A stretch of 64,000 bases of DNA, from assembly GCA_964402565.1 (NCBI GenBank), contig CAYOCJ010000001.1, positions 416,079 through 480,078 on the forward strand. The letters run 5' to 3'. The notes under the pieces were generated by a model. That model was not told where the DNA came from, made no database searches, and saw nothing but the letters and a program-made list of their open reading frames with translations. Of the stretch, positions 1-64,000 are shown in pieces. Position numbers and translations under genes: made by a program. This DNA is from an uncultured Gammaproteobacteria bacterium (GTDB taxonomy: Bacteria > Patescibacteriota > Patescibacteriia > UBA1558 > 2-01-FULL-52-15). The stretch's first letter is position 1. Each line of letters begins with the position of its first letter.

Positions 1-833
1 AGATCATCTTTAAAAAGTTGCAATTACCGTTAAAGAAACCGAACCTGAAACCATGGGCCCAGCTGGTACGCCGCGTGCATGCAAAGAAGAATTCGGTAAA
101 GATAGCTTTGGTCGGGAAATATACTGAAAACACTGATGCCTATATCAGCGTCATCGAAGCATTGAAATCAGCCTGTTATCACAGCAATGTCGATCTCGAG
201 CTTTTATGGGTTGCTGCTGTCGGCCTTGAAAAAAAGGATAAAACCGAATTTGCAAAATTAAAGAAGGCGCAAGGTATTGTAGTACCGGGTGGTTTCGGAG
301 GGCGCGGTATCGAGGGAAAGATCATTGCTGCTGAGTATGCCCGCGAGAATAAGATTCCGTATCTCGGATTGTGCCTGGGCATGCAGATCGCGACCATTGA
401 ATTTGCGCGTCATGCTGCAGGGCTTGCCGGGGCAAATTCGACTGAATTCGATGAGAAGACAAAATATCCGGTCATTCACATTTTGCCAGGCCAGGAATCA
501 ATAGAGGATAAGGGCGGCACGTTGCGTCTTGGATCGTACCCATGCATTTTAGACAGAAAATCGATCAGTTATAAAGCATATGGCAAACGCCGCATTGATG
601 AACGGCATCGGCACCGTTATGAGTTCAATATGGAGTACCGGGAGCTGCTCGAGAAAAAGGGGTATCTCATTGCAGGCATTTCACCTGACAAAAAACTTGT
701 CGAGATCATGGAGCTGAAAGGACATCCATTCTTCGTCGCATCACAATTCCACCCTGAATTCAAATCAAGGCCGCTCAGGCCGCATCCCTTGTTCTGGGAG
801 TTTGTAAAAACAATTACCAGGCTTGCAAAATAA
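1..833 (+). CDS. pyrG: CTP synthase, C-terminal glutamine amidotransferase half (5'-partial; gene starts upstream of window)
   Basis: Reading frame is open from the window edge. Linker KIALVGKY, the GATase class-I nucleophile motif GLCLGMQ and the HPEF region are present. The synthetase domain is missing, so the gene is truncated at the window edge. Confidence 0.85.
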   Translation, partial: IIFKKLQLPLKKPNLKPWAQLVRRVHAKKNSVKIALVGKYTENTDAYISVIEALKSACYHSNVDLELLWVAAVGLEKKDKTEFAKLKKAQGIVVPGGFGGRGIEGKIIAAEYARENKIPYLGLCLGMQIATIEFARHAAGLAGANSTEFDEKTKYPVIHILPGQESIEDKGGTLRLGSYPCILDRKSISYKAYGKRRIDERHRHRYEFNMEYRELLEKKGYLIAGISPDKKLVEIMELKGHPFFVASQFHPEFKSRPLRPHPLFWEFVKTITRLAK

Positions 834-852
834 ATGTGGGAATTAACCCATG

Positions 853-886
853 AAAAATACCACCAACTGAAGTTGATGGTATTTTT
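853..886 (+). terminator. intrinsic terminator after pyrG (A-tract/15-bp stem/T-tract, bidirectional-type)
   Basis: aaaaataccaccaac-tgaa-gttgatggtattttt is an inverted repeat with one mismatch. It ends in a T-run 20 nt after the pyrG stop. Confidence 0.55.
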
Positions 887-1026
887 CATGGCTGGCTTGG
901 AGGGACTATGTACGAACTGTTAGATGGGAGGACATGTTCCCTTATCCGAGCGTAGATTTGCAGCAGATGCAGGATTTACTGACGCTTGCTCGCTAATATC
1001 GTAGCATTTTCAAGCCCTTCTTGGGT

Positions 1027-1054
1027 AGGCGCTCAATGCGCCGATTTTTTATTT
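1027..1054 (+). terminator. GC hairpin + T-run (second terminator-like element in pyrG-distal noncoding region)
   Basis: ggcgc-tcaat-gcgcc followed by gattttttatttt. It sits ~190 bp downstream of the pyrG stop and no convincing CDS lies between. Confidence 0.4.
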
Positions 1055-1355
1055 TGGGTGGTGGGTGTATGGGAATCGCGCCCGCGACTTTTCGCGGGGA
1101 CACCCTCACCAAGTTGGTATATTCCTGGGCTAAACCTTTCTTAGCTATAGGTATAGGTAATACAAAAGGGTGTATACGGATTGTAAGTGAATAGCATGGG
1201 AGTAGTAACAAAATAACTGCATGCTATCCAATACTACATGTATGTATCTGTCTTTTCATGTCGATTGATAACAAAAAACATGAAGTAGCATGACAAGGGG
1301 GTATCACCCTGTCTCTCTTGCAGAGTTTCGGCAGAGGAAAGTCAGAGCTTGCAGA

Positions 1356-1808
1356 CTAACTCCGCTTGGCTTGTTCTTTCTTCAGTCGTCGCCAGTCGTA
1401 GAAATCTATCTTCTTATTCTCTTCAACAAGAAAGACGTAGAGGTTTAGCTTATCTGCAACATTATAAGGCAACCGTCTTACTATCAAATCACGGAAGTTA
1501 GCTGGGAATCCGACACCGTATTTATAGCCGTATTTGTAGCCACGCTTTCCATCACTCTTCATCCGAGTGATTATTTGTCCAAGTGCCAGGTTGAAGTTTA
1601 CTTCACGATGCGAACGTGGATATTTCGCAGTTTTTGAAGCGTCACCCTTACACTCAATAAGCCAGTAGCGAGCGAACTTGTTGTTCCGCACTTTGATGTC
1701 CACGCCGTGCTCAGTCAGACCTTTACTTCGAAGGTTTCGGCTCCATCCTTTTCTGAATAGATACTCAATGATGTTGTCTTGAACAAACTTTTCTGTGAGT
1801 AATTTCAT
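1356..1808 (-). CDS. standalone PD-(D/E)xK nuclease-domain protein resembling the HsdR N-terminal (Mrr-cat-like) domain
   Basis: 150 aa. GVDIKV ... LIECKGD matches the D...ExK catalytic core. The N-terminal xxL(F)RKGW motif parallels LLQKSGW at the N-terminus of the adjacent HsdR. There is a 5-nt gap to the upstream hsdMS stop, so it is probably co-transcribed. Confidence 0.6.
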   Translation of the reverse strand: MKLLTEKFVQDNIIEYLFRKGWSRNLRSKGLTEHGVDIKVRNNKFARYWLIECKGDASKTAKYPRSHREVNFNLALGQIITRMKSDGKRGYKYGYKYGVGFPANFRDLIVRRLPYNVADKLNLYVFLVEENKKIDFYDWRRLKKEQAKRS

Positions 1809-1813
1809 GGTAA

Positions 1814-4231
1814 TTATTCACCCCAAATATCTACTATCTTCTTCTTTATCTTGTCTTCGTAAATATCAATCATTTTTCTTGCAGATAATGCGTGTGCTTG
1901 TTCATCTTTTACTTGGGCAACGATTCTTTTTTGAACCTCCAGGCTTGGTAGAGGGATAGAGAGGTGCTTTAGTGCGTTTCCATTGAATTGAGGTTGTACT
2001 CCGCCAGTCACTAATACTTTTGCCTGATTCCAATAATCACTCGTTTGAGCAAATGCCCAATAATACTCTGGAAGAATCTTGGTCGTGTCGAGAATAAGAC
2101 GAATAAGGAATGAAGCAAACACTGCGGGATATTCTTCGCTAAAAATCATTGTCTTACCGTATGTTGCTCCCGTGCGAGCAACCAAGACGTCACCTGCATG
2201 TAATTGATATGGTTGTGATGCTTTAGTGATATTCACATATTTTTCGCCGTCTGCCCTCAAGTGTCCGTCGTTGCTGATGTCAGTAATTCGGATGTATCGA
2301 GCATCTCCTTTAGATTTTGCTGTTTCAGTGTATCCATATTCCATTTTGGCAATCTCGCCCAACTTCTTCCTTTCCCATGACGCATCAAATCCTATAGATG
2401 GCTTGTGATGTTCAATAACTTGATTAGCTCCGTCAATAACTTTCTGATAACTATCGAACTCTGCAATAATTTGCCTCTGCACATCAATTGGAGGTACGGG
2501 AATCCTAATTTTCGCCAAATCTTTTGGGTAAACATGAGGTTGTCCACCGCCTTGTTGGAAACTGTACAGATATTCCTGTTTTGCTTTTAGTAGGTAATAA
2601 GCAAAACGAGTCAATAAAATTGCTTCGTTTTTTGACTGAATCGTTGTGCAATCAGAAGCAAAGATTGGCTCAGAGAAGTAATTTACGAATCCTGCATATG
2701 CACCAGACGCACTTACTGTTATCACATTTCCAGCTCGATTCGAGACATCGTGGTAATAAGCAGGTTGCTGTCCACCAGCAATCACAGGAACGTTACCGCT
2801 CGCGGTCTGCTTTTTTGTAATCGCACTACCTTTTCTAACTTCACACAAATCATTTATCGCTACGTCGTCCCACTGTCTATTCACAATTTTTAGTGGGAGG
2901 TACTTTTCTCCAGTGAGATTAGATTCGTCATTATCTGCAATTTTCTTTTTGCTTATCGTCCAAGCAAATAAGTTATCCTTTTTTATGGAGATTCTTTTTT
3001 TGTTCAATATCGATTCCTTGTGGGCTTTCAGTATCTCAAGTGCGTGTGGTAAGTCGTTTTTGTCTATAGGTTTTCTTTGTGCGCCCAAATCAAAACCATC
3101 GTTGAGAACTTTCAAGAAAAGTATCTCCTTCGATTGTTTTGATAACTGATTGTCGAAGAACAGTATGCTGGTTTTGACTCCCGCATATGGATTGAATACG
3201 CCGCCTGGCAAAGATACAACAGCGTAAAGTCCATCTGCGACAAGCAACTTGCGCAATTGTTTATATGCACCAGCAGACTGGAAAATAACTCCTTCAGGAA
3301 CGATAATGCCCGCACGTCCTTTGTTGTTGAGATGTTCCATTATGTAATCAACAAACAAAACTTCGGCGCGGTTCGCTTGCACCATAAAACGTTTGTGAGG
3401 TCGAATGCCACCTTTCGGACTCATAAACGGAGGATTTGCCATCATTACATCAAAACGTTCATTCCAGCGTTCGTCACTCGTGAGAGTATCGTATTCGTGA
3501 ATACTGGGACTTGGTGAGCCATGCAAGTACATGTTTACGAGAGAAAGTTTGACCATATCTGGTGAAATATCGTACCCAGTAAGATTACTCATCAAGCGTT
3601 TCTTTTCGTCTGGCGTGAGCCGTTTCTTCTCGTTTGCTTTCAGAATATGTTTGTAGGCAGAAATAAGAAACCCTGCCGTGCCGCAAGCTGGGTCAAGGAT
3701 AGTTTCATCTTTTTTGGGGTCTATTACTTCAACAATAAAATCGATAATGTGGCGCGGTGTGCGAAATTGCCCTGCTTCACCTTGAGACCCCAAAATTGAA
3801 AGTAAGTATTCAAAAGCATCGCCCAAGTTTTCGCTGTGGTCGTATGAAAATCCGTTTATCTCCTTCAAGAAAAGGTTGAGTGTTTGCGGGTCACGGTATG
3901 GTAAGTAGGCATCCTTGAAGACATCACGGAAGAGTTGCGGCAGATGGGGGTTGGTGGACATCTTTCTAATTGCTTCCTCATAAAGATTCAAGCGTTCTTG
4001 TCCGCCAAGTTTCGCATCCATCAATTTACTCCAACTGTATTTACCAAATCCATTCGTGAAGAATTGTGTCTTGCCTTTTGGTAGAGAAGCGGATTGCAAA
4101 TCCATATCATCCATAAACTTATAGATGAGTGCAGTTGTAATCTGTTCAACTTGCGCTTTTGGGTCAGGAACTTTACCCACGAGAATATCCCGCGCTGTAT
4201 CAATTTTTCGTTTTGTTTCTTGTGTCAACAT
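1814..4231 (-). CDS. hsdM: Type I-like restriction-modification methyltransferase fused to specificity subunit (HsdM::HsdS single polypeptide, 805 aa)
   Basis: HsdM N-domain, SAM motif DPACGTAGFL and N6-adenine motif IV NPPF. The C-terminal ~400 aa carries two target-recognition domains separated by HsdS-type conserved central and C-terminal repeats (GGQPHVYPKDLAKIRIPVPP ... GGVQPQFNGNALKHLSIPLP). It is a continuous ORF. Confidence 0.85.
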   Translation of the reverse strand: MLTQETKRKIDTARDILVGKVPDPKAQVEQITTALIYKFMDDMDLQSASLPKGKTQFFTNGFGKYSWSKLMDAKLGGQERLNLYEEAIRKMSTNPHLPQLFRDVFKDAYLPYRDPQTLNLFLKEINGFSYDHSENLGDAFEYLLSILGSQGEAGQFRTPRHIIDFIVEVIDPKKDETILDPACGTAGFLISAYKHILKANEKKRLTPDEKKRLMSNLTGYDISPDMVKLSLVNMYLHGSPSPSIHEYDTLTSDERWNERFDVMMANPPFMSPKGGIRPHKRFMVQANRAEVLFVDYIMEHLNNKGRAGIIVPEGVIFQSAGAYKQLRKLLVADGLYAVVSLPGGVFNPYAGVKTSILFFDNQLSKQSKEILFLKVLNDGFDLGAQRKPIDKNDLPHALEILKAHKESILNKKRISIKKDNLFAWTISKKKIADNDESNLTGEKYLPLKIVNRQWDDVAINDLCEVRKGSAITKKQTASGNVPVIAGGQQPAYYHDVSNRAGNVITVSASGAYAGFVNYFSEPIFASDCTTIQSKNEAILLTRFAYYLLKAKQEYLYSFQQGGGQPHVYPKDLAKIRIPVPPIDVQRQIIAEFDSYQKVIDGANQVIEHHKPSIGFDASWERKKLGEIAKMEYGYTETAKSKGDARYIRITDISNDGHLRADGEKYVNITKASQPYQLHAGDVLVARTGATYGKTMIFSEEYPAVFASFLIRLILDTTKILPEYYWAFAQTSDYWNQAKVLVTGGVQPQFNGNALKHLSIPLPSLEVQKRIVAQVKDEQAHALSARKMIDIYEDKIKKKIVDIWGE

Positions 4232-4233
4232 AA

Positions 4234-6750
4234 TTACATGTATGCGTTTAGAGAAACGTAGTCCTTCACGTATTCTGGTATGCGCTCAATCCAGCCATTT
4301 AGTTCCTGGAGGTCAGCAAATGTGAGTTTTGGATTGGTTGCAAGTCGGGTGTATTCTCCCTTTTCGATAATGTCTCTGATTTCGTTGTCAGTAATATACG
4401 CCTTCAAGTAGTTCTTGATTGGCATAACATATTTATTTTCGGGTTTATTGATGGCAACGAATTGCTCAAACTCATTTTCAAGCAAGTCGTCCTTTGATTT
4501 GAAGTTAGTGATGCCGCCGAATGCCTTTTCAATAAACTCGCGGATGCCGATACGACGGTCTGCTTTCACTGATTTACGCAACTTCTCCAGGCTGAAATAA
4601 TCTTCGGGCTTATTGAAGATATTGTCTTTCACGTAGTTCTCGATGGTTGCCAAGTCTCCCTCTTCGTATTTTTGCTTGATGAACGAATCTTCTTTGACTA
4701 CCGCTTCAAACCTTTCGAAAAGTTTTCGGTCTATTTTCATCCCTTCAACACCCACTGCTGTTTCAGAAAACGTCTTGAGAGGGTCAGGTTGAGTGATAAT
4801 GATTTCATCAATGTTCACACCTTCGCCACCCTCTTCACCTCCAGTACCTATCTTTGGTGGAAGTCGCAAAACTTCATCATAGTCATACTTCTCTTCAAAG
4901 TATTCACAGTTAGCAAAGAAATCAAAAAGCTTGAACTTATCTTTTGGCACAGAAGCGGTCTCAAGCTCTCCATCATCTTTTTGTTGATGATTGAAGGTGT
5001 ATTTACGCGTACCTCGTCCTTTTATTTGAATAAAATCAGTTGGCGAGAATATAGGGCGCATTAGGCACACGTTCAAAATATCCTCACAATCATATCCAGT
5101 AGTCATCATCCCCACAGTTACACAAACACGAGTTTTGCTTGAAAGATAACCTTCAAGAAACTTAGAGTGTCCGTTGAGGTTATTGTTTGCAAAACTGATA
5201 GTGAAGGATTGTGCATCTGAAATGTTTGAGCTGACTTGCACGGCAAAATCCGAGTTATATTTCCCAGGATAAAGTTGTTCGGCAAACTGGTTGAGTATCT
5301 GAGTAACTTTTGAAGCGTGTTTTTGGCTTACACAGAACACAATGGTTTTCCCAATTTCTCCAGTAATGGGGTCTTTGATTGCATTCTCAACAAAAGTTTT
5401 GCAGAAAATCTGATTAGTCTTATCAGAAAAAAACTTTCTCTCAAAATCTGTATGGAAGAAGGATTGCTCTTCTTCTTTTCCTTCCTCGTCTTCAACCATC
5501 ATCGCGTAACCCTTTTCTGAAAGAAGCTCTGTGGTTATTTCTGTGCGAGCATCAGCAACCACTGGATTTACCAGATAGCCATCTTTGACTCCATCAAGCA
5601 ACGTGTAGCGAAAAGTTGGCTCGCCAGTTTCGCAACCAAAAGTTTTATATGTATCAAAAAGCTGGCGACGTTCCCACGCACGAGGGTCTTTGGAGTTCAA
5701 TTTTTCTGGGTCTATACCTTTCAGATAGTTTTTTGGTGTTGCTGTAAGACCAAGCTTATAGCCCACAAAGTATTCGAACACCGCACGACTGTTGCCACCA
5801 ATAGAACGATGGGCTTCGTCGGAAATAAGAAGGTCAAAATCCGTTGGAGAAAAAAGTTTCTGATACTTATTATTGAAAGAAAGACTTTGAACAGTAGAGA
5901 CGACAATTTCCGCCTTGCGCCAGTCATCCTTATTCTCTTTATAGACGACAGCAGTGTAATCCTTCGAGAGCCATTTCTTGAAGTTCTTTGCTGCCTGGTC
6001 TTCCAGTTCAAGACGGTCAACGAGGAATAAGATGCGCTTGGCATTCCCTGACTTCAAGAACAATTTGATGACTGCTGCCGAAACCAGCGTTTTGCCCGTC
6101 CCTGTTGCCATTTCAAATAGGAAACGGTCATTGCCACCTCCTGCGGCTTCCTGAAGGGCTTTTATGGCACGTAGCTGGTATGGGCGAAGTAGTTTTAGTC
6201 CTTCCGCATCAATAAAACTTTGCTTTTGAGAGTCATCTGACCATCGAGGGTCGTTTTGATAATCCGCTTTCTGCGTAAGTGCAATGTAGTCACTTTCAAC
6301 TTGCTCTTCTGCTAATCGTTTTGAATCAGGTTTGAATGCTTCAAAATGCTGGAGTGAGTCTGGTGTTGGAAATTGAATAATAACAGTAGGATTGCCGCGC
6401 TCTAAATCCCAGAAGTAATGCAAATTGCCGTTTGAAAGAATAACAAAGCGTACATTGAGTGATTGCGCATAGCGCCGCGCCTGTTCTTTTCCATCAAGAG
6501 GGTCTTTGTCTTCAGACTTTGCCTCAAGCACCACATACGGAAAGCCCTTATCGTCGGAAAGAAGAAAATCTATAAATCCGTTCTTGGTTTTTTCGAAGTT
6601 ATTACCAAGTTCATCAATTCCTGGTTTAGTCAGTTTTACGTTTGGCTCAAGAGTGATGTTTGCCTTACCATTTTCGTCGTCGAAAAACCTCCAGCCTGAC
6701 TTCTGGAGAAGGTCATTTATTTTTATTCGTGCTTTAGCTTCTTTTTGCAT
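4234..6750 (-). CDS. hsdR: Type I restriction enzyme R subunit-like protein (N-terminal PD-(D/E)xK nuclease + SF2 helicase), short 838-aa form
   Basis: N-terminal nuclease motif IDFLL..VVLEAKS. Helicase motif I MATGTGKT, motif II LISDEAHR and motif VI QIKGRGTRK. The C-terminal helical region and the 3-nt gap to hsdMS suggest co-transcription. Confidence 0.85.
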   Translation of the reverse strand: MQKEAKARIKINDLLQKSGWRFFDDENGKANITLEPNVKLTKPGIDELGNNFEKTKNGFIDFLLSDDKGFPYVVLEAKSEDKDPLDGKEQARRYAQSLNVRFVILSNGNLHYFWDLERGNPTVIIQFPTPDSLQHFEAFKPDSKRLAEEQVESDYIALTQKADYQNDPRWSDDSQKQSFIDAEGLKLLRPYQLRAIKALQEAAGGGNDRFLFEMATGTGKTLVSAAVIKLFLKSGNAKRILFLVDRLELEDQAAKNFKKWLSKDYTAVVYKENKDDWRKAEIVVSTVQSLSFNNKYQKLFSPTDFDLLISDEAHRSIGGNSRAVFEYFVGYKLGLTATPKNYLKGIDPEKLNSKDPRAWERRQLFDTYKTFGCETGEPTFRYTLLDGVKDGYLVNPVVADARTEITTELLSEKGYAMMVEDEEGKEEEQSFFHTDFERKFFSDKTNQIFCKTFVENAIKDPITGEIGKTIVFCVSQKHASKVTQILNQFAEQLYPGKYNSDFAVQVSSNISDAQSFTISFANNNLNGHSKFLEGYLSSKTRVCVTVGMMTTGYDCEDILNVCLMRPIFSPTDFIQIKGRGTRKYTFNHQQKDDGELETASVPKDKFKLFDFFANCEYFEEKYDYDEVLRLPPKIGTGGEEGGEGVNIDEIIITQPDPLKTFSETAVGVEGMKIDRKLFERFEAVVKEDSFIKQKYEEGDLATIENYVKDNIFNKPEDYFSLEKLRKSVKADRRIGIREFIEKAFGGITNFKSKDDLLENEFEQFVAINKPENKYVMPIKNYLKAYITDNEIRDIIEKGEYTRLATNPKLTFADLQELNGWIERIPEYVKDYVSLNAYM

Positions 6751-6779
6751 TGTTCATTTTCATCTTCATTGTGGTGAGC

Positions 6780-6965
6780 CTACTTTCTCTTCTTCTTCCG
6801 AAAGCTGGACTCAATAAAGCCGTCGAGGTCTTCTTTACGAAAACGCCAACGACCTATCCACGCTGCTTTTATTTTTTCTTCGTGAAGATAACGGAACAAA
6901 GTCCGCTCTCCAACGTCGAGATATTTAGCAGCTTCCTGCAAAGTCAGAAACTCTTTTCTTTTCAT
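6780..6965 (-). CDS. small helix-turn-helix DNA-binding protein, excisionase/AlpA (HTH_17)-like; candidate controller or recombination directionality factor
   Basis: 61 aa. LTLQEAAKYLDVGERTLFRYLHEEKI is a typical Xis/AlpA-family HTH. It is the first gene of the minus-strand operon and ends 29 nt upstream of the hsdR start. Confidence 0.55.
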   Translation of the reverse strand: MKRKEFLTLQEAAKYLDVGERTLFRYLHEEKIKAAWIGRWRFRKEDLDGFIESSFRKKKRK

Positions 6966-7042
6966 ACTTTGTAATACTTATAGTGTAGCCGTTTTTTGAC
7001 ATCATGGCAAGAAATGGCAAGTTCTGATAAAATGATTTTACG

Positions 7043-7756
7043 ATGTATATGGGAATGACTTTAGAAGAAAAAGATGCTTTGCTCGCCAGTGTTATTGAAG
7101 AACACTATGCGACTCAAAAACATAATCCTACCTGTGTGCCTGTTGTCCATCTTCGAGACAAAGGTTTTGATGTTTCTGATACTCGCAATGGTTTGTGGCG
7201 TCTAAAAGAAAAAGGTGTGGTAAAAAGTTATCAACACGGCTGGGGTTTTCTTGAGCTTCAGAACAGTAAAAAGGTTTTTGTAAGGACAAGAACTGAAGAG
7301 CCTGATGACGGTAGCGACGATTTTGAGGCATACAGCGTTGAAATTGATACTAAAAAGCTTGAGCACACTGCATCCCAAAAACCAAACAGAGCGGCAAAAA
7401 AAGAAGTAGTTGATTTTGATACTCTAAATGCCGCTATTCACTTCGGAAAGAAGCATTACACATTCCAAAAAGGACGTGATAATCAAGTACGCTTGAAATT
7501 GTTTAGAGACCTCTGGGAGAGAAGAGAGGTCATCTATAATAATAAAGTAACGAGAAAAGGAGAACCCTTCCCTCCAGGTGCAATAGCCACACGAATTGGC
7601 TTGGTTGATAGTGCGCAAGGTTTTGAAAGAAACAAGGAAGCAAAGAGCAAGTTGGACACACTAATAAAAAACCTGGAGACAAACCTTCAAAGAGGAGGTA
7701 TTCCAATACGCATATACAAAAGAGGTGGAATCAAACTAATAGCAGGCGCGAAATAA
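7043..7756 (+). CDS. hypothetical protein (island cargo)
   Basis: 237-aa ORF with a good coding look and no recognisable motifs. It is followed by a terminator. Confidence 0.5.
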   Translation: MYMGMTLEEKDALLASVIEEHYATQKHNPTCVPVVHLRDKGFDVSDTRNGLWRLKEKGVVKSYQHGWGFLELQNSKKVFVRTRTEEPDDGSDDFEAYSVEIDTKKLEHTASQKPNRAAKKEVVDFDTLNAAIHFGKKHYTFQKGRDNQVRLKLFRDLWERREVIYNNKVTRKGEPFPPGAIATRIGLVDSAQGFERNKEAKSKLDTLIKNLETNLQRGGIPIRIYKRGGIKLIAGAK

Positions 7757-7768
7757 GCTTCAAATAGA

Positions 7769-7800
7769 GCACCCCCGAATAGACGGGAGTGTTTTGTTTT
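7769..7800 (+). terminator. intrinsic terminator after ORF 7043-7756
   Basis: gcaccccc-gaataga-cgggagtg stem with one mismatch, followed by ttttgtttt. A second hairpin gggtgca-ttattt-tgcaccc lies at 7814-7833. Confidence 0.5.
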
Positions 7801-7868
7801 GTGGAAAAAATAAGGGTGCATTATTTTGCACCCCTCTTCCAAATAAGACACTCAGTCAGAATGTGTGC

Positions 7869-8111
7869 ATGGAAGATAGAAATGTAGAAGTAAGCGATTT
7901 GGGTCTGGCGTCGCTCTTGGCGACACTCCAGTTTGAGTTGGTCGGTCTGGAGCGCGTGAATACGAAGCGCATAAACTTCGTCTTCAAATACGCTGACGGA
8001 ATCCAAAGAGTTATAGATGATTTTTGGGCTGATGCCAAAGTAACTGTGCAAGCACAGAGTCTTTTTCATACACAAAAAACACTCAAGAATCGTCTTTACG
8101 CCCTCAAGTAG
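7869..8111 (+). CDS. small hypothetical protein (island cargo; first of three tightly coupled small ORFs)
   Basis: The ORF track gives 7794-8111, but the 5' part overlaps the terminator hairpins. The internal Met at 7869 (MEDRNVEV...) is the preferred start. The stop abuts the next ATG. Confidence 0.4.
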   Translation: MEDRNVEVSDLGLASLLATLQFELVGLERVNTKRINFVFKYADGIQRVIDDFWADAKVTVQAQSLFHTQKTLKNRLYALK

Positions 8112-8270
8112 ATGGAACTCACAGATGTACAACTCAAGCTACTTCGAGAGCCGTTTGAGGAAGCAGGGGCACTCAAAGGACTTACCTATGAAGAAATAAA
8201 AAAACTTCTTGAAGAGATTGCAGAAGTGTACATCGTATTGGCTAACGAAAATCTGCTTGCAAAGAAATGA
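8112..8270 (+). CDS. 52-aa helical hypothetical protein (island cargo)
   Basis: The ATG follows the previous stop directly. The stop overlaps the next gene's ATG (ATGA), so it is translationally coupled on both sides. It is below the ORF-track size cutoff. Confidence 0.35.
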   Translation: MELTDVQLKLLREPFEEAGALKGLTYEEIKKLLEEIAEVYIVLANENLLAKK

Positions 8271-8866
8271 ATATGAAAAAGAAAACGAAAATCCCACTCT
8301 ATACAACTGAAGTAGAACCTGAAGACTATACACCGTTTTCAATGGTGTTCGCCTCCGTTTGGAAAGCCTACGATGCAGGTGAAATCAATCCTGAAAAGCT
8401 ACTGCTTTTTCTCAACCTCTATCGAGGTGTGAACCCCCACAACGGGTATGGATTTACGAGTTATGCCGAGCTGTGCCTACGTCTCAAACGAAGGTCAACA
8501 AAACTGGACGAGAATGCAATGAATAAGCTCATGGTGTCATTGCGAGATGATAACCACCTTGTGTGGTTTCCCCAGCATAGCGGAAGCAGAGAGTTTCCTT
8601 ACGTTTTAGCAAAGTTCAAGTTGGCTCAAATAAACAGCAAGGACAAGGAGAAATGGATAGACATCAAGCAGTATTTTCAGAGCAAAAATCAGAGCATCAG
8701 CAGAGCTTATGAACCTTCTTTACCCAGCACTCCACCAGAACCTCCACCGAGGCAACCTATGTCAGAGCAGAGGTTAGAAAGGTCGAATGGTGAATCAATT
8801 ACAAGCATAAAAGAGGATTTGGATAGACGTTATGGCAGACCTCCCCAGACGAATACCGAGTCATAG
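8267..8866 (+). CDS. hypothetical protein (island cargo; Pro-rich acidic C-terminal tail)
   Basis: 199-aa ORF coupled to the upstream small ORF. No recognisable catalytic motif. Confidence 0.5.
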   Translation: MNMKKKTKIPLYTTEVEPEDYTPFSMVFASVWKAYDAGEINPEKLLLFLNLYRGVNPHNGYGFTSYAELCLRLKRRSTKLDENAMNKLMVSLRDDNHLVWFPQHSGSREFPYVLAKFKLAQINSKDKEKWIDIKQYFQSKNQSISRAYEPSLPSTPPEPPPRQPMSEQRLERSNGESITSIKEDLDRRYGRPPQTNTES

Positions 8867-8894
8867 ACATAGACAGATTCGATTATAAAAAATT

Positions 8895-9209
8895 ATGAAA
8901 TCGACTAATCGTTTCCAAATAAGTGAAAGGCATCCGAGCGAATATCCAATAAACAACAACGAAGATGCTCACTGTGTTGATATAGCTCTCGCACTCGGAG
9001 AATCGGATATGAGGTATATCCTTGCACGTCGGCAGCAACTTGGGATGCAGGCAATCAGTGAAGCATACTCGGTTGTGAAGGATGAGATTCGCAAAGGAAA
9101 ATGCCAGTCTCCTGGAAGGCTCTTCAACTACTTGCTTACTCAAAAACTCGAAGAAAAGAAAAAGTCTAAATCTCTGGGGTCAAGAGAACCGCCAATAGAC
9201 GATGGTTGA
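8895..9209 (+). CDS. hypothetical protein (island cargo)
   Basis: 104-aa ORF, no motifs recognised. Confidence 0.4.
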   Translation: MKSTNRFQISERHPSEYPINNNEDAHCVDIALALGESDMRYILARRQQLGMQAISEAYSVVKDEIRKGKCQSPGRLFNYLLTQKLEEKKKSKSLGSREPPIDDG

Positions 9210-9331
9210 CCCCATGTAAGTTATGTTCTTTGCACCTTGATAACTGGACTTGCCACAACCTGCCATAGTGCTATACTTATATTGCTACCTACAAGTTTGA
9301 ATATGTGCACGGGGTCTCTGCTTTTTTAGCT

Positions 9332-9395
9332 CCAATTGTGGGCGAAAAGGGGCAGTCGAGACCTCCGCAATTGGTTGCCTCGTGCAATTCAATCT
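9332..9395. promoter_or_regulatory. repeated CAATTG-type motifs / imperfect inverted repeat in the 260-bp intergenic region upstream of the recombinase gene pair
   Basis: ccaattgtgg (9332-9341) and ccgcaattgg (9365-9374) form a 10-bp imperfect inverted repeat. A third tgcaattcaat copy follows. This is a candidate operator or recombination site. Confidence 0.3.
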
Positions 9396-9469
9396 TGTGG
9401 GTAGCAGGCTCCTCGGCTGTCCCTTTTCGTGTTTATAAATAACCAGGGACGGGTCGGAGCGAATAAGTT

Positions 9470-9945
9470 ATGGCAACGCTACCACCCACATGCACGTCTC
9501 ACGGATACAAAGATAGCTCTGGAAAAACCCAGGTCGTGTTTAGTTCGGATTGCTACTATCCAGGAAGTAACTGCATCCTCACAAACGACCAGTGTGTCTC
9601 TACATTCAAAGAAACTGGTTGCAAGGGTGGAGATGGACAGTATGCGTGTGCGCAAGCCTATTACCTCAAGCAACAAAGCCAGGTAAAGCCACAAGCTCAA
9701 CCTGTGATAATTACAAATACTGGTCAAGAAAATGCGGAGTTGAAAACACAACTTCAAGAAATGCAGAAACAAATCGAGACGTTACAGTCAAAACAAGCTA
9801 CGGCTACCACAACGGTGCCGCCAGCCCAAACTACACCCCTATTTGAAAACCCAGTCGTTCCATATTCGATTTTGGGAATACTCATAGTAGGAATCGTGGT
9901 GTTGATGAAGATGAAAATCATTACAATCTCATCTAACAAACAACC

Positions 9946-9949
<4 letters not shown>
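9470..9949 (+). CDS. Cys-rich, coiled-coil, C-terminally membrane-anchored hypothetical protein, translationally coupled to the serine recombinase
   Basis: 159 aa with 8 Cys in the first 60 residues, a Q/T-rich coiled coil and a C-terminal TM helix (ILGILIVGIVVLM). The stop overlaps the recombinase ATG (ATGA). Confidence 0.5.
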
Positions 9950-11567
<1,618 letters not shown>

Positions 11568-11654
11568 ATAAAACAGAATTACGATACTATGAATAGTACT
11601 GAGCGTCAATTCAACAGCTACAAAAAATAGTAACATTGTGGTATAGTACGCTAT

Positions 11655-13262
11655 ATGCAAATTTCAGAAAGCATTAAGGATTTGTATTTGCGATTGATTG
11701 CTATACAGCGGGCATTATATGTGCCTGAGGACGTGACCATAAACAAGATCAACGTCGACGATATCGTCTCGAAACTCGCTGTTCTCTACGAACGGATGCG
11801 GAATACGATGGATTATCAGGAAGACCACTTGCTGCGCCGTTTTGCTATCGAGCGGAATATCAAGCGGCGCTTGGTCCTGGAAAGCTTGTCGCCCAAGATC
11901 GCTCAATCGCTGATCGAAGAATTGATACGCAGCGGCTACATGGCTAATAATAGCGTGCCCGAGACCATCGTCATGCCCGTGAGCAATGTGATCAATAAGT
12001 ATGTCTATCTCATTGAACTGGTGCAGGATGATATCACCGATATTTCCGAGCGCAGGAAGATCGTGAATTGGATCGCCGAGGTCATGGCATGCGAGATCGA
12101 TCTGTTGCTGGTGCCTGAGATCCGCGTTGATGCTTTGATCGAAAGCCTGTACTCGATCGTTCGCGACAGGATCAAGATGCGCGGTGCGAATTTAAGCGAG
12201 CGCGAAAAGAATATCCAGCTCTACATTACCCTTCACAAAGAACTGGTGAAGTCGGACAACCCCATCATCTCCTATCATTTGCTGAATTTGTATTTCCCTG
12301 ACTGGCAGCATGCAGATAAAGAGCTGACTGAATTTGTCGCAAGCAAGATCGCAAGCGTGTATTATGGCATTCAGAATCATCTGGATAATCCGATCCGGAC
12401 AAAAATAGCGAAAAGCCTTAAAAAACAGATCGTTGTTTTTAAAGTTCTGCGCGAGCTTATAGCGATGCATGAAAATGATCTGGTAAATTTATTCGGAAAC
12501 CCTGAATTACTGGAGTCTGAAGCGCGGAAAGTTATCGAGCGGAATTACAAGATGACCAGGCGCAAATTGAGAAACAGCTCTTTGCGCGCTATCTTATATA
12601 TTTTCATTACCAAGGTTGCCTTGGCATTCTTGCTGGAGTATCCATATGACAAGTATGTGATCGGCCATGTGAACCAAGTAGCGTTATCGATCAATGTCAT
12701 TGTACCTCCGTTACTCATGTTCTTCATCACCTTGTCGGCTCGGCTGCCAGGGGTAACGAATACGCGTTTGATCATGGCCGAGCTAAAAAATGTCGTCTAC
12801 GGTGATCCGGGCGATGAGATCCTCTGTGAATTGAATGTGAAGCGCAAGCAGGGCCCTGTCTATTTTTTCATCGAGTACCTGTTCTACATGCTGCTCTATG
12901 GCTTGATATTCGGCATCATCATTTACTGGCTGAGCCTCCTGAAATTCAATCTCTTATCCGGCGGCATTTTTATCTTCTTCGTGACTGCAGTGAGCTTCTT
13001 CGGAACTCGCATACGCCAGCTTACCAAGGAATACTCGGTTGAGAATAAGCGCGAGGGTCTGATCGGGCTTATTACCATCTTTTTCTCGCTGCCGATCATT
13101 CGTGCCGGCCATTGGCTGTCCGTGAATATGCGGCGCATTAACTTATTCGTTTTCGTCATGGATTTTATCATAGAGGCGCCATTCAAGCTTGTGGTCGAGA
13201 TCATCGAAAGCTGGTTCGTTTTCCTGCGTGAAAAAAAGGAAGATACCTACAAGACAAGCTAG
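11655..13262 (+). CDS. hypothetical polytopic membrane protein (soluble N-terminal ~300 aa + C-terminal multi-TM region)
   Basis: 535-aa ORF, no motif recognised. A TATAGT -10 lies just upstream. Confidence 0.6.
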   Translation: MQISESIKDLYLRLIAIQRALYVPEDVTINKINVDDIVSKLAVLYERMRNTMDYQEDHLLRRFAIERNIKRRLVLESLSPKIAQSLIEELIRSGYMANNSVPETIVMPVSNVINKYVYLIELVQDDITDISERRKIVNWIAEVMACEIDLLLVPEIRVDALIESLYSIVRDRIKMRGANLSEREKNIQLYITLHKELVKSDNPIISYHLLNLYFPDWQHADKELTEFVASKIASVYYGIQNHLDNPIRTKIAKSLKKQIVVFKVLRELIAMHENDLVNLFGNPELLESEARKVIERNYKMTRRKLRNSSLRAILYIFITKVALAFLLEYPYDKYVIGHVNQVALSINVIVPPLLMFFITLSARLPGVTNTRLIMAELKNVVYGDPGDEILCELNVKRKQGPVYFFIEYLFYMLLYGLIFGIIIYWLSLLKFNLLSGGIFIFFVTAVSFFGTRIRQLTKEYSVENKREGLIGLITIFFSLPIIRAGHWLSVNMRRINLFVFVMDFIIEAPFKLVVEIIESWFVFLREKKEDTYKTS

Positions 13263-13263
13263 T

Positions 13264-14253
13264 ATGTTCAAAAAGAATACCATCACCACTATCGGCAGTA
13301 CTATGCGAGATGTATTCATCTATACTGACGCCGGCGTCGTGATCCCCAATACCGGCGATATGCTTCGGGCCGAATGGGTCGCATTCGAGCGGGCAGCAAA
13401 GCTCGACGTAAAAAAAATGGTTACGGCCTATGGCGGCGGCGCAGCAAACACCGCTGTAGCTTTTGCACGTTTCGGTTTGAAACCGTCAATTCTCACTGCT
13501 GTAGGCGACGATGCGGCAGGGCTGGATGCCATGATGCACTTGCGAAGAGAAGGGGTTTCATTGTCGCATGTGCAACATGTGAAACGTGCGCAAACAGGAA
13601 CGTCGATAATCCTGAATATTTCAGAACAGATGAGCCAAGTGGCTTTAGTTCATCGTGGTGCGTCTGCATCACTGCATATAAGCCAAGCAGTAGTGAAAGG
13701 CGTTAATTCACAATGGATATACCTCAGCGCACTTGGGGGTGCCTGGAAGCAGCCTCTGGAAGCGATAATGCATCGCGTCAAGCTAAAACGAATGAAGCTT
13801 GCCTGGAATCCAGGAGCAGAGCAAATTGCTGCAGGCCTCAGAGTTTTATCGGCTGCAATGCAACATACTGAAATTTTTTTGGTAAATCATGACGAAGCCT
13901 TGGAACTTGCTAAAGGCGCACATCTGGTTAAAGGGCCAACATCGGCCAGAACGCTTGCCCGCATGCTGAGTAGATATGGAGCGCATGCGACGGTGGTGAC
14001 GGATGGCCATAAAGGTGCGTATTTGCATATGGATAAGCGTACCTGGTATCAGCCTGCCAAGCTTGGAAAGACGGTGAATAAGACCGGCGCAGGCGATGCT
14101 TTTGGATCAGGGCTGGTCGCTGGCGTGATCCGCTTCAATGACATGAAGCGTGCCCTTAAACTAGCTGCGTATAACAGCCATTCAGTAGTAGGCAGCATCG
14201 GGGCAGAGACAGGGCTTTTGCATGTTCGAGATATACAACGTTTAAAAATATAA
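13264..14253 (+). CDS. PfkB/ribokinase-family carbohydrate (or nucleoside) kinase
   Basis: GGGAANTAVAFARFG N-terminal motif and TGAGDAFGSG anion-hole motif. Start chosen at the ATG at 13264 after the upstream stop. Confidence 0.8.
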   Translation: MFKKNTITTIGSTMRDVFIYTDAGVVIPNTGDMLRAEWVAFERAAKLDVKKMVTAYGGGAANTAVAFARFGLKPSILTAVGDDAAGLDAMMHLRREGVSLSHVQHVKRAQTGTSIILNISEQMSQVALVHRGASASLHISQAVVKGVNSQWIYLSALGGAWKQPLEAIMHRVKLKRMKLAWNPGAEQIAAGLRVLSAAMQHTEIFLVNHDEALELAKGAHLVKGPTSARTLARMLSRYGAHATVVTDGHKGAYLHMDKRTWYQPAKLGKTVNKTGAGDAFGSGLVAGVIRFNDMKRALKLAAYNSHSVVGSIGAETGLLHVRDIQRLKI

Positions 14254-16256
14254 TGGATTTAAAAAAACTATTTGAACCGAAGGCTATCGCCGTTATCGGC
14301 GCGTCTCGGGATAAAAAAAAGGTTGGCGGCAGTATTGTTGCGAACCTGCGAGACGGCAGGTTTACCGGCCGCGTATATCCGGTAAATCCAAAGTCGAAGA
14401 CAGTTCAGGGTCTAGCATCCTTCGCATCCGTTGAGGATATCCAGGGCGCGATAGATCTGGCTGTCATTGCCGTACCTGCGCCTATAGTTGCTGCAGTGCT
14501 GGCCAGTTGCGGAAAAAAGAAAATTCCTTTTGTGATCATCGTGACTGCCGGTTTTGGAGAAACAGGCACGGAAGGAAAAGCAGAGGAACGGCGTCTTGCA
14601 TCCATCGCAAAGAAATACCATATTACCATTGTCGGTCCGAATTGCCTCGGCATCATTGCGACAGGTTCGCGATTGAACGCGTCTTTCGCAGGACGAATGC
14701 CTCACTCTGGCGGCATCTCATGCATTTCGCAAAGCGGAGCTTTGTTAGTAAGCTTGATGGATTGGTCGCAGATGCGATCGCTTGGCATGCGGGATCTCAT
14801 AAGTATTGGAAACCAGGCTGGATTGTCTGAGATCGAAGTGCTTGATTACCTGGCTCATGACTCTGCTACTACGGTTGTGGGCATGTATATTGAGCAGATC
14901 AGCAATGGACCAGCATTCATGGCTGCGGTGGCTCGCTGTACGCGGAAGAAACCGGTTATTATTCTGAAGGCCGGAGTATCTGAAGCAGGCACGAAAGCCG
15001 TTTCTTCGCATACGGGAAGTCTTGCAGGCTCAGCTCGCGTGATGAGCGCGATGATCGAGCAGTCAGGTGCGATCCAAGCGTATGATGTAGAAGATTTCTT
15101 CAAACTATTGCAGTTATTCTCATACGGGCATGCGAATCATTCGCTTTCAACTGCTATTGTGACGAATGCAGGAGGTCCCGGAATCATAGCAACTGATCTT
15201 TTGAGCAGCACGAATCTGCATGTGTCGTCTTTTTCGGAAAGAACACTTGGTCGCTTGAAGCGGGCTTTGCCATCGAACGCATCAGTGCATAATCCTGTAG
15301 ATCTGGTTGGGGATGCTGATCTTGACCGATTCAAGAAAGTCTTTCGAATTCTGGAAGATGACGAATGCGGCATCATTTTCGTCATTGTGACACCGCAGCG
15401 AATGACGCCGGTCATGGACATTGCACGCTCTGTAGCATCATTTCAAAAAAGATCGAAGAAACAAATTATTGCATGCTTCATCGGCGGGACTATGGTTGCA
15501 AAAGCGAATGCATATCTGACGGAGCAAGGCGTCATGAATTTTAAGTACCCGCAAGACGCATTGCGCATACTTGCAGCAAGCAAAGGCAATGCAGGCACAT
15601 TCAAAAAAAACCAGTCGCGGGCAGTTTCCCATGCTGATGGCGATATGCACATGATGCCGTATGCACGTTTGCAAAGACTTCTGAAGAAGAAATTTCCTAT
15701 ACTTTCCGGCCGTATCATAACGAATGCTAAAGCTTTGCCGAAGAATGGGTATCCGGTAGCAATAAAGGTCCTTTCCTCGAAGGCCATTCATAAAGCTCGG
15801 TCTCAGGCGATTGCGTTGCATGTCCCGAGCCGTGAACGCGCTGCCACCGTCGTAAACCAATTTATAAAAAAATTCAAAGGCAAGGGCTTTGAAGGCATAC
15901 TTGTGCAGCCGATGGTTGATGAAGGCAAAGAATTTATAATGGGCTTTACTCGCGATTCGGTTGCGGGATTGACCTTGCTTTTCGGGATAGGAGGAACGCT
16001 GACCGAAGAACTAGGCGACACGATTTTGCATATTGGGCCTATCAAGAACGCGAAGGAGATAGGTGTCATGACGCGCAAACTTCGCCATGCGGAAGTTCTG
16101 CAAGGCGTTGATATGAAATTTATTACAGGACTAGTGAAAAAACTTTCCGATTTTGCAACATCGCATACTGACATTCAGTCGTTGGATTTTAATCCGGTGA
16201 GAGTATATGCCAAAGGAGGGGTAATCGTAGATGCACGTATCGTCATCAAAAAATAA
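14253..16256 (+). CDS. acetate--CoA ligase (ADP-forming) / NDP-forming acyl-CoA synthetase, fused alpha-beta
   Basis: CoA-binding Rossmann N-terminus (AVIGAS...VYPVNP), succinyl-CoA-synthetase-like domain and ATP-grasp C-terminal. 667 aa. Confidence 0.85.
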   Translation: MDLKKLFEPKAIAVIGASRDKKKVGGSIVANLRDGRFTGRVYPVNPKSKTVQGLASFASVEDIQGAIDLAVIAVPAPIVAAVLASCGKKKIPFVIIVTAGFGETGTEGKAEERRLASIAKKYHITIVGPNCLGIIATGSRLNASFAGRMPHSGGISCISQSGALLVSLMDWSQMRSLGMRDLISIGNQAGLSEIEVLDYLAHDSATTVVGMYIEQISNGPAFMAAVARCTRKKPVIILKAGVSEAGTKAVSSHTGSLAGSARVMSAMIEQSGAIQAYDVEDFFKLLQLFSYGHANHSLSTAIVTNAGGPGIIATDLLSSTNLHVSSFSERTLGRLKRALPSNASVHNPVDLVGDADLDRFKKVFRILEDDECGIIFVIVTPQRMTPVMDIARSVASFQKRSKKQIIACFIGGTMVAKANAYLTEQGVMNFKYPQDALRILAASKGNAGTFKKNQSRAVSHADGDMHMMPYARLQRLLKKKFPILSGRIITNAKALPKNGYPVAIKVLSSKAIHKARSQAIALHVPSRERAATVVNQFIKKFKGKGFEGILVQPMVDEGKEFIMGFTRDSVAGLTLLFGIGGTLTEELGDTILHIGPIKNAKEIGVMTRKLRHAEVLQGVDMKFITGLVKKLSDFATSHTDIQSLDFNPVRVYAKGGVIVDARIVIKK

Positions 16257-16287
16257 TCACCTTCGTCTGGGCGCGATCAAGTTTCTG

Positions 16288-16719
16288 ATGCTTGGTATGT
16301 TTCTGGTACCCGTTTTCTCTGCGATGGCGCAGGCAACAACAACACAGGATACATTGGATGCTGCGAAAGAGATCCTGGCAGCTCAGCAGCGAGTCACAGA
16401 GGCGCGGCAGGCTTTGGAAGCCGCAACTGCTCTCGCAACTGTTGACCAGAGCACAAAGCCGGAGAATATTTTCTCACTTTCAAACCCGAGTCTTTGGATA
16501 CTGGTAGCCATTTTGCTTGGCGTCCTGTTATTATTGCTTGCGATTCGCAGATCTATCCTCGAATCGTCCACCTATTTGGTAACAAGTCCGGTTCGTACTG
16601 TGCATCCTTCGCAAACTCAAAAAGTGAGCGATGCGGGTGCGCCGGATAAGGCACTTGTATATCCTGTAAAAGTTGTTAAAATAAAGGTACGTAAATTAAC
16701 GAAAACACATAGGGCCTAG
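16288..16719 (+). CDS. hypothetical secreted/membrane protein (signal peptide + central TM)
   Basis: Start placed at MLGMFLVPVFSAMA (signal-like). The ORF-track start 16231 overlaps the upstream gene. Confidence 0.5.
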   Translation: MLGMFLVPVFSAMAQATTTQDTLDAAKEILAAQQRVTEARQALEAATALATVDQSTKPENIFSLSNPSLWILVAILLGVLLLLLAIRRSILESSTYLVTSPVRTVHPSQTQKVSDAGAPDKALVYPVKVVKIKVRKLTKTHRA

Positions 16720-16720
16720 C

Positions 16721-17998
16721 ATGAAGCGTTTACCTTCACATTCTATCACTGATAACAGCGGCTTTACGTTGCTGGAGTTATTGATAGTTGTTGCGATTAT
16801 TGGCTTTCTATCGAGTGTTTCAATCGTTGCTCTAGGCACTTCACGGATCAAAAGCAGAGATACGCAGCGTAAATTTGATCAGCTCACGGTTTTGAAGGCC
16901 GCTGAGCTGTATACGAATGATTTTGGCGCACCGCCGACTCAGCTGTGCGTGGATAATAATCTAAATGATTCCAATCCTTGCAGTGCGAGCGGCGCTTTTT
17001 TGAACAGCTCACATGAAGATCTCATCCAGGGCAGTTCGCATGATGGGCTTTTTTCTACACCAAAGGCCTATGCGCAGATTTGTGCCCATCCGCCATGTGG
17101 CGGAAGGCCGGGCGAAGTTTTGGAGGTGTGCCAATGCGGATCAGACTCGATAACATCCGCGTGTCAGGGAGTTTGTTCAGGCGGAGGACCTCCGCCGCCA
17201 CCGCCACCATCAGGACCGTATTGCGGGGACGATATATGCAATAATTTCGAAACCTACGGAACTTGTCCGAGTGATTGTACTAGTTGTAATAATAATAATG
17301 TTTGCGATGCAGGCGAGTCTCCGGCTTGCGGTGATTGTACGTGCAATGGTAATGGCATTTGCGAAGTGGCGAGAAATGAACGTTTATCGAATTGCAGCGA
17401 CTGCTCTCTGGGTAGTAGCGCAAATCCGCCCGCAACGTGCGGGAATGGAGTTTGTAATGCCGGCGAGACATATTATAACTGTAATGTGGGAGGCGTACAT
17501 GACTGCCTGGCGATCATGTGCAAGGACGCCAATGGAGTAGTTGATTCTTGCTGTGCAACGGGTACGAATTGTCCTGCTGGATATGTCGCGGGCGAAGGAT
17601 ACTATGGAGTATGCAATTACGACCGCTGTGAGCAAAAATATTTATTGCAGCCCCCGGCCTTTATCTGTTCTGCGAACGCTGACTGTGCTCCGGGAGCGTC
17701 GGCTGGCGTTACTACTCCGCAGCAAAAATTCGTCTCAAATCAATCGACCAACTGGCTGAAAGGACTTGAGCCATATATGGTATCGCGTCCGGTCGATCCG
17801 GGAGGACATGCTGATCCCAGATATAATGTGTACTATTGCAGCTCGCACCCAGATGTAGTCAAGGGCCATGCATTCTGCTGCTGGGTATCGCTAGAGCGCG
17901 AACAGGACAATTTCAATCCCTACAATGATATTGTAGATGCTCCGACGGGGAGCACCAGTGGAGAACTCGCGAAGTGGACTCCATTGTGCAAGCAATAA
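16721..17998 (+). CDS. type IV pilin-like protein with large Cys-rich-repeat C-terminal domain (candidate minor pilin/adhesin)
   Basis: Prepilin N-terminus G-FTLLELLIVVAIIG. A PPPPPPP linker is followed by at least four CxDxxCxxxE...CxxDC repeats resembling the Myxococcus-type cysteine-rich repeat. 40+ Cys overall. Confidence 0.8.
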   Translation: MKRLPSHSITDNSGFTLLELLIVVAIIGFLSSVSIVALGTSRIKSRDTQRKFDQLTVLKAAELYTNDFGAPPTQLCVDNNLNDSNPCSASGAFLNSSHEDLIQGSSHDGLFSTPKAYAQICAHPPCGGRPGEVLEVCQCGSDSITSACQGVCSGGGPPPPPPPSGPYCGDDICNNFETYGTCPSDCTSCNNNNVCDAGESPACGDCTCNGNGICEVARNERLSNCSDCSLGSSANPPATCGNGVCNAGETYYNCNVGGVHDCLAIMCKDANGVVDSCCATGTNCPAGYVAGEGYYGVCNYDRCEQKYLLQPPAFICSANADCAPGASAGVTTPQQKFVSNQSTNWLKGLEPYMVSRPVDPGGHADPRYNVYYCSSHPDVVKGHAFCCWVSLEREQDNFNPYNDIVDAPTGSTSGELAKWTPLCKQ

Positions 17999-18002
17999 TC
18001 TC

Positions 18003-19694
18003 ATGAAGCAGTTTTCAGTAAGACCTGCGGCACCGCAGGATTATATTCGGGAGTTCCCAGAATATTCTCCGGTGATCGTTCAGCTATTGTATAACCGGCA
18101 TTTGCAGGGCCAGGTTGCTGTCGATTCGTTCCTTGATCCCCAGTATCACGCATTGCATGACCCTTTTTTATTTCGAGATATGAAAAAGGCTTGTGCACGG
18201 GTCTACCAGGCGATACGTGATCATGAATGCATAGCTATTCATGGAGACTATGATGCAGACGGTGTGTCGGCATCTGCAATTTTGCAAAATACACTTGAAA
18301 AACTAGGGGCAAAAACCATTGTTTTTCTGCCGCATCGCGACAAGGATGGCTATGGGCTTAATCTAAAGACCGTAGATTATCTACATTCACAGACTGCGAA
18401 GCTGATCATTACCTGCGACTGCGGTATTAGTAATGCGCCTGAGATCGCTTATGCGAAAACATTAGGCCTCGACACCATTGTTACTGACCACCACCAGATA
18501 CCGGAGAAGATACCTGAGGCGGTTGCCATCATTCACCCGAAAGTAGCTGGCGAGGCCTATCCATTTAAATTGCTTGCCGGAGGAGGAGTGGCGTTCAAGC
18601 TTGCGCAAGGACTGCTGAAGAGCGAAGAATGCACATTGCTTGCAGATGAACGCGAAGCATTTGAAAAGTGGCTGCTCGATCTGGTGTCTATTTCAACCGT
18701 GGCCGATATGGTTGAATTGACCGGTGAAAATAGAATTTTAGTGAAGTATGGACTTTTCGTGATGTCAAAAAACAAGCGCCTTGGCCTGCAAAAGATGTTT
18801 TTACAGGCTCATATTGATCCGGACCATATCAGTACGCAGACCATTTCGTTTCAAATAGCACCGCGCATCAATGCGGCCGGACGCATGGATCATGCGAATG
18901 CCGCGCTTGTGCTGCTGCGTTCATCGAATCCGGCTGAGGCAGCAGAGTTAGCGCAGCTGCTTGAACAGCAAAATAAAGAAAGGCAGCGCGTCACTGACGG
19001 CATGTATCGGGAAGCCCTCGAGATGATGCAGGAGCAGGATCCGAATATGTTGATATTTTTCAATAAGAACTGGTCTGCAGGCCTGACCGGGCTGGTGGCC
19101 GGTAAATTATCAAAGGAGTTTGATAAACCGGTATTTGTGATGGGATATGACGGAGAGCGCATCGCAGGCTCGGGCAGAAGTCCTGACAGCATTTCTATCA
19201 TGGATGCGGTAAACACGGTTAAGCATCTGATGATGAGTTTTGGCGGACATCCGCAGGCATGCGGATTTCGTTTTTCAGAAGACAATTACAGCAACATTAG
19301 AGATGGTTTAGTTTCGTATTTTAAGACTCTGCCAAAAAGCGCCCCTGCAAGCATACAGTGGGCAGATGCTGAGATACGTTTTTCACAAATCACGTGGGAG
19401 CTTGCTGATCTTTTGCAGCACTTCGAACCTTTTGGGCAGGGAAATCCTGAGCCCTTGTTCCTGGTATCAGGCGTTATGATAAAAGATGTCAAACATGTTG
19501 GAAAAAAGTTGAACCATTTAAAAATGGTACTGATGCAGGATGACAAGACGATGCCGGCTATCGCTTTTGGAGTGCAGGATGCGTCATTAACAAGCGGCTC
19601 GCTTATCGATATCCTTTGTTCAGTGTCTATCAACCAGTGGAATGGAAATCGTGAACTGCAGCTGCAAGTGCAGCATATCAAGCCGCTCCGATGA
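18003..19694 (+). CDS. recJ: single-stranded-DNA-specific exonuclease RecJ
   Basis: DHH family motifs IAIHGDYDADG and VTDHHQIP, plus a DHHA1 region. Start at the ATG at 18003 avoids overlap with the upstream gene. Confidence 0.85.
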   Translation: MKQFSVRPAAPQDYIREFPEYSPVIVQLLYNRHLQGQVAVDSFLDPQYHALHDPFLFRDMKKACARVYQAIRDHECIAIHGDYDADGVSASAILQNTLEKLGAKTIVFLPHRDKDGYGLNLKTVDYLHSQTAKLIITCDCGISNAPEIAYAKTLGLDTIVTDHHQIPEKIPEAVAIIHPKVAGEAYPFKLLAGGGVAFKLAQGLLKSEECTLLADEREAFEKWLLDLVSISTVADMVELTGENRILVKYGLFVMSKNKRLGLQKMFLQAHIDPDHISTQTISFQIAPRINAAGRMDHANAALVLLRSSNPAEAAELAQLLEQQNKERQRVTDGMYREALEMMQEQDPNMLIFFNKNWSAGLTGLVAGKLSKEFDKPVFVMGYDGERIAGSGRSPDSISIMDAVNTVKHLMMSFGGHPQACGFRFSEDNYSNIRDGLVSYFKTLPKSAPASIQWADAEIRFSQITWELADLLQHFEPFGQGNPEPLFLVSGVMIKDVKHVGKKLNHLKMVLMQDDKTMPAIAFGVQDASLTSGSLIDILCSVSINQWNGNRELQLQVQHIKPLR

Positions 19695-20089
19695 ACTATA
19701 CACTCTTCACCGATGGAGGATCTCGCGGCAATCCGGGTCAGGCTGCTATAGGCGGAGTAATTTATGGAGATACCGCTGTGATCGCTGAGTATTCAGAGGC
19801 CATTGGCATCGCAACGAATAATCAGGCAGAGTACCGGTCGCTCATAGCCGGCCTGACATTGGCTTCGTATCACCATGTGCGCCGTCTTTCCTGCTATTTG
19901 GACAGCGAGCTTGTCGTGAAACAGCTTAACGGTGCGTATAAAATTAAAGATGCAGACATTCGGGCAAGGCACGATGAGATACAACGGCTCATAGTACAGT
20001 TCGATGCGCTCTCATTTACACATATACCCCGAGAAAAGAATGTACGTGCCGATGAGTTAGTAAATGCTGCACTTGACAAGAGTGTATAA
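19691..20089 (+). CDS. rnhA: ribonuclease HI
   Basis: LFTDGGSRGNPG...NNQAEYRSLIAGL...D..LV RNase H fold motifs. ATGA overlap with recJ. Confidence 0.85.
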   Translation: MNYTLFTDGGSRGNPGQAAIGGVIYGDTAVIAEYSEAIGIATNNQAEYRSLIAGLTLASYHHVRRLSCYLDSELVVKQLNGAYKIKDADIRARHDEIQRLIVQFDALSFTHIPREKNVRADELVNAALDKSV

Positions 20090-20141
20090 CTCTTGTTTTT
20101 TATACTCCTTAATGATATTGTTGTGTGGAAAAGGAAGCTCC

Positions 20142-21149
20142 ATGCAAACCAAAACATTCAACTGGCCTGACCTTGGCCATGACCTTCAGGCAAAATATAT
20201 ACAGCGCGGAATCACTGACAAAACTTTGGCGCATGCTTTCATATTGTACGGACCGAGCGGCATAGGAAAAGAAGTTTTTGCAAAAAACAGTGCAAATAGC
20301 ATTGTTTGTTCTGATGACCTGAACCGCCCCTGCGGACATTGCCAAAATTGCATTTCAGCAAAAGCCGGTTTACATCCTGATGTGCATAGTATCGCTCCGT
20401 CCGAAGACGGTTCCATAAGCGTCGATCAGATCCGCGACCTGAAACGAACGCTCTATTTTCATCCGGTCCTTTCATCGCAAAAAGTAGCAATCCTGTCGCA
20501 GGCACATACCATGACGATGACCGCGGCCAATGCTTTGCTCAAAATCCTTGAAGAACCTCCGAAAGGCGTTACGATCTTTTTGATCGCTGATACATTACAA
20601 CATATTCCGACTACAGTTCTCTCGCGCTGCCAGGTGATGCGCTTCACACCGGCTTCACGCGATACGCTCGAGCGGTCGCTCGACAGTCTCAGCGATGATG
20701 CGGAACTGAAAGCCATGATTGCGCACTACGCTCAGGGCCGCGTCATGATGGCCAAAGATATACTCAATGATTCGGCTACGCGATATACGGAGCGAACGGG
20801 AGAAATTATCGGTTTGCTCGAGTCATCGTTACTCGAACGCATGTTACAAGCACCTCAGCTTGCTCACTACGTGCAGGACGATAGTGAAACAGATATTGAT
20901 CAACGTACCGAAAAGGATTTTGCTTCATTGGACGTGCTTGAAACGCTGCTGCGCGATGTCATGCTTTTGCAGGCTGGCGTTACTCGCATCGCGAACACAG
21001 GTTTTGAAAGCCGGCTCAGGCGCATTGCTGATCGCATGCCGTTGTCACAGGCAAGGGGGTTGCTGCACGGTCTTTCAGAATTGCGCTTGAAACTCCGCAC
21101 CTATGCACAGGCCCAATTAGCATGGGAATATTTTTTTATTAATTCATAA
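20142..21149 (+). CDS. holB: DNA polymerase III delta-prime subunit
   Basis: AHAFILYGPSGIGKE degenerate Walker A and Zn module CGHCQNC. Start placed at MQTKTF. Confidence 0.8.
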   Translation: MQTKTFNWPDLGHDLQAKYIQRGITDKTLAHAFILYGPSGIGKEVFAKNSANSIVCSDDLNRPCGHCQNCISAKAGLHPDVHSIAPSEDGSISVDQIRDLKRTLYFHPVLSSQKVAILSQAHTMTMTAANALLKILEEPPKGVTIFLIADTLQHIPTTVLSRCQVMRFTPASRDTLERSLDSLSDDAELKAMIAHYAQGRVMMAKDILNDSATRYTERTGEIIGLLESSLLERMLQAPQLAHYVQDDSETDIDQRTEKDFASLDVLETLLRDVMLLQAGVTRIANTGFESRLRRIADRMPLSQARGLLHGLSELRLKLRTYAQAQLAWEYFFINS

Positions 21150-22270
21150 TGATTATGTACAGACGACTAGGGATACTTTTTATTGCATCATTGCTGCTCA
21201 GTGGCTGCATCTCGCTGAAAAGCTCGCAAAACAGCCAAGTTCCTGTTCTTCCCGCGGCTGGCTTGTTTAAAACTACGACTAAGGGAGAAACGTGGCTCCA
21301 AAAAGGTGATCTCTATACGGTCGGCGGCGTAGCGCAGAAAATAGCATACGGCGATATCATGTTCATCAAAGTAGACCCGCTTGATCCGAATGCGCTCTAT
21401 ATCGGCACCGATGCTGGCTTGTATTATTCATATAATCGCGGCGAAGGCTGGTTCCGGACGCTCGAAGGGAAAGGGCTGGTAAATGATATTGCAGTGGACC
21501 CGACAGATAAATGCACCATCTACGCTGCCATCAATATCTATGTGTATAAGACCACTGATTGCGCGAGAACATGGAATGCGATCCACTTTTCATCCCTCAC
21601 TGGCCAATTCTTCACCTCGATACTGGTTAGCAAGGCTGACAGTAATTTGATATTCCTCGGCGCATCAGATGGTGCGATGCTCTATTCAAAAAATGCCGGG
21701 GTTTCCTGGGAAGTATTTAAAGTATTTGACAGCACCATCATCACGCGCATGATGCAGCACCCGAAAGACCCAAAGAGCTTTTATGTCATGACGCCGCGCT
21801 ATGGCATCCAGGAAACCACCGATAATGGCGTTACCTGGAAGACCTTGCATGACCTGCCGGTCCGTTCGGCAGACGGCACTATCATGCAGCTCGCGCCCAA
21901 TACTCCGACGACATTAAAGGATTTGCCCGGTGCCCTGAAATTTTATGATCTGCAGTTTGACCCGTCGCAGAGCGATGGTTTGATTTATGCGAGCGGCTAT
22001 GGTATTTTCAGACTGATCAACGGCGAGTATTGGCAGGAAATTCAGATTTTGAGCAAGCCGCAAGCTGAAATCGTATATACCGTGACGCTTGACGCTACCG
22101 GAACAAACTTGTATTTCGCGACCAATGGAGCCTTTTACCGGTCAGAAAATGGCGGTAAAGACTGGAGTGTGAGAAAACTCCCCGCAACAGGCCAGCCTCG
22201 CTTCGTCGTCAGCGAACCTGATGCAGCCGGCGAACTCTATATCGGGTTTTATTCTCCGCCGAAGAAGTAA
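21149..22270 (+). CDS. lipoprotein with BNR/Asp-box (Ycf48/sortilin-like) beta-propeller repeats
   Basis: Lipobox LLSGC, and repeated S/T-x-D/N-x-G-x-T/S-W motifs (NRGEGW, TDCARTW, NAGVSW, DNGVTW, NGGKDW). Confidence 0.7.
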   Translation: MIMYRRLGILFIASLLLSGCISLKSSQNSQVPVLPAAGLFKTTTKGETWLQKGDLYTVGGVAQKIAYGDIMFIKVDPLDPNALYIGTDAGLYYSYNRGEGWFRTLEGKGLVNDIAVDPTDKCTIYAAINIYVYKTTDCARTWNAIHFSSLTGQFFTSILVSKADSNLIFLGASDGAMLYSKNAGVSWEVFKVFDSTIITRMMQHPKDPKSFYVMTPRYGIQETTDNGVTWKTLHDLPVRSADGTIMQLAPNTPTTLKDLPGALKFYDLQFDPSQSDGLIYASGYGIFRLINGEYWQEIQILSKPQAEIVYTVTLDATGTNLYFATNGAFYRSENGGKDWSVRKLPATGQPRFVVSEPDAAGELYIGFYSPPKK

Positions 22271-22281
22271 CGCTAACATCT

Positions 22282-22833
22282 ATGGAAGACATCCAAAGCA
22301 CCAAGGTAAAACTTGATGAATGCATCGCATACTTCAAGAATGATATCGCAACCCTGAGAACGGGCCGCGCGACTCCGTCGCTAGTCGAACATATCCAGAT
22401 CGAAGCCTATGGAGCCCGAACACCATTGATCCATATGGCAACTATAACAGCACCTGATCCTCGCACTATTCTTATTCAGCCATGGGACAAATCCCTGCTT
22501 AAGGATGTTGAGAAAGGGATCAGCCTTTCTGACCTTCATATCAATCCTGTTATCGATGGTGTGCTCATCCGATTGTCCTTGCCTCAGCTGACTGAGGAGA
22601 ATAGGAAAAACCTGGTTAAATTACTCCATCAAAAGGCAGAAGCTTGCAAGGTAACGATTCGGCAGCAGCGCGAAAAGGCGCGCAGTGATGTTACCCGTGC
22701 GAATGATGAAGGTACGCTGTCAGAAGACCAGAAATTTAAAATGCACAAACAGCTCGATGAAATGGTCAAAGAATATAATGACCAGGTGCACATGATCGAG
22801 GCAGAAAAAGAAAAAGAAATAATGACCATATAA
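22282..22833 (+). CDS. frr: ribosome recycling factor
   Basis: Full-length RRF similarity (LRTGRA...P.L...I.V..YG..TPL). Confidence 0.9.
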   Translation: MEDIQSTKVKLDECIAYFKNDIATLRTGRATPSLVEHIQIEAYGARTPLIHMATITAPDPRTILIQPWDKSLLKDVEKGISLSDLHINPVIDGVLIRLSLPQLTEENRKNLVKLLHQKAEACKVTIRQQREKARSDVTRANDEGTLSEDQKFKMHKQLDEMVKEYNDQVHMIEAEKEKEIMTI

Positions 22834-22834
22834 C

Positions 22835-23944
22835 ATGCTTGTATCCGTGATCAGTTTTATCGTTATTTTAGGGCTCCTGGTTTTTGTACATGAGCTGGGG
22901 CACTTTATCACTGCGAAGCGCATGGGTGTGCGCGTGGATGAGTTCGGCTTTGGCTTCCCGCCGCGCATCTTTGGCATACGCCGCAAGGGTACGCTGTACT
23001 CGCTTAACTGGATACCGCTGGGCGGCTTCGTAAAAATAAAGGGTGAAGCGGGAGAATTTGAAAATGACCCTGACAGTTTTTCCCATAAGAAAGCCTGGCA
23101 GAGGATCAGCATACTTTCTGCCGGAGTTTTCATGAACTTTATTCTGGCATTTGTGTTATTGTCTGTTGGGTTCATGATCGGCATGCCGCAAGAGCTCGGG
23201 GATGATGCTGCTTCGGCAACTGCCCGTGACATCCATATCTTAGTCATCGAGGTTGAGAAGGGAAGCCCTGCAGAGGCAGCGCATATGCAGGCGGGGGATA
23301 TTTTGCAGTCGCTTGACGGGAATTCATTTAATAATCCTGATGACGTGATTGCCTACATTCAAAATCATGCAAACTCCGCGATTTCGATCGACATCAAACG
23401 GGGAGCTGCGGACATACAGGAACGCGTCACACCGGCAAGCTATGGCAATCATCCAACTCCGCTTCTGGGAATCAAAATGGCCAGGACCGGAACGATTCAC
23501 TATGGTTTTTTTGAATCGTGGTCTCGGGGCGCTCAGGCGACGATCGTTTTGATCGGGCTTATTCTTGCTGCGTTTTGGGGATTATTGAGCAGCCTGCTGC
23601 ATGGTATTGGCGTCGGAGACCAGATCTCAGGACCCGTGGGCGTTGCTGTTTTGACCGGACAAGTTGCTCATCTGGGGCTGCCGTATTTGATAAATTTTGC
23701 AGCAATGCTTTCAATAAATTTAGGCATTCTCAACATTATCCCATTTCCTGCGCTCGATGGAGGACGAGTTCTCTTTGTTATTCTTGAAAAGATCAAAGGC
23801 AGGCCGATCAATGCCCGCGTCGAAGGGGTCTTCCATACTATTGGGTTCTCGCTGCTGATCTTGCTGGTGCTGGTGGTGACCTATCGCGACATCATGCACT
23901 ATGGTGCAGACATCCTTCGGAGCTTAAGAAATCTTGTGAGCTGA
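22835..23944 (+). CDS. rseP: RIP metalloprotease RseP (site-2 protease)
   Basis: HELGHF zinc motif in TM1, a PDZ domain, and a C-terminal LDGG region. Confidence 0.85.
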   Translation: MLVSVISFIVILGLLVFVHELGHFITAKRMGVRVDEFGFGFPPRIFGIRRKGTLYSLNWIPLGGFVKIKGEAGEFENDPDSFSHKKAWQRISILSAGVFMNFILAFVLLSVGFMIGMPQELGDDAASATARDIHILVIEVEKGSPAEAAHMQAGDILQSLDGNSFNNPDDVIAYIQNHANSAISIDIKRGAADIQERVTPASYGNHPTPLLGIKMARTGTIHYGFFESWSRGAQATIVLIGLILAAFWGLLSSLLHGIGVGDQISGPVGVAVLTGQVAHLGLPYLINFAAMLSINLGILNIIPFPALDGGRVLFVILEKIKGRPINARVEGVFHTIGFSLLILLVLVVTYRDIMHYGADILRSLRNLVS

Positions 23945-23945
23945 C

Positions 23946-24995
23946 ATGGCGCTTATCGGAAATCTCATTAACAGGAATTTCGGCAAGAATATCAGCATCG
24001 ATCTGGGCACGTCATCGGTGCTCATTTATGTTGCAGGCCAGGGCATCATCGTCAATGAACCGTCAGTTGTAGCTATCAATAACCGTACTGAGCAAATCCT
24101 TGCTGTGGGCAATGACGCAAAGGTCATGCTTGGAAAAACGCCAGCCTACATTACTATTTCTCGTCCGCTGATTGACGGGGTCATTTCTGATTTCGAGGTG
24201 ACTGAGAAAATGATCAAGCATTTTATCAATAAGATACAGAAAGAGCATTTTGCATTCATGCCCCGTGCGAAAGTCCTCATCGGCGTGCCATTGGATGTGA
24301 CGGAGGTCGAACGCAAGGCAGTAGAGGATGCGGTGATAGGCGCTGGTGCAAAGGAAGTCTATCTGATCGAGGAGCCAATGGCAGCAGCTATAGGCGCAGG
24401 TCTGCAGGTGCAGGAAGCGCAGGCAAATATGATCGTTGATATCGGCGGCGGCACAACAGATATTGCAGTGATTTCGCTCGGCGGCATTGTGACGTGGAAA
24501 TCTTTGAAATTAGCCGGTGAAAAATTGAATGATGTGATCGTACAGTATATTCGCGAGAAGTATAATATCCTGCTTGGAGAGAAAACGAGCGAAGAGGTCA
24601 AGATGCAGATCGGGTCAGTGCTCCCGCTGGAGGAGGAATTAGAAATGCTCATCCGTGGCAGAGACCTCCTGACCGGCTTGCCGAAAGAGATCACGATAAA
24701 TTCACAGGAAATTCGCGAGGCGATGTCACGCATGGTGAAATTGATCGTAGAGAACATCAAGGTTACGGTCGAGAATACGCCGCCAGAATTGGTTGCCGAT
24801 CTGTATCAACGGGGCATGGTCATTTCCGGGGGCGGCGCATTGCTGCGCAATATTGATAAGCTGATCGAGCGGGAAACGAGAATTCCTGTTCATGTAGCAA
24901 ATGACCCGTTAACGACAGTGGTACGGGGCGCTGGCTTAATACTTGAGGATCTGCAAAACTCGCGGGGCATGATCTTGCCTTCGTCTAAGAGATAA
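23946..24995 (+). CDS. mreB: rod shape-determining protein MreB
   Basis: Actin-fold phosphate-1 motif ISIDLGTSS and NEPSVVAI. Followed by mreC and mreD. Confidence 0.9.
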   Translation: MALIGNLINRNFGKNISIDLGTSSVLIYVAGQGIIVNEPSVVAINNRTEQILAVGNDAKVMLGKTPAYITISRPLIDGVISDFEVTEKMIKHFINKIQKEHFAFMPRAKVLIGVPLDVTEVERKAVEDAVIGAGAKEVYLIEEPMAAAIGAGLQVQEAQANMIVDIGGGTTDIAVISLGGIVTWKSLKLAGEKLNDVIVQYIREKYNILLGEKTSEEVKMQIGSVLPLEEELEMLIRGRDLLTGLPKEITINSQEIREAMSRMVKLIVENIKVTVENTPPELVADLYQRGMVISGGGALLRNIDKLIERETRIPVHVANDPLTTVVRGAGLILEDLQNSRGMILPSSKR

Positions 24996-25000
24996 GAGCT

Positions 25001-25747
25001 ATGGCTTCGAATTCACGCCGATATCCATGGATTGGCGGCATTGTGGCGCTGAGCATTGTCTGTATCATCCTATTGAATTTTTTTGTGGGCTGGCGCTGGG
25101 TCCCTGCTCAGTTTTTTATGTTTGAACAAAGCATGCGCGGCACGCTGCAGCCTGCTGCAGAAGATTGGAATACTGAACGTTCGCAGCTCTTGACGCAGGT
25201 CGCCCAATTGAAGGGGCTTGCAGACGAAAATGCTCATTTGCGCGATGAATTGCATTTTTTTGCAAAGAAAAAATATGCCTATACGATAGCGAATACGATC
25301 AGCCGCGACCCGCTGTCGTCATCATTGGTATACCTTGACGCAGGGAGTGACGACGGCGTTGCTGTCGGGCAGCCAGTGGTCATAGGAGACGGCATTTTGA
25401 TAGGAAAAATACTGAAGGTAAGCAATAAGAATGCTACTCTCGAGTTATTGACGAGCGACGGTGCGCGCATTGCCGTCAAAGGCCTGGATGATGCGAGCAC
25501 GAGCGGCGTTCTCAGAGGCACACTTGGCACAGGATCGCGGCTCGAGTATATCCGCGAAGTGCAGGCAGTCCCTGTCGGCACGGTTCTCGTCACCTCGGGC
25601 CTCGAACCATTAGTGCCGCAAGGCCTGGTCGTAGGCATGATAAAAAAAATCACCGAAAATGAAAATGCCCTTTTTGCATATGCGGATGTGCTTCCTGTGG
25701 CTGACCTGACTCAATTAAGCATCGTATCAGTGTTACGTGGCATATGA
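25001..25747 (+). CDS. mreC: rod shape-determining protein MreC
   Basis: N-terminal TM, coiled coil and beta-rich C-terminal. Position between mreB and mreD. Confidence 0.75.
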   Translation: MASNSRRYPWIGGIVALSIVCIILLNFFVGWRWVPAQFFMFEQSMRGTLQPAAEDWNTERSQLLTQVAQLKGLADENAHLRDELHFFAKKKYAYTIANTISRDPLSSSLVYLDAGSDDGVAVGQPVVIGDGILIGKILKVSNKNATLELLTSDGARIAVKGLDDASTSGVLRGTLGTGSRLEYIREVQAVPVGTVLVTSGLEPLVPQGLVVGMIKKITENENALFAYADVLPVADLTQLSIVSVLRGI

Positions 25748-26235
25748 AAGCGGCATCTATTTTTGTATTTTCATATTGTGCAGTGATGCTGTACTTTATT
25801 TTTTTGAATGCAACACCGTTTGCATGGTTTCCATTTGTTTTTATTTTGTTCGTACTTTTTTACCATTCTTCGCACTATGCCCACGGCTGGCTTATGGCTG
25901 TGATCATGGGGCTATTGCTGGACATTCATTTTCAGTTCATCGGGCCGTATCTTGGTATTTTCGTCCTTACTATGGTGGTGATCAAATGGACCCATGATCA
26001 CACCAGCTCGTGGCAGTCACTGCCAGCTGCCCTTATCGTGATGGGTGCAGCGAGCATATGGTATATCCTTGCACTTTTTACTGTGTCGGGTCTGATCAAC
26101 GGCTTCCAGCATTATTATGCGGGACCAGGGACCGTCTACGCGTTAATAAGCATGGTCATAGTAACCTGGTTCGCGCTTGTTATCGGCGTCATTGGTATTC
26201 GCAGCATGCGTAAAGCGCTCGGCTATGCGCGGTGA
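25744..26235 (+). CDS. mreD: rod shape-determining protein MreD (polytopic membrane)
   Basis: Small multi-TM protein following mreC with an ATGA overlap. Confidence 0.65.
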   Translation: MKAASIFVFSYCAVMLYFIFLNATPFAWFPFVFILFVLFYHSSHYAHGWLMAVIMGLLLDIHFQFIGPYLGIFVLTMVVIKWTHDHTSSWQSLPAALIVMGAASIWYILALFTVSGLINGFQHYYAGPGTVYALISMVIVTWFALVIGVIGIRSMRKALGYAR

Positions 26236-28126
26236 GAATCCGTTCAAAATTCACGAAGGTTCTATACAAGACCGAAAACTCGCCGGTTATAATGCCGGCA
26301 GAAGCTCGGGTGATAACCTGTTGTTCATGCCGGATTTTTCCGGTTGGCTCGGCAAGAACCTCAAAAATAAACACCTGCTCTACTTCTATCTTTTCGTAGG
26401 TCTTGTTTTTGCTACCCTGTTAACGCGGGTTTTGTATTTGCAGGGCGTGAAAGGTTCAGATTTCTTCGCGCTTGCAGAGAAAAATAGAATTAAAACCATA
26501 CGGTTAAAAGCCCCTCGCGGCATTTTATACGATCGTTACGAGCGGCCTTTGGTGAAGAATATTTCAACGTTTTCGGCGTACGTGAACCCACAGCTTTTGC
26601 AAAATGACGCGCAAGCGCAATCTCTTGAAACGTATATTCATGACAAATTTCCTGAAGCTTCCGAACGATTGCATCCGATGTTCCAAAATTACCGTCGCCA
26701 TGGACAAGAGGAGTTGATAGCTGAGGATATTCCTTATGAGACCGCAATGCAATTGTTGATCGCCTCGTCTGAGAATGCGGCATTGCAGGTAAGCTTCGTG
26801 CCGCGCAGAGATTATCTGATTGCTGATGGCCTGGCGCCTGCGCTCGGTTATGTCGGGAGTATCACTGCTGATGAGCTGAAGGATAATCCAAAATATGAGT
26901 TTAACGATGTCATCGGGAAGGCCGGCCTCGAGAAGCAATATGAGTCTGTTCTGAGAGGAAATGACGGTTTCCAGAAGATCGAAGTCGATGCCCTCGGCAG
27001 GGAAAAGGGGGAACTTGCCCTGACGGCACCCGAAAAGGGTACTGACATAGGCCTCACGATTGATGTGGATATTCAAAAAAAATTATTTGAAGTATTGAGC
27101 GATGCCAGCAAAGCAAATGGCGGCACGCCCGCTGCCGGCATCATTATGGTTCCAAATACCGGCGAGATCCTCGGTATCGCATCCGTTCCGTCATATGATC
27201 CGAATATATTTACCGGGACGGTCGAACCGGATGAATACAAAAAATTACTCGAAGATCCAAAGAAGCCTTTGTTTGCGCGCGCGATAGGAGGTGCCTATCC
27301 TGCAGGATCGGTTTTCAAACTAGCAATGGCAAGCGCTGCGCTTGAGGAAAAAGTTATCACCGATACGTTCACGGTCGTGAGTACCGGCGGCATTCGGCTC
27401 GGCGACCGGTTATTCCCCGACTGGAAACCAGGCGGCCATGGGGTTACAAACATCTATAAAGCGATCTCGGACTCGGTCAATACATTTTTTTACATTGTGG
27501 GAGGAGGATCTGATACGCGTCCGGGTTTAGGACCTGATCTCATCAATAAATATGCGCAGTTATTTGGATTCGGACATACGACCGGCATCGACCTGCCAGG
27601 CGAAGTTCCAGGCTTTGTTCCAAGCCGTGCATGGAAAGAGTCGCAAGGCGAGAAATGGTATCAGGGAGATACCTACAACTTATCGATAGGCCAAGGCGCA
27701 TTGACCGTGACCCCGCTTCAAATAGCGCGCTACACTTCATTTTTCGCCAGCAACGGGATTTTTAATACCCCGCATATCATGCGTGAGTATCAGCAAGGCG
27801 ATTCGAAAGTTGCCTACCGCTCTGCGCCTCAGGATGGATCATTCGTGTCGCCCGATACCATTCGTATTGTACGCCAGGGCATGCGTCGTACCATCACCGA
27901 TGGAACCGCGCGAAGCATGCAATCGGTCCATGTTGCAGTGGCGGGCAAAACTGGTACTGCACAATTTAATAGCAAGAAACAGCCGCATTCGTGGTTTACC
28001 GGCTTTGCACCATTCGACAAACCAGAAATAACGATCACCGTGCTCGTTGAAGAAGGCGGGGATAAGGGCTTTGCCGTGACTGCGGCGCGGCGCTTCCTGG
28101 AGTGGTATTTTAACGAACGATCCTAG
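26225..28126 (+). CDS. mrdA: penicillin-binding protein 2 (peptidoglycan D,D-transpeptidase)
   Basis: SxxK (GSVFK), SxN and KTGTA transpeptidase motifs. Start placed at MRGENP (26225); the ORF-track start 26177 overlaps mreD. Confidence 0.85.
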   Translation: MRGENPFKIHEGSIQDRKLAGYNAGRSSGDNLLFMPDFSGWLGKNLKNKHLLYFYLFVGLVFATLLTRVLYLQGVKGSDFFALAEKNRIKTIRLKAPRGILYDRYERPLVKNISTFSAYVNPQLLQNDAQAQSLETYIHDKFPEASERLHPMFQNYRRHGQEELIAEDIPYETAMQLLIASSENAALQVSFVPRRDYLIADGLAPALGYVGSITADELKDNPKYEFNDVIGKAGLEKQYESVLRGNDGFQKIEVDALGREKGELALTAPEKGTDIGLTIDVDIQKKLFEVLSDASKANGGTPAAGIIMVPNTGEILGIASVPSYDPNIFTGTVEPDEYKKLLEDPKKPLFARAIGGAYPAGSVFKLAMASAALEEKVITDTFTVVSTGGIRLGDRLFPDWKPGGHGVTNIYKAISDSVNTFFYIVGGGSDTRPGLGPDLINKYAQLFGFGHTTGIDLPGEVPGFVPSRAWKESQGEKWYQGDTYNLSIGQGALTVTPLQIARYTSFFASNGIFNTPHIMREYQQGDSKVAYRSAPQDGSFVSPDTIRIVRQGMRRTITDGTARSMQSVHVAVAGKTGTAQFNSKKQPHSWFTGFAPFDKPEITITVLVEEGGDKGFAVTAARRFLEWYFNERS

Positions 28127-28218
28127 CTTGACTTCGCACCGTTATTGCAGGCATACACAGTGCCGGGTTGACTGGGGTAGTAAAACCATATAGAGTTCAA
28201 CCATTACTAAGCGATCAC

Positions 28219-28677
28219 ATGGCAGATTCAATCATATTAACTTCACAGGGACTTGAGAAGTTAAAAAAAGAACTTGAGTATTTGAAAAAGGAAAAACGCG
28301 TTCAGGTATCTGAACGCATTCGTGTTGCAAAAGATTTTGGCGACCTTTCTGAGAATGCCGAGTATCATGAGGCGAAAGAGGAGCAAGCCTTCGTCGAAGG
28401 GCGGATCGCTGAGCTTGCTCAAATCATCAAGTCAGCACATGTCGCTGATCCGGTGCAAGGGACAGGAGTTAGTGTCGGCAGTACGGTCGTCGTCGACAAG
28501 AGCGGAACGCGAATGACATTTGAAATAGTCGGTGCGACCGAAGCAGATCCTACGGCCGGCAAGATCTCTCTTGAATCGCCGCTCGGACAGGCATTGCTAG
28601 GCAAAACGGTCGGCGAACAGGTCACTATCACTGCTCCGACCGGCCAGCTCGTTTATACTATTGAAGAAATCAGATAA
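28219..28677 (+). CDS. greA: transcription elongation factor GreA
   Basis: GDLSENAEYHEAKEEQ coiled-coil tip motif and FKBP-like C-domain. A TTGACT-17-TAGAGT promoter is upstream. Confidence 0.9.
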   Translation: MADSIILTSQGLEKLKKELEYLKKEKRVQVSERIRVAKDFGDLSENAEYHEAKEEQAFVEGRIAELAQIIKSAHVADPVQGTGVSVGSTVVVDKSGTRMTFEIVGATEADPTAGKISLESPLGQALLGKTVGEQVTITAPTGQLVYTIEEIR

Positions 28678-29690
28678 TGTTTATAAAGAAAATTGCGGTC
28701 GATCTGGGAACGACGTATACCCTGGTTCACGTGCCGAAGCGGGGTATTATTATCAATGAACCATCTGTTGTGGCTGTTTCAGCTATTGATAAACGCGTAC
28801 TTGCGGTGGGTGAAGAAGCGCGCGATATGATAGGCAGAACTCCTGATACAATCATTGCACGCCGTCCGCTCAAAGATGGTGTCATTGCAGATTATAAGAC
28901 CACCGAGAGCATGTTGAAATATTTCATCTCGAAAGCGACGGGTGGAGTACGTTTCTTCCGTCCTGAGGTCATGATCGCGGTTCCCGCAGGCATTACATCG
29001 ACAGAACGCCGTGCGGTCATCGATGCGACATTGAATGCCGGCGCGAAAGCAGCGTATATTATTAAGCAGCCGATCGCGGCAGCTATTGGCGCGGACATCC
29101 CGATCGGTTCAGCATCGGGCCATATGATCGTTGAGATCGGAGGCGGTACATCTGAAATCGCAGTTATTTCTTTGGGCGGTATTGTTTCGAATACTTCGGT
29201 GCGTATCGGAGGTACGCGGCTCGATGCGGCGATTCAGGAATACATCAAGCGAAAGTATAATCTTGCAATCGGCGAGCGTACTGCAGAGGATATTAAGATC
29301 AAGATCGGCTCAGCTATGTACGTGCCGAAAGATGAGAAGATGCAGATGGAGATCAAAGGCCGAGATATGATCTCTGGTTTGCCGAAAACAATGCTGGTAA
29401 CCTCTGATGATGTCACTGAAGCTCTGCAGAATGATTTGCAGGGTATCATCAATGCGGTGAAGACAGTGCTTTTTCACACGCCTCCGGAACTCTCAGCAGA
29501 TGTTATGGATAAGGGGATGGTATTGTCTGGCGGCACTTCACAACTTCGCAATATCGATAAGCTGCTTTCACAGGCGACGGGTGTCCCTGCCATGCTTGCG
29601 GACGATCCGATGCTTTGTGTGGCTCGTGGTACTGGCGTTGCCCTCGATAACCTTGAAGCATATAAGGTTAGTATTTTGTCAGCAAAGTAG
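28677..29690 (+). CDS. MreB-family actin-like protein (second paralog)
   Basis: IAVDLGTTYT, NEPSVVAV and EIGGGTSEIAVISLGGIV match MreB. It is clearly a paralog of 23946-24995. Confidence 0.85.
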   Translation: MFIKKIAVDLGTTYTLVHVPKRGIIINEPSVVAVSAIDKRVLAVGEEARDMIGRTPDTIIARRPLKDGVIADYKTTESMLKYFISKATGGVRFFRPEVMIAVPAGITSTERRAVIDATLNAGAKAAYIIKQPIAAAIGADIPIGSASGHMIVEIGGGTSEIAVISLGGIVSNTSVRIGGTRLDAAIQEYIKRKYNLAIGERTAEDIKIKIGSAMYVPKDEKMQMEIKGRDMISGLPKTMLVTSDDVTEALQNDLQGIINAVKTVLFHTPPELSADVMDKGMVLSGGTSQLRNIDKLLSQATGVPAMLADDPMLCVARGTGVALDNLEAYKVSILSAK

Positions 29691-29727
29691 ATTTGACAAA
29701 GCTGATAGCTTATTGTATAGTTTTAAA

Positions 29728-30094
29728 GCTTTAGTTATTTTGATGATCGCCGCGGTATTGGGTATACTGATACCGAGGAGGAAAGTCCGAACACCAATAT
29801 AAGAGTAGTCGATAACGTCGACCCTTCTGCATCCATAGTGCAGAAGAGGACCAGTGCAACAGAAAGTAAACCGCTCCGGCCTCGCGTCGGAGTAAGGGTG
29901 AAACCGTGAGGTAAGAGCTCACGCACGCATGCAGTGATGTATGCGTAGGGTAAACTCTACTCGGTGCAAAGCCAAATAGGCCCCGATCTTCGGGGCGGGT
30001 AGGCTGCTTGATCCTGCAGGCAACTGCAGGACTAGATAGATGATCATAGCTCTCGCAAGAGAGAACAGAATTCGGCTTATAGAATAATTGAAGC
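29728..30094 (+). ncRNA. rnpB: RNase P RNA, bacterial type A
   Basis: GAGGAGGAAAGTCCG (P4 5' strand), CCAGTGCAACAGAAAGTAAACCGC, AGTAAGGGTGAAACCGTGAGGTAAGAGCTCACG, GGGTAAACTCTACTCGGTGCAAAGCCAAATAGG and GGTAGGCTGCTTGA...CTAGATAGATGA...ACAGAATTCGGCTTAT align block-for-block with E. coli M1 RNA. P1 is paired by hand. No CDS in this region. Confidence 0.8.
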
Positions 30095-30103
30095 ATTGTT
30101 AGA

Positions 30104-31495
30104 ATGAAGAAAGTTGACCTTGTTACGAGTCTGTTTCTCGTAGCGCTCGACTATCTCATGCTGGTAGCTGCCGGCATGACCAGTTATGCGCTACGGTATC
30201 AGGGGTTTATCACGCAGTATCGTCCTGTTTTTTTTGATTATCCATTCAGCGAGTTTTTTCCACTACTCCTCGGCATTTCGGCTCTGGGAGTTTTTATTTT
30301 TGCACTGAGCGGGTCATATCGCATTACCAGCTCGCATACGCCTCTGGAAGTATTCTCGAAAGTCTTTCTCGGCGTTTCAACGACATTATTGGTCGTTATT
30401 GTCACGATCTTCCTGCAGCGGGAATATTTTTCTTCACGGTTTGTCATTATCCTTACATGGTTTTTGGCGATCGTATACACGATCATCGGACGCATGATCG
30501 TTTTTAAGCTTAAATCAATTTTTCTGCGATCAGGATACGGCACGCATGCACTTGTGTTATTGGGAGTACATAAGACGTCAGGGGATTTAGCCTCTTTCTT
30601 TCATGACAACCCGCAGCTGGGTTATCGAGTTACCGCCACCTTGTCCGGCTGGGATCAGGGAGCGCGGGACCGCATCATTGAGTTAAAAAGCCACGGAAGC
30701 GCGGATGAGATCCTGGAAACGCGGGAAGGTTTAGATCGTCAGGCGTTGGTTGACGTCATTAACTTTTGTCATGAGCAAAATCTTACGTTCCGCTATGTAC
30801 CAAGCTTATACCAGACAAAAATAAGCAATGTTGAAAGCGACAGCATAGCTGGGTATCCGATCCTGCAGGTACACCGCACGCCGCTGCATGGATGGGGCAG
30901 GGTCTATAAGCGTTTCGTTGATATTTTTATTTCGTCGATCGGACTTATCATTACGTTTCCGCTTTCTCTCTGCATCATGATCATCATACGCCTTGATTCT
31001 CCTGGTCCTTTTTTTGTCCGTTTACGACGCGTCGGCAGAGGAGACTCGACATTCATGTTGTATAAATTTCGTTCAATGATCGAAAATGCGCAGGAACTGA
31101 AGGGTTCTATGGAGTCTCTGAATGAGCGGAAAGACGGTCCTTTGTTCAAAGTAAAGAACGATCCGCGCGTGACCAGAGTCGGACGCTGGATCCGTAAAAC
31201 GAGCCTCGATGAGTTGCCGCAGCTTTGGAATGTGCTGCGCGGCGATATGAGCCTGGTCGGGCCTCGGCCGCATGAGCCGGAGGAAGTACAGCGGTATCGA
31301 GATGAAGACCGCGGGCTGCTGGCGATAAAACCCGGTATCACTGGTCTTGCGCAGGTGTCAGGCAGATCGAATTTACTGTTTTCCGAGGAAGTAGCGCTTG
31401 ATACCTACTATATAGAACACTGGTCCATGCGACTCGATTTTCAAATTCTGGTGAAAACGATCTTTGTCATTTTTAAATTCAGAGATGCCGCCTGA
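30104..31495 (+). CDS. polyprenyl-phosphate sugar phosphotransferase (WbaP/CpsE-type priming transferase)
   Basis: N-terminal multi-TM region, and the bacterial sugar-transferase C-domain with PRP and LAIKPGITGLAQV motifs. Confidence 0.85.
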   Translation: MKKVDLVTSLFLVALDYLMLVAAGMTSYALRYQGFITQYRPVFFDYPFSEFFPLLLGISALGVFIFALSGSYRITSSHTPLEVFSKVFLGVSTTLLVVIVTIFLQREYFSSRFVIILTWFLAIVYTIIGRMIVFKLKSIFLRSGYGTHALVLLGVHKTSGDLASFFHDNPQLGYRVTATLSGWDQGARDRIIELKSHGSADEILETREGLDRQALVDVINFCHEQNLTFRYVPSLYQTKISNVESDSIAGYPILQVHRTPLHGWGRVYKRFVDIFISSIGLIITFPLSLCIMIIIRLDSPGPFFVRLRRVGRGDSTFMLYKFRSMIENAQELKGSMESLNERKDGPLFKVKNDPRVTRVGRWIRKTSLDELPQLWNVLRGDMSLVGPRPHEPEEVQRYRDEDRGLLAIKPGITGLAQVSGRSNLLFSEEVALDTYYIEHWSMRLDFQILVKTIFVIFKFRDAA

Positions 31496-32585
31496 GACGC
31501 GCATAGCACTAGCCCATGATCATTTGTTCCAGCTGGGCGGCGCCGAACAAGTCCTTCGGGAATTCATCCAGCTGTACCCTGATGCGCCGCTCTATACGCT
31601 GGTGTGCGGTGAAGCAGCGCGGTCATTTTTGGCGCCTGCAGAACTGAACACTTCCTACCTGCAGCACGTGCCGGGCGGGATTCGTTTTTTTAAATGGTTC
31701 CTTCCGGTGATGCCCAGCGCCTGGGATCGGTTTGATTTCAGCCCGTATGATGTCGTTATCTCGTCTGCAACTGGATTTGTCAAAAGTATAGATACTAAAG
31801 GTGCGAAGCATGTATCATATTTTCATTCGCCAACGCGTTATTTATGGGGAGAGAATGATGCGTATTTGGATTCAGTCCGTGTCCCCTGGGCAGTCAAACA
31901 GTATTTGCAGCACCTGATCGCCGAGTTTCGTGTGCGCGATTATGAGGCTGCTCAAAGCGTGGATCATATCATCACGAATTCTAATTTCATCGCATCGCGG
32001 ATCAGAAAATATTACGGCCGCGAAAGCACTGTCATTTATCCGCCCATAGATGCGTCTCAATTTCACCTGAGCCAAGACATAGGTGATTATTATCTTATCG
32101 TTTCTCGTTTGCGCCCGTATAAACGTGTAGATTTGGCGATCGAGGCTTTTAACAATCTGAAGCTTCCGCTGGTCATTATTGGCGATGGAGAAGAGTACGG
32201 ACGCTTGAAGGCTATGTCAAAAAATACGATCCATTTTTTGGGAGAGGTCAGCGATGCGGAGCGAAACAAGTATATGGCGCGCTGTAAGGCATTTATTTAC
32301 CCTCAAGAAGAGGATTTCGGGATCTCAGCGGTCGAAGCAATGGCTTCGGGGCGGCCGGTCATTGCATTCAGAGGAGGCGGAGCCCTGGAAACCGTCACAC
32401 CTAGTTTGAATGGTTTTTTCTTCGATGAACAATCCTGGGAGTCGCTCGCCTACACGATTCTGAGAAAAGAATATGAGCAGTTATCACCGGCCGATATCCG
32501 CGCACAAGCGTTGCGCTTTGATCGATCGGTATTTCGAGATCGCATACAGCACTTTTTGAGTTCTGTCCTAGCCGAAAGCTTATGA
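31464..32585 (+). CDS. glycosyltransferase family 4
   Basis: GT-B fold with EDFGISAVEAMASGRPVIA (EX7E). Alternative start at 31485. Confidence 0.8.
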   Translation: MSFLNSEMPPETRIALAHDHLFQLGGAEQVLREFIQLYPDAPLYTLVCGEAARSFLAPAELNTSYLQHVPGGIRFFKWFLPVMPSAWDRFDFSPYDVVISSATGFVKSIDTKGAKHVSYFHSPTRYLWGENDAYLDSVRVPWAVKQYLQHLIAEFRVRDYEAAQSVDHIITNSNFIASRIRKYYGRESTVIYPPIDASQFHLSQDIGDYYLIVSRLRPYKRVDLAIEAFNNLKLPLVIIGDGEEYGRLKAMSKNTIHFLGEVSDAERNKYMARCKAFIYPQEEDFGISAVEAMASGRPVIAFRGGGALETVTPSLNGFFFDEQSWESLAYTILRKEYEQLSPADIRAQALRFDRSVFRDRIQHFLSSVLAESL

Positions 32586-33700
32586 ATATAGGTGTCGATA
32601 CACGATCAATTCTTGCAGGCCCGTCGACAGGAGTTGCGAACTATGTCTGGGGCCTTATCGACGGATTGGCTGAACTTGAGCGTAAACAGCTGCTGCCTGA
32701 CATGTATTACCTCTGCAGTATTGGAGTGCATAATGAGCAGCTGTTAAAGGATATTACCGGTCGACGCGTGCCATTTACCTATCAGCACAGGACACTTTCG
32801 AATAAGGTTCTGACGTTTCTGTGGCAGCTGAGCCGGTATCCCAGCATGCATCGCCTTTTTCCAAAGATCGATCTTTTTGTCTTGCCGAATATTGGCATGA
32901 TCCCACATCCATCCTCGGTGCCGTATGCAGTCGTAATCCATGACATTTCATTTGTGCACGCGCCACATTGGTATTCGCTAAAGAGGAGAGCGTGGCATCG
33001 CTTGGCGCGTTTTGAACGCTTGGTAAAAAATGCCACTTTCCTCGTCGCCGTATCGCAAGCTTCAGCTGACGCGCTTCTCGAGCGATACCCGGAACTCGAT
33101 CCGAACAAGATAGCCGTTATCCGGCCGGCAATGTCGATAACATCCCCAACGGCAAGCTCGCCTGCAGTCATAGACGTACCCAAAAAATATTTGCTGTATA
33201 TCGGAACCATTGAGCCAAGAAAAAACATTGAAGCCTGTATTCATGCGTATCGCTTGTTAGCAGCGCGGTATCCCGGGCTTGAACTGGTGCTCGCAGGACA
33301 GTATGGATGGAAGATGCGGAATTTTTTGAAAAAGGCCGCAAACAGCGCAGGTATTCGATGGCTGGAGTATGTCACTGATGAGGAAAAAAATTACTTGTAC
33401 CAACATGCTGCAATGCTCTTGTGGCCTTCCTTGTATGAAGGTTTCGGGTTTCCACCGCTTGAATCACTGCGCAATGGGACGCCGGTGGTTACGAGCTATC
33501 GTACATCCTTGCCTGAAGTGCTGGGTACAACGGTTTTCTATGTAAATCCATATAATGCCGGCGAACTTGCAGTAGTCATTGATTCGCTGCTTCGTGAAGC
33601 GGATATTTCGCTGTTCAAAAATGTCCCGGTACCGTATGCTGAGAGAACCTGGGAGCATGTTGCGGAAGAATTCTCGCAGGCAATTCATGCACATATATGA
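32582..33700 (+). CDS. glycosyltransferase family 4
   Basis: EGFGFPPLESLRNGTPVV EX7E motif. ATGA coupling to the previous gene. Confidence 0.8.
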   Translation: MNIGVDTRSILAGPSTGVANYVWGLIDGLAELERKQLLPDMYYLCSIGVHNEQLLKDITGRRVPFTYQHRTLSNKVLTFLWQLSRYPSMHRLFPKIDLFVLPNIGMIPHPSSVPYAVVIHDISFVHAPHWYSLKRRAWHRLARFERLVKNATFLVAVSQASADALLERYPELDPNKIAVIRPAMSITSPTASSPAVIDVPKKYLLYIGTIEPRKNIEACIHAYRLLAARYPGLELVLAGQYGWKMRNFLKKAANSAGIRWLEYVTDEEKNYLYQHAAMLLWPSLYEGFGFPPLESLRNGTPVVTSYRTSLPEVLGTTVFYVNPYNAGELAVVIDSLLREADISLFKNVPVPYAERTWEHVAEEFSQAIHAHI

Positions 33701-34839
33701 AAATTGGCATTGACGCGCGTTTTTATGGCGTCGTTTCTCAGGGTCTGGGGCGGTATTGCGAACAGCTGGTGACGCAGGTGACGGCCTTGGATCCTCACAA
33801 CGAATACGTCATCTTTGTTACCGCCGGGCATCGATTCGATATTGCATCAGCCAGAGTAACAATCGTTGAATGCAACTACCGCTGGTACGGATTCGCTGAA
33901 CAGTTCCGCTGGCCCTTTTTTTTGATGAAATACCGTTTAGATCTGATGCATTTCACGAGTTTTAATGTTCCGGTGCTCTATCGACGAAGGTTCGTAGTAA
34001 CGATACACGATCTCATTCTTATTCACTTTAAGAGCGCCCATGCAAGTACTTTGCACCCGCTCTATTTTGCTGCGAAGCGCTTGCTCTATCGATGGATCTT
34101 AAGCTCGGCAATTCATCGGGCAGATCGCATTTTAGCTGTATCGAATTTTACCGCTGATGATATACGTACAACTCTGAACAGTAAGAAAAAAATAGACGTC
34201 GCGTACCTGGGTTATGAGCTCACCACTCAGCCAAAGCATGACGACAACTCTACGCGACCTATGCAGCATCAACCTTATTTTCTCTATGTCGGAAATGCAT
34301 ATCCGCATAAAAACCTGGATTTTCTAATTAGCGCATTTGATCAGTGGCGTCAATCGCATTCGCAGTATCAATTAGTTCTCGTCGGAAAACACGATTATTT
34401 TTATCAACGATTGAAGGCTGGGCATATGGATGTCGAATGGATGCATTTGCCTGGGTACGTTACTGATCAAGAATTAGCTCATCTGTATCAAAATGCAGAG
34501 GCATATATTTTTCCTTCATTATACGAAGGTTTTGGAATTCCGCCGCTCGAAGCAATGCAGTTTGGGACGCCAGTGCTCGCCAGCAATGCATCCTGCCTCC
34601 CGGAGATACTGGGCGATGCAGCATTATATTTTGATCCGAACGATGCCGCCAGTCTGCATAAGGCGCTTGATCAATTAATAAGCGATGACCGCTTGCGAGC
34701 TGATTTGTCTTCATTGGGCCTAGAGCAGGTAAAAAAATATAGCTGGAGGCGCATGGGTGAGCAGGTTATCCAACTTTACGCAGAGCTCGAAAAACAGTAT
34801 ACTAGTAAGGACAAAAAGTATACTCATGCGCAGAGCTAA
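33697..34839 (+). CDS. glycosyltransferase family 4
   Basis: EGFGIPPLEAMQFGTPVLAS EX7E motif. ATGA coupling. Confidence 0.8.
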   Translation: MKIGIDARFYGVVSQGLGRYCEQLVTQVTALDPHNEYVIFVTAGHRFDIASARVTIVECNYRWYGFAEQFRWPFFLMKYRLDLMHFTSFNVPVLYRRRFVVTIHDLILIHFKSAHASTLHPLYFAAKRLLYRWILSSAIHRADRILAVSNFTADDIRTTLNSKKKIDVAYLGYELTTQPKHDDNSTRPMQHQPYFLYVGNAYPHKNLDFLISAFDQWRQSHSQYQLVLVGKHDYFYQRLKAGHMDVEWMHLPGYVTDQELAHLYQNAEAYIFPSLYEGFGIPPLEAMQFGTPVLASNASCLPEILGDAALYFDPNDAASLHKALDQLISDDRLRADLSSLGLEQVKKYSWRRMGEQVIQLYAELEKQYTSKDKKYTHAQS

Positions 34840-37537
34840 GAAAAAAAAATTCGATGATGCTGATATTTTTGCAATCGACCAGTATTCGGTTGTTTCAGAA
34901 GATAATACAGCTGCACAAGATGTCCTAGAGTCTCAACAAGAATCTGTATATCAGCAACCGCAAGAAGCAGTGAGTGAGCGCACTAAGGAAGCTCGCGAGC
35001 ATATCAATAGGCTGATCCTCCAGGATATCGCAGTATCACCTCGTGTACCTGAACCAGCTCAGGCTAACCCGCTTCCGGATGAGACACCGATCGCAGATGT
35101 GATCGTACCGGCTTCGAAACAAGAAATGGTGGCTCCTATTTATCGAGGCCATTCGTCAGCAAAACGCAAAGCTAAGCAAATCGAATCAGATGAAAAACCC
35201 TCGCAGTATGTGCTTGATCTGCGGAAGCATTTTTTGATAGAGAAATATAATTTAGATACCTTAGCCCAGCCTCGAGCGCGTTTTCGCCAGAAGTTAGGCA
35301 CGCTGTTCTCTACATTGCAGCACCGTGAGCGCATTCAGTGGCATTATCCTGACCAGAAGACTGCACGACAGAGTAAAGATTTTATTCACGCGACATTTGA
35401 ACATACACCTCAAGAAAGAGAGCTAGAAGACGTACAAGCGCCGGCTGAGGAGGCCATCGCAGAAGCAGAGCCGTTAGTTCAAGAGGCTGTACTTGCTTCA
35501 GCACAGGAGCCTGAGGCTTTCGAGATGCCGGTGCCATGGAAAATGCGCGTTTTTGCTGTCGGCACATTCTGGATCATTTTGGTGTTATTATTATCACCGA
35601 TACCGGTCATCACGTATGCATCGCGCTTTTCGGCAGACGGCAAATCGGTGGTATCAAGCGGTATGCTTGCATTCAGCAATCTCAAAGCAGGCGTTGCTGA
35701 CATTACGAACAGCGATTATACCCAGGCACAGGCATCGCTCGTTGATGCACAGAAAAATTTCAGTGAGATTTCACAGACGGTGGATTCGTATTCAGCCACT
35801 CTAACCGCCATCACTCATCTAGTGCCCGGCATTGGCAGCAAGGTCTCATTTGTGAAGGCGGTCGGCGAAATAGGGGAGCATGCTTCTGCAGTTGGTCTTT
35901 TGCTCGCAGATCCGCTGCGCAGAGATGGCAGCGGGCCTACGGCTACCGACACCCTCAAAAGCTTACAGACACATCTGGCAAGCATTGCAGATATTTTGGA
36001 ATCCTCTGAAAAGGATATTCAGCGTATCGACCTGAACTCGATCCCGCCGGAGTGGAAAGATCAATTCGCCTATGTACAGCAGCACTCAGATGAGTTTACC
36101 CGTACCTTACGGCGGGCGAGCAAGATGCTTGATGTTGCCATTCATATACTAGGATCGGATACATTGACCAGGTACTTGGTCGTTTTCCAAAACTCGCGAG
36201 AGCTTCGTCCAACCGGCGGTTTCATGGGAAGCTTTGCATTGATTGATTTTTCGAAAGGAACGCCGCTCTCCATTGATTTTCCTGGAGCAGGGACCTATGA
36301 CCTGGACGGAGGCTTCAAGCAGCACTTGCTGCCGCCGAAGCCGATCTCTGTCCTCAATGCAGAATGGCATATATGGGATAGCAATTGGTGGCCTGATTTT
36401 CCGACATCAGCAAAAAAGATTTCCTGGTTTTACCAGCAATCCGGGGGGAGGACTGTCGACGGCGTTATTGCGGTTAACTCAGATTTTGTCGTCGACTTGT
36501 TGAAACTTACCGGTCCGATCGAAATGCCGGAGTATGGCGTGACCGTCGATGCTGATTCATTCTACTCTGTCGTACAGAAAGAAGTGGAGGTCAATTATGA
36601 CAAAACTCTGAATCAGCCAAAGAAGATCCTGAAGGACCTTATGCCGAAATTAATTGACCGATTGAACGCATCGAGCGATTACCGGCAGATCCTGGCGGCG
36701 GTGACGCAGGCATTAGATCAGAAAGATATACAGATAGCAGCTCTTACTGATGCAGATACGCAGCAATTGATCGGTTCATTGGGCTGGGATGGAGCCCAGA
36801 ATTCAAATGCGAAGGATTATTTATCGGTCATCTCTACGAATATTGCCGGAGAGAAAAGCGACGCTGCCATTTATGAGACGATCGACCATCATGCAATTGT
36901 TGATGACGCCGGGACAGTCACAGTGACAACGACCGTAACCAAGGAGCACCATGCAGATCCGTCGGATAAGTTTGCCTATGTGACCAATGTTGATTATATG
37001 CGCTTTTATGTGCCATTAGGCAGCACCTTAGTACGCGCGAATGGCTTCAAGCAGCTCGACGAGTCATTGTTCAGGAAAAGCGATGAGCGGGCAGTAGAAG
37101 ACCAGGATTTGCTGTCAATTACGAGTTCTCCGGTAGTGGATGAAGCTACCGGAACTACCGTCGCTGACGAATTAGGTCATACGGTATTTGGGAACTGGAT
37201 GCAAGTTGAGCCAGGAGGCAAGTCTACTGTTTCTATAACCTATACCTTGCCCTTCAAGATAACGATCCCAGATAAGCAAGGAGTCAGCTGGTTAAGTTTG
37301 TGGGGTAAACCATCCCAGGAGGTAGACGCGTATAGTTTATTGGTACAACGCCAGTCAGGAAAAAAGAACACGATATTCAATTCATCTCTGGTGCTGCCGG
37401 ATACGTATTCTATCGTGTGGTCAGATGCCGTCGACCCAGATCATACAGGTACTACGCCGCATGTCTTTACCTACAGTAATGAATTAAATTTTGATACCTA
37501 TTACGCGCTTCTTGTGGCGCGCAAAGCCAAAGAGTGA
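34826..37537 (+). CDS. large membrane-anchored protein with extracytoplasmic DUF4012-like domain (tentative), glycan-cluster associated
   Basis: About 900 aa: an acidic/low-complexity N-terminal region, a single TM near aa 270, and a large C-terminal domain with the motif NSRELRPTGGFMGSF, recalled from DUF4012 proteins found next to polysaccharide genes. The family assignment is from memory and not verified. Confidence 0.7.
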   Translation: MRRAKKKKFDDADIFAIDQYSVVSEDNTAAQDVLESQQESVYQQPQEAVSERTKEAREHINRLILQDIAVSPRVPEPAQANPLPDETPIADVIVPASKQEMVAPIYRGHSSAKRKAKQIESDEKPSQYVLDLRKHFLIEKYNLDTLAQPRARFRQKLGTLFSTLQHRERIQWHYPDQKTARQSKDFIHATFEHTPQERELEDVQAPAEEAIAEAEPLVQEAVLASAQEPEAFEMPVPWKMRVFAVGTFWIILVLLLSPIPVITYASRFSADGKSVVSSGMLAFSNLKAGVADITNSDYTQAQASLVDAQKNFSEISQTVDSYSATLTAITHLVPGIGSKVSFVKAVGEIGEHASAVGLLLADPLRRDGSGPTATDTLKSLQTHLASIADILESSEKDIQRIDLNSIPPEWKDQFAYVQQHSDEFTRTLRRASKMLDVAIHILGSDTLTRYLVVFQNSRELRPTGGFMGSFALIDFSKGTPLSIDFPGAGTYDLDGGFKQHLLPPKPISVLNAEWHIWDSNWWPDFPTSAKKISWFYQQSGGRTVDGVIAVNSDFVVDLLKLTGPIEMPEYGVTVDADSFYSVVQKEVEVNYDKTLNQPKKILKDLMPKLIDRLNASSDYRQILAAVTQALDQKDIQIAALTDADTQQLIGSLGWDGAQNSNAKDYLSVISTNIAGEKSDAAIYETIDHHAIVDDAGTVTVTTTVTKEHHADPSDKFAYVTNVDYMRFYVPLGSTLVRANGFKQLDESLFRKSDERAVEDQDLLSITSSPVVDEATGTTVADELGHTVFGNWMQVEPGGKSTVSITYTLPFKITIPDKQGVSWLSLWGKPSQEVDAYSLLVQRQSGKKNTIFNSSLVLPDTYSIVWSDAVDPDHTGTTPHVFTYSNELNFDTYYALLVARKAKE

Positions 37538-37545
37538 CGTAGTTC

Positions 37546-39129
37546 ATGTTCAAAAAAGTTTTTCATACCTTAAATTCGACTATTGGCGGAGGTGCAATAC
37601 TTATCGCTTTTTTTGGTATTGCAAGCAAATTCGTCGGCCTCTATCGGGATCGTCTGTTTGCACATGCATTCGGCGCATCCCGGTTATCAGACATCTATTT
37701 TGCATCATTCAAGATCCCTGACCTTATCTTCAATATTTTAGTGCTTGGAGCTCTTACTTCTTCGTTCATACCTGTATTCCAGAAAGTATGGCACCGCAAT
37801 CCAAAGGAAGGCATTGCATTATCAAATGCTGTTCTGAATATCCTGCTGCTCTGTGTTATTATTTTCATTATTATACTGTGGTTAACCGCTGGCTGGTTCG
37901 TGCCATATCTGGTGCCGGGCTTTGCTGCTGAGGACATCGCGCAGACCGTAGTTATGTCGCGCTATCTGCTCTTGAGTTTGATTTTTTTTACTTCAAGCAA
38001 TTTATTGAGCGGCGTGCTCAATGCCTGGAAGCGTTTTTTTACTTTCGGGCTCAGCTCGGTGGTCTATAATGTTGGTATCATCCTCGGCATCGCATTCGGC
38101 TATCCCTGGTACGGCATGCCCGGCCTTGCCTGCGGTGTTGTGGGAGGATCAGTATTGCATTTTCTGGTACAGGCAATTGAAGCCTACCGCAACGGATGGC
38201 GGTATCAACCGATAGTCTTCTATGACGAGTCAGTAAAGAGAATCATCCGGCTCATGATCCCTCGCATGATAGGACTTGCCGGCAATCAGCTTGCAGTAGT
38301 CGTTGTGACGATTCTGGCTTCGACGCTCAGCGTAGGAAGCCTTGCTATTTTCAATTATGCGAATAATTTGCAGAGCATACCGGTTGGTATTTTTGGCATT
38401 TCACTTGCGGTAGCAGCCTTTCCTTATTTCAGCAAAACGCTTTCAGAAAACGATCCTGCCGCTTTCAAGCGCTTATTTTCATTGCAGTTCAGGCGCATCC
38501 TTTATTTTTTGATACCCATCTCGTTTACAACCTTATTGTTGCGCGCCCAGATCGTACGCGTGGTGCTCGGGACCGGTGCTTTCGACTGGAATGCAACCTG
38601 GTATACCGCACAAGCATTGGGATTTTTTTCCCTTTCCATCTGTGCTCAGGGCCTGATCCCGCTCCTTGCTAGGTCTTTTTATGCGCTGGAGGATACGGTA
38701 ACGCCGGTTCTCGTCAGTTTTATCGATATCATTGCAACCATAGGCCTTTCATTGCTTTTATTACCGAGTTTTGGCATACTCGGCTTAGTATGCGCTGATA
38801 GTATCGGCGCTATCAGCAATATGCTGGTTCTTTTCATGATTTTGCACCGTCGTTTCGGGGATTTACAGGACACCGAGCTCATGCGCTCATTGATCCGCAT
38901 TAGCTCGCTGAGCTTGATTGCAGGCGCCCTGATGTACCTCATGTTGCAGGTAACGGTGGCATTTGTCGACACCGCGACATTCCTAGGTATTTTCATTCAG
39001 GGTCTGGTATCGGGAAGTGTTGGTATTGCGGTGTATATTTTGCTTAGTATACTTCTTGGATTTGACGAAGTGCATGTTGTGAAAAAATATATTTTGAAAT
39101 TCATTAAACCTTTATTCCCACGAAACTAG
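37546..39129 (+). CDS. murJ: lipid II flippase MurJ/MviN (MOP superfamily)
   Basis: 14-TM protein with the typical MurJ N-terminus (FGIASKFVGLYRDRLFAHAFGAS). Confidence 0.85.
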   Translation: MFKKVFHTLNSTIGGGAILIAFFGIASKFVGLYRDRLFAHAFGASRLSDIYFASFKIPDLIFNILVLGALTSSFIPVFQKVWHRNPKEGIALSNAVLNILLLCVIIFIIILWLTAGWFVPYLVPGFAAEDIAQTVVMSRYLLLSLIFFTSSNLLSGVLNAWKRFFTFGLSSVVYNVGIILGIAFGYPWYGMPGLACGVVGGSVLHFLVQAIEAYRNGWRYQPIVFYDESVKRIIRLMIPRMIGLAGNQLAVVVVTILASTLSVGSLAIFNYANNLQSIPVGIFGISLAVAAFPYFSKTLSENDPAAFKRLFSLQFRRILYFLIPISFTTLLLRAQIVRVVLGTGAFDWNATWYTAQALGFFSLSICAQGLIPLLARSFYALEDTVTPVLVSFIDIIATIGLSLLLLPSFGILGLVCADSIGAISNMLVLFMILHRRFGDLQDTELMRSLIRISSLSLIAGALMYLMLQVTVAFVDTATFLGIFIQGLVSGSVGIAVYILLSILLGFDEVHVVKKYILKFIKPLFPRN

Positions 39130-39132
39130 CCA

Positions 39133-40908
39133 ATGCCATCTATTCGAAACTTTTGCATTATCGCGCATATAGATCACGGGAAATCAACGCTTGCTGACAG
39201 AATGATCGAGCTGACGCATACGGTCGCCGTTCGTGAGATGAAAAATCAGCTTCTGGATTCAATGGATCTTGAGCGGGAGCGGGGTATTACCATTAAGCTG
39301 CAGCCTGTTCGGATGCAATGGAAGGGCTATCAGCTGAATTTGATAGACACTCCGGGGCATATTGATTTTAACTATGAGGTGTCCAGATCATTGGCTGCTG
39401 TCGAAGGCGCTCTTCTGCTTGTTGATGCAACGCAGGGCATCGAAGCTCAAACATTGGCAAATTTATATTTAGCGCTCGAGCAGAATCTTTCTATCATTCC
39501 AGTGATCAACAAGATCGACCTGCCGGCAGCTGATGTGCCGAAAGTCCGGCGTGAGATAGCAGCTATACTCGGCTGCACCGAAGATGAGATTCTGACCATA
39601 TCAGCTAAAACTGGCCAGGGAGTCGAGGCTTTGCTTGACGCAGTTATTGAACGTATTCCAGAACCGAAGCAAAACCATGACGCAGAAAAATTGCAGGCAT
39701 TGATCTTTGATGCGCAATACAATGAGTTCAAGGGAGTCGTCATTTATGTCCGGCTATTCGGTGGCACCATCAAAAAAGGGGATAGCGTTCGTTTCCTGAA
39801 AAGCGGAACGTCAGCTGAGATCATAGAGGTTGGCTTCTTTACGCCGAAATGGCAGCCGACACAAACGCTTAATGCCGGTGAGATCGGATACCTCATCACG
39901 AACATAAAAAATATCGAAGAAACGAAGGTCGGAGATACGGTGGCATACGACGGCGTGCAGACCGATGAGTTGAAAGGATATCGGGAAATTTCACCGATGG
40001 TCTTCGCCGGTGTATACCCAGCTGAAGGGAATGACTATGAAAAGCTGCGAAAAGCGATTTTCAAGTTGAAGCTGAATGATGCAAGCCTCACCTTCACCCC
40101 TGACCACTCCGATGTACTCGGATTCGGATTTCGATGCGGTTTTTTGGGATTATTGCACATGGAAATCGTTCAGGAGCGGCTGCGGCGGGAATTCGACCTT
40201 CCGATCATCACGACAGCGCCGACGGTTGCCTACCATATTTATCTCAAATCCGGGAAGGATTCGTTTTTGACATCACCGGCCGCGCTTCCCGATGAAAATT
40301 TTATCGAACATATCGAGCAGCCGCTCGTTACCATCGATCTGATCACGCCGAAAGAGTATCTCGGCCCTCTGATGGATTATATTCAAAAAAAACGTGGAGT
40401 CTTTTTGCACACTGAATTTCTCGAGCAGACGCGAACGATCTTGAAATGCAAACTTCCGCTGACGAATATTATCGTTGATTTTTATGATAAGATAAAAAAT
40501 CTTTCCCAGGGGTATGCATCCTATACCTATGAGTTTGCCGGCTACGAATCATGCTCCGTCGTCAAACTGGATATTCTGGTCGCAGAGGAAAAAGTGCCGG
40601 CTTTGACGACGCTTGTGTTCAGAGATGAAGTCCAGTCCATAGGCCGCTCGATAGTCACCAAATTAAAAGACATTATTCCCCGTGCGCAATTTGTCATCAA
40701 GATCCAGGCGGCTGTCGGAGGTAAGATTATAGCTTCTGAGCGCCTGTCAGCGTTGCGCAAAGATGTCACAGCAAAATTGTATGGCGGCGATGTAACCCGG
40801 AAGCGGAAGCTACTCGAAAAGCAAAAAAAGGGAAAGAAAAAAATGGCTTCCTTTGGAGCTGTGGAAATCCCGCAGAATGCGTACTTGGCGATTTTGAAAC
40901 GCGAGTGA
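39133..40908 (+). CDS. lepA: elongation factor 4
   Basis: IRNFCIIAHIDHGKSTLADR G1 motif and LepA-specific C-terminal domain. Confidence 0.95.
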   Translation: MPSIRNFCIIAHIDHGKSTLADRMIELTHTVAVREMKNQLLDSMDLERERGITIKLQPVRMQWKGYQLNLIDTPGHIDFNYEVSRSLAAVEGALLLVDATQGIEAQTLANLYLALEQNLSIIPVINKIDLPAADVPKVRREIAAILGCTEDEILTISAKTGQGVEALLDAVIERIPEPKQNHDAEKLQALIFDAQYNEFKGVVIYVRLFGGTIKKGDSVRFLKSGTSAEIIEVGFFTPKWQPTQTLNAGEIGYLITNIKNIEETKVGDTVAYDGVQTDELKGYREISPMVFAGVYPAEGNDYEKLRKAIFKLKLNDASLTFTPDHSDVLGFGFRCGFLGLLHMEIVQERLRREFDLPIITTAPTVAYHIYLKSGKDSFLTSPAALPDENFIEHIEQPLVTIDLITPKEYLGPLMDYIQKKRGVFLHTEFLEQTRTILKCKLPLTNIIVDFYDKIKNLSQGYASYTYEFAGYESCSVVKLDILVAEEKVPALTTLVFRDEVQSIGRSIVTKLKDIIPRAQFVIKIQAAVGGKIIASERLSALRKDVTAKLYGGDVTRKRKLLEKQKKGKKKMASFGAVEIPQNAYLAILKRE

Positions 40909-40909
40909 T

Positions 40910-41011
40910 CTAGAATCGATTACCGACGCCGGCGGTAAATACCAGCATGGAGAGAATGACCAAAAGTGACAGAATTGCCCACGCAACTTGAATTACTTTT
41001 TTCTTTTTCAT
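40910..41011 (-). CDS. possible 33-aa single-TM small protein
   Basis: MKKKKVIQVAWAILSLLVILSMLVFTAGVGNRF. Sits in the lepA-downstream gap. Below the ORF-track cutoff and speculative. Confidence 0.2.
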   Translation of the reverse strand: MKKKKVIQVAWAILSLLVILSMLVFTAGVGNRF

Positions 41012-41020
41012 AGGTATAGT

Positions 41021-41479
41021 ATGCCCGACAATGTAGCAGGAAGCAAGATGCCGCTGGCAGAGGTGTATCGATGCACTGGCCGCAGGCCGAACAGTATTCT
41101 TCTGTATGTGAGCGCTCTTGGCGCTTTCTGTGTGCTGTTTTTTCTCTTAACTCGTGCGATCCAGCTTTCAAGGCAGACGATTCTTTTATGGCTTATTACT
41201 GGAGCATCTTTGCTGTACCTCGTGAGCCTGCGTTCACGCCCAAGTATGGACTATGTCATTACGAGCGATGCAATCAGCGCATACCTGCATGGCAGAAGGA
41301 GAGCGTTGTGGATGATCGAGCGCGCCGATATCATCTCTGCTCGCATAGAGCGCAATGCGATTCACATACATATTCCAAAAAAAACATACGTAGTGTATAC
41401 TGGCTCTACATCGTTCATTTTTCTCGAAAAAATGAAGCCGGTGAACATCTTAGATGCTTCTGCGCATGAAAACGAATAA
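41021..41479 (+). CDS. hypothetical membrane protein (2 TM + small cytoplasmic domain)
   Basis: Start placed at MPDNVAG after a TATAGT -10. The ORF-track start is 40988. Confidence 0.5.
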   Translation: MPDNVAGSKMPLAEVYRCTGRRPNSILLYVSALGAFCVLFFLLTRAIQLSRQTILLWLITGASLLYLVSLRSRPSMDYVITSDAISAYLHGRRRALWMIERADIISARIERNAIHIHIPKKTYVVYTGSTSFIFLEKMKPVNILDASAHENE

Positions 41480-41858
41480 ACCAACTGTGCTATCGTTTAT
41501 TTTGCAATCAAGGATATTTTTTTTGGTGCTTGTTTGCCTTGTTATCGTTAGCGGTGTTCGATTAAGCAATGAAATTGCACGCCGTATGGCCATCGCTTCA
41601 CAGATACATGCATTGCGCGATCAGGTAGATAAGCTTCGCGGGGAACGGGATTCGTTATCATACCTTATGACCACATTGTCATCTGATGCCTATATAGAGG
41701 ACGCTGCCCGAAAAAAGCTCAATATGGCAAAGACAGGCGAAAAAGTTGTGGTCATTCCTGAAGAAAAGCCTGCTGCGACAAACGTGGCTCATGCACCAGA
41801 ACAAAGTTCAAATATTGATCTCTGGTGGAACTATTTTTTTGAAGTTCATGCGAATTAG
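41454..41858 (+). CDS. FtsB/DivIC-like septum formation initiator (single TM + coiled coil)
   Basis: TM followed by IHALRDQVDKLRGERDSL coiled coil and a DAYIEDAARKKLNM tail typical of FtsB/DivIC. Alternative start at 41466. Confidence 0.6.
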   Translation: MLLRMKTNKPTVLSFILQSRIFFLVLVCLVIVSGVRLSNEIARRMAIASQIHALRDQVDKLRGERDSLSYLMTTLSSDAYIEDAARKKLNMAKTGEKVVVIPEEKPAATNVAHAPEQSSNIDLWWNYFFEVHAN

Positions 41859-42717
41859 AAAGCGTTTTATTATCGGATCATTGATAGGCGCGATCTTCCT
41901 TTTTTTAGTCGTTCCGCTTGTCTGGCTGTATACGGCGCCAAAGCAGAATACAATGACGATAGCGTTTGCAAGGACATTACGGCTTCCGTTTGCCCGTGTG
42001 AATGGTTTTTCTGTCACGCTATCGCAGGTATTAGATGATGTAGAGCTGATCAAACATTTCGAAGGGACTGATATCTCGTTGACCGATGAACAGGTACGTT
42101 CAAAAGTATGGGATCATATTCGAGAGGAGTATGGCATACGCAAGTTAGCCTCTGAGCAAAGTATTACCTGGACGAGCAATGAGGTAGAGGATTTTTTTAA
42201 GACTTTTTTGACATCCAATGAATTGGAAATAAGCGACTTGCAGCATACGATCCCGAACTTTAATGAGACGTATTTTAAAGAACATACGATACTGCCGATG
42301 TTGCTTCATCAAAAAATTGCAAAAAAAATGCTCCTTGCCGCAGATAACGATGCTGCCCGCGAAGCGACACAATTGCGCGAACAAGTTCAAAAGGATCCAT
42401 CGCAATTCGACGCTATCATACAGAAGCGTGCAGATGAACAGCATATCGCAGATGCGGGTTCTACGGTTTTGCTCAGCGCAGCGACGCTGGCGCCTGATGA
42501 GGTAAGTTTGCTGAAAGGTATTGCGGTTGGCGGCATTTCACCGATCATTGCGCGTGAAGATGGCTACCGGATTTATAAGGTCACTTCGCATTTTACACAG
42601 CCGGAGGAGGCGTGGCAGGTGAAGGAGCTCTTTGTACCGGCATCGTTATACGACGAAGCACTCGCGAAGATAACGAGTGCGCATGATGAGAAGGTATATA
42701 TTAAAGGTGTACTTTGA
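41848..42717 (+). CDS. membrane-anchored peptidyl-prolyl isomerase / foldase (SurA-N-like + parvulin-like; PrsA/PpiD-type)
   Basis: N-terminal TM, a chaperone-like helical domain and a C-terminal degenerate PpiC region (GGISPIIAREDGYRIYKV). The internal ATG at 41848 is preferred over the TTG at 41746. Confidence 0.6.
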   Translation: MRIRKRFIIGSLIGAIFLFLVVPLVWLYTAPKQNTMTIAFARTLRLPFARVNGFSVTLSQVLDDVELIKHFEGTDISLTDEQVRSKVWDHIREEYGIRKLASEQSITWTSNEVEDFFKTFLTSNELEISDLQHTIPNFNETYFKEHTILPMLLHQKIAKKMLLAADNDAAREATQLREQVQKDPSQFDAIIQKRADEQHIADAGSTVLLSAATLAPDEVSLLKGIAVGGISPIIAREDGYRIYKVTSHFTQPEEAWQVKELFVPASLYDEALAKITSAHDEKVYIKGVL

Positions 42718-42737
42718 GACCTGGGCTTGAAATGGTG

Positions 42738-42813
42738 TGGAGCCGCCGGTGGGAATCGAACCCACGACCTACGGTTTACGATACCGTCGCTCTACCGACT
42801 GAGCTACAGCGGC
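42738..42813 (-). tRNA. tRNA-Thr (anticodon CGT)
   Basis: Hand-folded: acceptor GCCGCUG/CGGCGGC, D-arm GCUC-AGUCGGUA-GAGC, anticodon stem ACGGU with loop AUCGUAA, T-arm GUGGG-UUCGAUU-CCCAC, discriminator U, CCA. Confidence 0.85.
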
Positions 42814-42938
42814 GCGATCCAATTTTCACCAACAGAGCATAAACTTATTTTTGGGCTACGTCAACAGTTTCCCTCGCGATAAAAATAGCGTATACTACTA
42901 GCGTGAACGTTTTGTACGAAAAAAATTGAACCAGAACA

Positions 42939-43619
42939 ATGGTTAAAACCTATAATTTAACTAAAACGTACGCGAGCGATACCACAGCGCTGCGTGATGT
43001 CAGCATTGCTATTGAGCCGGGTGAATTCGTGTCCATCGTCGGCCAGAGCGGCAGTGGAAAATCAACATTGGTAAAAATTCTGATGGCAGAGGAACGCCCT
43101 TCGAAAGGCGAGGTAGTGATCGGTGGTTGGAATATTACTCATGTCCGAAAACATGAAATACCTATACTCCGGAAACAGATCGGCGTCATTTTTCAGGACT
43201 ATCAGCTACTTCCCAAGAAAACAGCCTTTGAAAATGTAAGTTTCGCATTGGAAGTGTGCGGTTATAAGCGGAAAGAAATTCGGACGATCGTCACGCAAGT
43301 CCTCAATCTCGTCAATTTGAAGGATCAGATGAAGAAGTTCCCGCATCAGCTTTCAGGCGGGGAAAAGCAGCGTGTAGCTATAGCGCGAAGCCTGGTGCAC
43401 CGTCCGAAACTTTTGATGGCTGATGAACCAACCGGCAACCTCGATGCTATTAATACCCGGGAGATCATCGATCTATTGCTGAAGATCAACAGTTTCGGTA
43501 CGACCGTATTATTGGTTACACATGACCGTGAAGTAGTGAATGGTTTGCGGAAACGGGTTATTACGCTCGACAATGGCTATGTGATCAGCGATCAGGTAAA
43601 AGGGAAATACATACTATGA
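42939..43619 (+). CDS. ftsE: cell division ATP-binding protein FtsE
   Basis: ABC ATPase with Walker A GQSGSGKST, signature LSGGEKQR and Walker B LLMADEP. Paired with ftsX. Confidence 0.9.
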   Translation: MVKTYNLTKTYASDTTALRDVSIAIEPGEFVSIVGQSGSGKSTLVKILMAEERPSKGEVVIGGWNITHVRKHEIPILRKQIGVIFQDYQLLPKKTAFENVSFALEVCGYKRKEIRTIVTQVLNLVNLKDQMKKFPHQLSGGEKQRVAIARSLVHRPKLLMADEPTGNLDAINTREIIDLLLKINSFGTTVLLVTHDREVVNGLRKRVITLDNGYVISDQVKGKYIL

Positions 43620-44533
43620 GATTTTCATTTCTCAGAATTATACGATACGCATTTCAGAATTTTTTCAGAAACTTTTGGCTCTCTGTTGCTACGCTTTCGG
43701 TGATCATTATTTTACTATTCTTCGTGAATGTGATTATCGTGATGAACCAAGTCAAAACTTCTCTCTTAACAGCGGTAGATCAGAAGATAGATATATCATT
43801 GTTTTTCAAACAAGAGGTCCCGCAGGCCGATGTCCTGAAGATTGAGGATGAGTTGAATGCAAATCCACTCGTCAGTAAGGTCGAAGTCATATCTCCTGAT
43901 GCAGGGCTTGAGCAGCTCAAGAGCAAGCATCCTGATCTGGGCGATAAAATATTACCGGCCCTGGGTTCGAATCCGCTCGGCTATACGCTGAAAGTCAGCG
44001 CAAAAGAACTTGACCAGTACCAGCCTCTTCTCGAGTCAATAAAGAATAATCAAGGCTATGTTTCGAAACTCGATAATCCGCCAGCCCTCTTTGATTCTGA
44101 GCAATTCACCTCGGCCGCAAGCAAGCTGTCAGATCAGGTTAATACGGTCGCTATCATTTTAGCCGTGATCTTTTTCTTAGTGGCGCTCACTATCATGTTC
44201 AACAGCATTCGGGTCAGTATTTATACGCATCGTGAAGAGATCAGCATCATGAAGCTGGTTGGTGCCACGAATCGCTTTATCCGCATGCCGTATATTTTAG
44301 AGTCAATACTGTATTCCGTTATATCGGTCTCTGTCAGCATTGGCATACTGTATATTGTCCTGGGTTTTGTGCAGCCATACGTGGATCGTTTCATGGGCGA
44401 CCTGCTGCATGTCGATCTGGTCGGTTTTTATCAGTCTCAGTCTCTGGTAATATTTGGATCACAATTCATAGCCATCACCTTGCTGACCATTATAAGCACC
44501 ACCTTAGCACTGCGCCGCTACTTGCGGGCGTGA
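43616..44533 (+). CDS. ftsX: cell division permease FtsX
   Basis: N-terminal TM, periplasmic domain and a C-terminal 3-TM FtsX fold. ATGA coupling with ftsE. Confidence 0.85.
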   Translation: MRFSFLRIIRYAFQNFFRNFWLSVATLSVIIILLFFVNVIIVMNQVKTSLLTAVDQKIDISLFFKQEVPQADVLKIEDELNANPLVSKVEVISPDAGLEQLKSKHPDLGDKILPALGSNPLGYTLKVSAKELDQYQPLLESIKNNQGYVSKLDNPPALFDSEQFTSAASKLSDQVNTVAIILAVIFFLVALTIMFNSIRVSIYTHREEISIMKLVGATNRFIRMPYILESILYSVISVSVSIGILYIVLGFVQPYVDRFMGDLLHVDLVGFYQSQSLVIFGSQFIAITLLTIISTTLALRRYLRA

Positions 44534-44560
44534 TGGCCTACAACAGGTTATTTAATCGTA

Positions 44561-44590
44561 AGAAAAAACCGGCTATGCGCCGGTTTTTTC
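44561..44590. terminator. bidirectional intrinsic terminator shared by ftsX (+) and rpmA (-)
   Basis: aaaaaa-ccggc-tatgc-gccgg-tttttt. The rpmA stop codon lies in the loop. Confidence 0.6.
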
Positions 44591-44863
44591 TGGAAGTACA
44601 TCTGCGTACTTCGTAGGACGTATCGCGCCATTGAAGCGCTTTCGTTTGAGCGATCGAAATTTTACAATACCTGCAACTTTTGCGAAAAGAGTGTCATCAG
44701 ACCCTCTGCGTACGTTTTTTCCTGCTCGAATTTTCGTACCGCGCTGTCTGACTATGATCGATCCTGCTTGTGCCACTTCTCCTGCATAGAGTTTAACGCC
44801 AAGACGTTGACCTTGCGAATCGCGTCCATACGAGGTTGATCCGGCTGCTTTTTTATGTGCCAT
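44573..44863 (-). CDS. rpmA: 50S ribosomal protein L27
   Basis: [24 protein letters not shown]...RQRGTK is a canonical L27. Confidence 0.95.
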
Positions 44864-44927
44864 ACACTGTGTTCAATGGTTAATGCGAAAGGAGTATACC
44901 CAGAATATGCACTTCTGTCAATATTCT

Positions 44928-45518
44928 CTATTCAAATCTCCTGAGAACGGCCTTTACAACTCCCTGGATAGCAGGATTAGTCACATAGATAGGACCCATG
45001 GACGCATTTGCCGGCTGCAATCGGATGCGGTTCTTTTCGCGGTAGTATTTTTTTAGCGTTGCGAATGCATTATCGAGTAATGCAACGACTATCTGGCCAT
45101 TCGTTGGATAAAAATTGCGCTCTACAATGACATAGTCGCCATCAAGGATGCCTTCTTCGATCATCGAGGTCCCTTTCACCTTCAAAACGAAACAATTGCT
45201 CGATGGTACCAAACTTTCAGGCACCGCAACTGTTTCACGGTCTTCTATGGCTTCGATAGGCTCTCCAGCTGCTATCAAACCGACCAGCGGCAGCATGACG
45301 CTTCTTTCGGTATAACTTGACTCTATTGGTTCAAGATGAGGGGTTTTTTTAAGCATATGTTTTTGTTTAAGGTTGCGAATATGTTGATGGATGGTCGCAG
45401 GGGATGAAAGGCCTAACGTACGCATGATGTCACGTACCGTAGGTGAGTGGCCCTGGGACGCATAAAAATCAAGAATTGCCTGATATACGTCATTTTGTTT
45501 GCGGGTCAATGGTGCCAT
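44928..45518 (-). CDS. lexA: LexA repressor (S24 peptidase)
   Basis: Winged-helix N-domain. Cleavage-site/S24 motifs (..AG.P.. ; GDYVIVERN ; ...K..). Confidence 0.85.
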   Translation of the reverse strand: MAPLTRKQNDVYQAILDFYASQGHSPTVRDIMRTLGLSSPATIHQHIRNLKQKHMLKKTPHLEPIESSYTERSVMLPLVGLIAAGEPIEAIEDRETVAVPESLVPSSNCFVLKVKGTSMIEEGILDGDYVIVERNFYPTNGQIVVALLDNAFATLKKYYREKNRIRLQPANASMGPIYVTNPAIQGVVKAVLRRFE

Positions 45519-45534
45519 ATAAGCAGTATATACC

Positions 45535-45550
45535 GAACAAAAAACGAACG
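45535..45550. promoter_or_regulatory. direct repeat CGAAC-N6-CGAAC in the lexA/nifU-like divergent promoter region (candidate LexA operator)
   Basis: ccgaacaaaaaacgaac lies 17 nt upstream of the lexA start codon. No palindromic GAAC-N4-GTTC box was seen. Confidence 0.25.
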
Positions 45551-45598
45551 CAAGTAGCCTGGATTGATTTTTAGTCTAGAGTCAACTACTATAAGTAT

Positions 45599-45829
45599 AT
45601 GCGAAAGAAAATTGAAGCCGTACTTGATCGTATACGCCCTGCGCTTGATGCACATGGAGGCGATGTCGAACTCCTCAAGGTCAGCATGAAAGAAAAAACG
45701 GCTTATATTAAATTTGTCGGCACATGCGACCACTGTGCCATATCCGAAGTAACGCTGAAGTATCTCGTTGAGCGCGAAGTGCATGCGACATGCCCTGAGA
45801 TCACTTCGGTTGTTGCGGTCCAAGCATGA
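45599..45829 (+). CDS. NifU-like (Nfu-type) Fe-S cluster scaffold domain protein
   Basis: 76 aa with the CxxC motif GTCDHCAIS and typical Nfu C-terminal domain residues. Confidence 0.75.
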   Translation: MRKKIEAVLDRIRPALDAHGGDVELLKVSMKEKTAYIKFVGTCDHCAISEVTLKYLVEREVHATCPEITSVVAVQA

Positions 45830-45850
45830 ATGCGTAACTGAACTCCAGGT

Positions 45851-46216
45851 ATGTTTAACGGCAAACAACTTCTTCTTTTTTATCGAGAGCGGACCGTGTT
45901 CATTTTTTTTAATGCTGCAATTTTCTTTTTATGCGTAAGTGTTATTTGGATACTTGCGGTGATACAGCCGAGAACAGAATCCATAGCGCTGCACTATGAC
46001 ATTTTTTTTGGCATTGATCGCATCGGCAGCTGGTTCGAATTACTGTATACGGCCGGTGCAATCTGTGCATGCATTTTGGTGAATGCATACATTGCGTATT
46101 ATATTTTTGCGAAAGACAAATACTTGAGCTACTATTTGCTGCTCCTTGGCTCTATAGCATCGTTTATTTTTCTTCTGTATCTGATGAGCCTTACCTTGTT
46201 CGCCTTACCTATATGA
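45851..46216 (+). CDS. hypothetical small membrane protein (3 TM) preceding mraY
   Basis: 121-aa hydrophobic ORF. Its stop overlaps the mraY start. Confidence 0.45.
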   Translation: MFNGKQLLLFYRERTVFIFFNAAIFFLCVSVIWILAVIQPRTESIALHYDIFFGIDRIGSWFELLYTAGAICACILVNAYIAYYIFAKDKYLSYYLLLLGSIASFIFLLYLMSLTLFALPI

Positions 46217-47274
46217 GCAACTTCGAAGTAATAAAGATATTCGGTTTGACGACGATCAGTTTTATTTTGGCAGTACTTTGGACGCCGCTGCTCAGCCATT
46301 TTTTGTATAAGTATCGCCTGGGCAAATCTATCAGGAATGACGGTACAACACCGGTATACAGCAAGCTGCATTTGCATAAGCAGGGTACACCATCGATGGG
46401 AGGCATTTTAATTTGGGTGACGACGCTCGTCATTACACTGTTTTTTTCGTATCTTTCACAGCTGAGTTTTCTTCCGGATTGGCTGAGATCGCTTAATTTC
46501 CTTACCCGGGGAGAGACGTTATTGCCCCTCGGCGTCTTCGTGGCTTCAGCACTCGTCGGCCTGCTTGATGATTGGTTCAATATCACCCACCAGGGATCTG
46601 GTAAAGGCGGCGGACTCAAGATGAAGCATCGATTATTAATTTTTGCATTAATTGCCTTAGTAGGCGCATGGTGGTTCTATTTTAAGCTTAAATGGGATGT
46701 GATTCACATTCCATTCGTCGGTACCTATGGCATTGGCTGGTGGTATATTCCATTTTTCATTTTTGTCATTGTTGCCACGGCTTTCTCGGTTAACGAAATT
46801 GACGGGCTTGATGGATTGGCAGCCGGAGTATTATTGTCATCCTTTGCAAGTCTGGGCGCATTTGCATTCATGCAGGGAAATTATAATTTGGTCACTTTTT
46901 GCGGCGTCATCGTGGGATCCTTGCTTGCCTTTCTCTGGTTCAATATTCCGCCTGCTCGGTTCTTTATGGGTGATACGGGCGCGATGTCATTAGGCGTTAG
47001 CTTAGGTATTATCGCGTTACTTACTCATGCCGAGTTTTTCTTGCCGATTATAGCCCTGCCTCTGGTCATTGAGTCAGGATCTGTAATCCTGCAGATGATC
47101 TCGAAAAAGATCTTTAAAAAGAAGATTTTCATCTCATCGCCTTTGCATCATCACCTCGAAGCACTCGGCTGGTCTGAAAGCAAAATTGTGATGCGTTTTT
47201 GGGTCATTTCCGGGGTCATGTCAGTGGTGGGCCTTATTTTAGCTCTGATGGACAGAAGTTTGCGGCTTTTGTAA
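46213..47274 (+). CDS. mraY: phospho-N-acetylmuramoyl-pentapeptide transferase
   Basis: Polytopic protein with GLLDDW and the PLHHHLE (HHH) motif. In a dcw context before ftsW. Confidence 0.85.
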   Translation: MSNFEVIKIFGLTTISFILAVLWTPLLSHFLYKYRLGKSIRNDGTTPVYSKLHLHKQGTPSMGGILIWVTTLVITLFFSYLSQLSFLPDWLRSLNFLTRGETLLPLGVFVASALVGLLDDWFNITHQGSGKGGGLKMKHRLLIFALIALVGAWWFYFKLKWDVIHIPFVGTYGIGWWYIPFFIFVIVATAFSVNEIDGLDGLAAGVLLSSFASLGAFAFMQGNYNLVTFCGVIVGSLLAFLWFNIPPARFFMGDTGAMSLGVSLGIIALLTHAEFFLPIIALPLVIESGSVILQMISKKIFKKKIFISSPLHHHLEALGWSESKIVMRFWVISGVMSVVGLILALMDRSLRLL

Positions 47275-47285
47275 CGGCACGTTCT

Positions 47286-48476
47286 ATGTTCAAAAAAAAT
47301 AAAAATCGCCAATTTCCGCGCGCTGGTTCTGGAAATTTTTTCAAAAGGCTTTTCTCGAGGACACACCGCATAGAACACCACGCACCTGATTATACATTGC
47401 TCGGAACCACACTAGTACTGCTCTTTGTCGGCCTTATTACGCTGTCATCAGCTACGTCCATTTTGTCGTTTCAGGAAACGAGCGGCACTTATTATTTTTT
47501 GAGGCGACAGCTGACTCACGGCGTTCTGCCCGGGCTCCTGGCCATGTTCATTTTGTATCGTATCCCGTATCGCAAATATCTGGGATTCACGTCATTATTT
47601 TTATTCGCTGTCTATGCGCTGCTGCTCGTCGTATTCGTTCCTTCGCTGCATCCGGCAGGGTACCCGACAAAAAGCTGGATCGATATCGGATTCACGACCA
47701 TTCAGACCAGCGAAATCGCAAAATTGTTTTTTATTCTATGGCTCGCAGGCTGGTGCACGACGCGGCATGCCTCAATACGGAGTTTAACGGTTACCAGCAT
47801 TCCATTTTTTTTGATAACTGCCAGCATAGCAGGCCTTCTGATGCTGCAGCCGGACGCAGGAACCATGATTTTATTTATGGGCATCGCGATGTGCATGTTT
47901 TTTGTTGCCCAGGGTAATTTGCTCCACATTCTGTTCGCCACCGGATTGGGTTCGCTCATTATTATCCCGGTTATATTGAGGGCTCCGTACCGATTTCAGC
48001 GGCTGACGAGTTTCCTGCACCCAAGTGCTGACACGCAGGGCGCAGGGTATCAGATCTATCAAGCATTGATCGCGCTTGGTTCTGGCTCATGGTTCGGCCT
48101 TGGCATCGGGCGCTCGCAACAAAAGTTTTATTTTGTGCCGGAAGTGGAAAGCGATTCGATATTCGCCATCATAGGCGAAGAGCTTGGCTTCATTATTTCA
48201 GCGATCTTGCTGATTTTATTCGTTTCGCTTTTTTTGCGCGGGATCCGCATAGCGAGAAATGCTCCTGACAGATACGGCGCGCTCGTTGCATGGGGGGTCA
48301 CGCTCCTGATAACGCTTCAGGTCGTCGTCAATGTCGGCGCTATCGTCGGCCTCCTGCCGCTCACTGGGATTCCCTTGCCGTTTATCAGCTTAGGTGGTAC
48401 GAATATCGTTGTCTTGCTTGCCGGACTTGGCATTTTGCTGAATATTTCAACCTATACGAAAGAACAACATGGTTAG
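47286..48476 (+). CDS. ftsW: SEDS-family peptidoglycan glycosyltransferase FtsW/RodA (FtsW by context)
   Basis: 10-TM SEDS protein between mraY and murG. Start at the ATG at 47286. Confidence 0.8.
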   Translation: MFKKNKNRQFPRAGSGNFFKRLFSRTHRIEHHAPDYTLLGTTLVLLFVGLITLSSATSILSFQETSGTYYFLRRQLTHGVLPGLLAMFILYRIPYRKYLGFTSLFLFAVYALLLVVFVPSLHPAGYPTKSWIDIGFTTIQTSEIAKLFFILWLAGWCTTRHASIRSLTVTSIPFFLITASIAGLLMLQPDAGTMILFMGIAMCMFFVAQGNLLHILFATGLGSLIIIPVILRAPYRFQRLTSFLHPSADTQGAGYQIYQALIALGSGSWFGLGIGRSQQKFYFVPEVESDSIFAIIGEELGFIISAILLILFVSLFLRGIRIARNAPDRYGALVAWGVTLLITLQVVVNVGAIVGLLPLTGIPLPFISLGGTNIVVLLAGLGILLNISTYTKEQHG

Positions 48477-50841
48477 GATTTTGCTCTCAGGCGGAGGAAC
48501 GCTTGGGTCAGTGTCGCCGCTTATTGCTATCAAAGAATCGGTTCCTGAGGCTGATTATTTATTTGTCGGGACAAAAAATGGTATTGAGCGTTCCTTCGTC
48601 AAGCGTTTTGGCATACGCTATAAATATATCGGCACCGTAAAGTTCAGGCGCTATCTCTCTTTCGCCAATCTCATAGATCTGGTGAAAATGCCATTCGTAT
48701 TTTTTCAGGCGCTGACCATAGTCATCAGGTATCGGCCGCATATCATTTTGACGTCGGGAAGCTTCGTCTCTGTGCCGGTCGCGTACGCCGGCAAATTATG
48801 CGGCTGTACTATTTTCATTCATCAGCAGGATGCGCAGGTAGGCCTGGCAAACCGCATGATCATGTGGATCGCAAGGGTCATCACGACAACCTTCGAAGAA
48901 CAGGTCAAGTCATTTTCGTTACAAAAGACCCATTGGACAGGCAATCCGATTCGTCCGTTAGAGCAAAAAAATATTGCTGAAGAGGATCTCATACTGGTAC
49001 TGGGCGGCAGCAGCGGAGCGCATGGGCTGAATGCCGCAATGGGCGAGGTGCTCCCGAATTTTAGCGAACGGTATGAGATCGTACATGTACTTGGCAGTCG
49101 AAATTTTTTCCAGCGACTGAGCCTGGGGAAAAAATATAACGCCGTGCAATTTCTTGATGCTGAATACGCCGACGTGCTTCAACGAGCGCGTGTTGTTGTT
49201 ACGCGAGCCGGCATGTCGACATTGACTGAACTGGCGCACTATAAAAAAGCGACCTTAGTCATACCGATGCCGGATACGCATCAGGTTCCCAATGCACAAT
49301 TTTTTGCAAACCACGAAGCTGTGGTGTATGTGCCGCAGATGGATCGGAGGATGCAGATTGTTGAGCTTGAGAAAATGCTGACCGATTCGAAGAGGCGATC
49401 GTCTTTGGGCAAAGCGCTGCATAAGCTGTTTCCTGATGATGCAAATGTGCGCTATGCAAAACTATTGCGTTCATACTTTCCCGCTGATCAGCATGCGGTG
49501 AAGACAGCTTACTTTGTCGGCATCGGGGGCATCGGCATATCGGCTGTTGCTGAACAGTTCATTGAAGATGGGTATGCGGTCATCGGTTCAGATCTCAGGC
49601 CGACACAGGTGACCAAACAATTAGAATCACGCGGCGCTCGAATTTTTTATGATCATCGAAAGGAAAATGTACCTGCGACGCTTGAAGTGCTCATCTATTC
49701 GACAGCAGTGCCGATCACCAATGAGGAAATAGTGGAAGCGCAGCATCGGCACATTGCTGTGTATTCGTATAAGGACTACCTTGGTGAAATATCAAAAAAA
49801 TACACGACGGTCGCTATTTCAGGCACACATGGCAAAACAACGACCACCGCTCTTACCGGTCTAATGCTGAAAGAGGGCGGTCTGGACCCAACGATTATTG
49901 TCGGGTCATTCGTCCCGCAACTCGGCAATATGAATTATCATGCAGGCAAGGGCGGCATTTTGGTCGTTGAAGCAGATGAGTACCGATCGGATATGCTGAG
50001 GCTGCATCCGACGATCGCTGTCGTGACCAATATCGATAAGGACCACCTTGATTTTTATAAAGACATAAACGATATTACTGAGCATTTCCGATCATTCATT
50101 CACCTCGTACCTTCTGATGGCATGGTCATTCTGAACGGAGATGATAGTCGCTTGAGGAAGATAGCCTCAGCTCACGCAACGACATATGGTCTGTCTGAAA
50201 ACGTCGATTATCAGGCTACGAAGCTCAGCCTCGGCAATGGCGTGCAGCATTTTTCGGTACTCGAGAAAAAAAAGCTCTTAGGCTCATTTGAACTGCATGT
50301 CCCAGGAGAATTCAATGTATTGAACGCGCTTGCCGGGATTGCAGTTGCGCGACGTTTTCAAATACCGCTTGCCTCGATACAAAAAAGCGTTCAGTCTTTT
50401 AAAGGTACGTGGAGGCGATTCGAATATATCGGCAATTTTAATGAAGCGAAGGTCTTTACCGACTATGCGCATCATCCGACCGCTATACACGCAACGTTGA
50501 CGGCGGCAAAATCATTTTATCCGAAGCACCGGCTGGTGGTGGTATTTCAGCCGCACTCGTATGACCGCACTGACAAGCTCTTCAACGAATTTTTGGATGC
50601 GTTCCGGGAAGCCGACATGTTGAGGCTCGTAGATGTATACGATGTTGCCGGCCGAGATACAGCAAAAAAAGCAAATTCAAAAGATCTGATTGCACACCTC
50701 TCGCATCCGGCTTCAAAATATATTGGTTCGCTCGATGAGCTGCGGGCCGACCTCGAGAAAGAAATTACACAGCATGATATACTGGTAATCATGGGCGCGG
50801 GTGATATCGACGCCTTTGCACGATCATTGGTCACCACATGA
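48469..50841 (+). CDS. murG: bifunctional MurG (lipid II GlcNAc transferase) - MurC (UDP-MurNAc--L-Ala ligase) fusion protein
   Basis: MurG region at aa 1-345 (LLSGGGTLGSVSPLIAI, GGSSGAHGLN, TRAGMSTLTEL). MurC region at aa 350-790 (YFVGIGGIGISAVAEQ, AISGTHGKTTTTAL). Continuous ORF of 790 aa. Confidence 0.85.
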   Translation: MVRILLSGGGTLGSVSPLIAIKESVPEADYLFVGTKNGIERSFVKRFGIRYKYIGTVKFRRYLSFANLIDLVKMPFVFFQALTIVIRYRPHIILTSGSFVSVPVAYAGKLCGCTIFIHQQDAQVGLANRMIMWIARVITTTFEEQVKSFSLQKTHWTGNPIRPLEQKNIAEEDLILVLGGSSGAHGLNAAMGEVLPNFSERYEIVHVLGSRNFFQRLSLGKKYNAVQFLDAEYADVLQRARVVVTRAGMSTLTELAHYKKATLVIPMPDTHQVPNAQFFANHEAVVYVPQMDRRMQIVELEKMLTDSKRRSSLGKALHKLFPDDANVRYAKLLRSYFPADQHAVKTAYFVGIGGIGISAVAEQFIEDGYAVIGSDLRPTQVTKQLESRGARIFYDHRKENVPATLEVLIYSTAVPITNEEIVEAQHRHIAVYSYKDYLGEISKKYTTVAISGTHGKTTTTALTGLMLKEGGLDPTIIVGSFVPQLGNMNYHAGKGGILVVEADEYRSDMLRLHPTIAVVTNIDKDHLDFYKDINDITEHFRSFIHLVPSDGMVILNGDDSRLRKIASAHATTYGLSENVDYQATKLSLGNGVQHFSVLEKKKLLGSFELHVPGEFNVLNALAGIAVARRFQIPLASIQKSVQSFKGTWRRFEYIGNFNEAKVFTDYAHHPTAIHATLTAAKSFYPKHRLVVVFQPHSYDRTDKLFNEFLDAFREADMLRLVDVYDVAGRDTAKKANSKDLIAHLSHPASKYIGSLDELRADLEKEITQHDILVIMGAGDIDAFARSLVTT

Positions 50842-51761
50842 ATATTCAAGAACACGTCAGCTTAAAAGAATATACGACATTCCGGATCGGCGGGCCTGCC
50901 CGTTATTTTTGCATTGCACAATCCTCGCATGACGTTATTGAAGCATTACGGTGGGCACAAGAAAAAAAGATATCAACCTTTATACTTGGCGGCGGAAGCA
51001 ATCTGCTTTTTTCTGACGATGGTTTTAATGGGCTTGTCATAAAGCTGCAGATCAATTTTTTCGAGGTCAATGCTACCATGGTTACAGTCGGAGCGAGTGT
51101 GGTATTAGCTGAACTTATAGAGAAAACTCTGGCAGCTGGTTTAACAGGCCTTGAATTTGCCGCAGGTATTCCTGGTGAGGTTGGTGGCGCGATAAGAGGG
51201 AATGCCGGCACGTATGGGGTGAGTATGGGCGATTGCATCGATGAGGTACTGGTGGTCAACCGAAGCACCTTGCAAGAGGAGCGAATAAAAGCGGCTGAGT
51301 GCGGCTTTGCATATCGGCACAGCAGTTTCAAAGAAAATGGGGATATCATTATTTCTGCCAAAATGCGCCTGTCACAGGGAGATGTCAGTGCGAGTAAAAA
51401 AATAATAGATGAACGTATTCAAGTGCGACATGAAAATCATCCTCTGGAGCCTTCGGCTGGATGCGTGTTTAAGAATATAGAGTTCTCTAAAATTGATGAA
51501 AACGACCTGGCAAAGCGCGGCGTTGACCTTGAGCAGTTCCGCAAATACCAGAAAATCCCGACCGGTTTCCTCGTTGAGCAACTTGGTTTGAAGGGCAAGA
51601 TGATAGGCGGTGCAGCAATCTCAGCGCGTCACGGCAACTACATTATCAATAATGGCACAGCGACATTTGAGGACGTGATCATTTTGATCAGCCTTATTAA
51701 ACAACAGGTGCGGGATGCATTTGGCATACAGCTTGAAGAGGAGATCCACGTCATTTCTTAG
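50838..51761 (+). CDS. murB: UDP-N-acetylenolpyruvoylglucosamine reductase
   Basis: FAD-binding PCMH domain (TFRIGGPARYF, ILGGGSNLL) and a MurB C-terminal domain. Confidence 0.9.
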   Translation: MNIQEHVSLKEYTTFRIGGPARYFCIAQSSHDVIEALRWAQEKKISTFILGGGSNLLFSDDGFNGLVIKLQINFFEVNATMVTVGASVVLAELIEKTLAAGLTGLEFAAGIPGEVGGAIRGNAGTYGVSMGDCIDEVLVVNRSTLQEERIKAAECGFAYRHSSFKENGDIIISAKMRLSQGDVSASKKIIDERIQVRHENHPLEPSAGCVFKNIEFSKIDENDLAKRGVDLEQFRKYQKIPTGFLVEQLGLKGKMIGGAAISARHGNYIINNGTATFEDVIILISLIKQQVRDAFGIQLEEEIHVIS

Positions 51762-51804
51762 ATAGTATTGATTTTTATCTCATAGACTGGTACAGTTTCG
51801 TCCT

Positions 51805-52152
51805 ATGGATTACCAAGTATATAGCAAAAATCTCGATATCACGGATAGTTTGCGCGAATATCTCGACATGAAGCTTGCGCATGTCGATAAATTAAGCGTA
51901 TCACCCATAGCATGCCGTGTGGACTTAAGCAGAGATCAGCATCATCGAAAGGGCGAAATCTTTCGCGTTGAGATCAATATGAACGTACCGGGGAGGCTTC
52001 TCAGGATCGTTGAACAGCATTCTGATGTCAGGGCAGCTATTGATCTTGCTACTGATAAGCTGGTGCGGCAATTGCAAAAATTCAAAGGAAAAAAGATCGA
52101 CACAAAACGAAGGCTCGACCGCTTCATGAAAACATTTGGACGCGGAGAATGA
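51805..52152 (+). CDS. hpf: ribosome hibernation promoting factor (short HPF/RaiA)
   Basis: Sigma-54 modulation protein/S30EA family signature (ITDSLREY...KLAHVDK...). Confidence 0.85.
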   Translation: MDYQVYSKNLDITDSLREYLDMKLAHVDKLSVSPIACRVDLSRDQHHRKGEIFRVEINMNVPGRLLRIVEQHSDVRAAIDLATDKLVRQLQKFKGKKIDTKRRLDRFMKTFGRGE

Positions 52153-52171
52153 TCTCCGTTAGAACGATACC

Positions 52172-54994
52172 ATGTCAGTACTAACGAAACTATTCGGCGA
52201 CGCTAATAAGCGTTTTTTAAATAAGCTCACTGAAGAAGTGGGAAAGATTTCTGCATTGGAAGAAAAATACACCGCATTTTCCGATGAAGCCCTGCGTGAG
52301 CAAACAACAGTGTTGAAAAAGCGAATCGTGGAACATGTCGAAAAGATTAAGGATGACCTGCACTCGCTTGAAAATACGATCCGTCTTACCGTTTCCGAGG
52401 ACGAAAAAAATCGGCTCAAACGGGAGCATATCGCACTAAGCAACTCAGCGTTGGATGATTGCATCCCCGATGCATTTGCCTTAGTGCGCGAAGTAGGGCG
52501 CAGAACATTGCAACAGAGGCATTTTGATGTGCAGCTGATGGGAGGCATTGTATTGCACCAGGGCCAAGTAGCTGAAATGAAAACGGGAGAAGGTAAGACC
52601 CTTACGTCTACCCTGGCTGTGTATTTAAATGCACTGAGAGGCAAAGGCGTGCATGTGGTAACCGTCAATGACTACCTTGCGAGACGCGACGCAATATGGA
52701 TGGGCCAGATTTTTTATTTTTTGGGCCTTTCCGTCGGAATCATTATCCATGATGCGTCCTACCTCTATGACCCGACCGCAACCACAAAAAAGGAAGATGC
52801 GGACCGGGATCAGGGTGTCAAGCTCGAAATGGAATATTTGCGTGAGGTTGACCGCAAAACAGCCTATGCTGCTGATATCACCTATGGAACAAATAATGAA
52901 TTCGGTTTTGATTATCTCCGCGACAATATGGTCCAGCATATGGACCAGAAAGTTCAGCGTGATCTGCATTTTGCCATCATCGACGAAGTCGACAGCATTT
53001 TGATCGATGAAGCGCGCACACCGCTCATTATTTCTGCGCCGGACGCAAAATCGACGGATAAGTACTATCAATTCGCTCAGATCGTAGAAGGACTGAGCAT
53101 CAAGGATGATTATGTGGTCGACGAGAAAGACCGCGCAGCTACGCTGACCGAGGCCGGTATCGCGAAAGTAGAAAAGATCCTGGGAGTCGAGAATATCTAT
53201 GTTGAACAGGGCATTCAGACAGTGCATCACATTGAGCAAGCGTTGAAGGCAAAGGCTTTATTTACGAGAGATAAGGATTACGCGATCAAGGATGGCGAAG
53301 TCGTGATAGTTGATGAATTCACCGGCCGCATGCTGCCTGGCCGCCGCTATTCAGAGGGCTTGCATCAGGCTATTGAGGCTAAAGAGGGGCTTACCATACA
53401 GCGTGAGAGCAAGACCATGGCAACCATAACCTTCCAGAATTACTTTCGATTATATTCCAAAATTGCCGGTATGACCGGTACAGCAGAAACAGAGGCTGAA
53501 GAGCTTGCGAAGATCTATAACCTTGACGTGACCACGATACCGACGAATAAGACCATGGTCCGCAAAGACCTGTCCGACAGGATCTATAAGAGCGAAGCAG
53601 GCAAATTCAAAGCAGTGGTCGAGGAAATCAAGCAGCGCACAGCAACCGGCCAGCCGGTTCTCGTCGGCACCATCTCGATCGAAAAAAATGAATTCTTGGG
53701 TTCGCTCCTTGAGCATGAAGGTTTGAAGTTCAATATTTTGAACGCAAAACAGCATGAACGAGAAGCTGAAACCATAGCGCAGGCAGGCAGCCTGAGTGCG
53801 ATCACGATAGCCACAAACATCGCCGGAAGAGGAGTCGACATCAAACTCGGAGGATCGCCATTCAATCAAGATGCATTCGACAAGATCGTAGCCTTAGGAG
53901 GACTGCATGTGATCGGAACTGAGCGCCATGAGTCTCGTCGTATCGATAATCAGTTGCGCGGACGTGCCGGCCGGCAAGGGGAACCTGGCTCGACGCAATT
54001 TTATGTTTCACTGGATGATGACCTGATGCGCATCTTCGGGGCAGAGCGCGTCAAAGCAGTTATGAAAAGCTGGCCCGAGGATGCTCCGATCGAGAATGCA
54101 TTCATTTCTAAGTCGATCGAATCCGCACAGAAGCGCGTCGAGGGCCATAATTTCGACATACGCAAGCACCTGGTCGAGTATGATGATGTGATCAATAAGC
54201 AGCGTACGCTTATTTACTCGAAGCGAGACCAGCTATTAGGCATCGGAGCCGAAGCCGCAGACGCTGAACTTCAAAATCTCGCGCAGCAAGAGATTAAAAG
54301 TGAAATAGAGGACGCTGTCTATTTTCATACGCAAACCGATGAGCGATCATCGTGGAAGATATCGGAGCTTATTGATTCCCTCAGGATTCTTTTGCAAAGC
54401 GATGCGTCCCAGGAAAAGGAAATGAAAGCTTTGCTCGAAGGAGGTATGCCTGCGGCTGCACGCGAAAAGGCCATTGATTTTTGCACCAAGCGCGCTGAGG
54501 AGCGGCTTGCGTCCCTCGCCGGGCAGGTTCAAAAGCAATTAACGACACCCGACCAGGCGCATCCTTTCAATGAGATCGTCAGGACATTGAATATACGGAG
54601 TATTGATATGCTGTGGGTCGATCACCTGGAGACGATTAATTATCTGCGCACCGGCATAGGCCTTCGCGGTTATGGACAACGGGACCCGCTTGTCGAGTAT
54701 AAGCGCGAGTCTAAGGACTTGTTTAATCGCCTGCTGGCTGATATTCGCAAGCAATTCGTGTATTCATTGATGAGCGTAACGGTTGGGACTCCGACGAAAT
54801 TGCAGTCCGGTCAGCATCAACATCTCCATGTCCAGGAGCAAAAGGCCAACTTGCAGGCATTTTCTGATGAAGAAGAACCTGAGCGCCAGAAGGTCATCTC
54901 AAAGCTGAAGAATGAACAGGGAGAGAAAATCGGCCGAAATGACTTATGTTTTTGCGGTTCTGGGAAAAAGTATAAGAAATGCCATGGGGCGTAA
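52172..54994 (+). CDS. secA: preprotein translocase ATPase SecA
   Basis: DEAD motor domains (MKTGEGKTL, DEVDSILIDEA). C-terminal zinc finger CFCGSGKKYKKCHG. Confidence 0.95.
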   Translation: MSVLTKLFGDANKRFLNKLTEEVGKISALEEKYTAFSDEALREQTTVLKKRIVEHVEKIKDDLHSLENTIRLTVSEDEKNRLKREHIALSNSALDDCIPDAFALVREVGRRTLQQRHFDVQLMGGIVLHQGQVAEMKTGEGKTLTSTLAVYLNALRGKGVHVVTVNDYLARRDAIWMGQIFYFLGLSVGIIIHDASYLYDPTATTKKEDADRDQGVKLEMEYLREVDRKTAYAADITYGTNNEFGFDYLRDNMVQHMDQKVQRDLHFAIIDEVDSILIDEARTPLIISAPDAKSTDKYYQFAQIVEGLSIKDDYVVDEKDRAATLTEAGIAKVEKILGVENIYVEQGIQTVHHIEQALKAKALFTRDKDYAIKDGEVVIVDEFTGRMLPGRRYSEGLHQAIEAKEGLTIQRESKTMATITFQNYFRLYSKIAGMTGTAETEAEELAKIYNLDVTTIPTNKTMVRKDLSDRIYKSEAGKFKAVVEEIKQRTATGQPVLVGTISIEKNEFLGSLLEHEGLKFNILNAKQHEREAETIAQAGSLSAITIATNIAGRGVDIKLGGSPFNQDAFDKIVALGGLHVIGTERHESRRIDNQLRGRAGRQGEPGSTQFYVSLDDDLMRIFGAERVKAVMKSWPEDAPIENAFISKSIESAQKRVEGHNFDIRKHLVEYDDVINKQRTLIYSKRDQLLGIGAEAADAELQNLAQQEIKSEIEDAVYFHTQTDERSSWKISELIDSLRILLQSDASQEKEMKALLEGGMPAAAREKAIDFCTKRAEERLASLAGQVQKQLTTPDQAHPFNEIVRTLNIRSIDMLWVDHLETINYLRTGIGLRGYGQRDPLVEYKRESKDLFNRLLADIRKQFVYSLMSVTVGTPTKLQSGQHQHLHVQEQKANLQAFSDEEEPERQKVISKLKNEQGEKIGRNDLCFCGSGKKYKKCHGA

Positions 54995-55196
54995 AAAAAG
55001 AGCCGGCAGTTTAAATCTGTCGGACTCTCAAGACTGGAGCGCTTTGCGCCCAGCACCATCGCTCCTTTGATGGCCCTCATGCAGGAATGTTATACAAACC
55101 TACACGATCATGAGGGTTATAGCAGAGGTCTTTTGTACTGTCAAGGCAATAAAACCCTTGAAATAATTAGAAACACCTGCTACTATAGTCATCGTT

Positions 55197-56909
55197 ATGA
55201 ATAAGTATCGAGTTGAGTCAACTAGACGCAGAATGTCATCCCGGACGCAGGTCCGGCTTAGTTTATTGGCCATCGTGCTCTTGGCTGGTTTTTTTTCGCT
55301 CATCGCCTGGCCGAATTTGCCGGCAGGTTTCCCCGCATCTGCATATTTTAATAAATTTTCTCCGCATCTTGGACTAGATCTGCAGGGAGGTACGCACTTG
55401 GTATATCAGGCAGACCTTTCCAATATTGATTCATCTGAAAAGAATTCAGCGATCGAAGGAGCTCGAGATGTCATTGAACGCCGCGTCAATACCTTAGGCG
55501 TTGCTGAACCGGTCGTTGAAACCGCAAATCAGGCTGGCAATGCCCGCATCATTGTCGAGCTGGCAGGCATTAAAGATGTTAATCAGGCTATCAAACTGAT
55601 CGGTGATACGCCTTTGCTTGAATTTAAGGAAACATCTGATCAAAAGGCAACATCCACTCAGCCGACAGCCGATCAGATTTCAGCTGTAACAAAGGCGAAT
55701 CAGGAAAAAGAAAAGCTCGCAAAGGAACTTATTGCACGATTGAACAAAGGTGAATCCTTTGATGAGCTGGCGAAAAAATATTCTGAGGATACATCGAAGG
55801 ATAAAGGCGGCGATCTTGGTTTCGTGACCAAAGGTGTCTTTACGCCGCTCTTCGAGAAGGCGATCTTTGACGAAATGAAGGTCGGAGAATTGCGCCAGAC
55901 ACCTCTAAAAACGGAATTCGGATACCATGTGATCAAAAAGTTAGAGGAGCGGACCAATGATAAGGGCGAGAAAGAAGTGCGTGCGGCTCACATTCTCTTG
56001 AAGACGGCTTCTATAGCTCCGGCGACCACCGATATACAGTGGGTCAATACTCAGCTCTCAGGCAAGAACTTGAAGCGTGCGCAGGTTACTTTTAGTTATC
56101 AGGCAAATGAGCCGCAGGTTAGTTTGATGTTCGACAGCGAGGGCGCTGACCTCTTCAAAACGATCACTGAACGCAATATTGGAAAGCAAGTCGGCATTTT
56201 TCTGGATGGTTCAGTTATTTCAGCGCCGACTGTGCAAACAGCTATTACCGGAGGTCAGGCGGTTATCACGGGGAATTTCGGTCTTAAGGAAGCTAAGCTT
56301 TTGGCGCAGCGCTTAAACGCTGGTGCATTGCCGGTGCCGATCTCTTTGATCAATCAACAGACCATCGGCGCTAGCCTTGGCCAGGATTCGCTGCAACGCA
56401 GTTTGCAGGCAGGCCTGATCGGCTTTATTTTGGTGGCTTTGTTTATGATTCTGTATTATCGATTGCCAGGCGTTCTCTCAGTATTGGCTTTGGCTTTGTA
56501 TGCCATTATCACGCAGGGGCTGTTTGAAATCATCCCAGTAACGCTGACATTAGCCGGTGTAGCTGGTTTTATTCTTTCTGTAGGTATGGCGGTCGACGCG
56601 AACGTGCTGATCTTCGAACGTGTCAAAGAGGAATTACGCTCCGGAAGCAGCTATCTGCAGGCAGTAGAGGATGGTTTCAAGCGAGCATGGTCATCGATTC
56701 GCGACTCGAATGTATCGAGCCTTATCACCTGTGCGATTTTGTATTGGTTCGGTTCTTCAATTATCCGGGGTTTTGCCGTCACATTGGCCTTAGGCATTCT
56801 CGTGAGTATGTTCTCGGCTATCAATGTGACTCGAACCTTCCTGCGTATTATCATCAAACGGCAGTTCATACAGAAGAGCTGGTTATTCGGAATTAGAAAG
56901 AATTCATAA
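55197..56909 (+). CDS. secD: protein translocase subunit SecD with an embedded parvulin-like (PpiC-type) segment in the periplasmic domain
   Basis: GLDLQGGTHLVYQ SecD motif and a C-terminal 6-TM SecD region. Residues ~165-270 carry GGDLGF....FGYHVIKK and a following AAHILLK, which are hallmarks of parvulin rotamases. Confidence 0.85.
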   Translation: MNKYRVESTRRRMSSRTQVRLSLLAIVLLAGFFSLIAWPNLPAGFPASAYFNKFSPHLGLDLQGGTHLVYQADLSNIDSSEKNSAIEGARDVIERRVNTLGVAEPVVETANQAGNARIIVELAGIKDVNQAIKLIGDTPLLEFKETSDQKATSTQPTADQISAVTKANQEKEKLAKELIARLNKGESFDELAKKYSEDTSKDKGGDLGFVTKGVFTPLFEKAIFDEMKVGELRQTPLKTEFGYHVIKKLEERTNDKGEKEVRAAHILLKTASIAPATTDIQWVNTQLSGKNLKRAQVTFSYQANEPQVSLMFDSEGADLFKTITERNIGKQVGIFLDGSVISAPTVQTAITGGQAVITGNFGLKEAKLLAQRLNAGALPVPISLINQQTIGASLGQDSLQRSLQAGLIGFILVALFMILYYRLPGVLSVLALALYAIITQGLFEIIPVTLTLAGVAGFILSVGMAVDANVLIFERVKEELRSGSSYLQAVEDGFKRAWSSIRDSNVSSLITCAILYWFGSSIIRGFAVTLALGILVSMFSAINVTRTFLRIIIKRQFIQKSWLFGIRKNS

Positions 56910-56912
56910 CGT

Positions 56913-57833
56913 ATGAGAAACCTTCATATCATCGAAAAACGCAAATTTTGGTACACGCTATCGCTGATTATTACCATTGGCGCGGTTATATCATTATCCG
57001 TCTTTGGCTTTAAATACGGCCTGGATTTTACGGGCGGGAGTTTGATGGAATTAGAGTATTCAAAATCGCGGCCGGCGAATGATACGGTAGTCAATTTCCT
57101 AAAAAAACAGGGCCTCGAAAATGTGCGTGTCCAGCCAAGCGGTGATAAGGGAGTCATTATGCGCTTGCCGGAAGTGAATGAAGAAAAGCATCAGCAGCTG
57201 CTGAAAGCATTCGCCGATGATGCAAAAAACATCGAGGCTGATGACACTGTGAATGAGTTGCGCTTTGAATCCTTTGGTCCGAGCTTGGGCAGCGAACTGA
57301 AGCGCCAGTCGATCTATGCAGTACTCTTAGTTCTCGCAGCTATTATTGCGTATCTTGCCTATGCGTTTCGTAAAGTATCGCACCCGGTGGCATCGTGGAA
57401 ATTTGGCACCGTTGCTGTCATTGCTTTGATTCATGATGTTCTTGTTTTGGTCGGCGTATTTTCACTGCTTGGCCATTTCTATGGAACAGAGATAGATAGC
57501 CTGTTTATCACCGCCCTCTTAACACTGCTCGGGTTCTCAGTGCACGATACCATTGTTACCATGGACCGTATCAGAGAAAATTTGTTCAAGCATCAGGATG
57601 AAACATTCGAAATGGTCGTGAACCGGAGCATTAATGAGACCATGTCGCGCTCCATAAACACCTCTTTGACTACATTATTTGCTGTGACTGCTATTTTTCT
57701 GTACGGAGGATCGTCTATACATGATTTCAGCCTTGCCTTAATGGTCGGTATTATCGTTGGCACCTATTCTTCTATCTTCATTGCTGCGCCACTGCTTGCT
57801 ACCTGGTATAAGTTCGATCGTAGAAAGAGCTAA
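56913..57833 (+). CDS. secF: protein translocase subunit SecF
   Basis: SecF architecture and motifs. Adjacent to secD. Confidence 0.9.
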   Translation: MRNLHIIEKRKFWYTLSLIITIGAVISLSVFGFKYGLDFTGGSLMELEYSKSRPANDTVVNFLKKQGLENVRVQPSGDKGVIMRLPEVNEEKHQQLLKAFADDAKNIEADDTVNELRFESFGPSLGSELKRQSIYAVLLVLAAIIAYLAYAFRKVSHPVASWKFGTVAVIALIHDVLVLVGVFSLLGHFYGTEIDSLFITALLTLLGFSVHDTIVTMDRIRENLFKHQDETFEMVVNRSINETMSRSINTSLTTLFAVTAIFLYGGSSIHDFSLALMVGIIVGTYSSIFIAAPLLATWYKFDRRKS

Positions 57834-57857
57834 TATTAGCTTAATATATTTTGTATT

Positions 57858-57882
57858 TTGGGCCTTTTGGCCTCTTTTTTTG
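57858..57882 (+). terminator. intrinsic terminator after secF
   Basis: ggcc-tttt-ggcc followed by tctttttttg. Confidence 0.55.
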
Positions 57883-57904
57883 TTTATAGAAACTCTGCTG
57901 TCCC

Positions 57905-57941
57905 TATAATGCTTGACTAAATTTATTAATTATGCTATATT
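57905..57941 (+). promoter_or_regulatory. sigma-70-type promoter(s) upstream of the 57975 gene
   Basis: TATAAT at 57905-57910, and TTGACT (57913-57918), a 17-nt spacer, then TATATT (57936-57941). Confidence 0.5.
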
Positions 57942-57974
57942 TGGCGCATAAATTAAACAGTAGACCACGAGCAT

Positions 57975-59081
57975 ATGTCTCAGTCAATATTAGACCAAGT
58001 CTTGTCATCACAGAAACAATCAGCAATCTCACGTTTTGACGCTGCAGAAACAGCTTCAAAGCTTTTTGGCATACTGAATGAGCGCGAGCAAGATATTATC
58101 CAGAAGCGATATGGCTTGCACGGTAAAGATAAAAGTACGCTCGAAGAGATCGGAAAGAGCTATGCGGTGACCCGCGAGCGAATACGGCAGGTCGAAAATA
58201 CATCACTGAAGCGAATTCGCGAGTCTTTTAATGAAACAATATTAAAAGAGCTCGAGTATTTGATCCAGAATATACTTGAAGATCATGGTGATATCATGTC
58301 TGAAAGTAAACTGGTTAAAATGCTGCTTGCAGCAGAGGATGAGAAGTCTAGTGACGGCGCTTTGGTCCGTTTCTTGCTCAACCAGCTGCTTACTGACCGT
58401 TTGGAATCGGTCAAAGACTCAGATACGACATACAAAGCTTGGTCGCTACCGGGTGCAGACTGGGAAACCTACGATCATATCGTCAAACAATTGATAGATA
58501 TTATCGATACGCATGGAGAGCCATTAGCACTTGAAGCTTTGCTGAGCCATGCTCGCGATCAGATCAAGCTCGAGAATGAGATGCATCAGAATTTCGAGAA
58601 TATTATCATGAATTATCTGGATGTAACCAAGAAGATCGAAGAGAATAAATTCAATGAGTGGGGTTTGTCGCACTGGAACAGTATCAAGCCGCGCCGCATG
58701 AATGACAAGATCTATATGATCATGAAGCGCGAGAATAAGCCGATGCACTTCGTTGAGATCGCTAAAAAGATAAATGAGGCTGGCTTTGATACACGCGTTG
58801 CGTACCCTGCGACCATCCATAATGAGCTTATCCTTGACGATAAGTATGTTCTGGTCGGCAGAGGTATTTATGCTCTCAAAGAATGGGGTTATAAACCGGG
58901 CGTGGTCCTGGATGTTATCAAGGACACCATCCGAAAGAGTCCGAAACCGCTGACTCGTGACGGCATTATTGATGAAGTACTCAAGAATCGCATGGTCAAG
59001 CGGAGTACGGTTATACTCGCATTGATGAATAAGAAGCATTTTTCGAAAAATGCTGACGGAACATACGCAATAGCTGAGTAA
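57975..59081 (+). CDS. sigma-70 region-4 HTH + C-terminal HARE-HTH-like domain protein (putative transcription factor)
   Basis: N-terminus STLEEIGKSYAVTRERIRQVENTSLKRIR is a sigma region 4.2 HTH. C-terminus MHFVEIAKKINEAGF...VLVGRGIYALKEW matches the HARE-HTH / RpoE-delta N-domain pattern. No sigma region 2 is present. Confidence 0.6.
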   Translation: MSQSILDQVLSSQKQSAISRFDAAETASKLFGILNEREQDIIQKRYGLHGKDKSTLEEIGKSYAVTRERIRQVENTSLKRIRESFNETILKELEYLIQNILEDHGDIMSESKLVKMLLAAEDEKSSDGALVRFLLNQLLTDRLESVKDSDTTYKAWSLPGADWETYDHIVKQLIDIIDTHGEPLALEALLSHARDQIKLENEMHQNFENIIMNYLDVTKKIEENKFNEWGLSHWNSIKPRRMNDKIYMIMKRENKPMHFVEIAKKINEAGFDTRVAYPATIHNELILDDKYVLVGRGIYALKEWGYKPGVVLDVIKDTIRKSPKPLTRDGIIDEVLKNRMVKRSTVILALMNKKHFSKNADGTYAIAE

Positions 59082-59140
59082 GTTTTTCTGCTGCTTCACG
59101 CATTTACTGGCGTGCGGTACAATACAAATACAAAGAAATC

Positions 59141-60658
59141 ATGAACGCCTGGTTCGAACAAATTACCGTTTTTTTTGTTGAGCTTTCTACCAAGAATCCA
59201 CTGTCTATCATGTGGATTTTATTTCTTAAAGGAGGCTGGGTCATTGTCATGATCGGCTTGCTTCGGCTGTGGTGGCTGATGCGTTTATATTCGCTGCAAA
59301 CCAAGTACAGCAAAACCATCACGTATACCATGCTTGCCATAGATATTCCGAAGGCCAGCGAACAAACGCCGAAAGCCATGGAACAGGTGTTCGCTACTAT
59401 ATCTGGGGCGCATGCAGACTTCAACAAAAAAGAAATTTATCTGAAGGGAATGTACCAATTGTCATTTTCTTTCGAGATCATCAGTATTGACGGGTATATT
59501 CAGTTTTTGATTCGAACGCCATCGGTATTCCGAGATCTGATCGAAGGCGCGATCTATGCCCATTATCCCGACGCTGAGATCACGGAAGTGTATGATTATA
59601 CGACCGATATACCGACTAATTTCCCCAATGATAGATTCAACCTCTGGGGCGCTGAGATCGAAACTGCAGCAAATGAGGCGCTGCCGCTACGTACGTACGA
59701 GTCTTTCGAGGATAAATTGTCGCAAGAACTGAAAGACCCGCTGGCCGGCGTGCTCGAAACCATGAGCCGCATTCAAAAAGGAGAGCAAGTCTGGCTTCAG
59801 ATCATCGTGAAGCCGACGGACACCGCATGGGCGAAAAAATGCATCGCATATGCTCATAAGCTAGCCGGCAAGAAAACTGAGACCAAAAGCAGCAAATCCT
59901 GGTACTCGCCAATTTTGGGTTTTCTCTATGGCATGTTCGATGATTGGATATCATGGATGCCTGGCTCAAAAGTCGAATCGAAAAATGATAACGGGCTGGA
60001 TTTTAAAGTATTGAACCTCACACCGGGTGAACGCGCTACCATTGAAGCGGTGGAGCGGAAAGCTTCAAAGATAGGCTTCGTTTGCAAAATTCGACTCATG
60101 TATCTTTCTCCTCACGAGCAATTTTCCGCGAAGCGCGTTGTCTCCGCAGTATTCGGCGGTATGAAGCAATTCGGAGACCTCAGCTCAAATGCGTTGAAGC
60201 CCAATAAGCGGACAAAGACACAGGCAGTGTATTTCAGGCCAGAACAGCGCGCAGATGCACGGAGACGGAGGATCATGGGCAATTACAAAGCGCGCTCGTG
60301 GTTTAACGGATCAAAATACTTCATTTTGAATACTGAAGAACTTGCAACACTCTATCATTTCCCGTCGATCACGGTGACTACACCGTACTTGAAACGCACC
60401 GAGGCAAAAAAGAGCGACGCGCCTTCTCAATTGCCTTCCAGTGCTGAAGAGGTCATGGTGCAAGAAGAGAGCAACCTTAAGCAGCAGCTTGAAGGCTTAT
60501 CGCTCGATAATAGCTACTACGAAAAATTATACGCGAAAGGACCTGTTGAAAAACCCAAGCAAAAAGCGACGCTCAGTACTCCCGAAAAACAGCAGCCAGG
60601 TACACCAGCAATCGAGTCGAGTGACGGTGTCCCGCATAATTTACCGATACTGCAATGA
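59141..60658 (+). CDS. membrane-anchored hypothetical protein (2 N-terminal TM + ~430-aa soluble domain), coupled to T4CP-like ATPase
   Basis: 505-aa ORF with no motif recognised. Stop/start ATGA overlap with the downstream ATPase gene. Confidence 0.6.
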   Translation: MNAWFEQITVFFVELSTKNPLSIMWILFLKGGWVIVMIGLLRLWWLMRLYSLQTKYSKTITYTMLAIDIPKASEQTPKAMEQVFATISGAHADFNKKEIYLKGMYQLSFSFEIISIDGYIQFLIRTPSVFRDLIEGAIYAHYPDAEITEVYDYTTDIPTNFPNDRFNLWGAEIETAANEALPLRTYESFEDKLSQELKDPLAGVLETMSRIQKGEQVWLQIIVKPTDTAWAKKCIAYAHKLAGKKTETKSSKSWYSPILGFLYGMFDDWISWMPGSKVESKNDNGLDFKVLNLTPGERATIEAVERKASKIGFVCKIRLMYLSPHEQFSAKRVVSAVFGGMKQFGDLSSNALKPNKRTKTQAVYFRPEQRADARRRRIMGNYKARSWFNGSKYFILNTEELATLYHFPSITVTTPYLKRTEAKKSDAPSQLPSSAEEVMVQEESNLKQQLEGLSLDNSYYEKLYAKGPVEKPKQKATLSTPEKQQPGTPAIESSDGVPHNLPILQ

Positions 60659-62382
60659 CAAACGATTCCATAACAGTATTTGCCTCTACTAATTTCCGCA
60701 ATCGCCAGCAGCGATTCGGCATTAAGGCTGATGATCGTCGCCGGCATATGTATTTGATCGGTAAAACCGGCATGGGCAAGTCTGAAATGCTGAAGAATAT
60801 GGCAATTCAGGATATTCGCAATGGTCATGGCGTTGCTGTGGTCGATCCTCACGGCGACATGGTAGAAACGGTCCTGCGTTTCGTGCCGCGCGAACGGATC
60901 AATGATGTGGTGTATTTCAATCCGTCCGACCTTGATTTCCCGATCGCATTCAATGTACTTGAAAAAGTATCACTAGAGCAGCGCCATTTAGTTGCGTCAG
61001 GCCTGATAGGCGTTTTCAAAAAGATCTGGGCCGACTCCTGGGGGCCTCGTCTCGAATACGTCCTGCACAATGCAATCTCTGCGTTGCTGGAGTATCCCGG
61101 CTCGACCTTACTGAGTATTATGCGAATGCTCACGGATAAGGCTTTCCGCAAGCGCGTCGTTGAAAAGATCAATGACCCCGTCGTAAAAGCATTCTGGGTG
61201 GAGGAGTATTCGAAATATCCTGACCGGTTCCAGGCTGAAGCGATCGCACCGATCCAAAACAAAGTCGGACGATTCCTCACATCTGCTCTCATGAGAAATA
61301 TTGTAGGACAGGTCGCTTCATCGATCAACGTCCGTGAGATGATGGATAATCAGAAGATCTTTCTTATTAATTTGTCAAAAGGACGCGTCGGAGAAGATAA
61401 TTCGGCCTTGCTCGGTGCTCTGCTGATCACAAAAATGCAGCTTGCTGCAATGAGCCGTGTCGATATACCCGAAAAAGATCGTAAAGATTTTTATTTGTAT
61501 GTTGACGAGTTTCAAAATTTTGCCACCGAAAGTTTTGCCGGTATTCTGTCTGAAGCCAGAAAGTATCGCCTGAATCTAATTTTGGCACACCAATATATTG
61601 CGCAGCTCGTGCATGATGGCAATAGTACGGTTCGCGATGCGGTATTCGGCAACGTAGGCACCTTGGTTACATTCAGAGTCGGTGCTGCTGACGCTGAATT
61701 TATGGAACCGGAGTTTATGCCGGCTTTGACACAGGAGGACCTGGTCAACTTACCGAAGTATCAGATCTATTTGAAACTTATGATCGATGGCGTTACCTCG
61801 AATGCTTTTTCAGCATCGACTTTGCCACCGTATGAGCCGCCGGCTGATGCGGCTGAAATCGTTGATAAGGTTATTAAAGTTTCTCGCGAACGATACGCAA
61901 AACCTCGCGAGGTGATTGAGGACAAAATCATTCGCTGGGCCGAAAATACCGGCGATGACCAGCCGAAGGCCAGCCACGATACCCAATCAACACAAGCTGC
62001 CGCGCCGAGGGTTTATGAAGCAGGCGGGTCCCGTGACCGATCAACTTCAGATATAAAGGCTCCGAAAGGTGATGCGAAACTATTCGATGCTACCTGTTCT
62101 AACTGCGGCAAGAAAACAACCACGAAATTTAAACCCGATCCCAAGCGGCCCGTATACTGCCCTGAATGCCTGCAAAAGGTTAAAGCTGGCCTGCTGCAAC
62201 CTGCTCCAGTACAAGCTGCTGCACCGATTCCAAAGGAAGTCTCTTTGATGGAGGCTATTTCATCTCATCAACAAAAGAGACCTGTAAAGACAGATGATTT
62301 GGTAGGCTCGCTCGACGATAAGCCCGCAAATCGCCTGCTCCAGCCGAACCAAGTTATACACCTAAGCGATAGTAAAAACTGA
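60655..62382 (+). CDS. FtsK/HerA-superfamily P-loop ATPase most similar to type IV coupling proteins (TraD/VirD4-like), no TM segments, C-terminal zinc ribbon
   Basis: Walker A GKTGMGKSE followed by VAVVDPHGD, Walker B FYLYVDEFQNF, and RKYRLNLILAHQYIAQL, a T4CP-like arginine finger/Q motif. C-terminal CSNCG...CPEC zinc ribbon. Confidence 0.7.
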   Translation: MTNDSITVFASTNFRNRQQRFGIKADDRRRHMYLIGKTGMGKSEMLKNMAIQDIRNGHGVAVVDPHGDMVETVLRFVPRERINDVVYFNPSDLDFPIAFNVLEKVSLEQRHLVASGLIGVFKKIWADSWGPRLEYVLHNAISALLEYPGSTLLSIMRMLTDKAFRKRVVEKINDPVVKAFWVEEYSKYPDRFQAEAIAPIQNKVGRFLTSALMRNIVGQVASSINVREMMDNQKIFLINLSKGRVGEDNSALLGALLITKMQLAAMSRVDIPEKDRKDFYLYVDEFQNFATESFAGILSEARKYRLNLILAHQYIAQLVHDGNSTVRDAVFGNVGTLVTFRVGAADAEFMEPEFMPALTQEDLVNLPKYQIYLKLMIDGVTSNAFSASTLPPYEPPADAAEIVDKVIKVSRERYAKPREVIEDKIIRWAENTGDDQPKASHDTQSTQAAAPRVYEAGGSRDRSTSDIKAPKGDAKLFDATCSNCGKKTTTKFKPDPKRPVYCPECLQKVKAGLLQPAPVQAAAPIPKEVSLMEAISSHQQKRPVKTDDLVGSLDDKPANRLLQPNQVIHLSDSKN

Positions 62383-62389
62383 GAAAAAG

Positions 62390-62398
62390 TGATATAAT
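62390..62398 (+). promoter_or_regulatory. extended -10 promoter (TGaTATAAT) for the pilin gene
   Basis: tgatataat lies 68 nt upstream of the pilin ATG, directly after the ATPase stop. Confidence 0.45.
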
Positions 62399-62413
62399 CT
62401 AGTAAACCTACGA

Positions 62414-62436
62414 TATCCACTGGAATAATGTGGATA
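62414..62436. promoter_or_regulatory. perfect 7-bp inverted repeat TATCCAC-N9-GTGGATA between pilin promoter and start codon (candidate operator)
   Basis: Seen directly in the sequence. Positioned +15 to +40 relative to the putative -10. Confidence 0.35.
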
Positions 62437-62465
62437 ACTAGGACTAAGTATATATATAACAAAAC

Positions 62466-62981
62466 ATGAAATTACAAAGCAAAAAGGGATTTACGCTTAT
62501 CGAACTTATCATCGTTGTAGCCATCATTGGTTTATTGGCAGCAGCTTTATTCGTAGCTATTGACCCTGCAAAGCGCGTGGGTGACGCCCGTGACGCGCGT
62601 CGCTATGCTGACGTAACTTCTGTTTTGAACGCTATTTTACAATATACGGTTGACGCTAACGGATTGCCAACGCCAGTTGCTAATATGACTCCCGGCAACT
62701 ACTATGTCATAGCACAAGGCCAAGGACAGCTCACCAGCGGTGCAACCAGCGACAATGCTGATTGTGTGGAACTTCTCGGCACCAGCGGAGCTCAATCGAA
62801 CTACGGACAAATCAATCTTTGGACTGCTCTGACCGATAAGTATATAGCGACCATGCCTGTTGATCCATCGCAGACCGCAAGCAGTACTGGCTATTACATC
62901 AAGAAGAGCTCGAGTAATAGAATTTTGGTCGGATCTTGTCTGAAGTCGAATTCTACGAACTCGATTGAAGTGCAGAGATAA
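62466..62981 (+). CDS. type IV pilin (major-pilin-like, 171 aa)
   Basis: Prepilin leader plus G-FTLIELIIVVAIIGLLAA N-methylation domain, with a C-terminal Cys pair (CVELLG...GSC). Confidence 0.85.
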   Translation: MKLQSKKGFTLIELIIVVAIIGLLAAALFVAIDPAKRVGDARDARRYADVTSVLNAILQYTVDANGLPTPVANMTPGNYYVIAQGQGQLTSGATSDNADCVELLGTSGAQSNYGQINLWTALTDKYIATMPVDPSQTASSTGYYIKKSSSNRILVGSCLKSNSTNSIEVQR

Positions 62982-63004
62982 GTGCAATACATTTACACTT
63001 GAAC

Positions 63005-63031
63005 AAAAACCTTCTACTCAAGAAGGTTTTT
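63005..63031 (+). terminator. intrinsic terminator after pilin gene
   Basis: aaaaaccttct-actca-agaagg-ttttt. Confidence 0.6.
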
Positions 63032-63048
63032 GATTTAGAAAAGCTCAG

Positions 63049-64000
63049 ATGAATTTGTCGAGTACACGAAGCAAGGCAGCATTTGATCTATGGACATTAT
63101 TGCCCTTGTTTTTCATACTCGTCTCAGTATACCTCTATTTGCCGGCGATTCATTACCCATTTATTTGGGACGACGAAGCTCAGGTAGTTAATAATGAATT
63201 GATCCGTCATGCGTCGAACCTGCCGCGCCTCTTATTGGGTCCGACATTTGATGTGGGAGGAGGAGTACTTGCCGGGGCTTATTGGAGACCCTTAGTCGTT
63301 ATTTCAAACTTCATCAATTACCAGATCTGGGGTGAGAATCCTGCAGGATTCCGCTTGTATCAGCTCGGGTTGCATTGCGCAGTCATACTGCTGCTTTTTA
63401 TTCTCATCAAACAACTGGCAGAACTCTTTCAAGTCGCTCAATCAAAGGAGTTGGCGCTGCTGGTGACGTCGCTCTATGCCGTACAGCCAGTACATGTCGA
63501 ATCGGTCATTTACATCGGCAGCATAGGCGAGGTCCTCTATACCTTATTTTCGATCGCTGCTCTTATTTTTTTTACAAAAAGCTTATTGATTTCTGATCAA
63601 AAAAAGCAGCTGAATTTTGAAATTGTATTTTTTATTCTTACAGGCATCGCGCTGCTAGCCAAAGAAAGCGCTGTCGTCGTTTTTTTGATCGCAGCTTTTT
63701 TGGGCTACGTCGCACATCGTAAAGGATCCCGCTTTTGGCTTCGCTATATAACCGGCGCTTCAGCAACTGTCGGTGTGTATGCATTCCTGCGCTTATTCAT
63801 CGCACATGTTGTTTTTATCAAAGATTACGGTTCGTATATATCCAGTGCGTCCTTGTATGAACGGCTGCTGACCGTGCCGTATGTCATTTTGTCATATATC
63901 GTCAAGCTGACCGTGCCGGTGCGCCTGGTCATCTATGAGAATAAGGTCGTTCATAGCCCGCTCGATCCTGCGTTTTGGCTATATGGAACTGGCGTTTTGG
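63049..64000 (+). CDS. GT-C superfamily membrane glycosyltransferase (PMT/ArnT-like), 3'-partial
   Basis: ORF open to the window end, so it is not in the ORF track. First periplasmic loop carries the DE catalytic motif (FIWDDEAQVVNN), followed by YWRPL and multiple TM helices. Confidence 0.55.
   Translation, partial: MNLSSTRSKAAFDLWTLLPLFFILVSVYLYLPAIHYPFIWDDEAQVVNNELIRHASNLPRLLLGPTFDVGGGVLAGAYWRPLVVISNFINYQIWGENPAGFRLYQLGLHCAVILLLFILIKQLAELFQVAQSKELALLVTSLYAVQPVHVESVIYIGSIGEVLYTLFSIAALIFFTKSLLISDQKKQLNFEIVFFILTGIALLAKESAVVVFLIAAFLGYVAHRKGSRFWLRYITGASATVGVYAFLRLFIAHVVFIKDYGSYISSASLYERLLTVPYVILSYIVKLTVPVRLVIYENKVVHSPLDPAFWLYGTGVL

Follow-up and report, generated by a model that had tools for sequence, protein, structure and literature searches.

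Results and Discussion

Gene organization of the locus

A membrane protein, an ATPase of the FtsK/HerA superfamily and a type IV pilin that are encoded side by side raise the question of whether the three form one machine, and of what such a machine might move. We examined such a locus within a 64-kb stretch of DNA (the window), a housekeeping region from the chromosome of a Komeilibacteria-like member of the Patescibacteria. A first-pass annotation had proposed a pilus-linked translocation module made up of a regulator, a split coupling protein and a pilin. The four open reading frames and the sequence motifs quoted for them are all present on the plus strand (Table 1). The scanned ORFs of at least 120 aa from the window included no VirB4, relaxase, PilB/C or ComEC, in agreement with the earlier statement that a relaxase and VirB4 are lacking. 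The hairpin that follows secF is weak but terminator-like, and divides the Sec genes from the next unit. The promoter assigned to the first gene of that unit corresponds to a site matching the consensus at 10 of 12 positions, so the description of it as strong expresses this match rather than a measurement. Among 80 related loci, SecD-SecF is found directly upstream in 48, with SecA farther up in some. The downstream neighbours differ among loci, each family occurring in at most 18 of the 80, and are housekeeping-looking as read from the sequences rather than by profile test (e.g. an alanyl-tRNA-synthetase-like ORF).

Table 1. Positions of genes and sequence features in the window.
Feature	Position	Strand	Remarks
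Terminator-like hairpin and U-run after secF	57860-57873	+	-8.6 kcal/mol, z -2.0; weak
Sigma-70-type promoter-like site, TTGACT-17-TATATT with TG	57913-57941	+	consensus 10/12
Sigma4/HARE-HTH protein ORF	57975-59081	+	368 aa
DUF8128 (PF26449) protein ORF	59141-60658	+	505 aa
Single hydrophobic segment of DUF8128 protein, SIMWILFLKGGWVIVMIGLL...	59198-59278	+	residues ~20-46
Invariant C-terminal P-x-N-L-P motif of DUF8128 protein	60632-60646	+	P498, L501, P502; end of disordered tail
T4CP-like ATPase ORF	60655-62382	+	575 aa; soluble, FtsK/HerA superfamily
Walker A, GKTGMGKSE	60760-60786	+	residues 36-44
Walker B, DEFQNF	61504-61521	+	residues 284-289
Zinc ribbon, CxxC-x17-CxxC (CSNC...CPEC)	62095-62169	+	residues 481-505
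Extended -10-like TGATATAAT before pilin gene	62390-62398	+	read from sequence; not listed by promoter scan
Type IV pilin ORF	62466-62981	+	171 aa; prepilin motif KKGFTLIE
Intrinsic-terminator-like hairpin and U-run past pilin	62999-63038	+	-16.2 kcal/mol, z -4.99
Membrane protein, 5' part	63049-64000	+	open frame; leaves window

The ATPase resembles type IV coupling proteins

The 575-aa protein had been described as a soluble ATPase of the FtsK/HerA/type IV coupling protein (T4CP) type with a C-terminal zinc ribbon, and all of these features were found. In addition to the motifs of Table 1 it contains VVDPHGD at residue 62 and AHQY at residue 311. Both of these, together with DEFQNF, CSNC...CPEC and G36-K42 of Walker A, are invariant across 35 homologues. 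The zinc ribbon matches zf_Tbcl_2 (1e-11, Pfam) and TIGR04272 (5e-12, NCBIfam) and is found in 44 of 57 long ATPase ORFs from related loci; the variants with a long C-terminus carry no further recognisable domain. Transmembrane segments were called from Kyte-Doolittle scores above 1.6 over a 19-residue window. The maximum for the ATPase is 1.31, indicating that it lacks a membrane domain of its own.

Several profile comparisons place the protein with the T4CPs. Pfam gave a match to TrwB_AAD_bind over residues 26-344 (2.4e-13), with TraG-D_C and T4SS-DNA_transf also passing the domain cut-offs, and a match to DUF87 at 2.5e-7. NCBIfam matches were to TraD and VirD4-like CD1115 families, at scores far below the curated cut-offs (48 versus 366 bits for SXT_TraD, 36 versus 250 for CD1115 and 22 versus 521 for TraD_Ftype). 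TrwB was the sole sequence match in the PDB (1.2e-6), and hhalign aligned the ATPase with pGO1 TrsK over 302 columns (E 0.0015), compared to only 95 C-terminal columns of pGO1 TrsE. The CagE_TrbE_VirB family of Pfam was not matched, and the lone VirB4 match in NCBIfam covers Walker A alone (16 bits versus 590). The predicted structure is poor overall (pLDDT 61), with residues 107-217 modelled as helical at low confidence (pLDDT ~45-65). In structural comparison HerA scores no better than the T4CPs, and structure alone does not decide between a T4CP, HerA and the C-terminal domain of VirB4. Judged by sequence, the ATPase is T4CP (VirD4/TrwB)-like.

A membrane-anchored partner with a predicted VirB4-like domain

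The 505-aa protein belongs to the DUF8128 family (PF26449) by precomputed annotation of an identical protein and of all listed homologues; it found no match in our local Pfam set, from which the PF26449 model is probably absent. The family comprises 3,153 cluster representatives at E<=1e-3, and a full-text literature search for 'DUF8128' returned no paper. The protein consists of an N-terminal membrane anchor, a folded domain (residues ~60-410) and a disordered tail. Two N-terminal transmembrane helices had been claimed for it, but only one segment exceeds the threshold (residues ~20-46), this containing the nearly invariant G31 and W33; the first helix is short (residues 2-16) and falls below the threshold. 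The anchor would thus be one transmembrane helix or a re-entrant hairpin. The large domain is predicted to be cytoplasmic because positive charges follow the hydrophobic segment (positive-inside rule). The P-x-N-L-P motif that ends the tail is found in 64 of 74 family members from the loci, and may be a docking peptide.

The folded domain was modelled well enough for structural comparison, most 10-residue blocks within residues ~60-250 and 290-410 having a mean pLDDT of 82-95, with dips to 70-78. When Foldseek was run with this model, the top 12 matches were all chains of TrwK, the VirB4 of plasmid R388, with E-values of 2e-4 to 3e-3. We place the match in the N-terminal domain of TrwK because matches to other P-loop proteins were absent. 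The soluble domain is therefore predicted to adopt the VirB4 N-terminal domain fold. This assignment draws on a single predicted model searched with two structure-comparison programs, neither of which lists the aligned TrwK residues. At the sequence level the DUF8128 profile gave no signal against pGO1 TrsD and TrsE by hhalign (E 0.29 for TrsD) and only chance-level ribosomal S6 matches in the PDB, and all 39 family members, scanned against Pfam at E<=10, yielded no consistent match. No sequence-level link having been found, the tie between DUF8128 and VirB4 is structural only.

In type IV secretion systems (T4SSs) the VirB4 N-terminal domain ties the ATPase to membrane partners, and the membrane anchor of VirB4 is supplied by VirB3, which is sometimes fused to it. 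We know of no canonical T4CP with a VirB4-type N-terminal domain. In its strict sense the earlier term 'split coupling protein' is thus not appropriate, the soluble domain of the partner having a predicted fold foreign to canonical T4CPs.

The two proteins are encoded as a unit

The start codon of the ATPase gene overlaps the stop codon of the DUF8128 gene in the sequence ATGA (60655-60658), as had been noted. The ATPase gene lies directly downstream of DUF8128 in 69 of 77 informative loci across Patescibacteria, so the pair is conserved in relatives; in the other 8 loci DUF8128 has no adjoining ATPase. The gap between the two genes has a median of 3 nt, and 12 of 58 pairs overlap. Fused forms are also found, in another lineage and, judging from domain coordinates, in Saccharibacteria. 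Three ORFs (P0251, P0254 and P0256) contain a transmembrane segment, DUF8128, Walker A and VVDPHGE in one reading frame, and two of these (P0251 and P0254) also hold Walker B. The ORF of a Pontibacillus record terminates in a Walker A motif. In S. epibionticum, SEML1_0293 (921 aa) has T4CP domains from residue 402, and its length, synteny and annotation suggest that the N-terminal 400 residues correspond to DUF8128. An apparent 1016-aa fusion in a further locus was an artefact of a run of masked N bridging both genes, and was not used. Because the two genes adjoin in most loci and are fused elsewhere, we consider DUF8128 and the ATPase to form one motor, in support of the earlier suggestion that the membrane protein and the soluble ATPase act as one functional unit.

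The pilin and sigma4/HARE-HTH genes as neighbours of the pair

The pilin (N_methyl, 1.7e-8, Pfam) had been described as strongly promoted and terminated. The terminator is strong, but the promoter amounts to an extended -10 that the promoter scan did not list. A pilin is found downstream of the ATPase in three close relatives (L087-L089), at 61-79% identity. There it is accompanied by a TPR protein of 581-588 aa, the counterpart of the membrane protein that begins at 63049, and the order of the two is swapped in L087. No ORF with a prepilin motif was found within 6 kb in 80 related loci (0 of the 60 with sufficient downstream sequence). A comparison of homologues' neighbourhoods, proposed earlier as a check on the pilus link, thus gave no conserved pairing with pilins, and examination of the locus as a pilus/competence operon found neither assembly genes in the window nor pilin linkage in the related loci. 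These data indicate that the pilin is a separate, lineage-specific neighbour outside the conserved module.

The 368-aa protein was confirmed by Pfam profiles to combine sigma region 4 (Sigma70_r4, 3.3e-13, residues 33-83) with HARE-HTH (1e-5, residues 244-296). Its region 4 matches SigA/RpoD/RpoS in the PDB. We rejected its identification as a sigma-70 family sigma factor; profile scans matched region 4 alone and not region 2, and scores against all sigma models were far under the cut-offs. The gene lies upstream of DUF8128 in 50 of 80 loci. In S. epibionticum the corresponding gene, SEML1_0294, encodes the same two domains and adjoins the fused ATPase gene SEML1_0293; SEML1_0294 is essential and SEML1_0293 is non-essential (PMC10633639). 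Because the counterpart is essential and the neighbouring ATPase is not, the 368-aa protein is probably a general RNA-polymerase-associated factor and a conserved upstream neighbour, rather than the dedicated regulator of the module that it had been taken for.

A proposed membrane-anchored motor and its alternatives

The reading that we favour, and consider reasonably probable, is that DUF8128 and the ATPase are two halves of one membrane-anchored NTPase motor that is independent of the pilin and most likely of the Patescibacteria T4SS. The DUF8128 protein would contribute the membrane anchor and a cytoplasmic domain of VirB4 N-terminal fold, and the second protein the P-loop ATPase, which is of VirD4/TrwB type, may have an all-alpha insertion and carries the C-terminal zinc ribbon. 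Together they would restore the VirB4-like order of anchor, N-terminal domain and ATPase, with a motor of the coupling-protein type. By analogy with its relatives, the ATPase would form a ring, kept against the membrane on its cytoplasmic side, that spends ATP on pushing or pulling a macromolecule. Patescibacteria carry the pair on the chromosome as an ancient and near-universal feature. Published counts list T4CP homologues in 2,918 of 3,035 Patescibacteria genomes (~96%) and VirB4 in 2,417 (80%), with 148 of 5,713 T4CP homologues located near virB4 (PMC12102498).

These counts bear on the possibility that the pair is the coupling protein of the Patescibacteria T4SS, encoded remotely from the virB4 cluster and feeding substrates into it. 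T4CP genes are often distant from virB4 (PMC12102498), the ATPase is T4CP-like by sequence, and a VirB4-like N-terminal domain could dock on VirB3/VirB6/VirB8-like parts. The wider distribution of T4CP homologues than of VirB4, and the small fraction found near virB4, nevertheless make this role unlikely. In S. epibionticum the fused homologue of the pair is non-essential, whereas essentiality is recorded for the T4SS genes and also for SEML1_0142, which is a second T4CP-like gene (PMC10633639). Neither the window nor the gene families that recur in the 80 loci include a T4SS gene or a relaxase.

A role beside Sec, in which the pair aids protein export or membrane-protein handling and the ATPase unfolds proteins or feeds them at the membrane, appears quite unlikely. 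It would fit the frequent position of SecD-SecF upstream, and T4CPs and the related EccC ATPases move proteins too. The SecDF adjacency is, however, missing in S. epibionticum, terminator-like and promoter-like sites separate secF from the next gene here, and these small genomes keep the order of many unrelated housekeeping genes.

We regard as very improbable the original proposal that pilin, membrane protein and ATPase form a joint DNA or protein uptake/export device under the sigma4/HARE-HTH regulator. Natural competence and the use of type IV pili are known from Patescibacteria (PMC10633639), and the ATPase-pilin order of the window recurs in three relatives. Against this stand the absence of the pilin from the more distant loci, its own promoter-like site and terminator, its movement with the TPR protein, the lack of PilB, PilC, PilD and ComEC in the window, and the essentiality of the 'regulator' counterpart but not of the ATPase. 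A HerA-type DNA repair or anti-phage module (like HerA-NurA, DndH/DptH, HerA-Sir2 or MADS) is scarcely credible despite the DUF87 match and weak PADLOC matches (mad8, 1.7e-15; HerA, 6.7e-6). Neither in the window nor in the loci does the pair adjoin a nuclease (NurA included), a Sir2 or a methylase; the ATPase is partnered by a membrane protein of predicted VirB4-like fold; and sequence profiles favour T4CP families. The similarity to mad8, HerA and DndH is weak, and the family has the near-universal distribution, synteny and housekeeping context of a core gene rather than those of an island gene. We also rejected the ATPase as a substitute for FtsK, S. epibionticum having an essential canonical FtsK as well.

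Comparison with known systems and possible cargo

The proposed motor resembles VirB4 (TrwK of R388; PDB 7o42, 7o43 and 8rtd) in having a membrane anchor and in the order of its parts, an FtsK/HerA-type ATPase coming after a membrane-proximal N-terminal domain. It differs in being encoded by two genes, in an ATPase half that matches VirD4/TraD rather than VirB4 profiles, in the low sequence identity (~9%) and lack of a profile-level match, and in its location, which is chromosomal, near-universal in the phylum and in housekeeping surroundings rather than in a T4SS cluster, with no VirB3/6/8 genes nearby. With T4CPs (TrwB, VirD4, TraD and CD1115/pGO1 TrsK) the ATPase shares the Walker motifs and the TrwB_AAD_bind and TraG-D_C matches; it differs in lacking a transmembrane domain, in scoring under the family cut-offs, in its zinc ribbon and VirB4-like partner, and in having no relaxase or mating-pair genes nearby. 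A small, separate relative of the VirB4 N-terminus adjoins an ATPase also in pGO1 TrsD+TrsE and in Patescibacteria TrsD-VirB4 pairs (PMC12102498). TrsD, however, is a 227-aa protein of T4SS clusters that DUF8128 does not match by hhalign, whereas DUF8128 is ~500 aa and lies beside a T4CP-like ATPase outside such clusters. Similarity to EccE/EccC of type VII systems is much weaker, and other ESX components are absent; HerA-NurA differs in its nuclease neighbour.

The CedB and CedD proteins of the crenarchaeal Ced system are HerA/VirB4-type ATPases in which the N-terminal domain can be superposed on portions of its VirB4 counterpart. They serve in importing DNA where the genome lacks VirB4 (PMC11868833), and such ATPases can therefore import DNA. 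Unlike the pair, they are archaeal and carry both domains in the same polypeptide, and the CedD match to our ATPase is confined to the region around Walker A (NCBIfam, 25.6 bits versus a cut-off of 600). As to cargo, our guess is nucleic acid, the pair serving for instance as a cytoplasmic motor for DNA uptake or export, with protein as a possibility. The more specific idea that it is a self-contained, T4SS-independent DNA motor, supplying the cytoplasmic ATPase that the ComEC-based DNA uptake of Patescibacteria lacks and thus a bacterial counterpart of CedB/CedD, is a doubtful one. Patescibacteria have ComEC, ComFC and DprA, and ComFA is not listed for S. epibionticum. The same doubt attaches to the idea that the pair survives as an intermediate between VirB4 and VirD4. 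The SecD-SecF synteny could indicate protein export instead of DNA.

The analysis provides an orphan T4CP-like ATPase with a defined architecture and a partner, adjoining or fused, and assigns a predicted fold to a domain of unknown function with ~3,000 cluster representatives. The non-essential fused homologue SEML1_0293, in a genetically tractable Saccharibacterium, opens the way to direct experiment. The work also bears on the divergence of VirB4 and VirD4.

The pair and its surroundings

The window covers housekeeping genes of a Patescibacteria chromosome, whose nearest named relatives are Komeilibacteria. It contains cell-wall and cell-division genes (MraY, FtsW, a MurG-MurC fusion and MurB), the Sec genes SecA, SecD and SecF, and in addition MreB, MreC, PBP, MurJ, LepA, RNase P RNA and RecJ. 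ORF calling recovered, at exactly matching coordinates, the four genes that the first-pass annotation had read as a candidate pilus-linked translocation module with its own regulator. Its observations were largely correct, and so was the idea that the membrane protein and the ATPase are paired; the pilus link and the dedicated regulator are unsupported. A scan of window ORFs of at least 120 aa also bore out its remark that relaxase, VirB4 and other T4SS parts are absent, and neither PilB/PilC nor ComEC was found in the 64 kb. The analysis reveals a membrane-anchored protein resembling the VirB4 N-terminal domain, together with a T4CP-like ATPase that is closely coupled to it and in some cases fused with it, conserved phylum-wide; the pair is a variant within the VirB4/VirD4 ATPase world. 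Databases annotate it as a DUF plus an orphan T4CP. Because a full-text literature search for 'DUF8128' returned no paper, the architecture and partnership have, to our knowledge, apparently not been described before. The pair is near-universal in a large phylum, and a genetically tractable Saccharibacterium offers a direct way to study its function.

Features of the window discussed in the text
Feature	Position	Strand	Remarks
Type I restriction-modification region	1814-11567		Probably an integrated element
Fused methylase/specificity protein	1814-4231		Type I restriction-modification system
HsdR	4234-6750		Type I restriction-modification system
Large serine recombinase	9946-11526		Abuts tRNA-Gln
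tRNA-Gln	11494-11567
Prepilin-motif protein, 425 aa	16721-17998	+	N_methyl 2.6e-6; GFTLLE at 16760
DUF4012 protein, 926 aa	34757-37537	+	Between glycosyltransferase cluster and MurJ
MurG-MurC, 790 aa	48469-50841	+	Single joined protein
SecD	55197-56909	+	Inserted PPIase (Rotamase) domain
Sigma4/HARE-HTH protein, 368 aa	57975-59081	+	Sigma-70 region 4 and HARE-HTH matches
DUF8128 (PF26449) protein, 505 aa	59141-60658		Annotation of identical database protein
T4CP-like ATPase, 575 aa	60655-62382		Start overlaps preceding stop as ATGA
Type IV pilin	62466-62981		N_methyl 1.7e-8

The DUF8128 model resembles VirB4 and its partner resembles coupling proteins

The 505-aa protein had no match in a scan with a local copy of Pfam; its assignment to DUF8128 comes from the annotation of an identical database protein. 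Hydropathy analysis gave a single above-threshold hydrophobic segment (residues about 20-46), where two N-terminal transmembrane helices had been proposed, and the charges following this segment suggest that the large domain is cytoplasmic. AlphaFold2, given 39 homologues, produced a model with a mean pLDDT of 76.7; averaged over 10-residue blocks, the folded domain (about residues 60-250 and 290-410) mostly reached 82-95, with dips to 70-78. When this model was used as the query in Foldseek, the best 12 matches were all chains of TrwK, the VirB4 of plasmid R388 (E 2e-4 to 3e-3, probability 0.96-1.00), in independent agreement with the first structure search. Because DUF8128 itself lacks a P-loop, and neither a P-loop ATPase nor any RecA-like protein other than VirB4 appeared among the matches, the predicted structural match would have to lie in the VirB4 N-terminal domain; the search outputs give no aligned ranges, and this placement is thus an indirect one. 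Profile comparisons and Pfam/PDB searches found no link between DUF8128 and VirB4 at the level of sequence. The C-terminal PxNLP tail of DUF8128 is invariant.

The 575-aa ATPase contains the motifs GKTGMGKSE, VVDPHGD, DEFQNF and AHQY and a CxxC-x17-CxxC zinc ribbon; each of these is unchanged across 35 homologues. Its Pfam matches are TrwB_AAD_bind (2.4e-13), DUF87, TraG-D_C, T4SS-DNA_transf and zf_Tbcl_2, and it also matches the NCBIfam TraD and VirD4-like models with scores far under their cut-offs. Judged by its sequence, the protein is a relative of the coupling proteins VirD4, TrwB and TraD. A hydropathy scan detected no membrane segment. In PADLOC, residues 25-372 hit the MADS defence-system gene mad8 at 1.7e-15, which probably reflects common ATPase ancestry rather than a role in defence.

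DUF8128 and the ATPase behave as one unit

Conservation of the pairing was assessed in 80 loci from different Patescibacteria species, with DUF8128 proteins that share 35-51% identity with the query. In 69 of the 80 the next gene after DUF8128 is the ATPase; three loci end too early to judge, and in the remaining eight different genes occupy its place. Between the two genes the gap has a median of 3 nt, with overlap in 12 of 58 pairs. A separate lineage, consisting of metagenome relatives and of replicons of approximately 0.9-1.2 Mb that were submitted as part of Pontibacillus and Bacillus cereus-group assemblies, has the two proteins fused, the fused ORF comprising a TM segment, DUF8128, Walker A and VVDPHGE, with Walker B also present in two of the proteins (P0251 and P0254). 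SEML1_0293 of Ca. Southlakia epibionticum (NZ_CP124550.1), which is 921 aa long and has T4CP Pfam domains beginning at residue 402 (PMC10633639 supplement), is probably the same fusion. Taken together, the two proteins reproduce the VirB4 order of anchor, N-terminal domain and ATPase, with a motor of VirD4 type.

The fusions are found at loci L081 (NZ_CP062975.1 331714-356955), L083/L084 and L085, on replicons or contigs that also bear CheW, GGDEF, MCP, three T4SS_pilin genes and a VirB4-like CD1110 gene. P0251 and P0254, both from metagenomes, end immediately after Walker B. In the Pontibacillus record (Pontibacillus sp. ALD_SL1, labelled 'plasmid') the ATPase is recovered as five tblastn pieces 250-600 nt apart, and ribonucleotide reductase is also split; the broken or short genes could represent interrupted genes, a decaying element or an unrecognised organism. 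An apparent fusion in L007 was discarded as an artefact of masked bases. In a clade of seven loci (L040, L044, L052, L063, L070, L072 and L078) DUF8128 retains its PxNLP tail and the upstream sigma4/HARE-HTH gene, and where the ATPase would follow there are instead two large low-complexity proteins and, judged by eye, a glycosyltransferase-like ORF. A large protein after that ORF resembles, by eye only, the DUF4012 protein of the window.

The neighbouring pilin and sigma4/HARE-HTH genes

The pilin gene has an extended -10 in front and a strong terminator hairpin behind. A scan for prepilin-motif ORFs within 6 kb recovers both pilin-like genes of the window and finds none in the 80 loci, and the downstream pilin is kept only in three close relatives (61-79% identity), where it accompanies a 581-588-aa TPR membrane protein, in swapped order in one genome. 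The pilin gene is therefore a neighbour in this clade alone and is transcribed separately. The other prepilin-motif gene of the window lies directly upstream of RecJ, remote from any pilus assembly gene.

The 368-aa protein contains sigma-70 region 4 (residues 33-83, 3.3e-13) and HARE-HTH (residues 244-296, 1e-5); family-model and PDB profile searches detected no sigma region 2. Its gene lies upstream of DUF8128 in 50 of the 80 loci. SEML1_0294 of S. epibionticum has the same two domains in the same position, is flagged as Patescibacteria-enriched, and is essential by Tn-seq, whereas the adjoining SEML1_0293 is non-essential, though its read counts drop from 5817 to 2940 to 1372 (PMC10633639). 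Because an essential gene here adjoins a dispensable one, we infer that the protein is a general RNA-polymerase-associated factor rather than a regulator dedicated to the pair; it may, independently of the pair, be a so far uncharacterised accessory factor of RNA polymerase.

Proposed working and cargo

TrwB, VirB4, FtsK and HerA are ring-shaped translocases. By extension from these families, the ATPase would form a ring held beneath the membrane by DUF8128, whose TM helices may flank or line a conduit; the PxNLP tail and the zinc ribbon are candidate docking or substrate-binding elements. The cargo may be DNA, the reading that we favour, or protein. For DNA, the closest families are DNA movers, and the archaeal DNA importers CedB/CedD are ATPases that contain VirB4-NTD-like domains (PMC11868833). 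Patescibacteria are also competent, with ComEC, ComFC and DprA; the S. epibionticum tables list no ComFA, and there the com genes, as well as SEML1_0293, can be lost (PMC10633639). For protein, the SecDF neighbourhood is conserved and the structure search found a resemblance of DUF8128 to EccE.

A 2025 survey of 3,035 Patescibacteria genomes reported 5,713 VirD4-like T4CP homologues in 2,918 genomes, 148 of the homologues being near virB4, and VirB4 in 2,417 genomes; its authors wrote that t4cp exaptation 'cannot be ruled out' and did not mention the DUF8128 partner (PMC12102498). That the pair acts remotely as coupling protein for the Patescibacteria T4SS is less likely, because in S. epibionticum the T4SS genes are essential, as is SEML1_0142, which also encodes a T4CP-like protein, and SEML1_0293 is not (PMC10633639).

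Other features of the window

The PPIase insertion in SecD recurs in the three close relatives (L087-L089). The type I restriction-modification region includes several ORFs without a family match and has a lower GC content (0.41-0.44 versus approximately 0.48).
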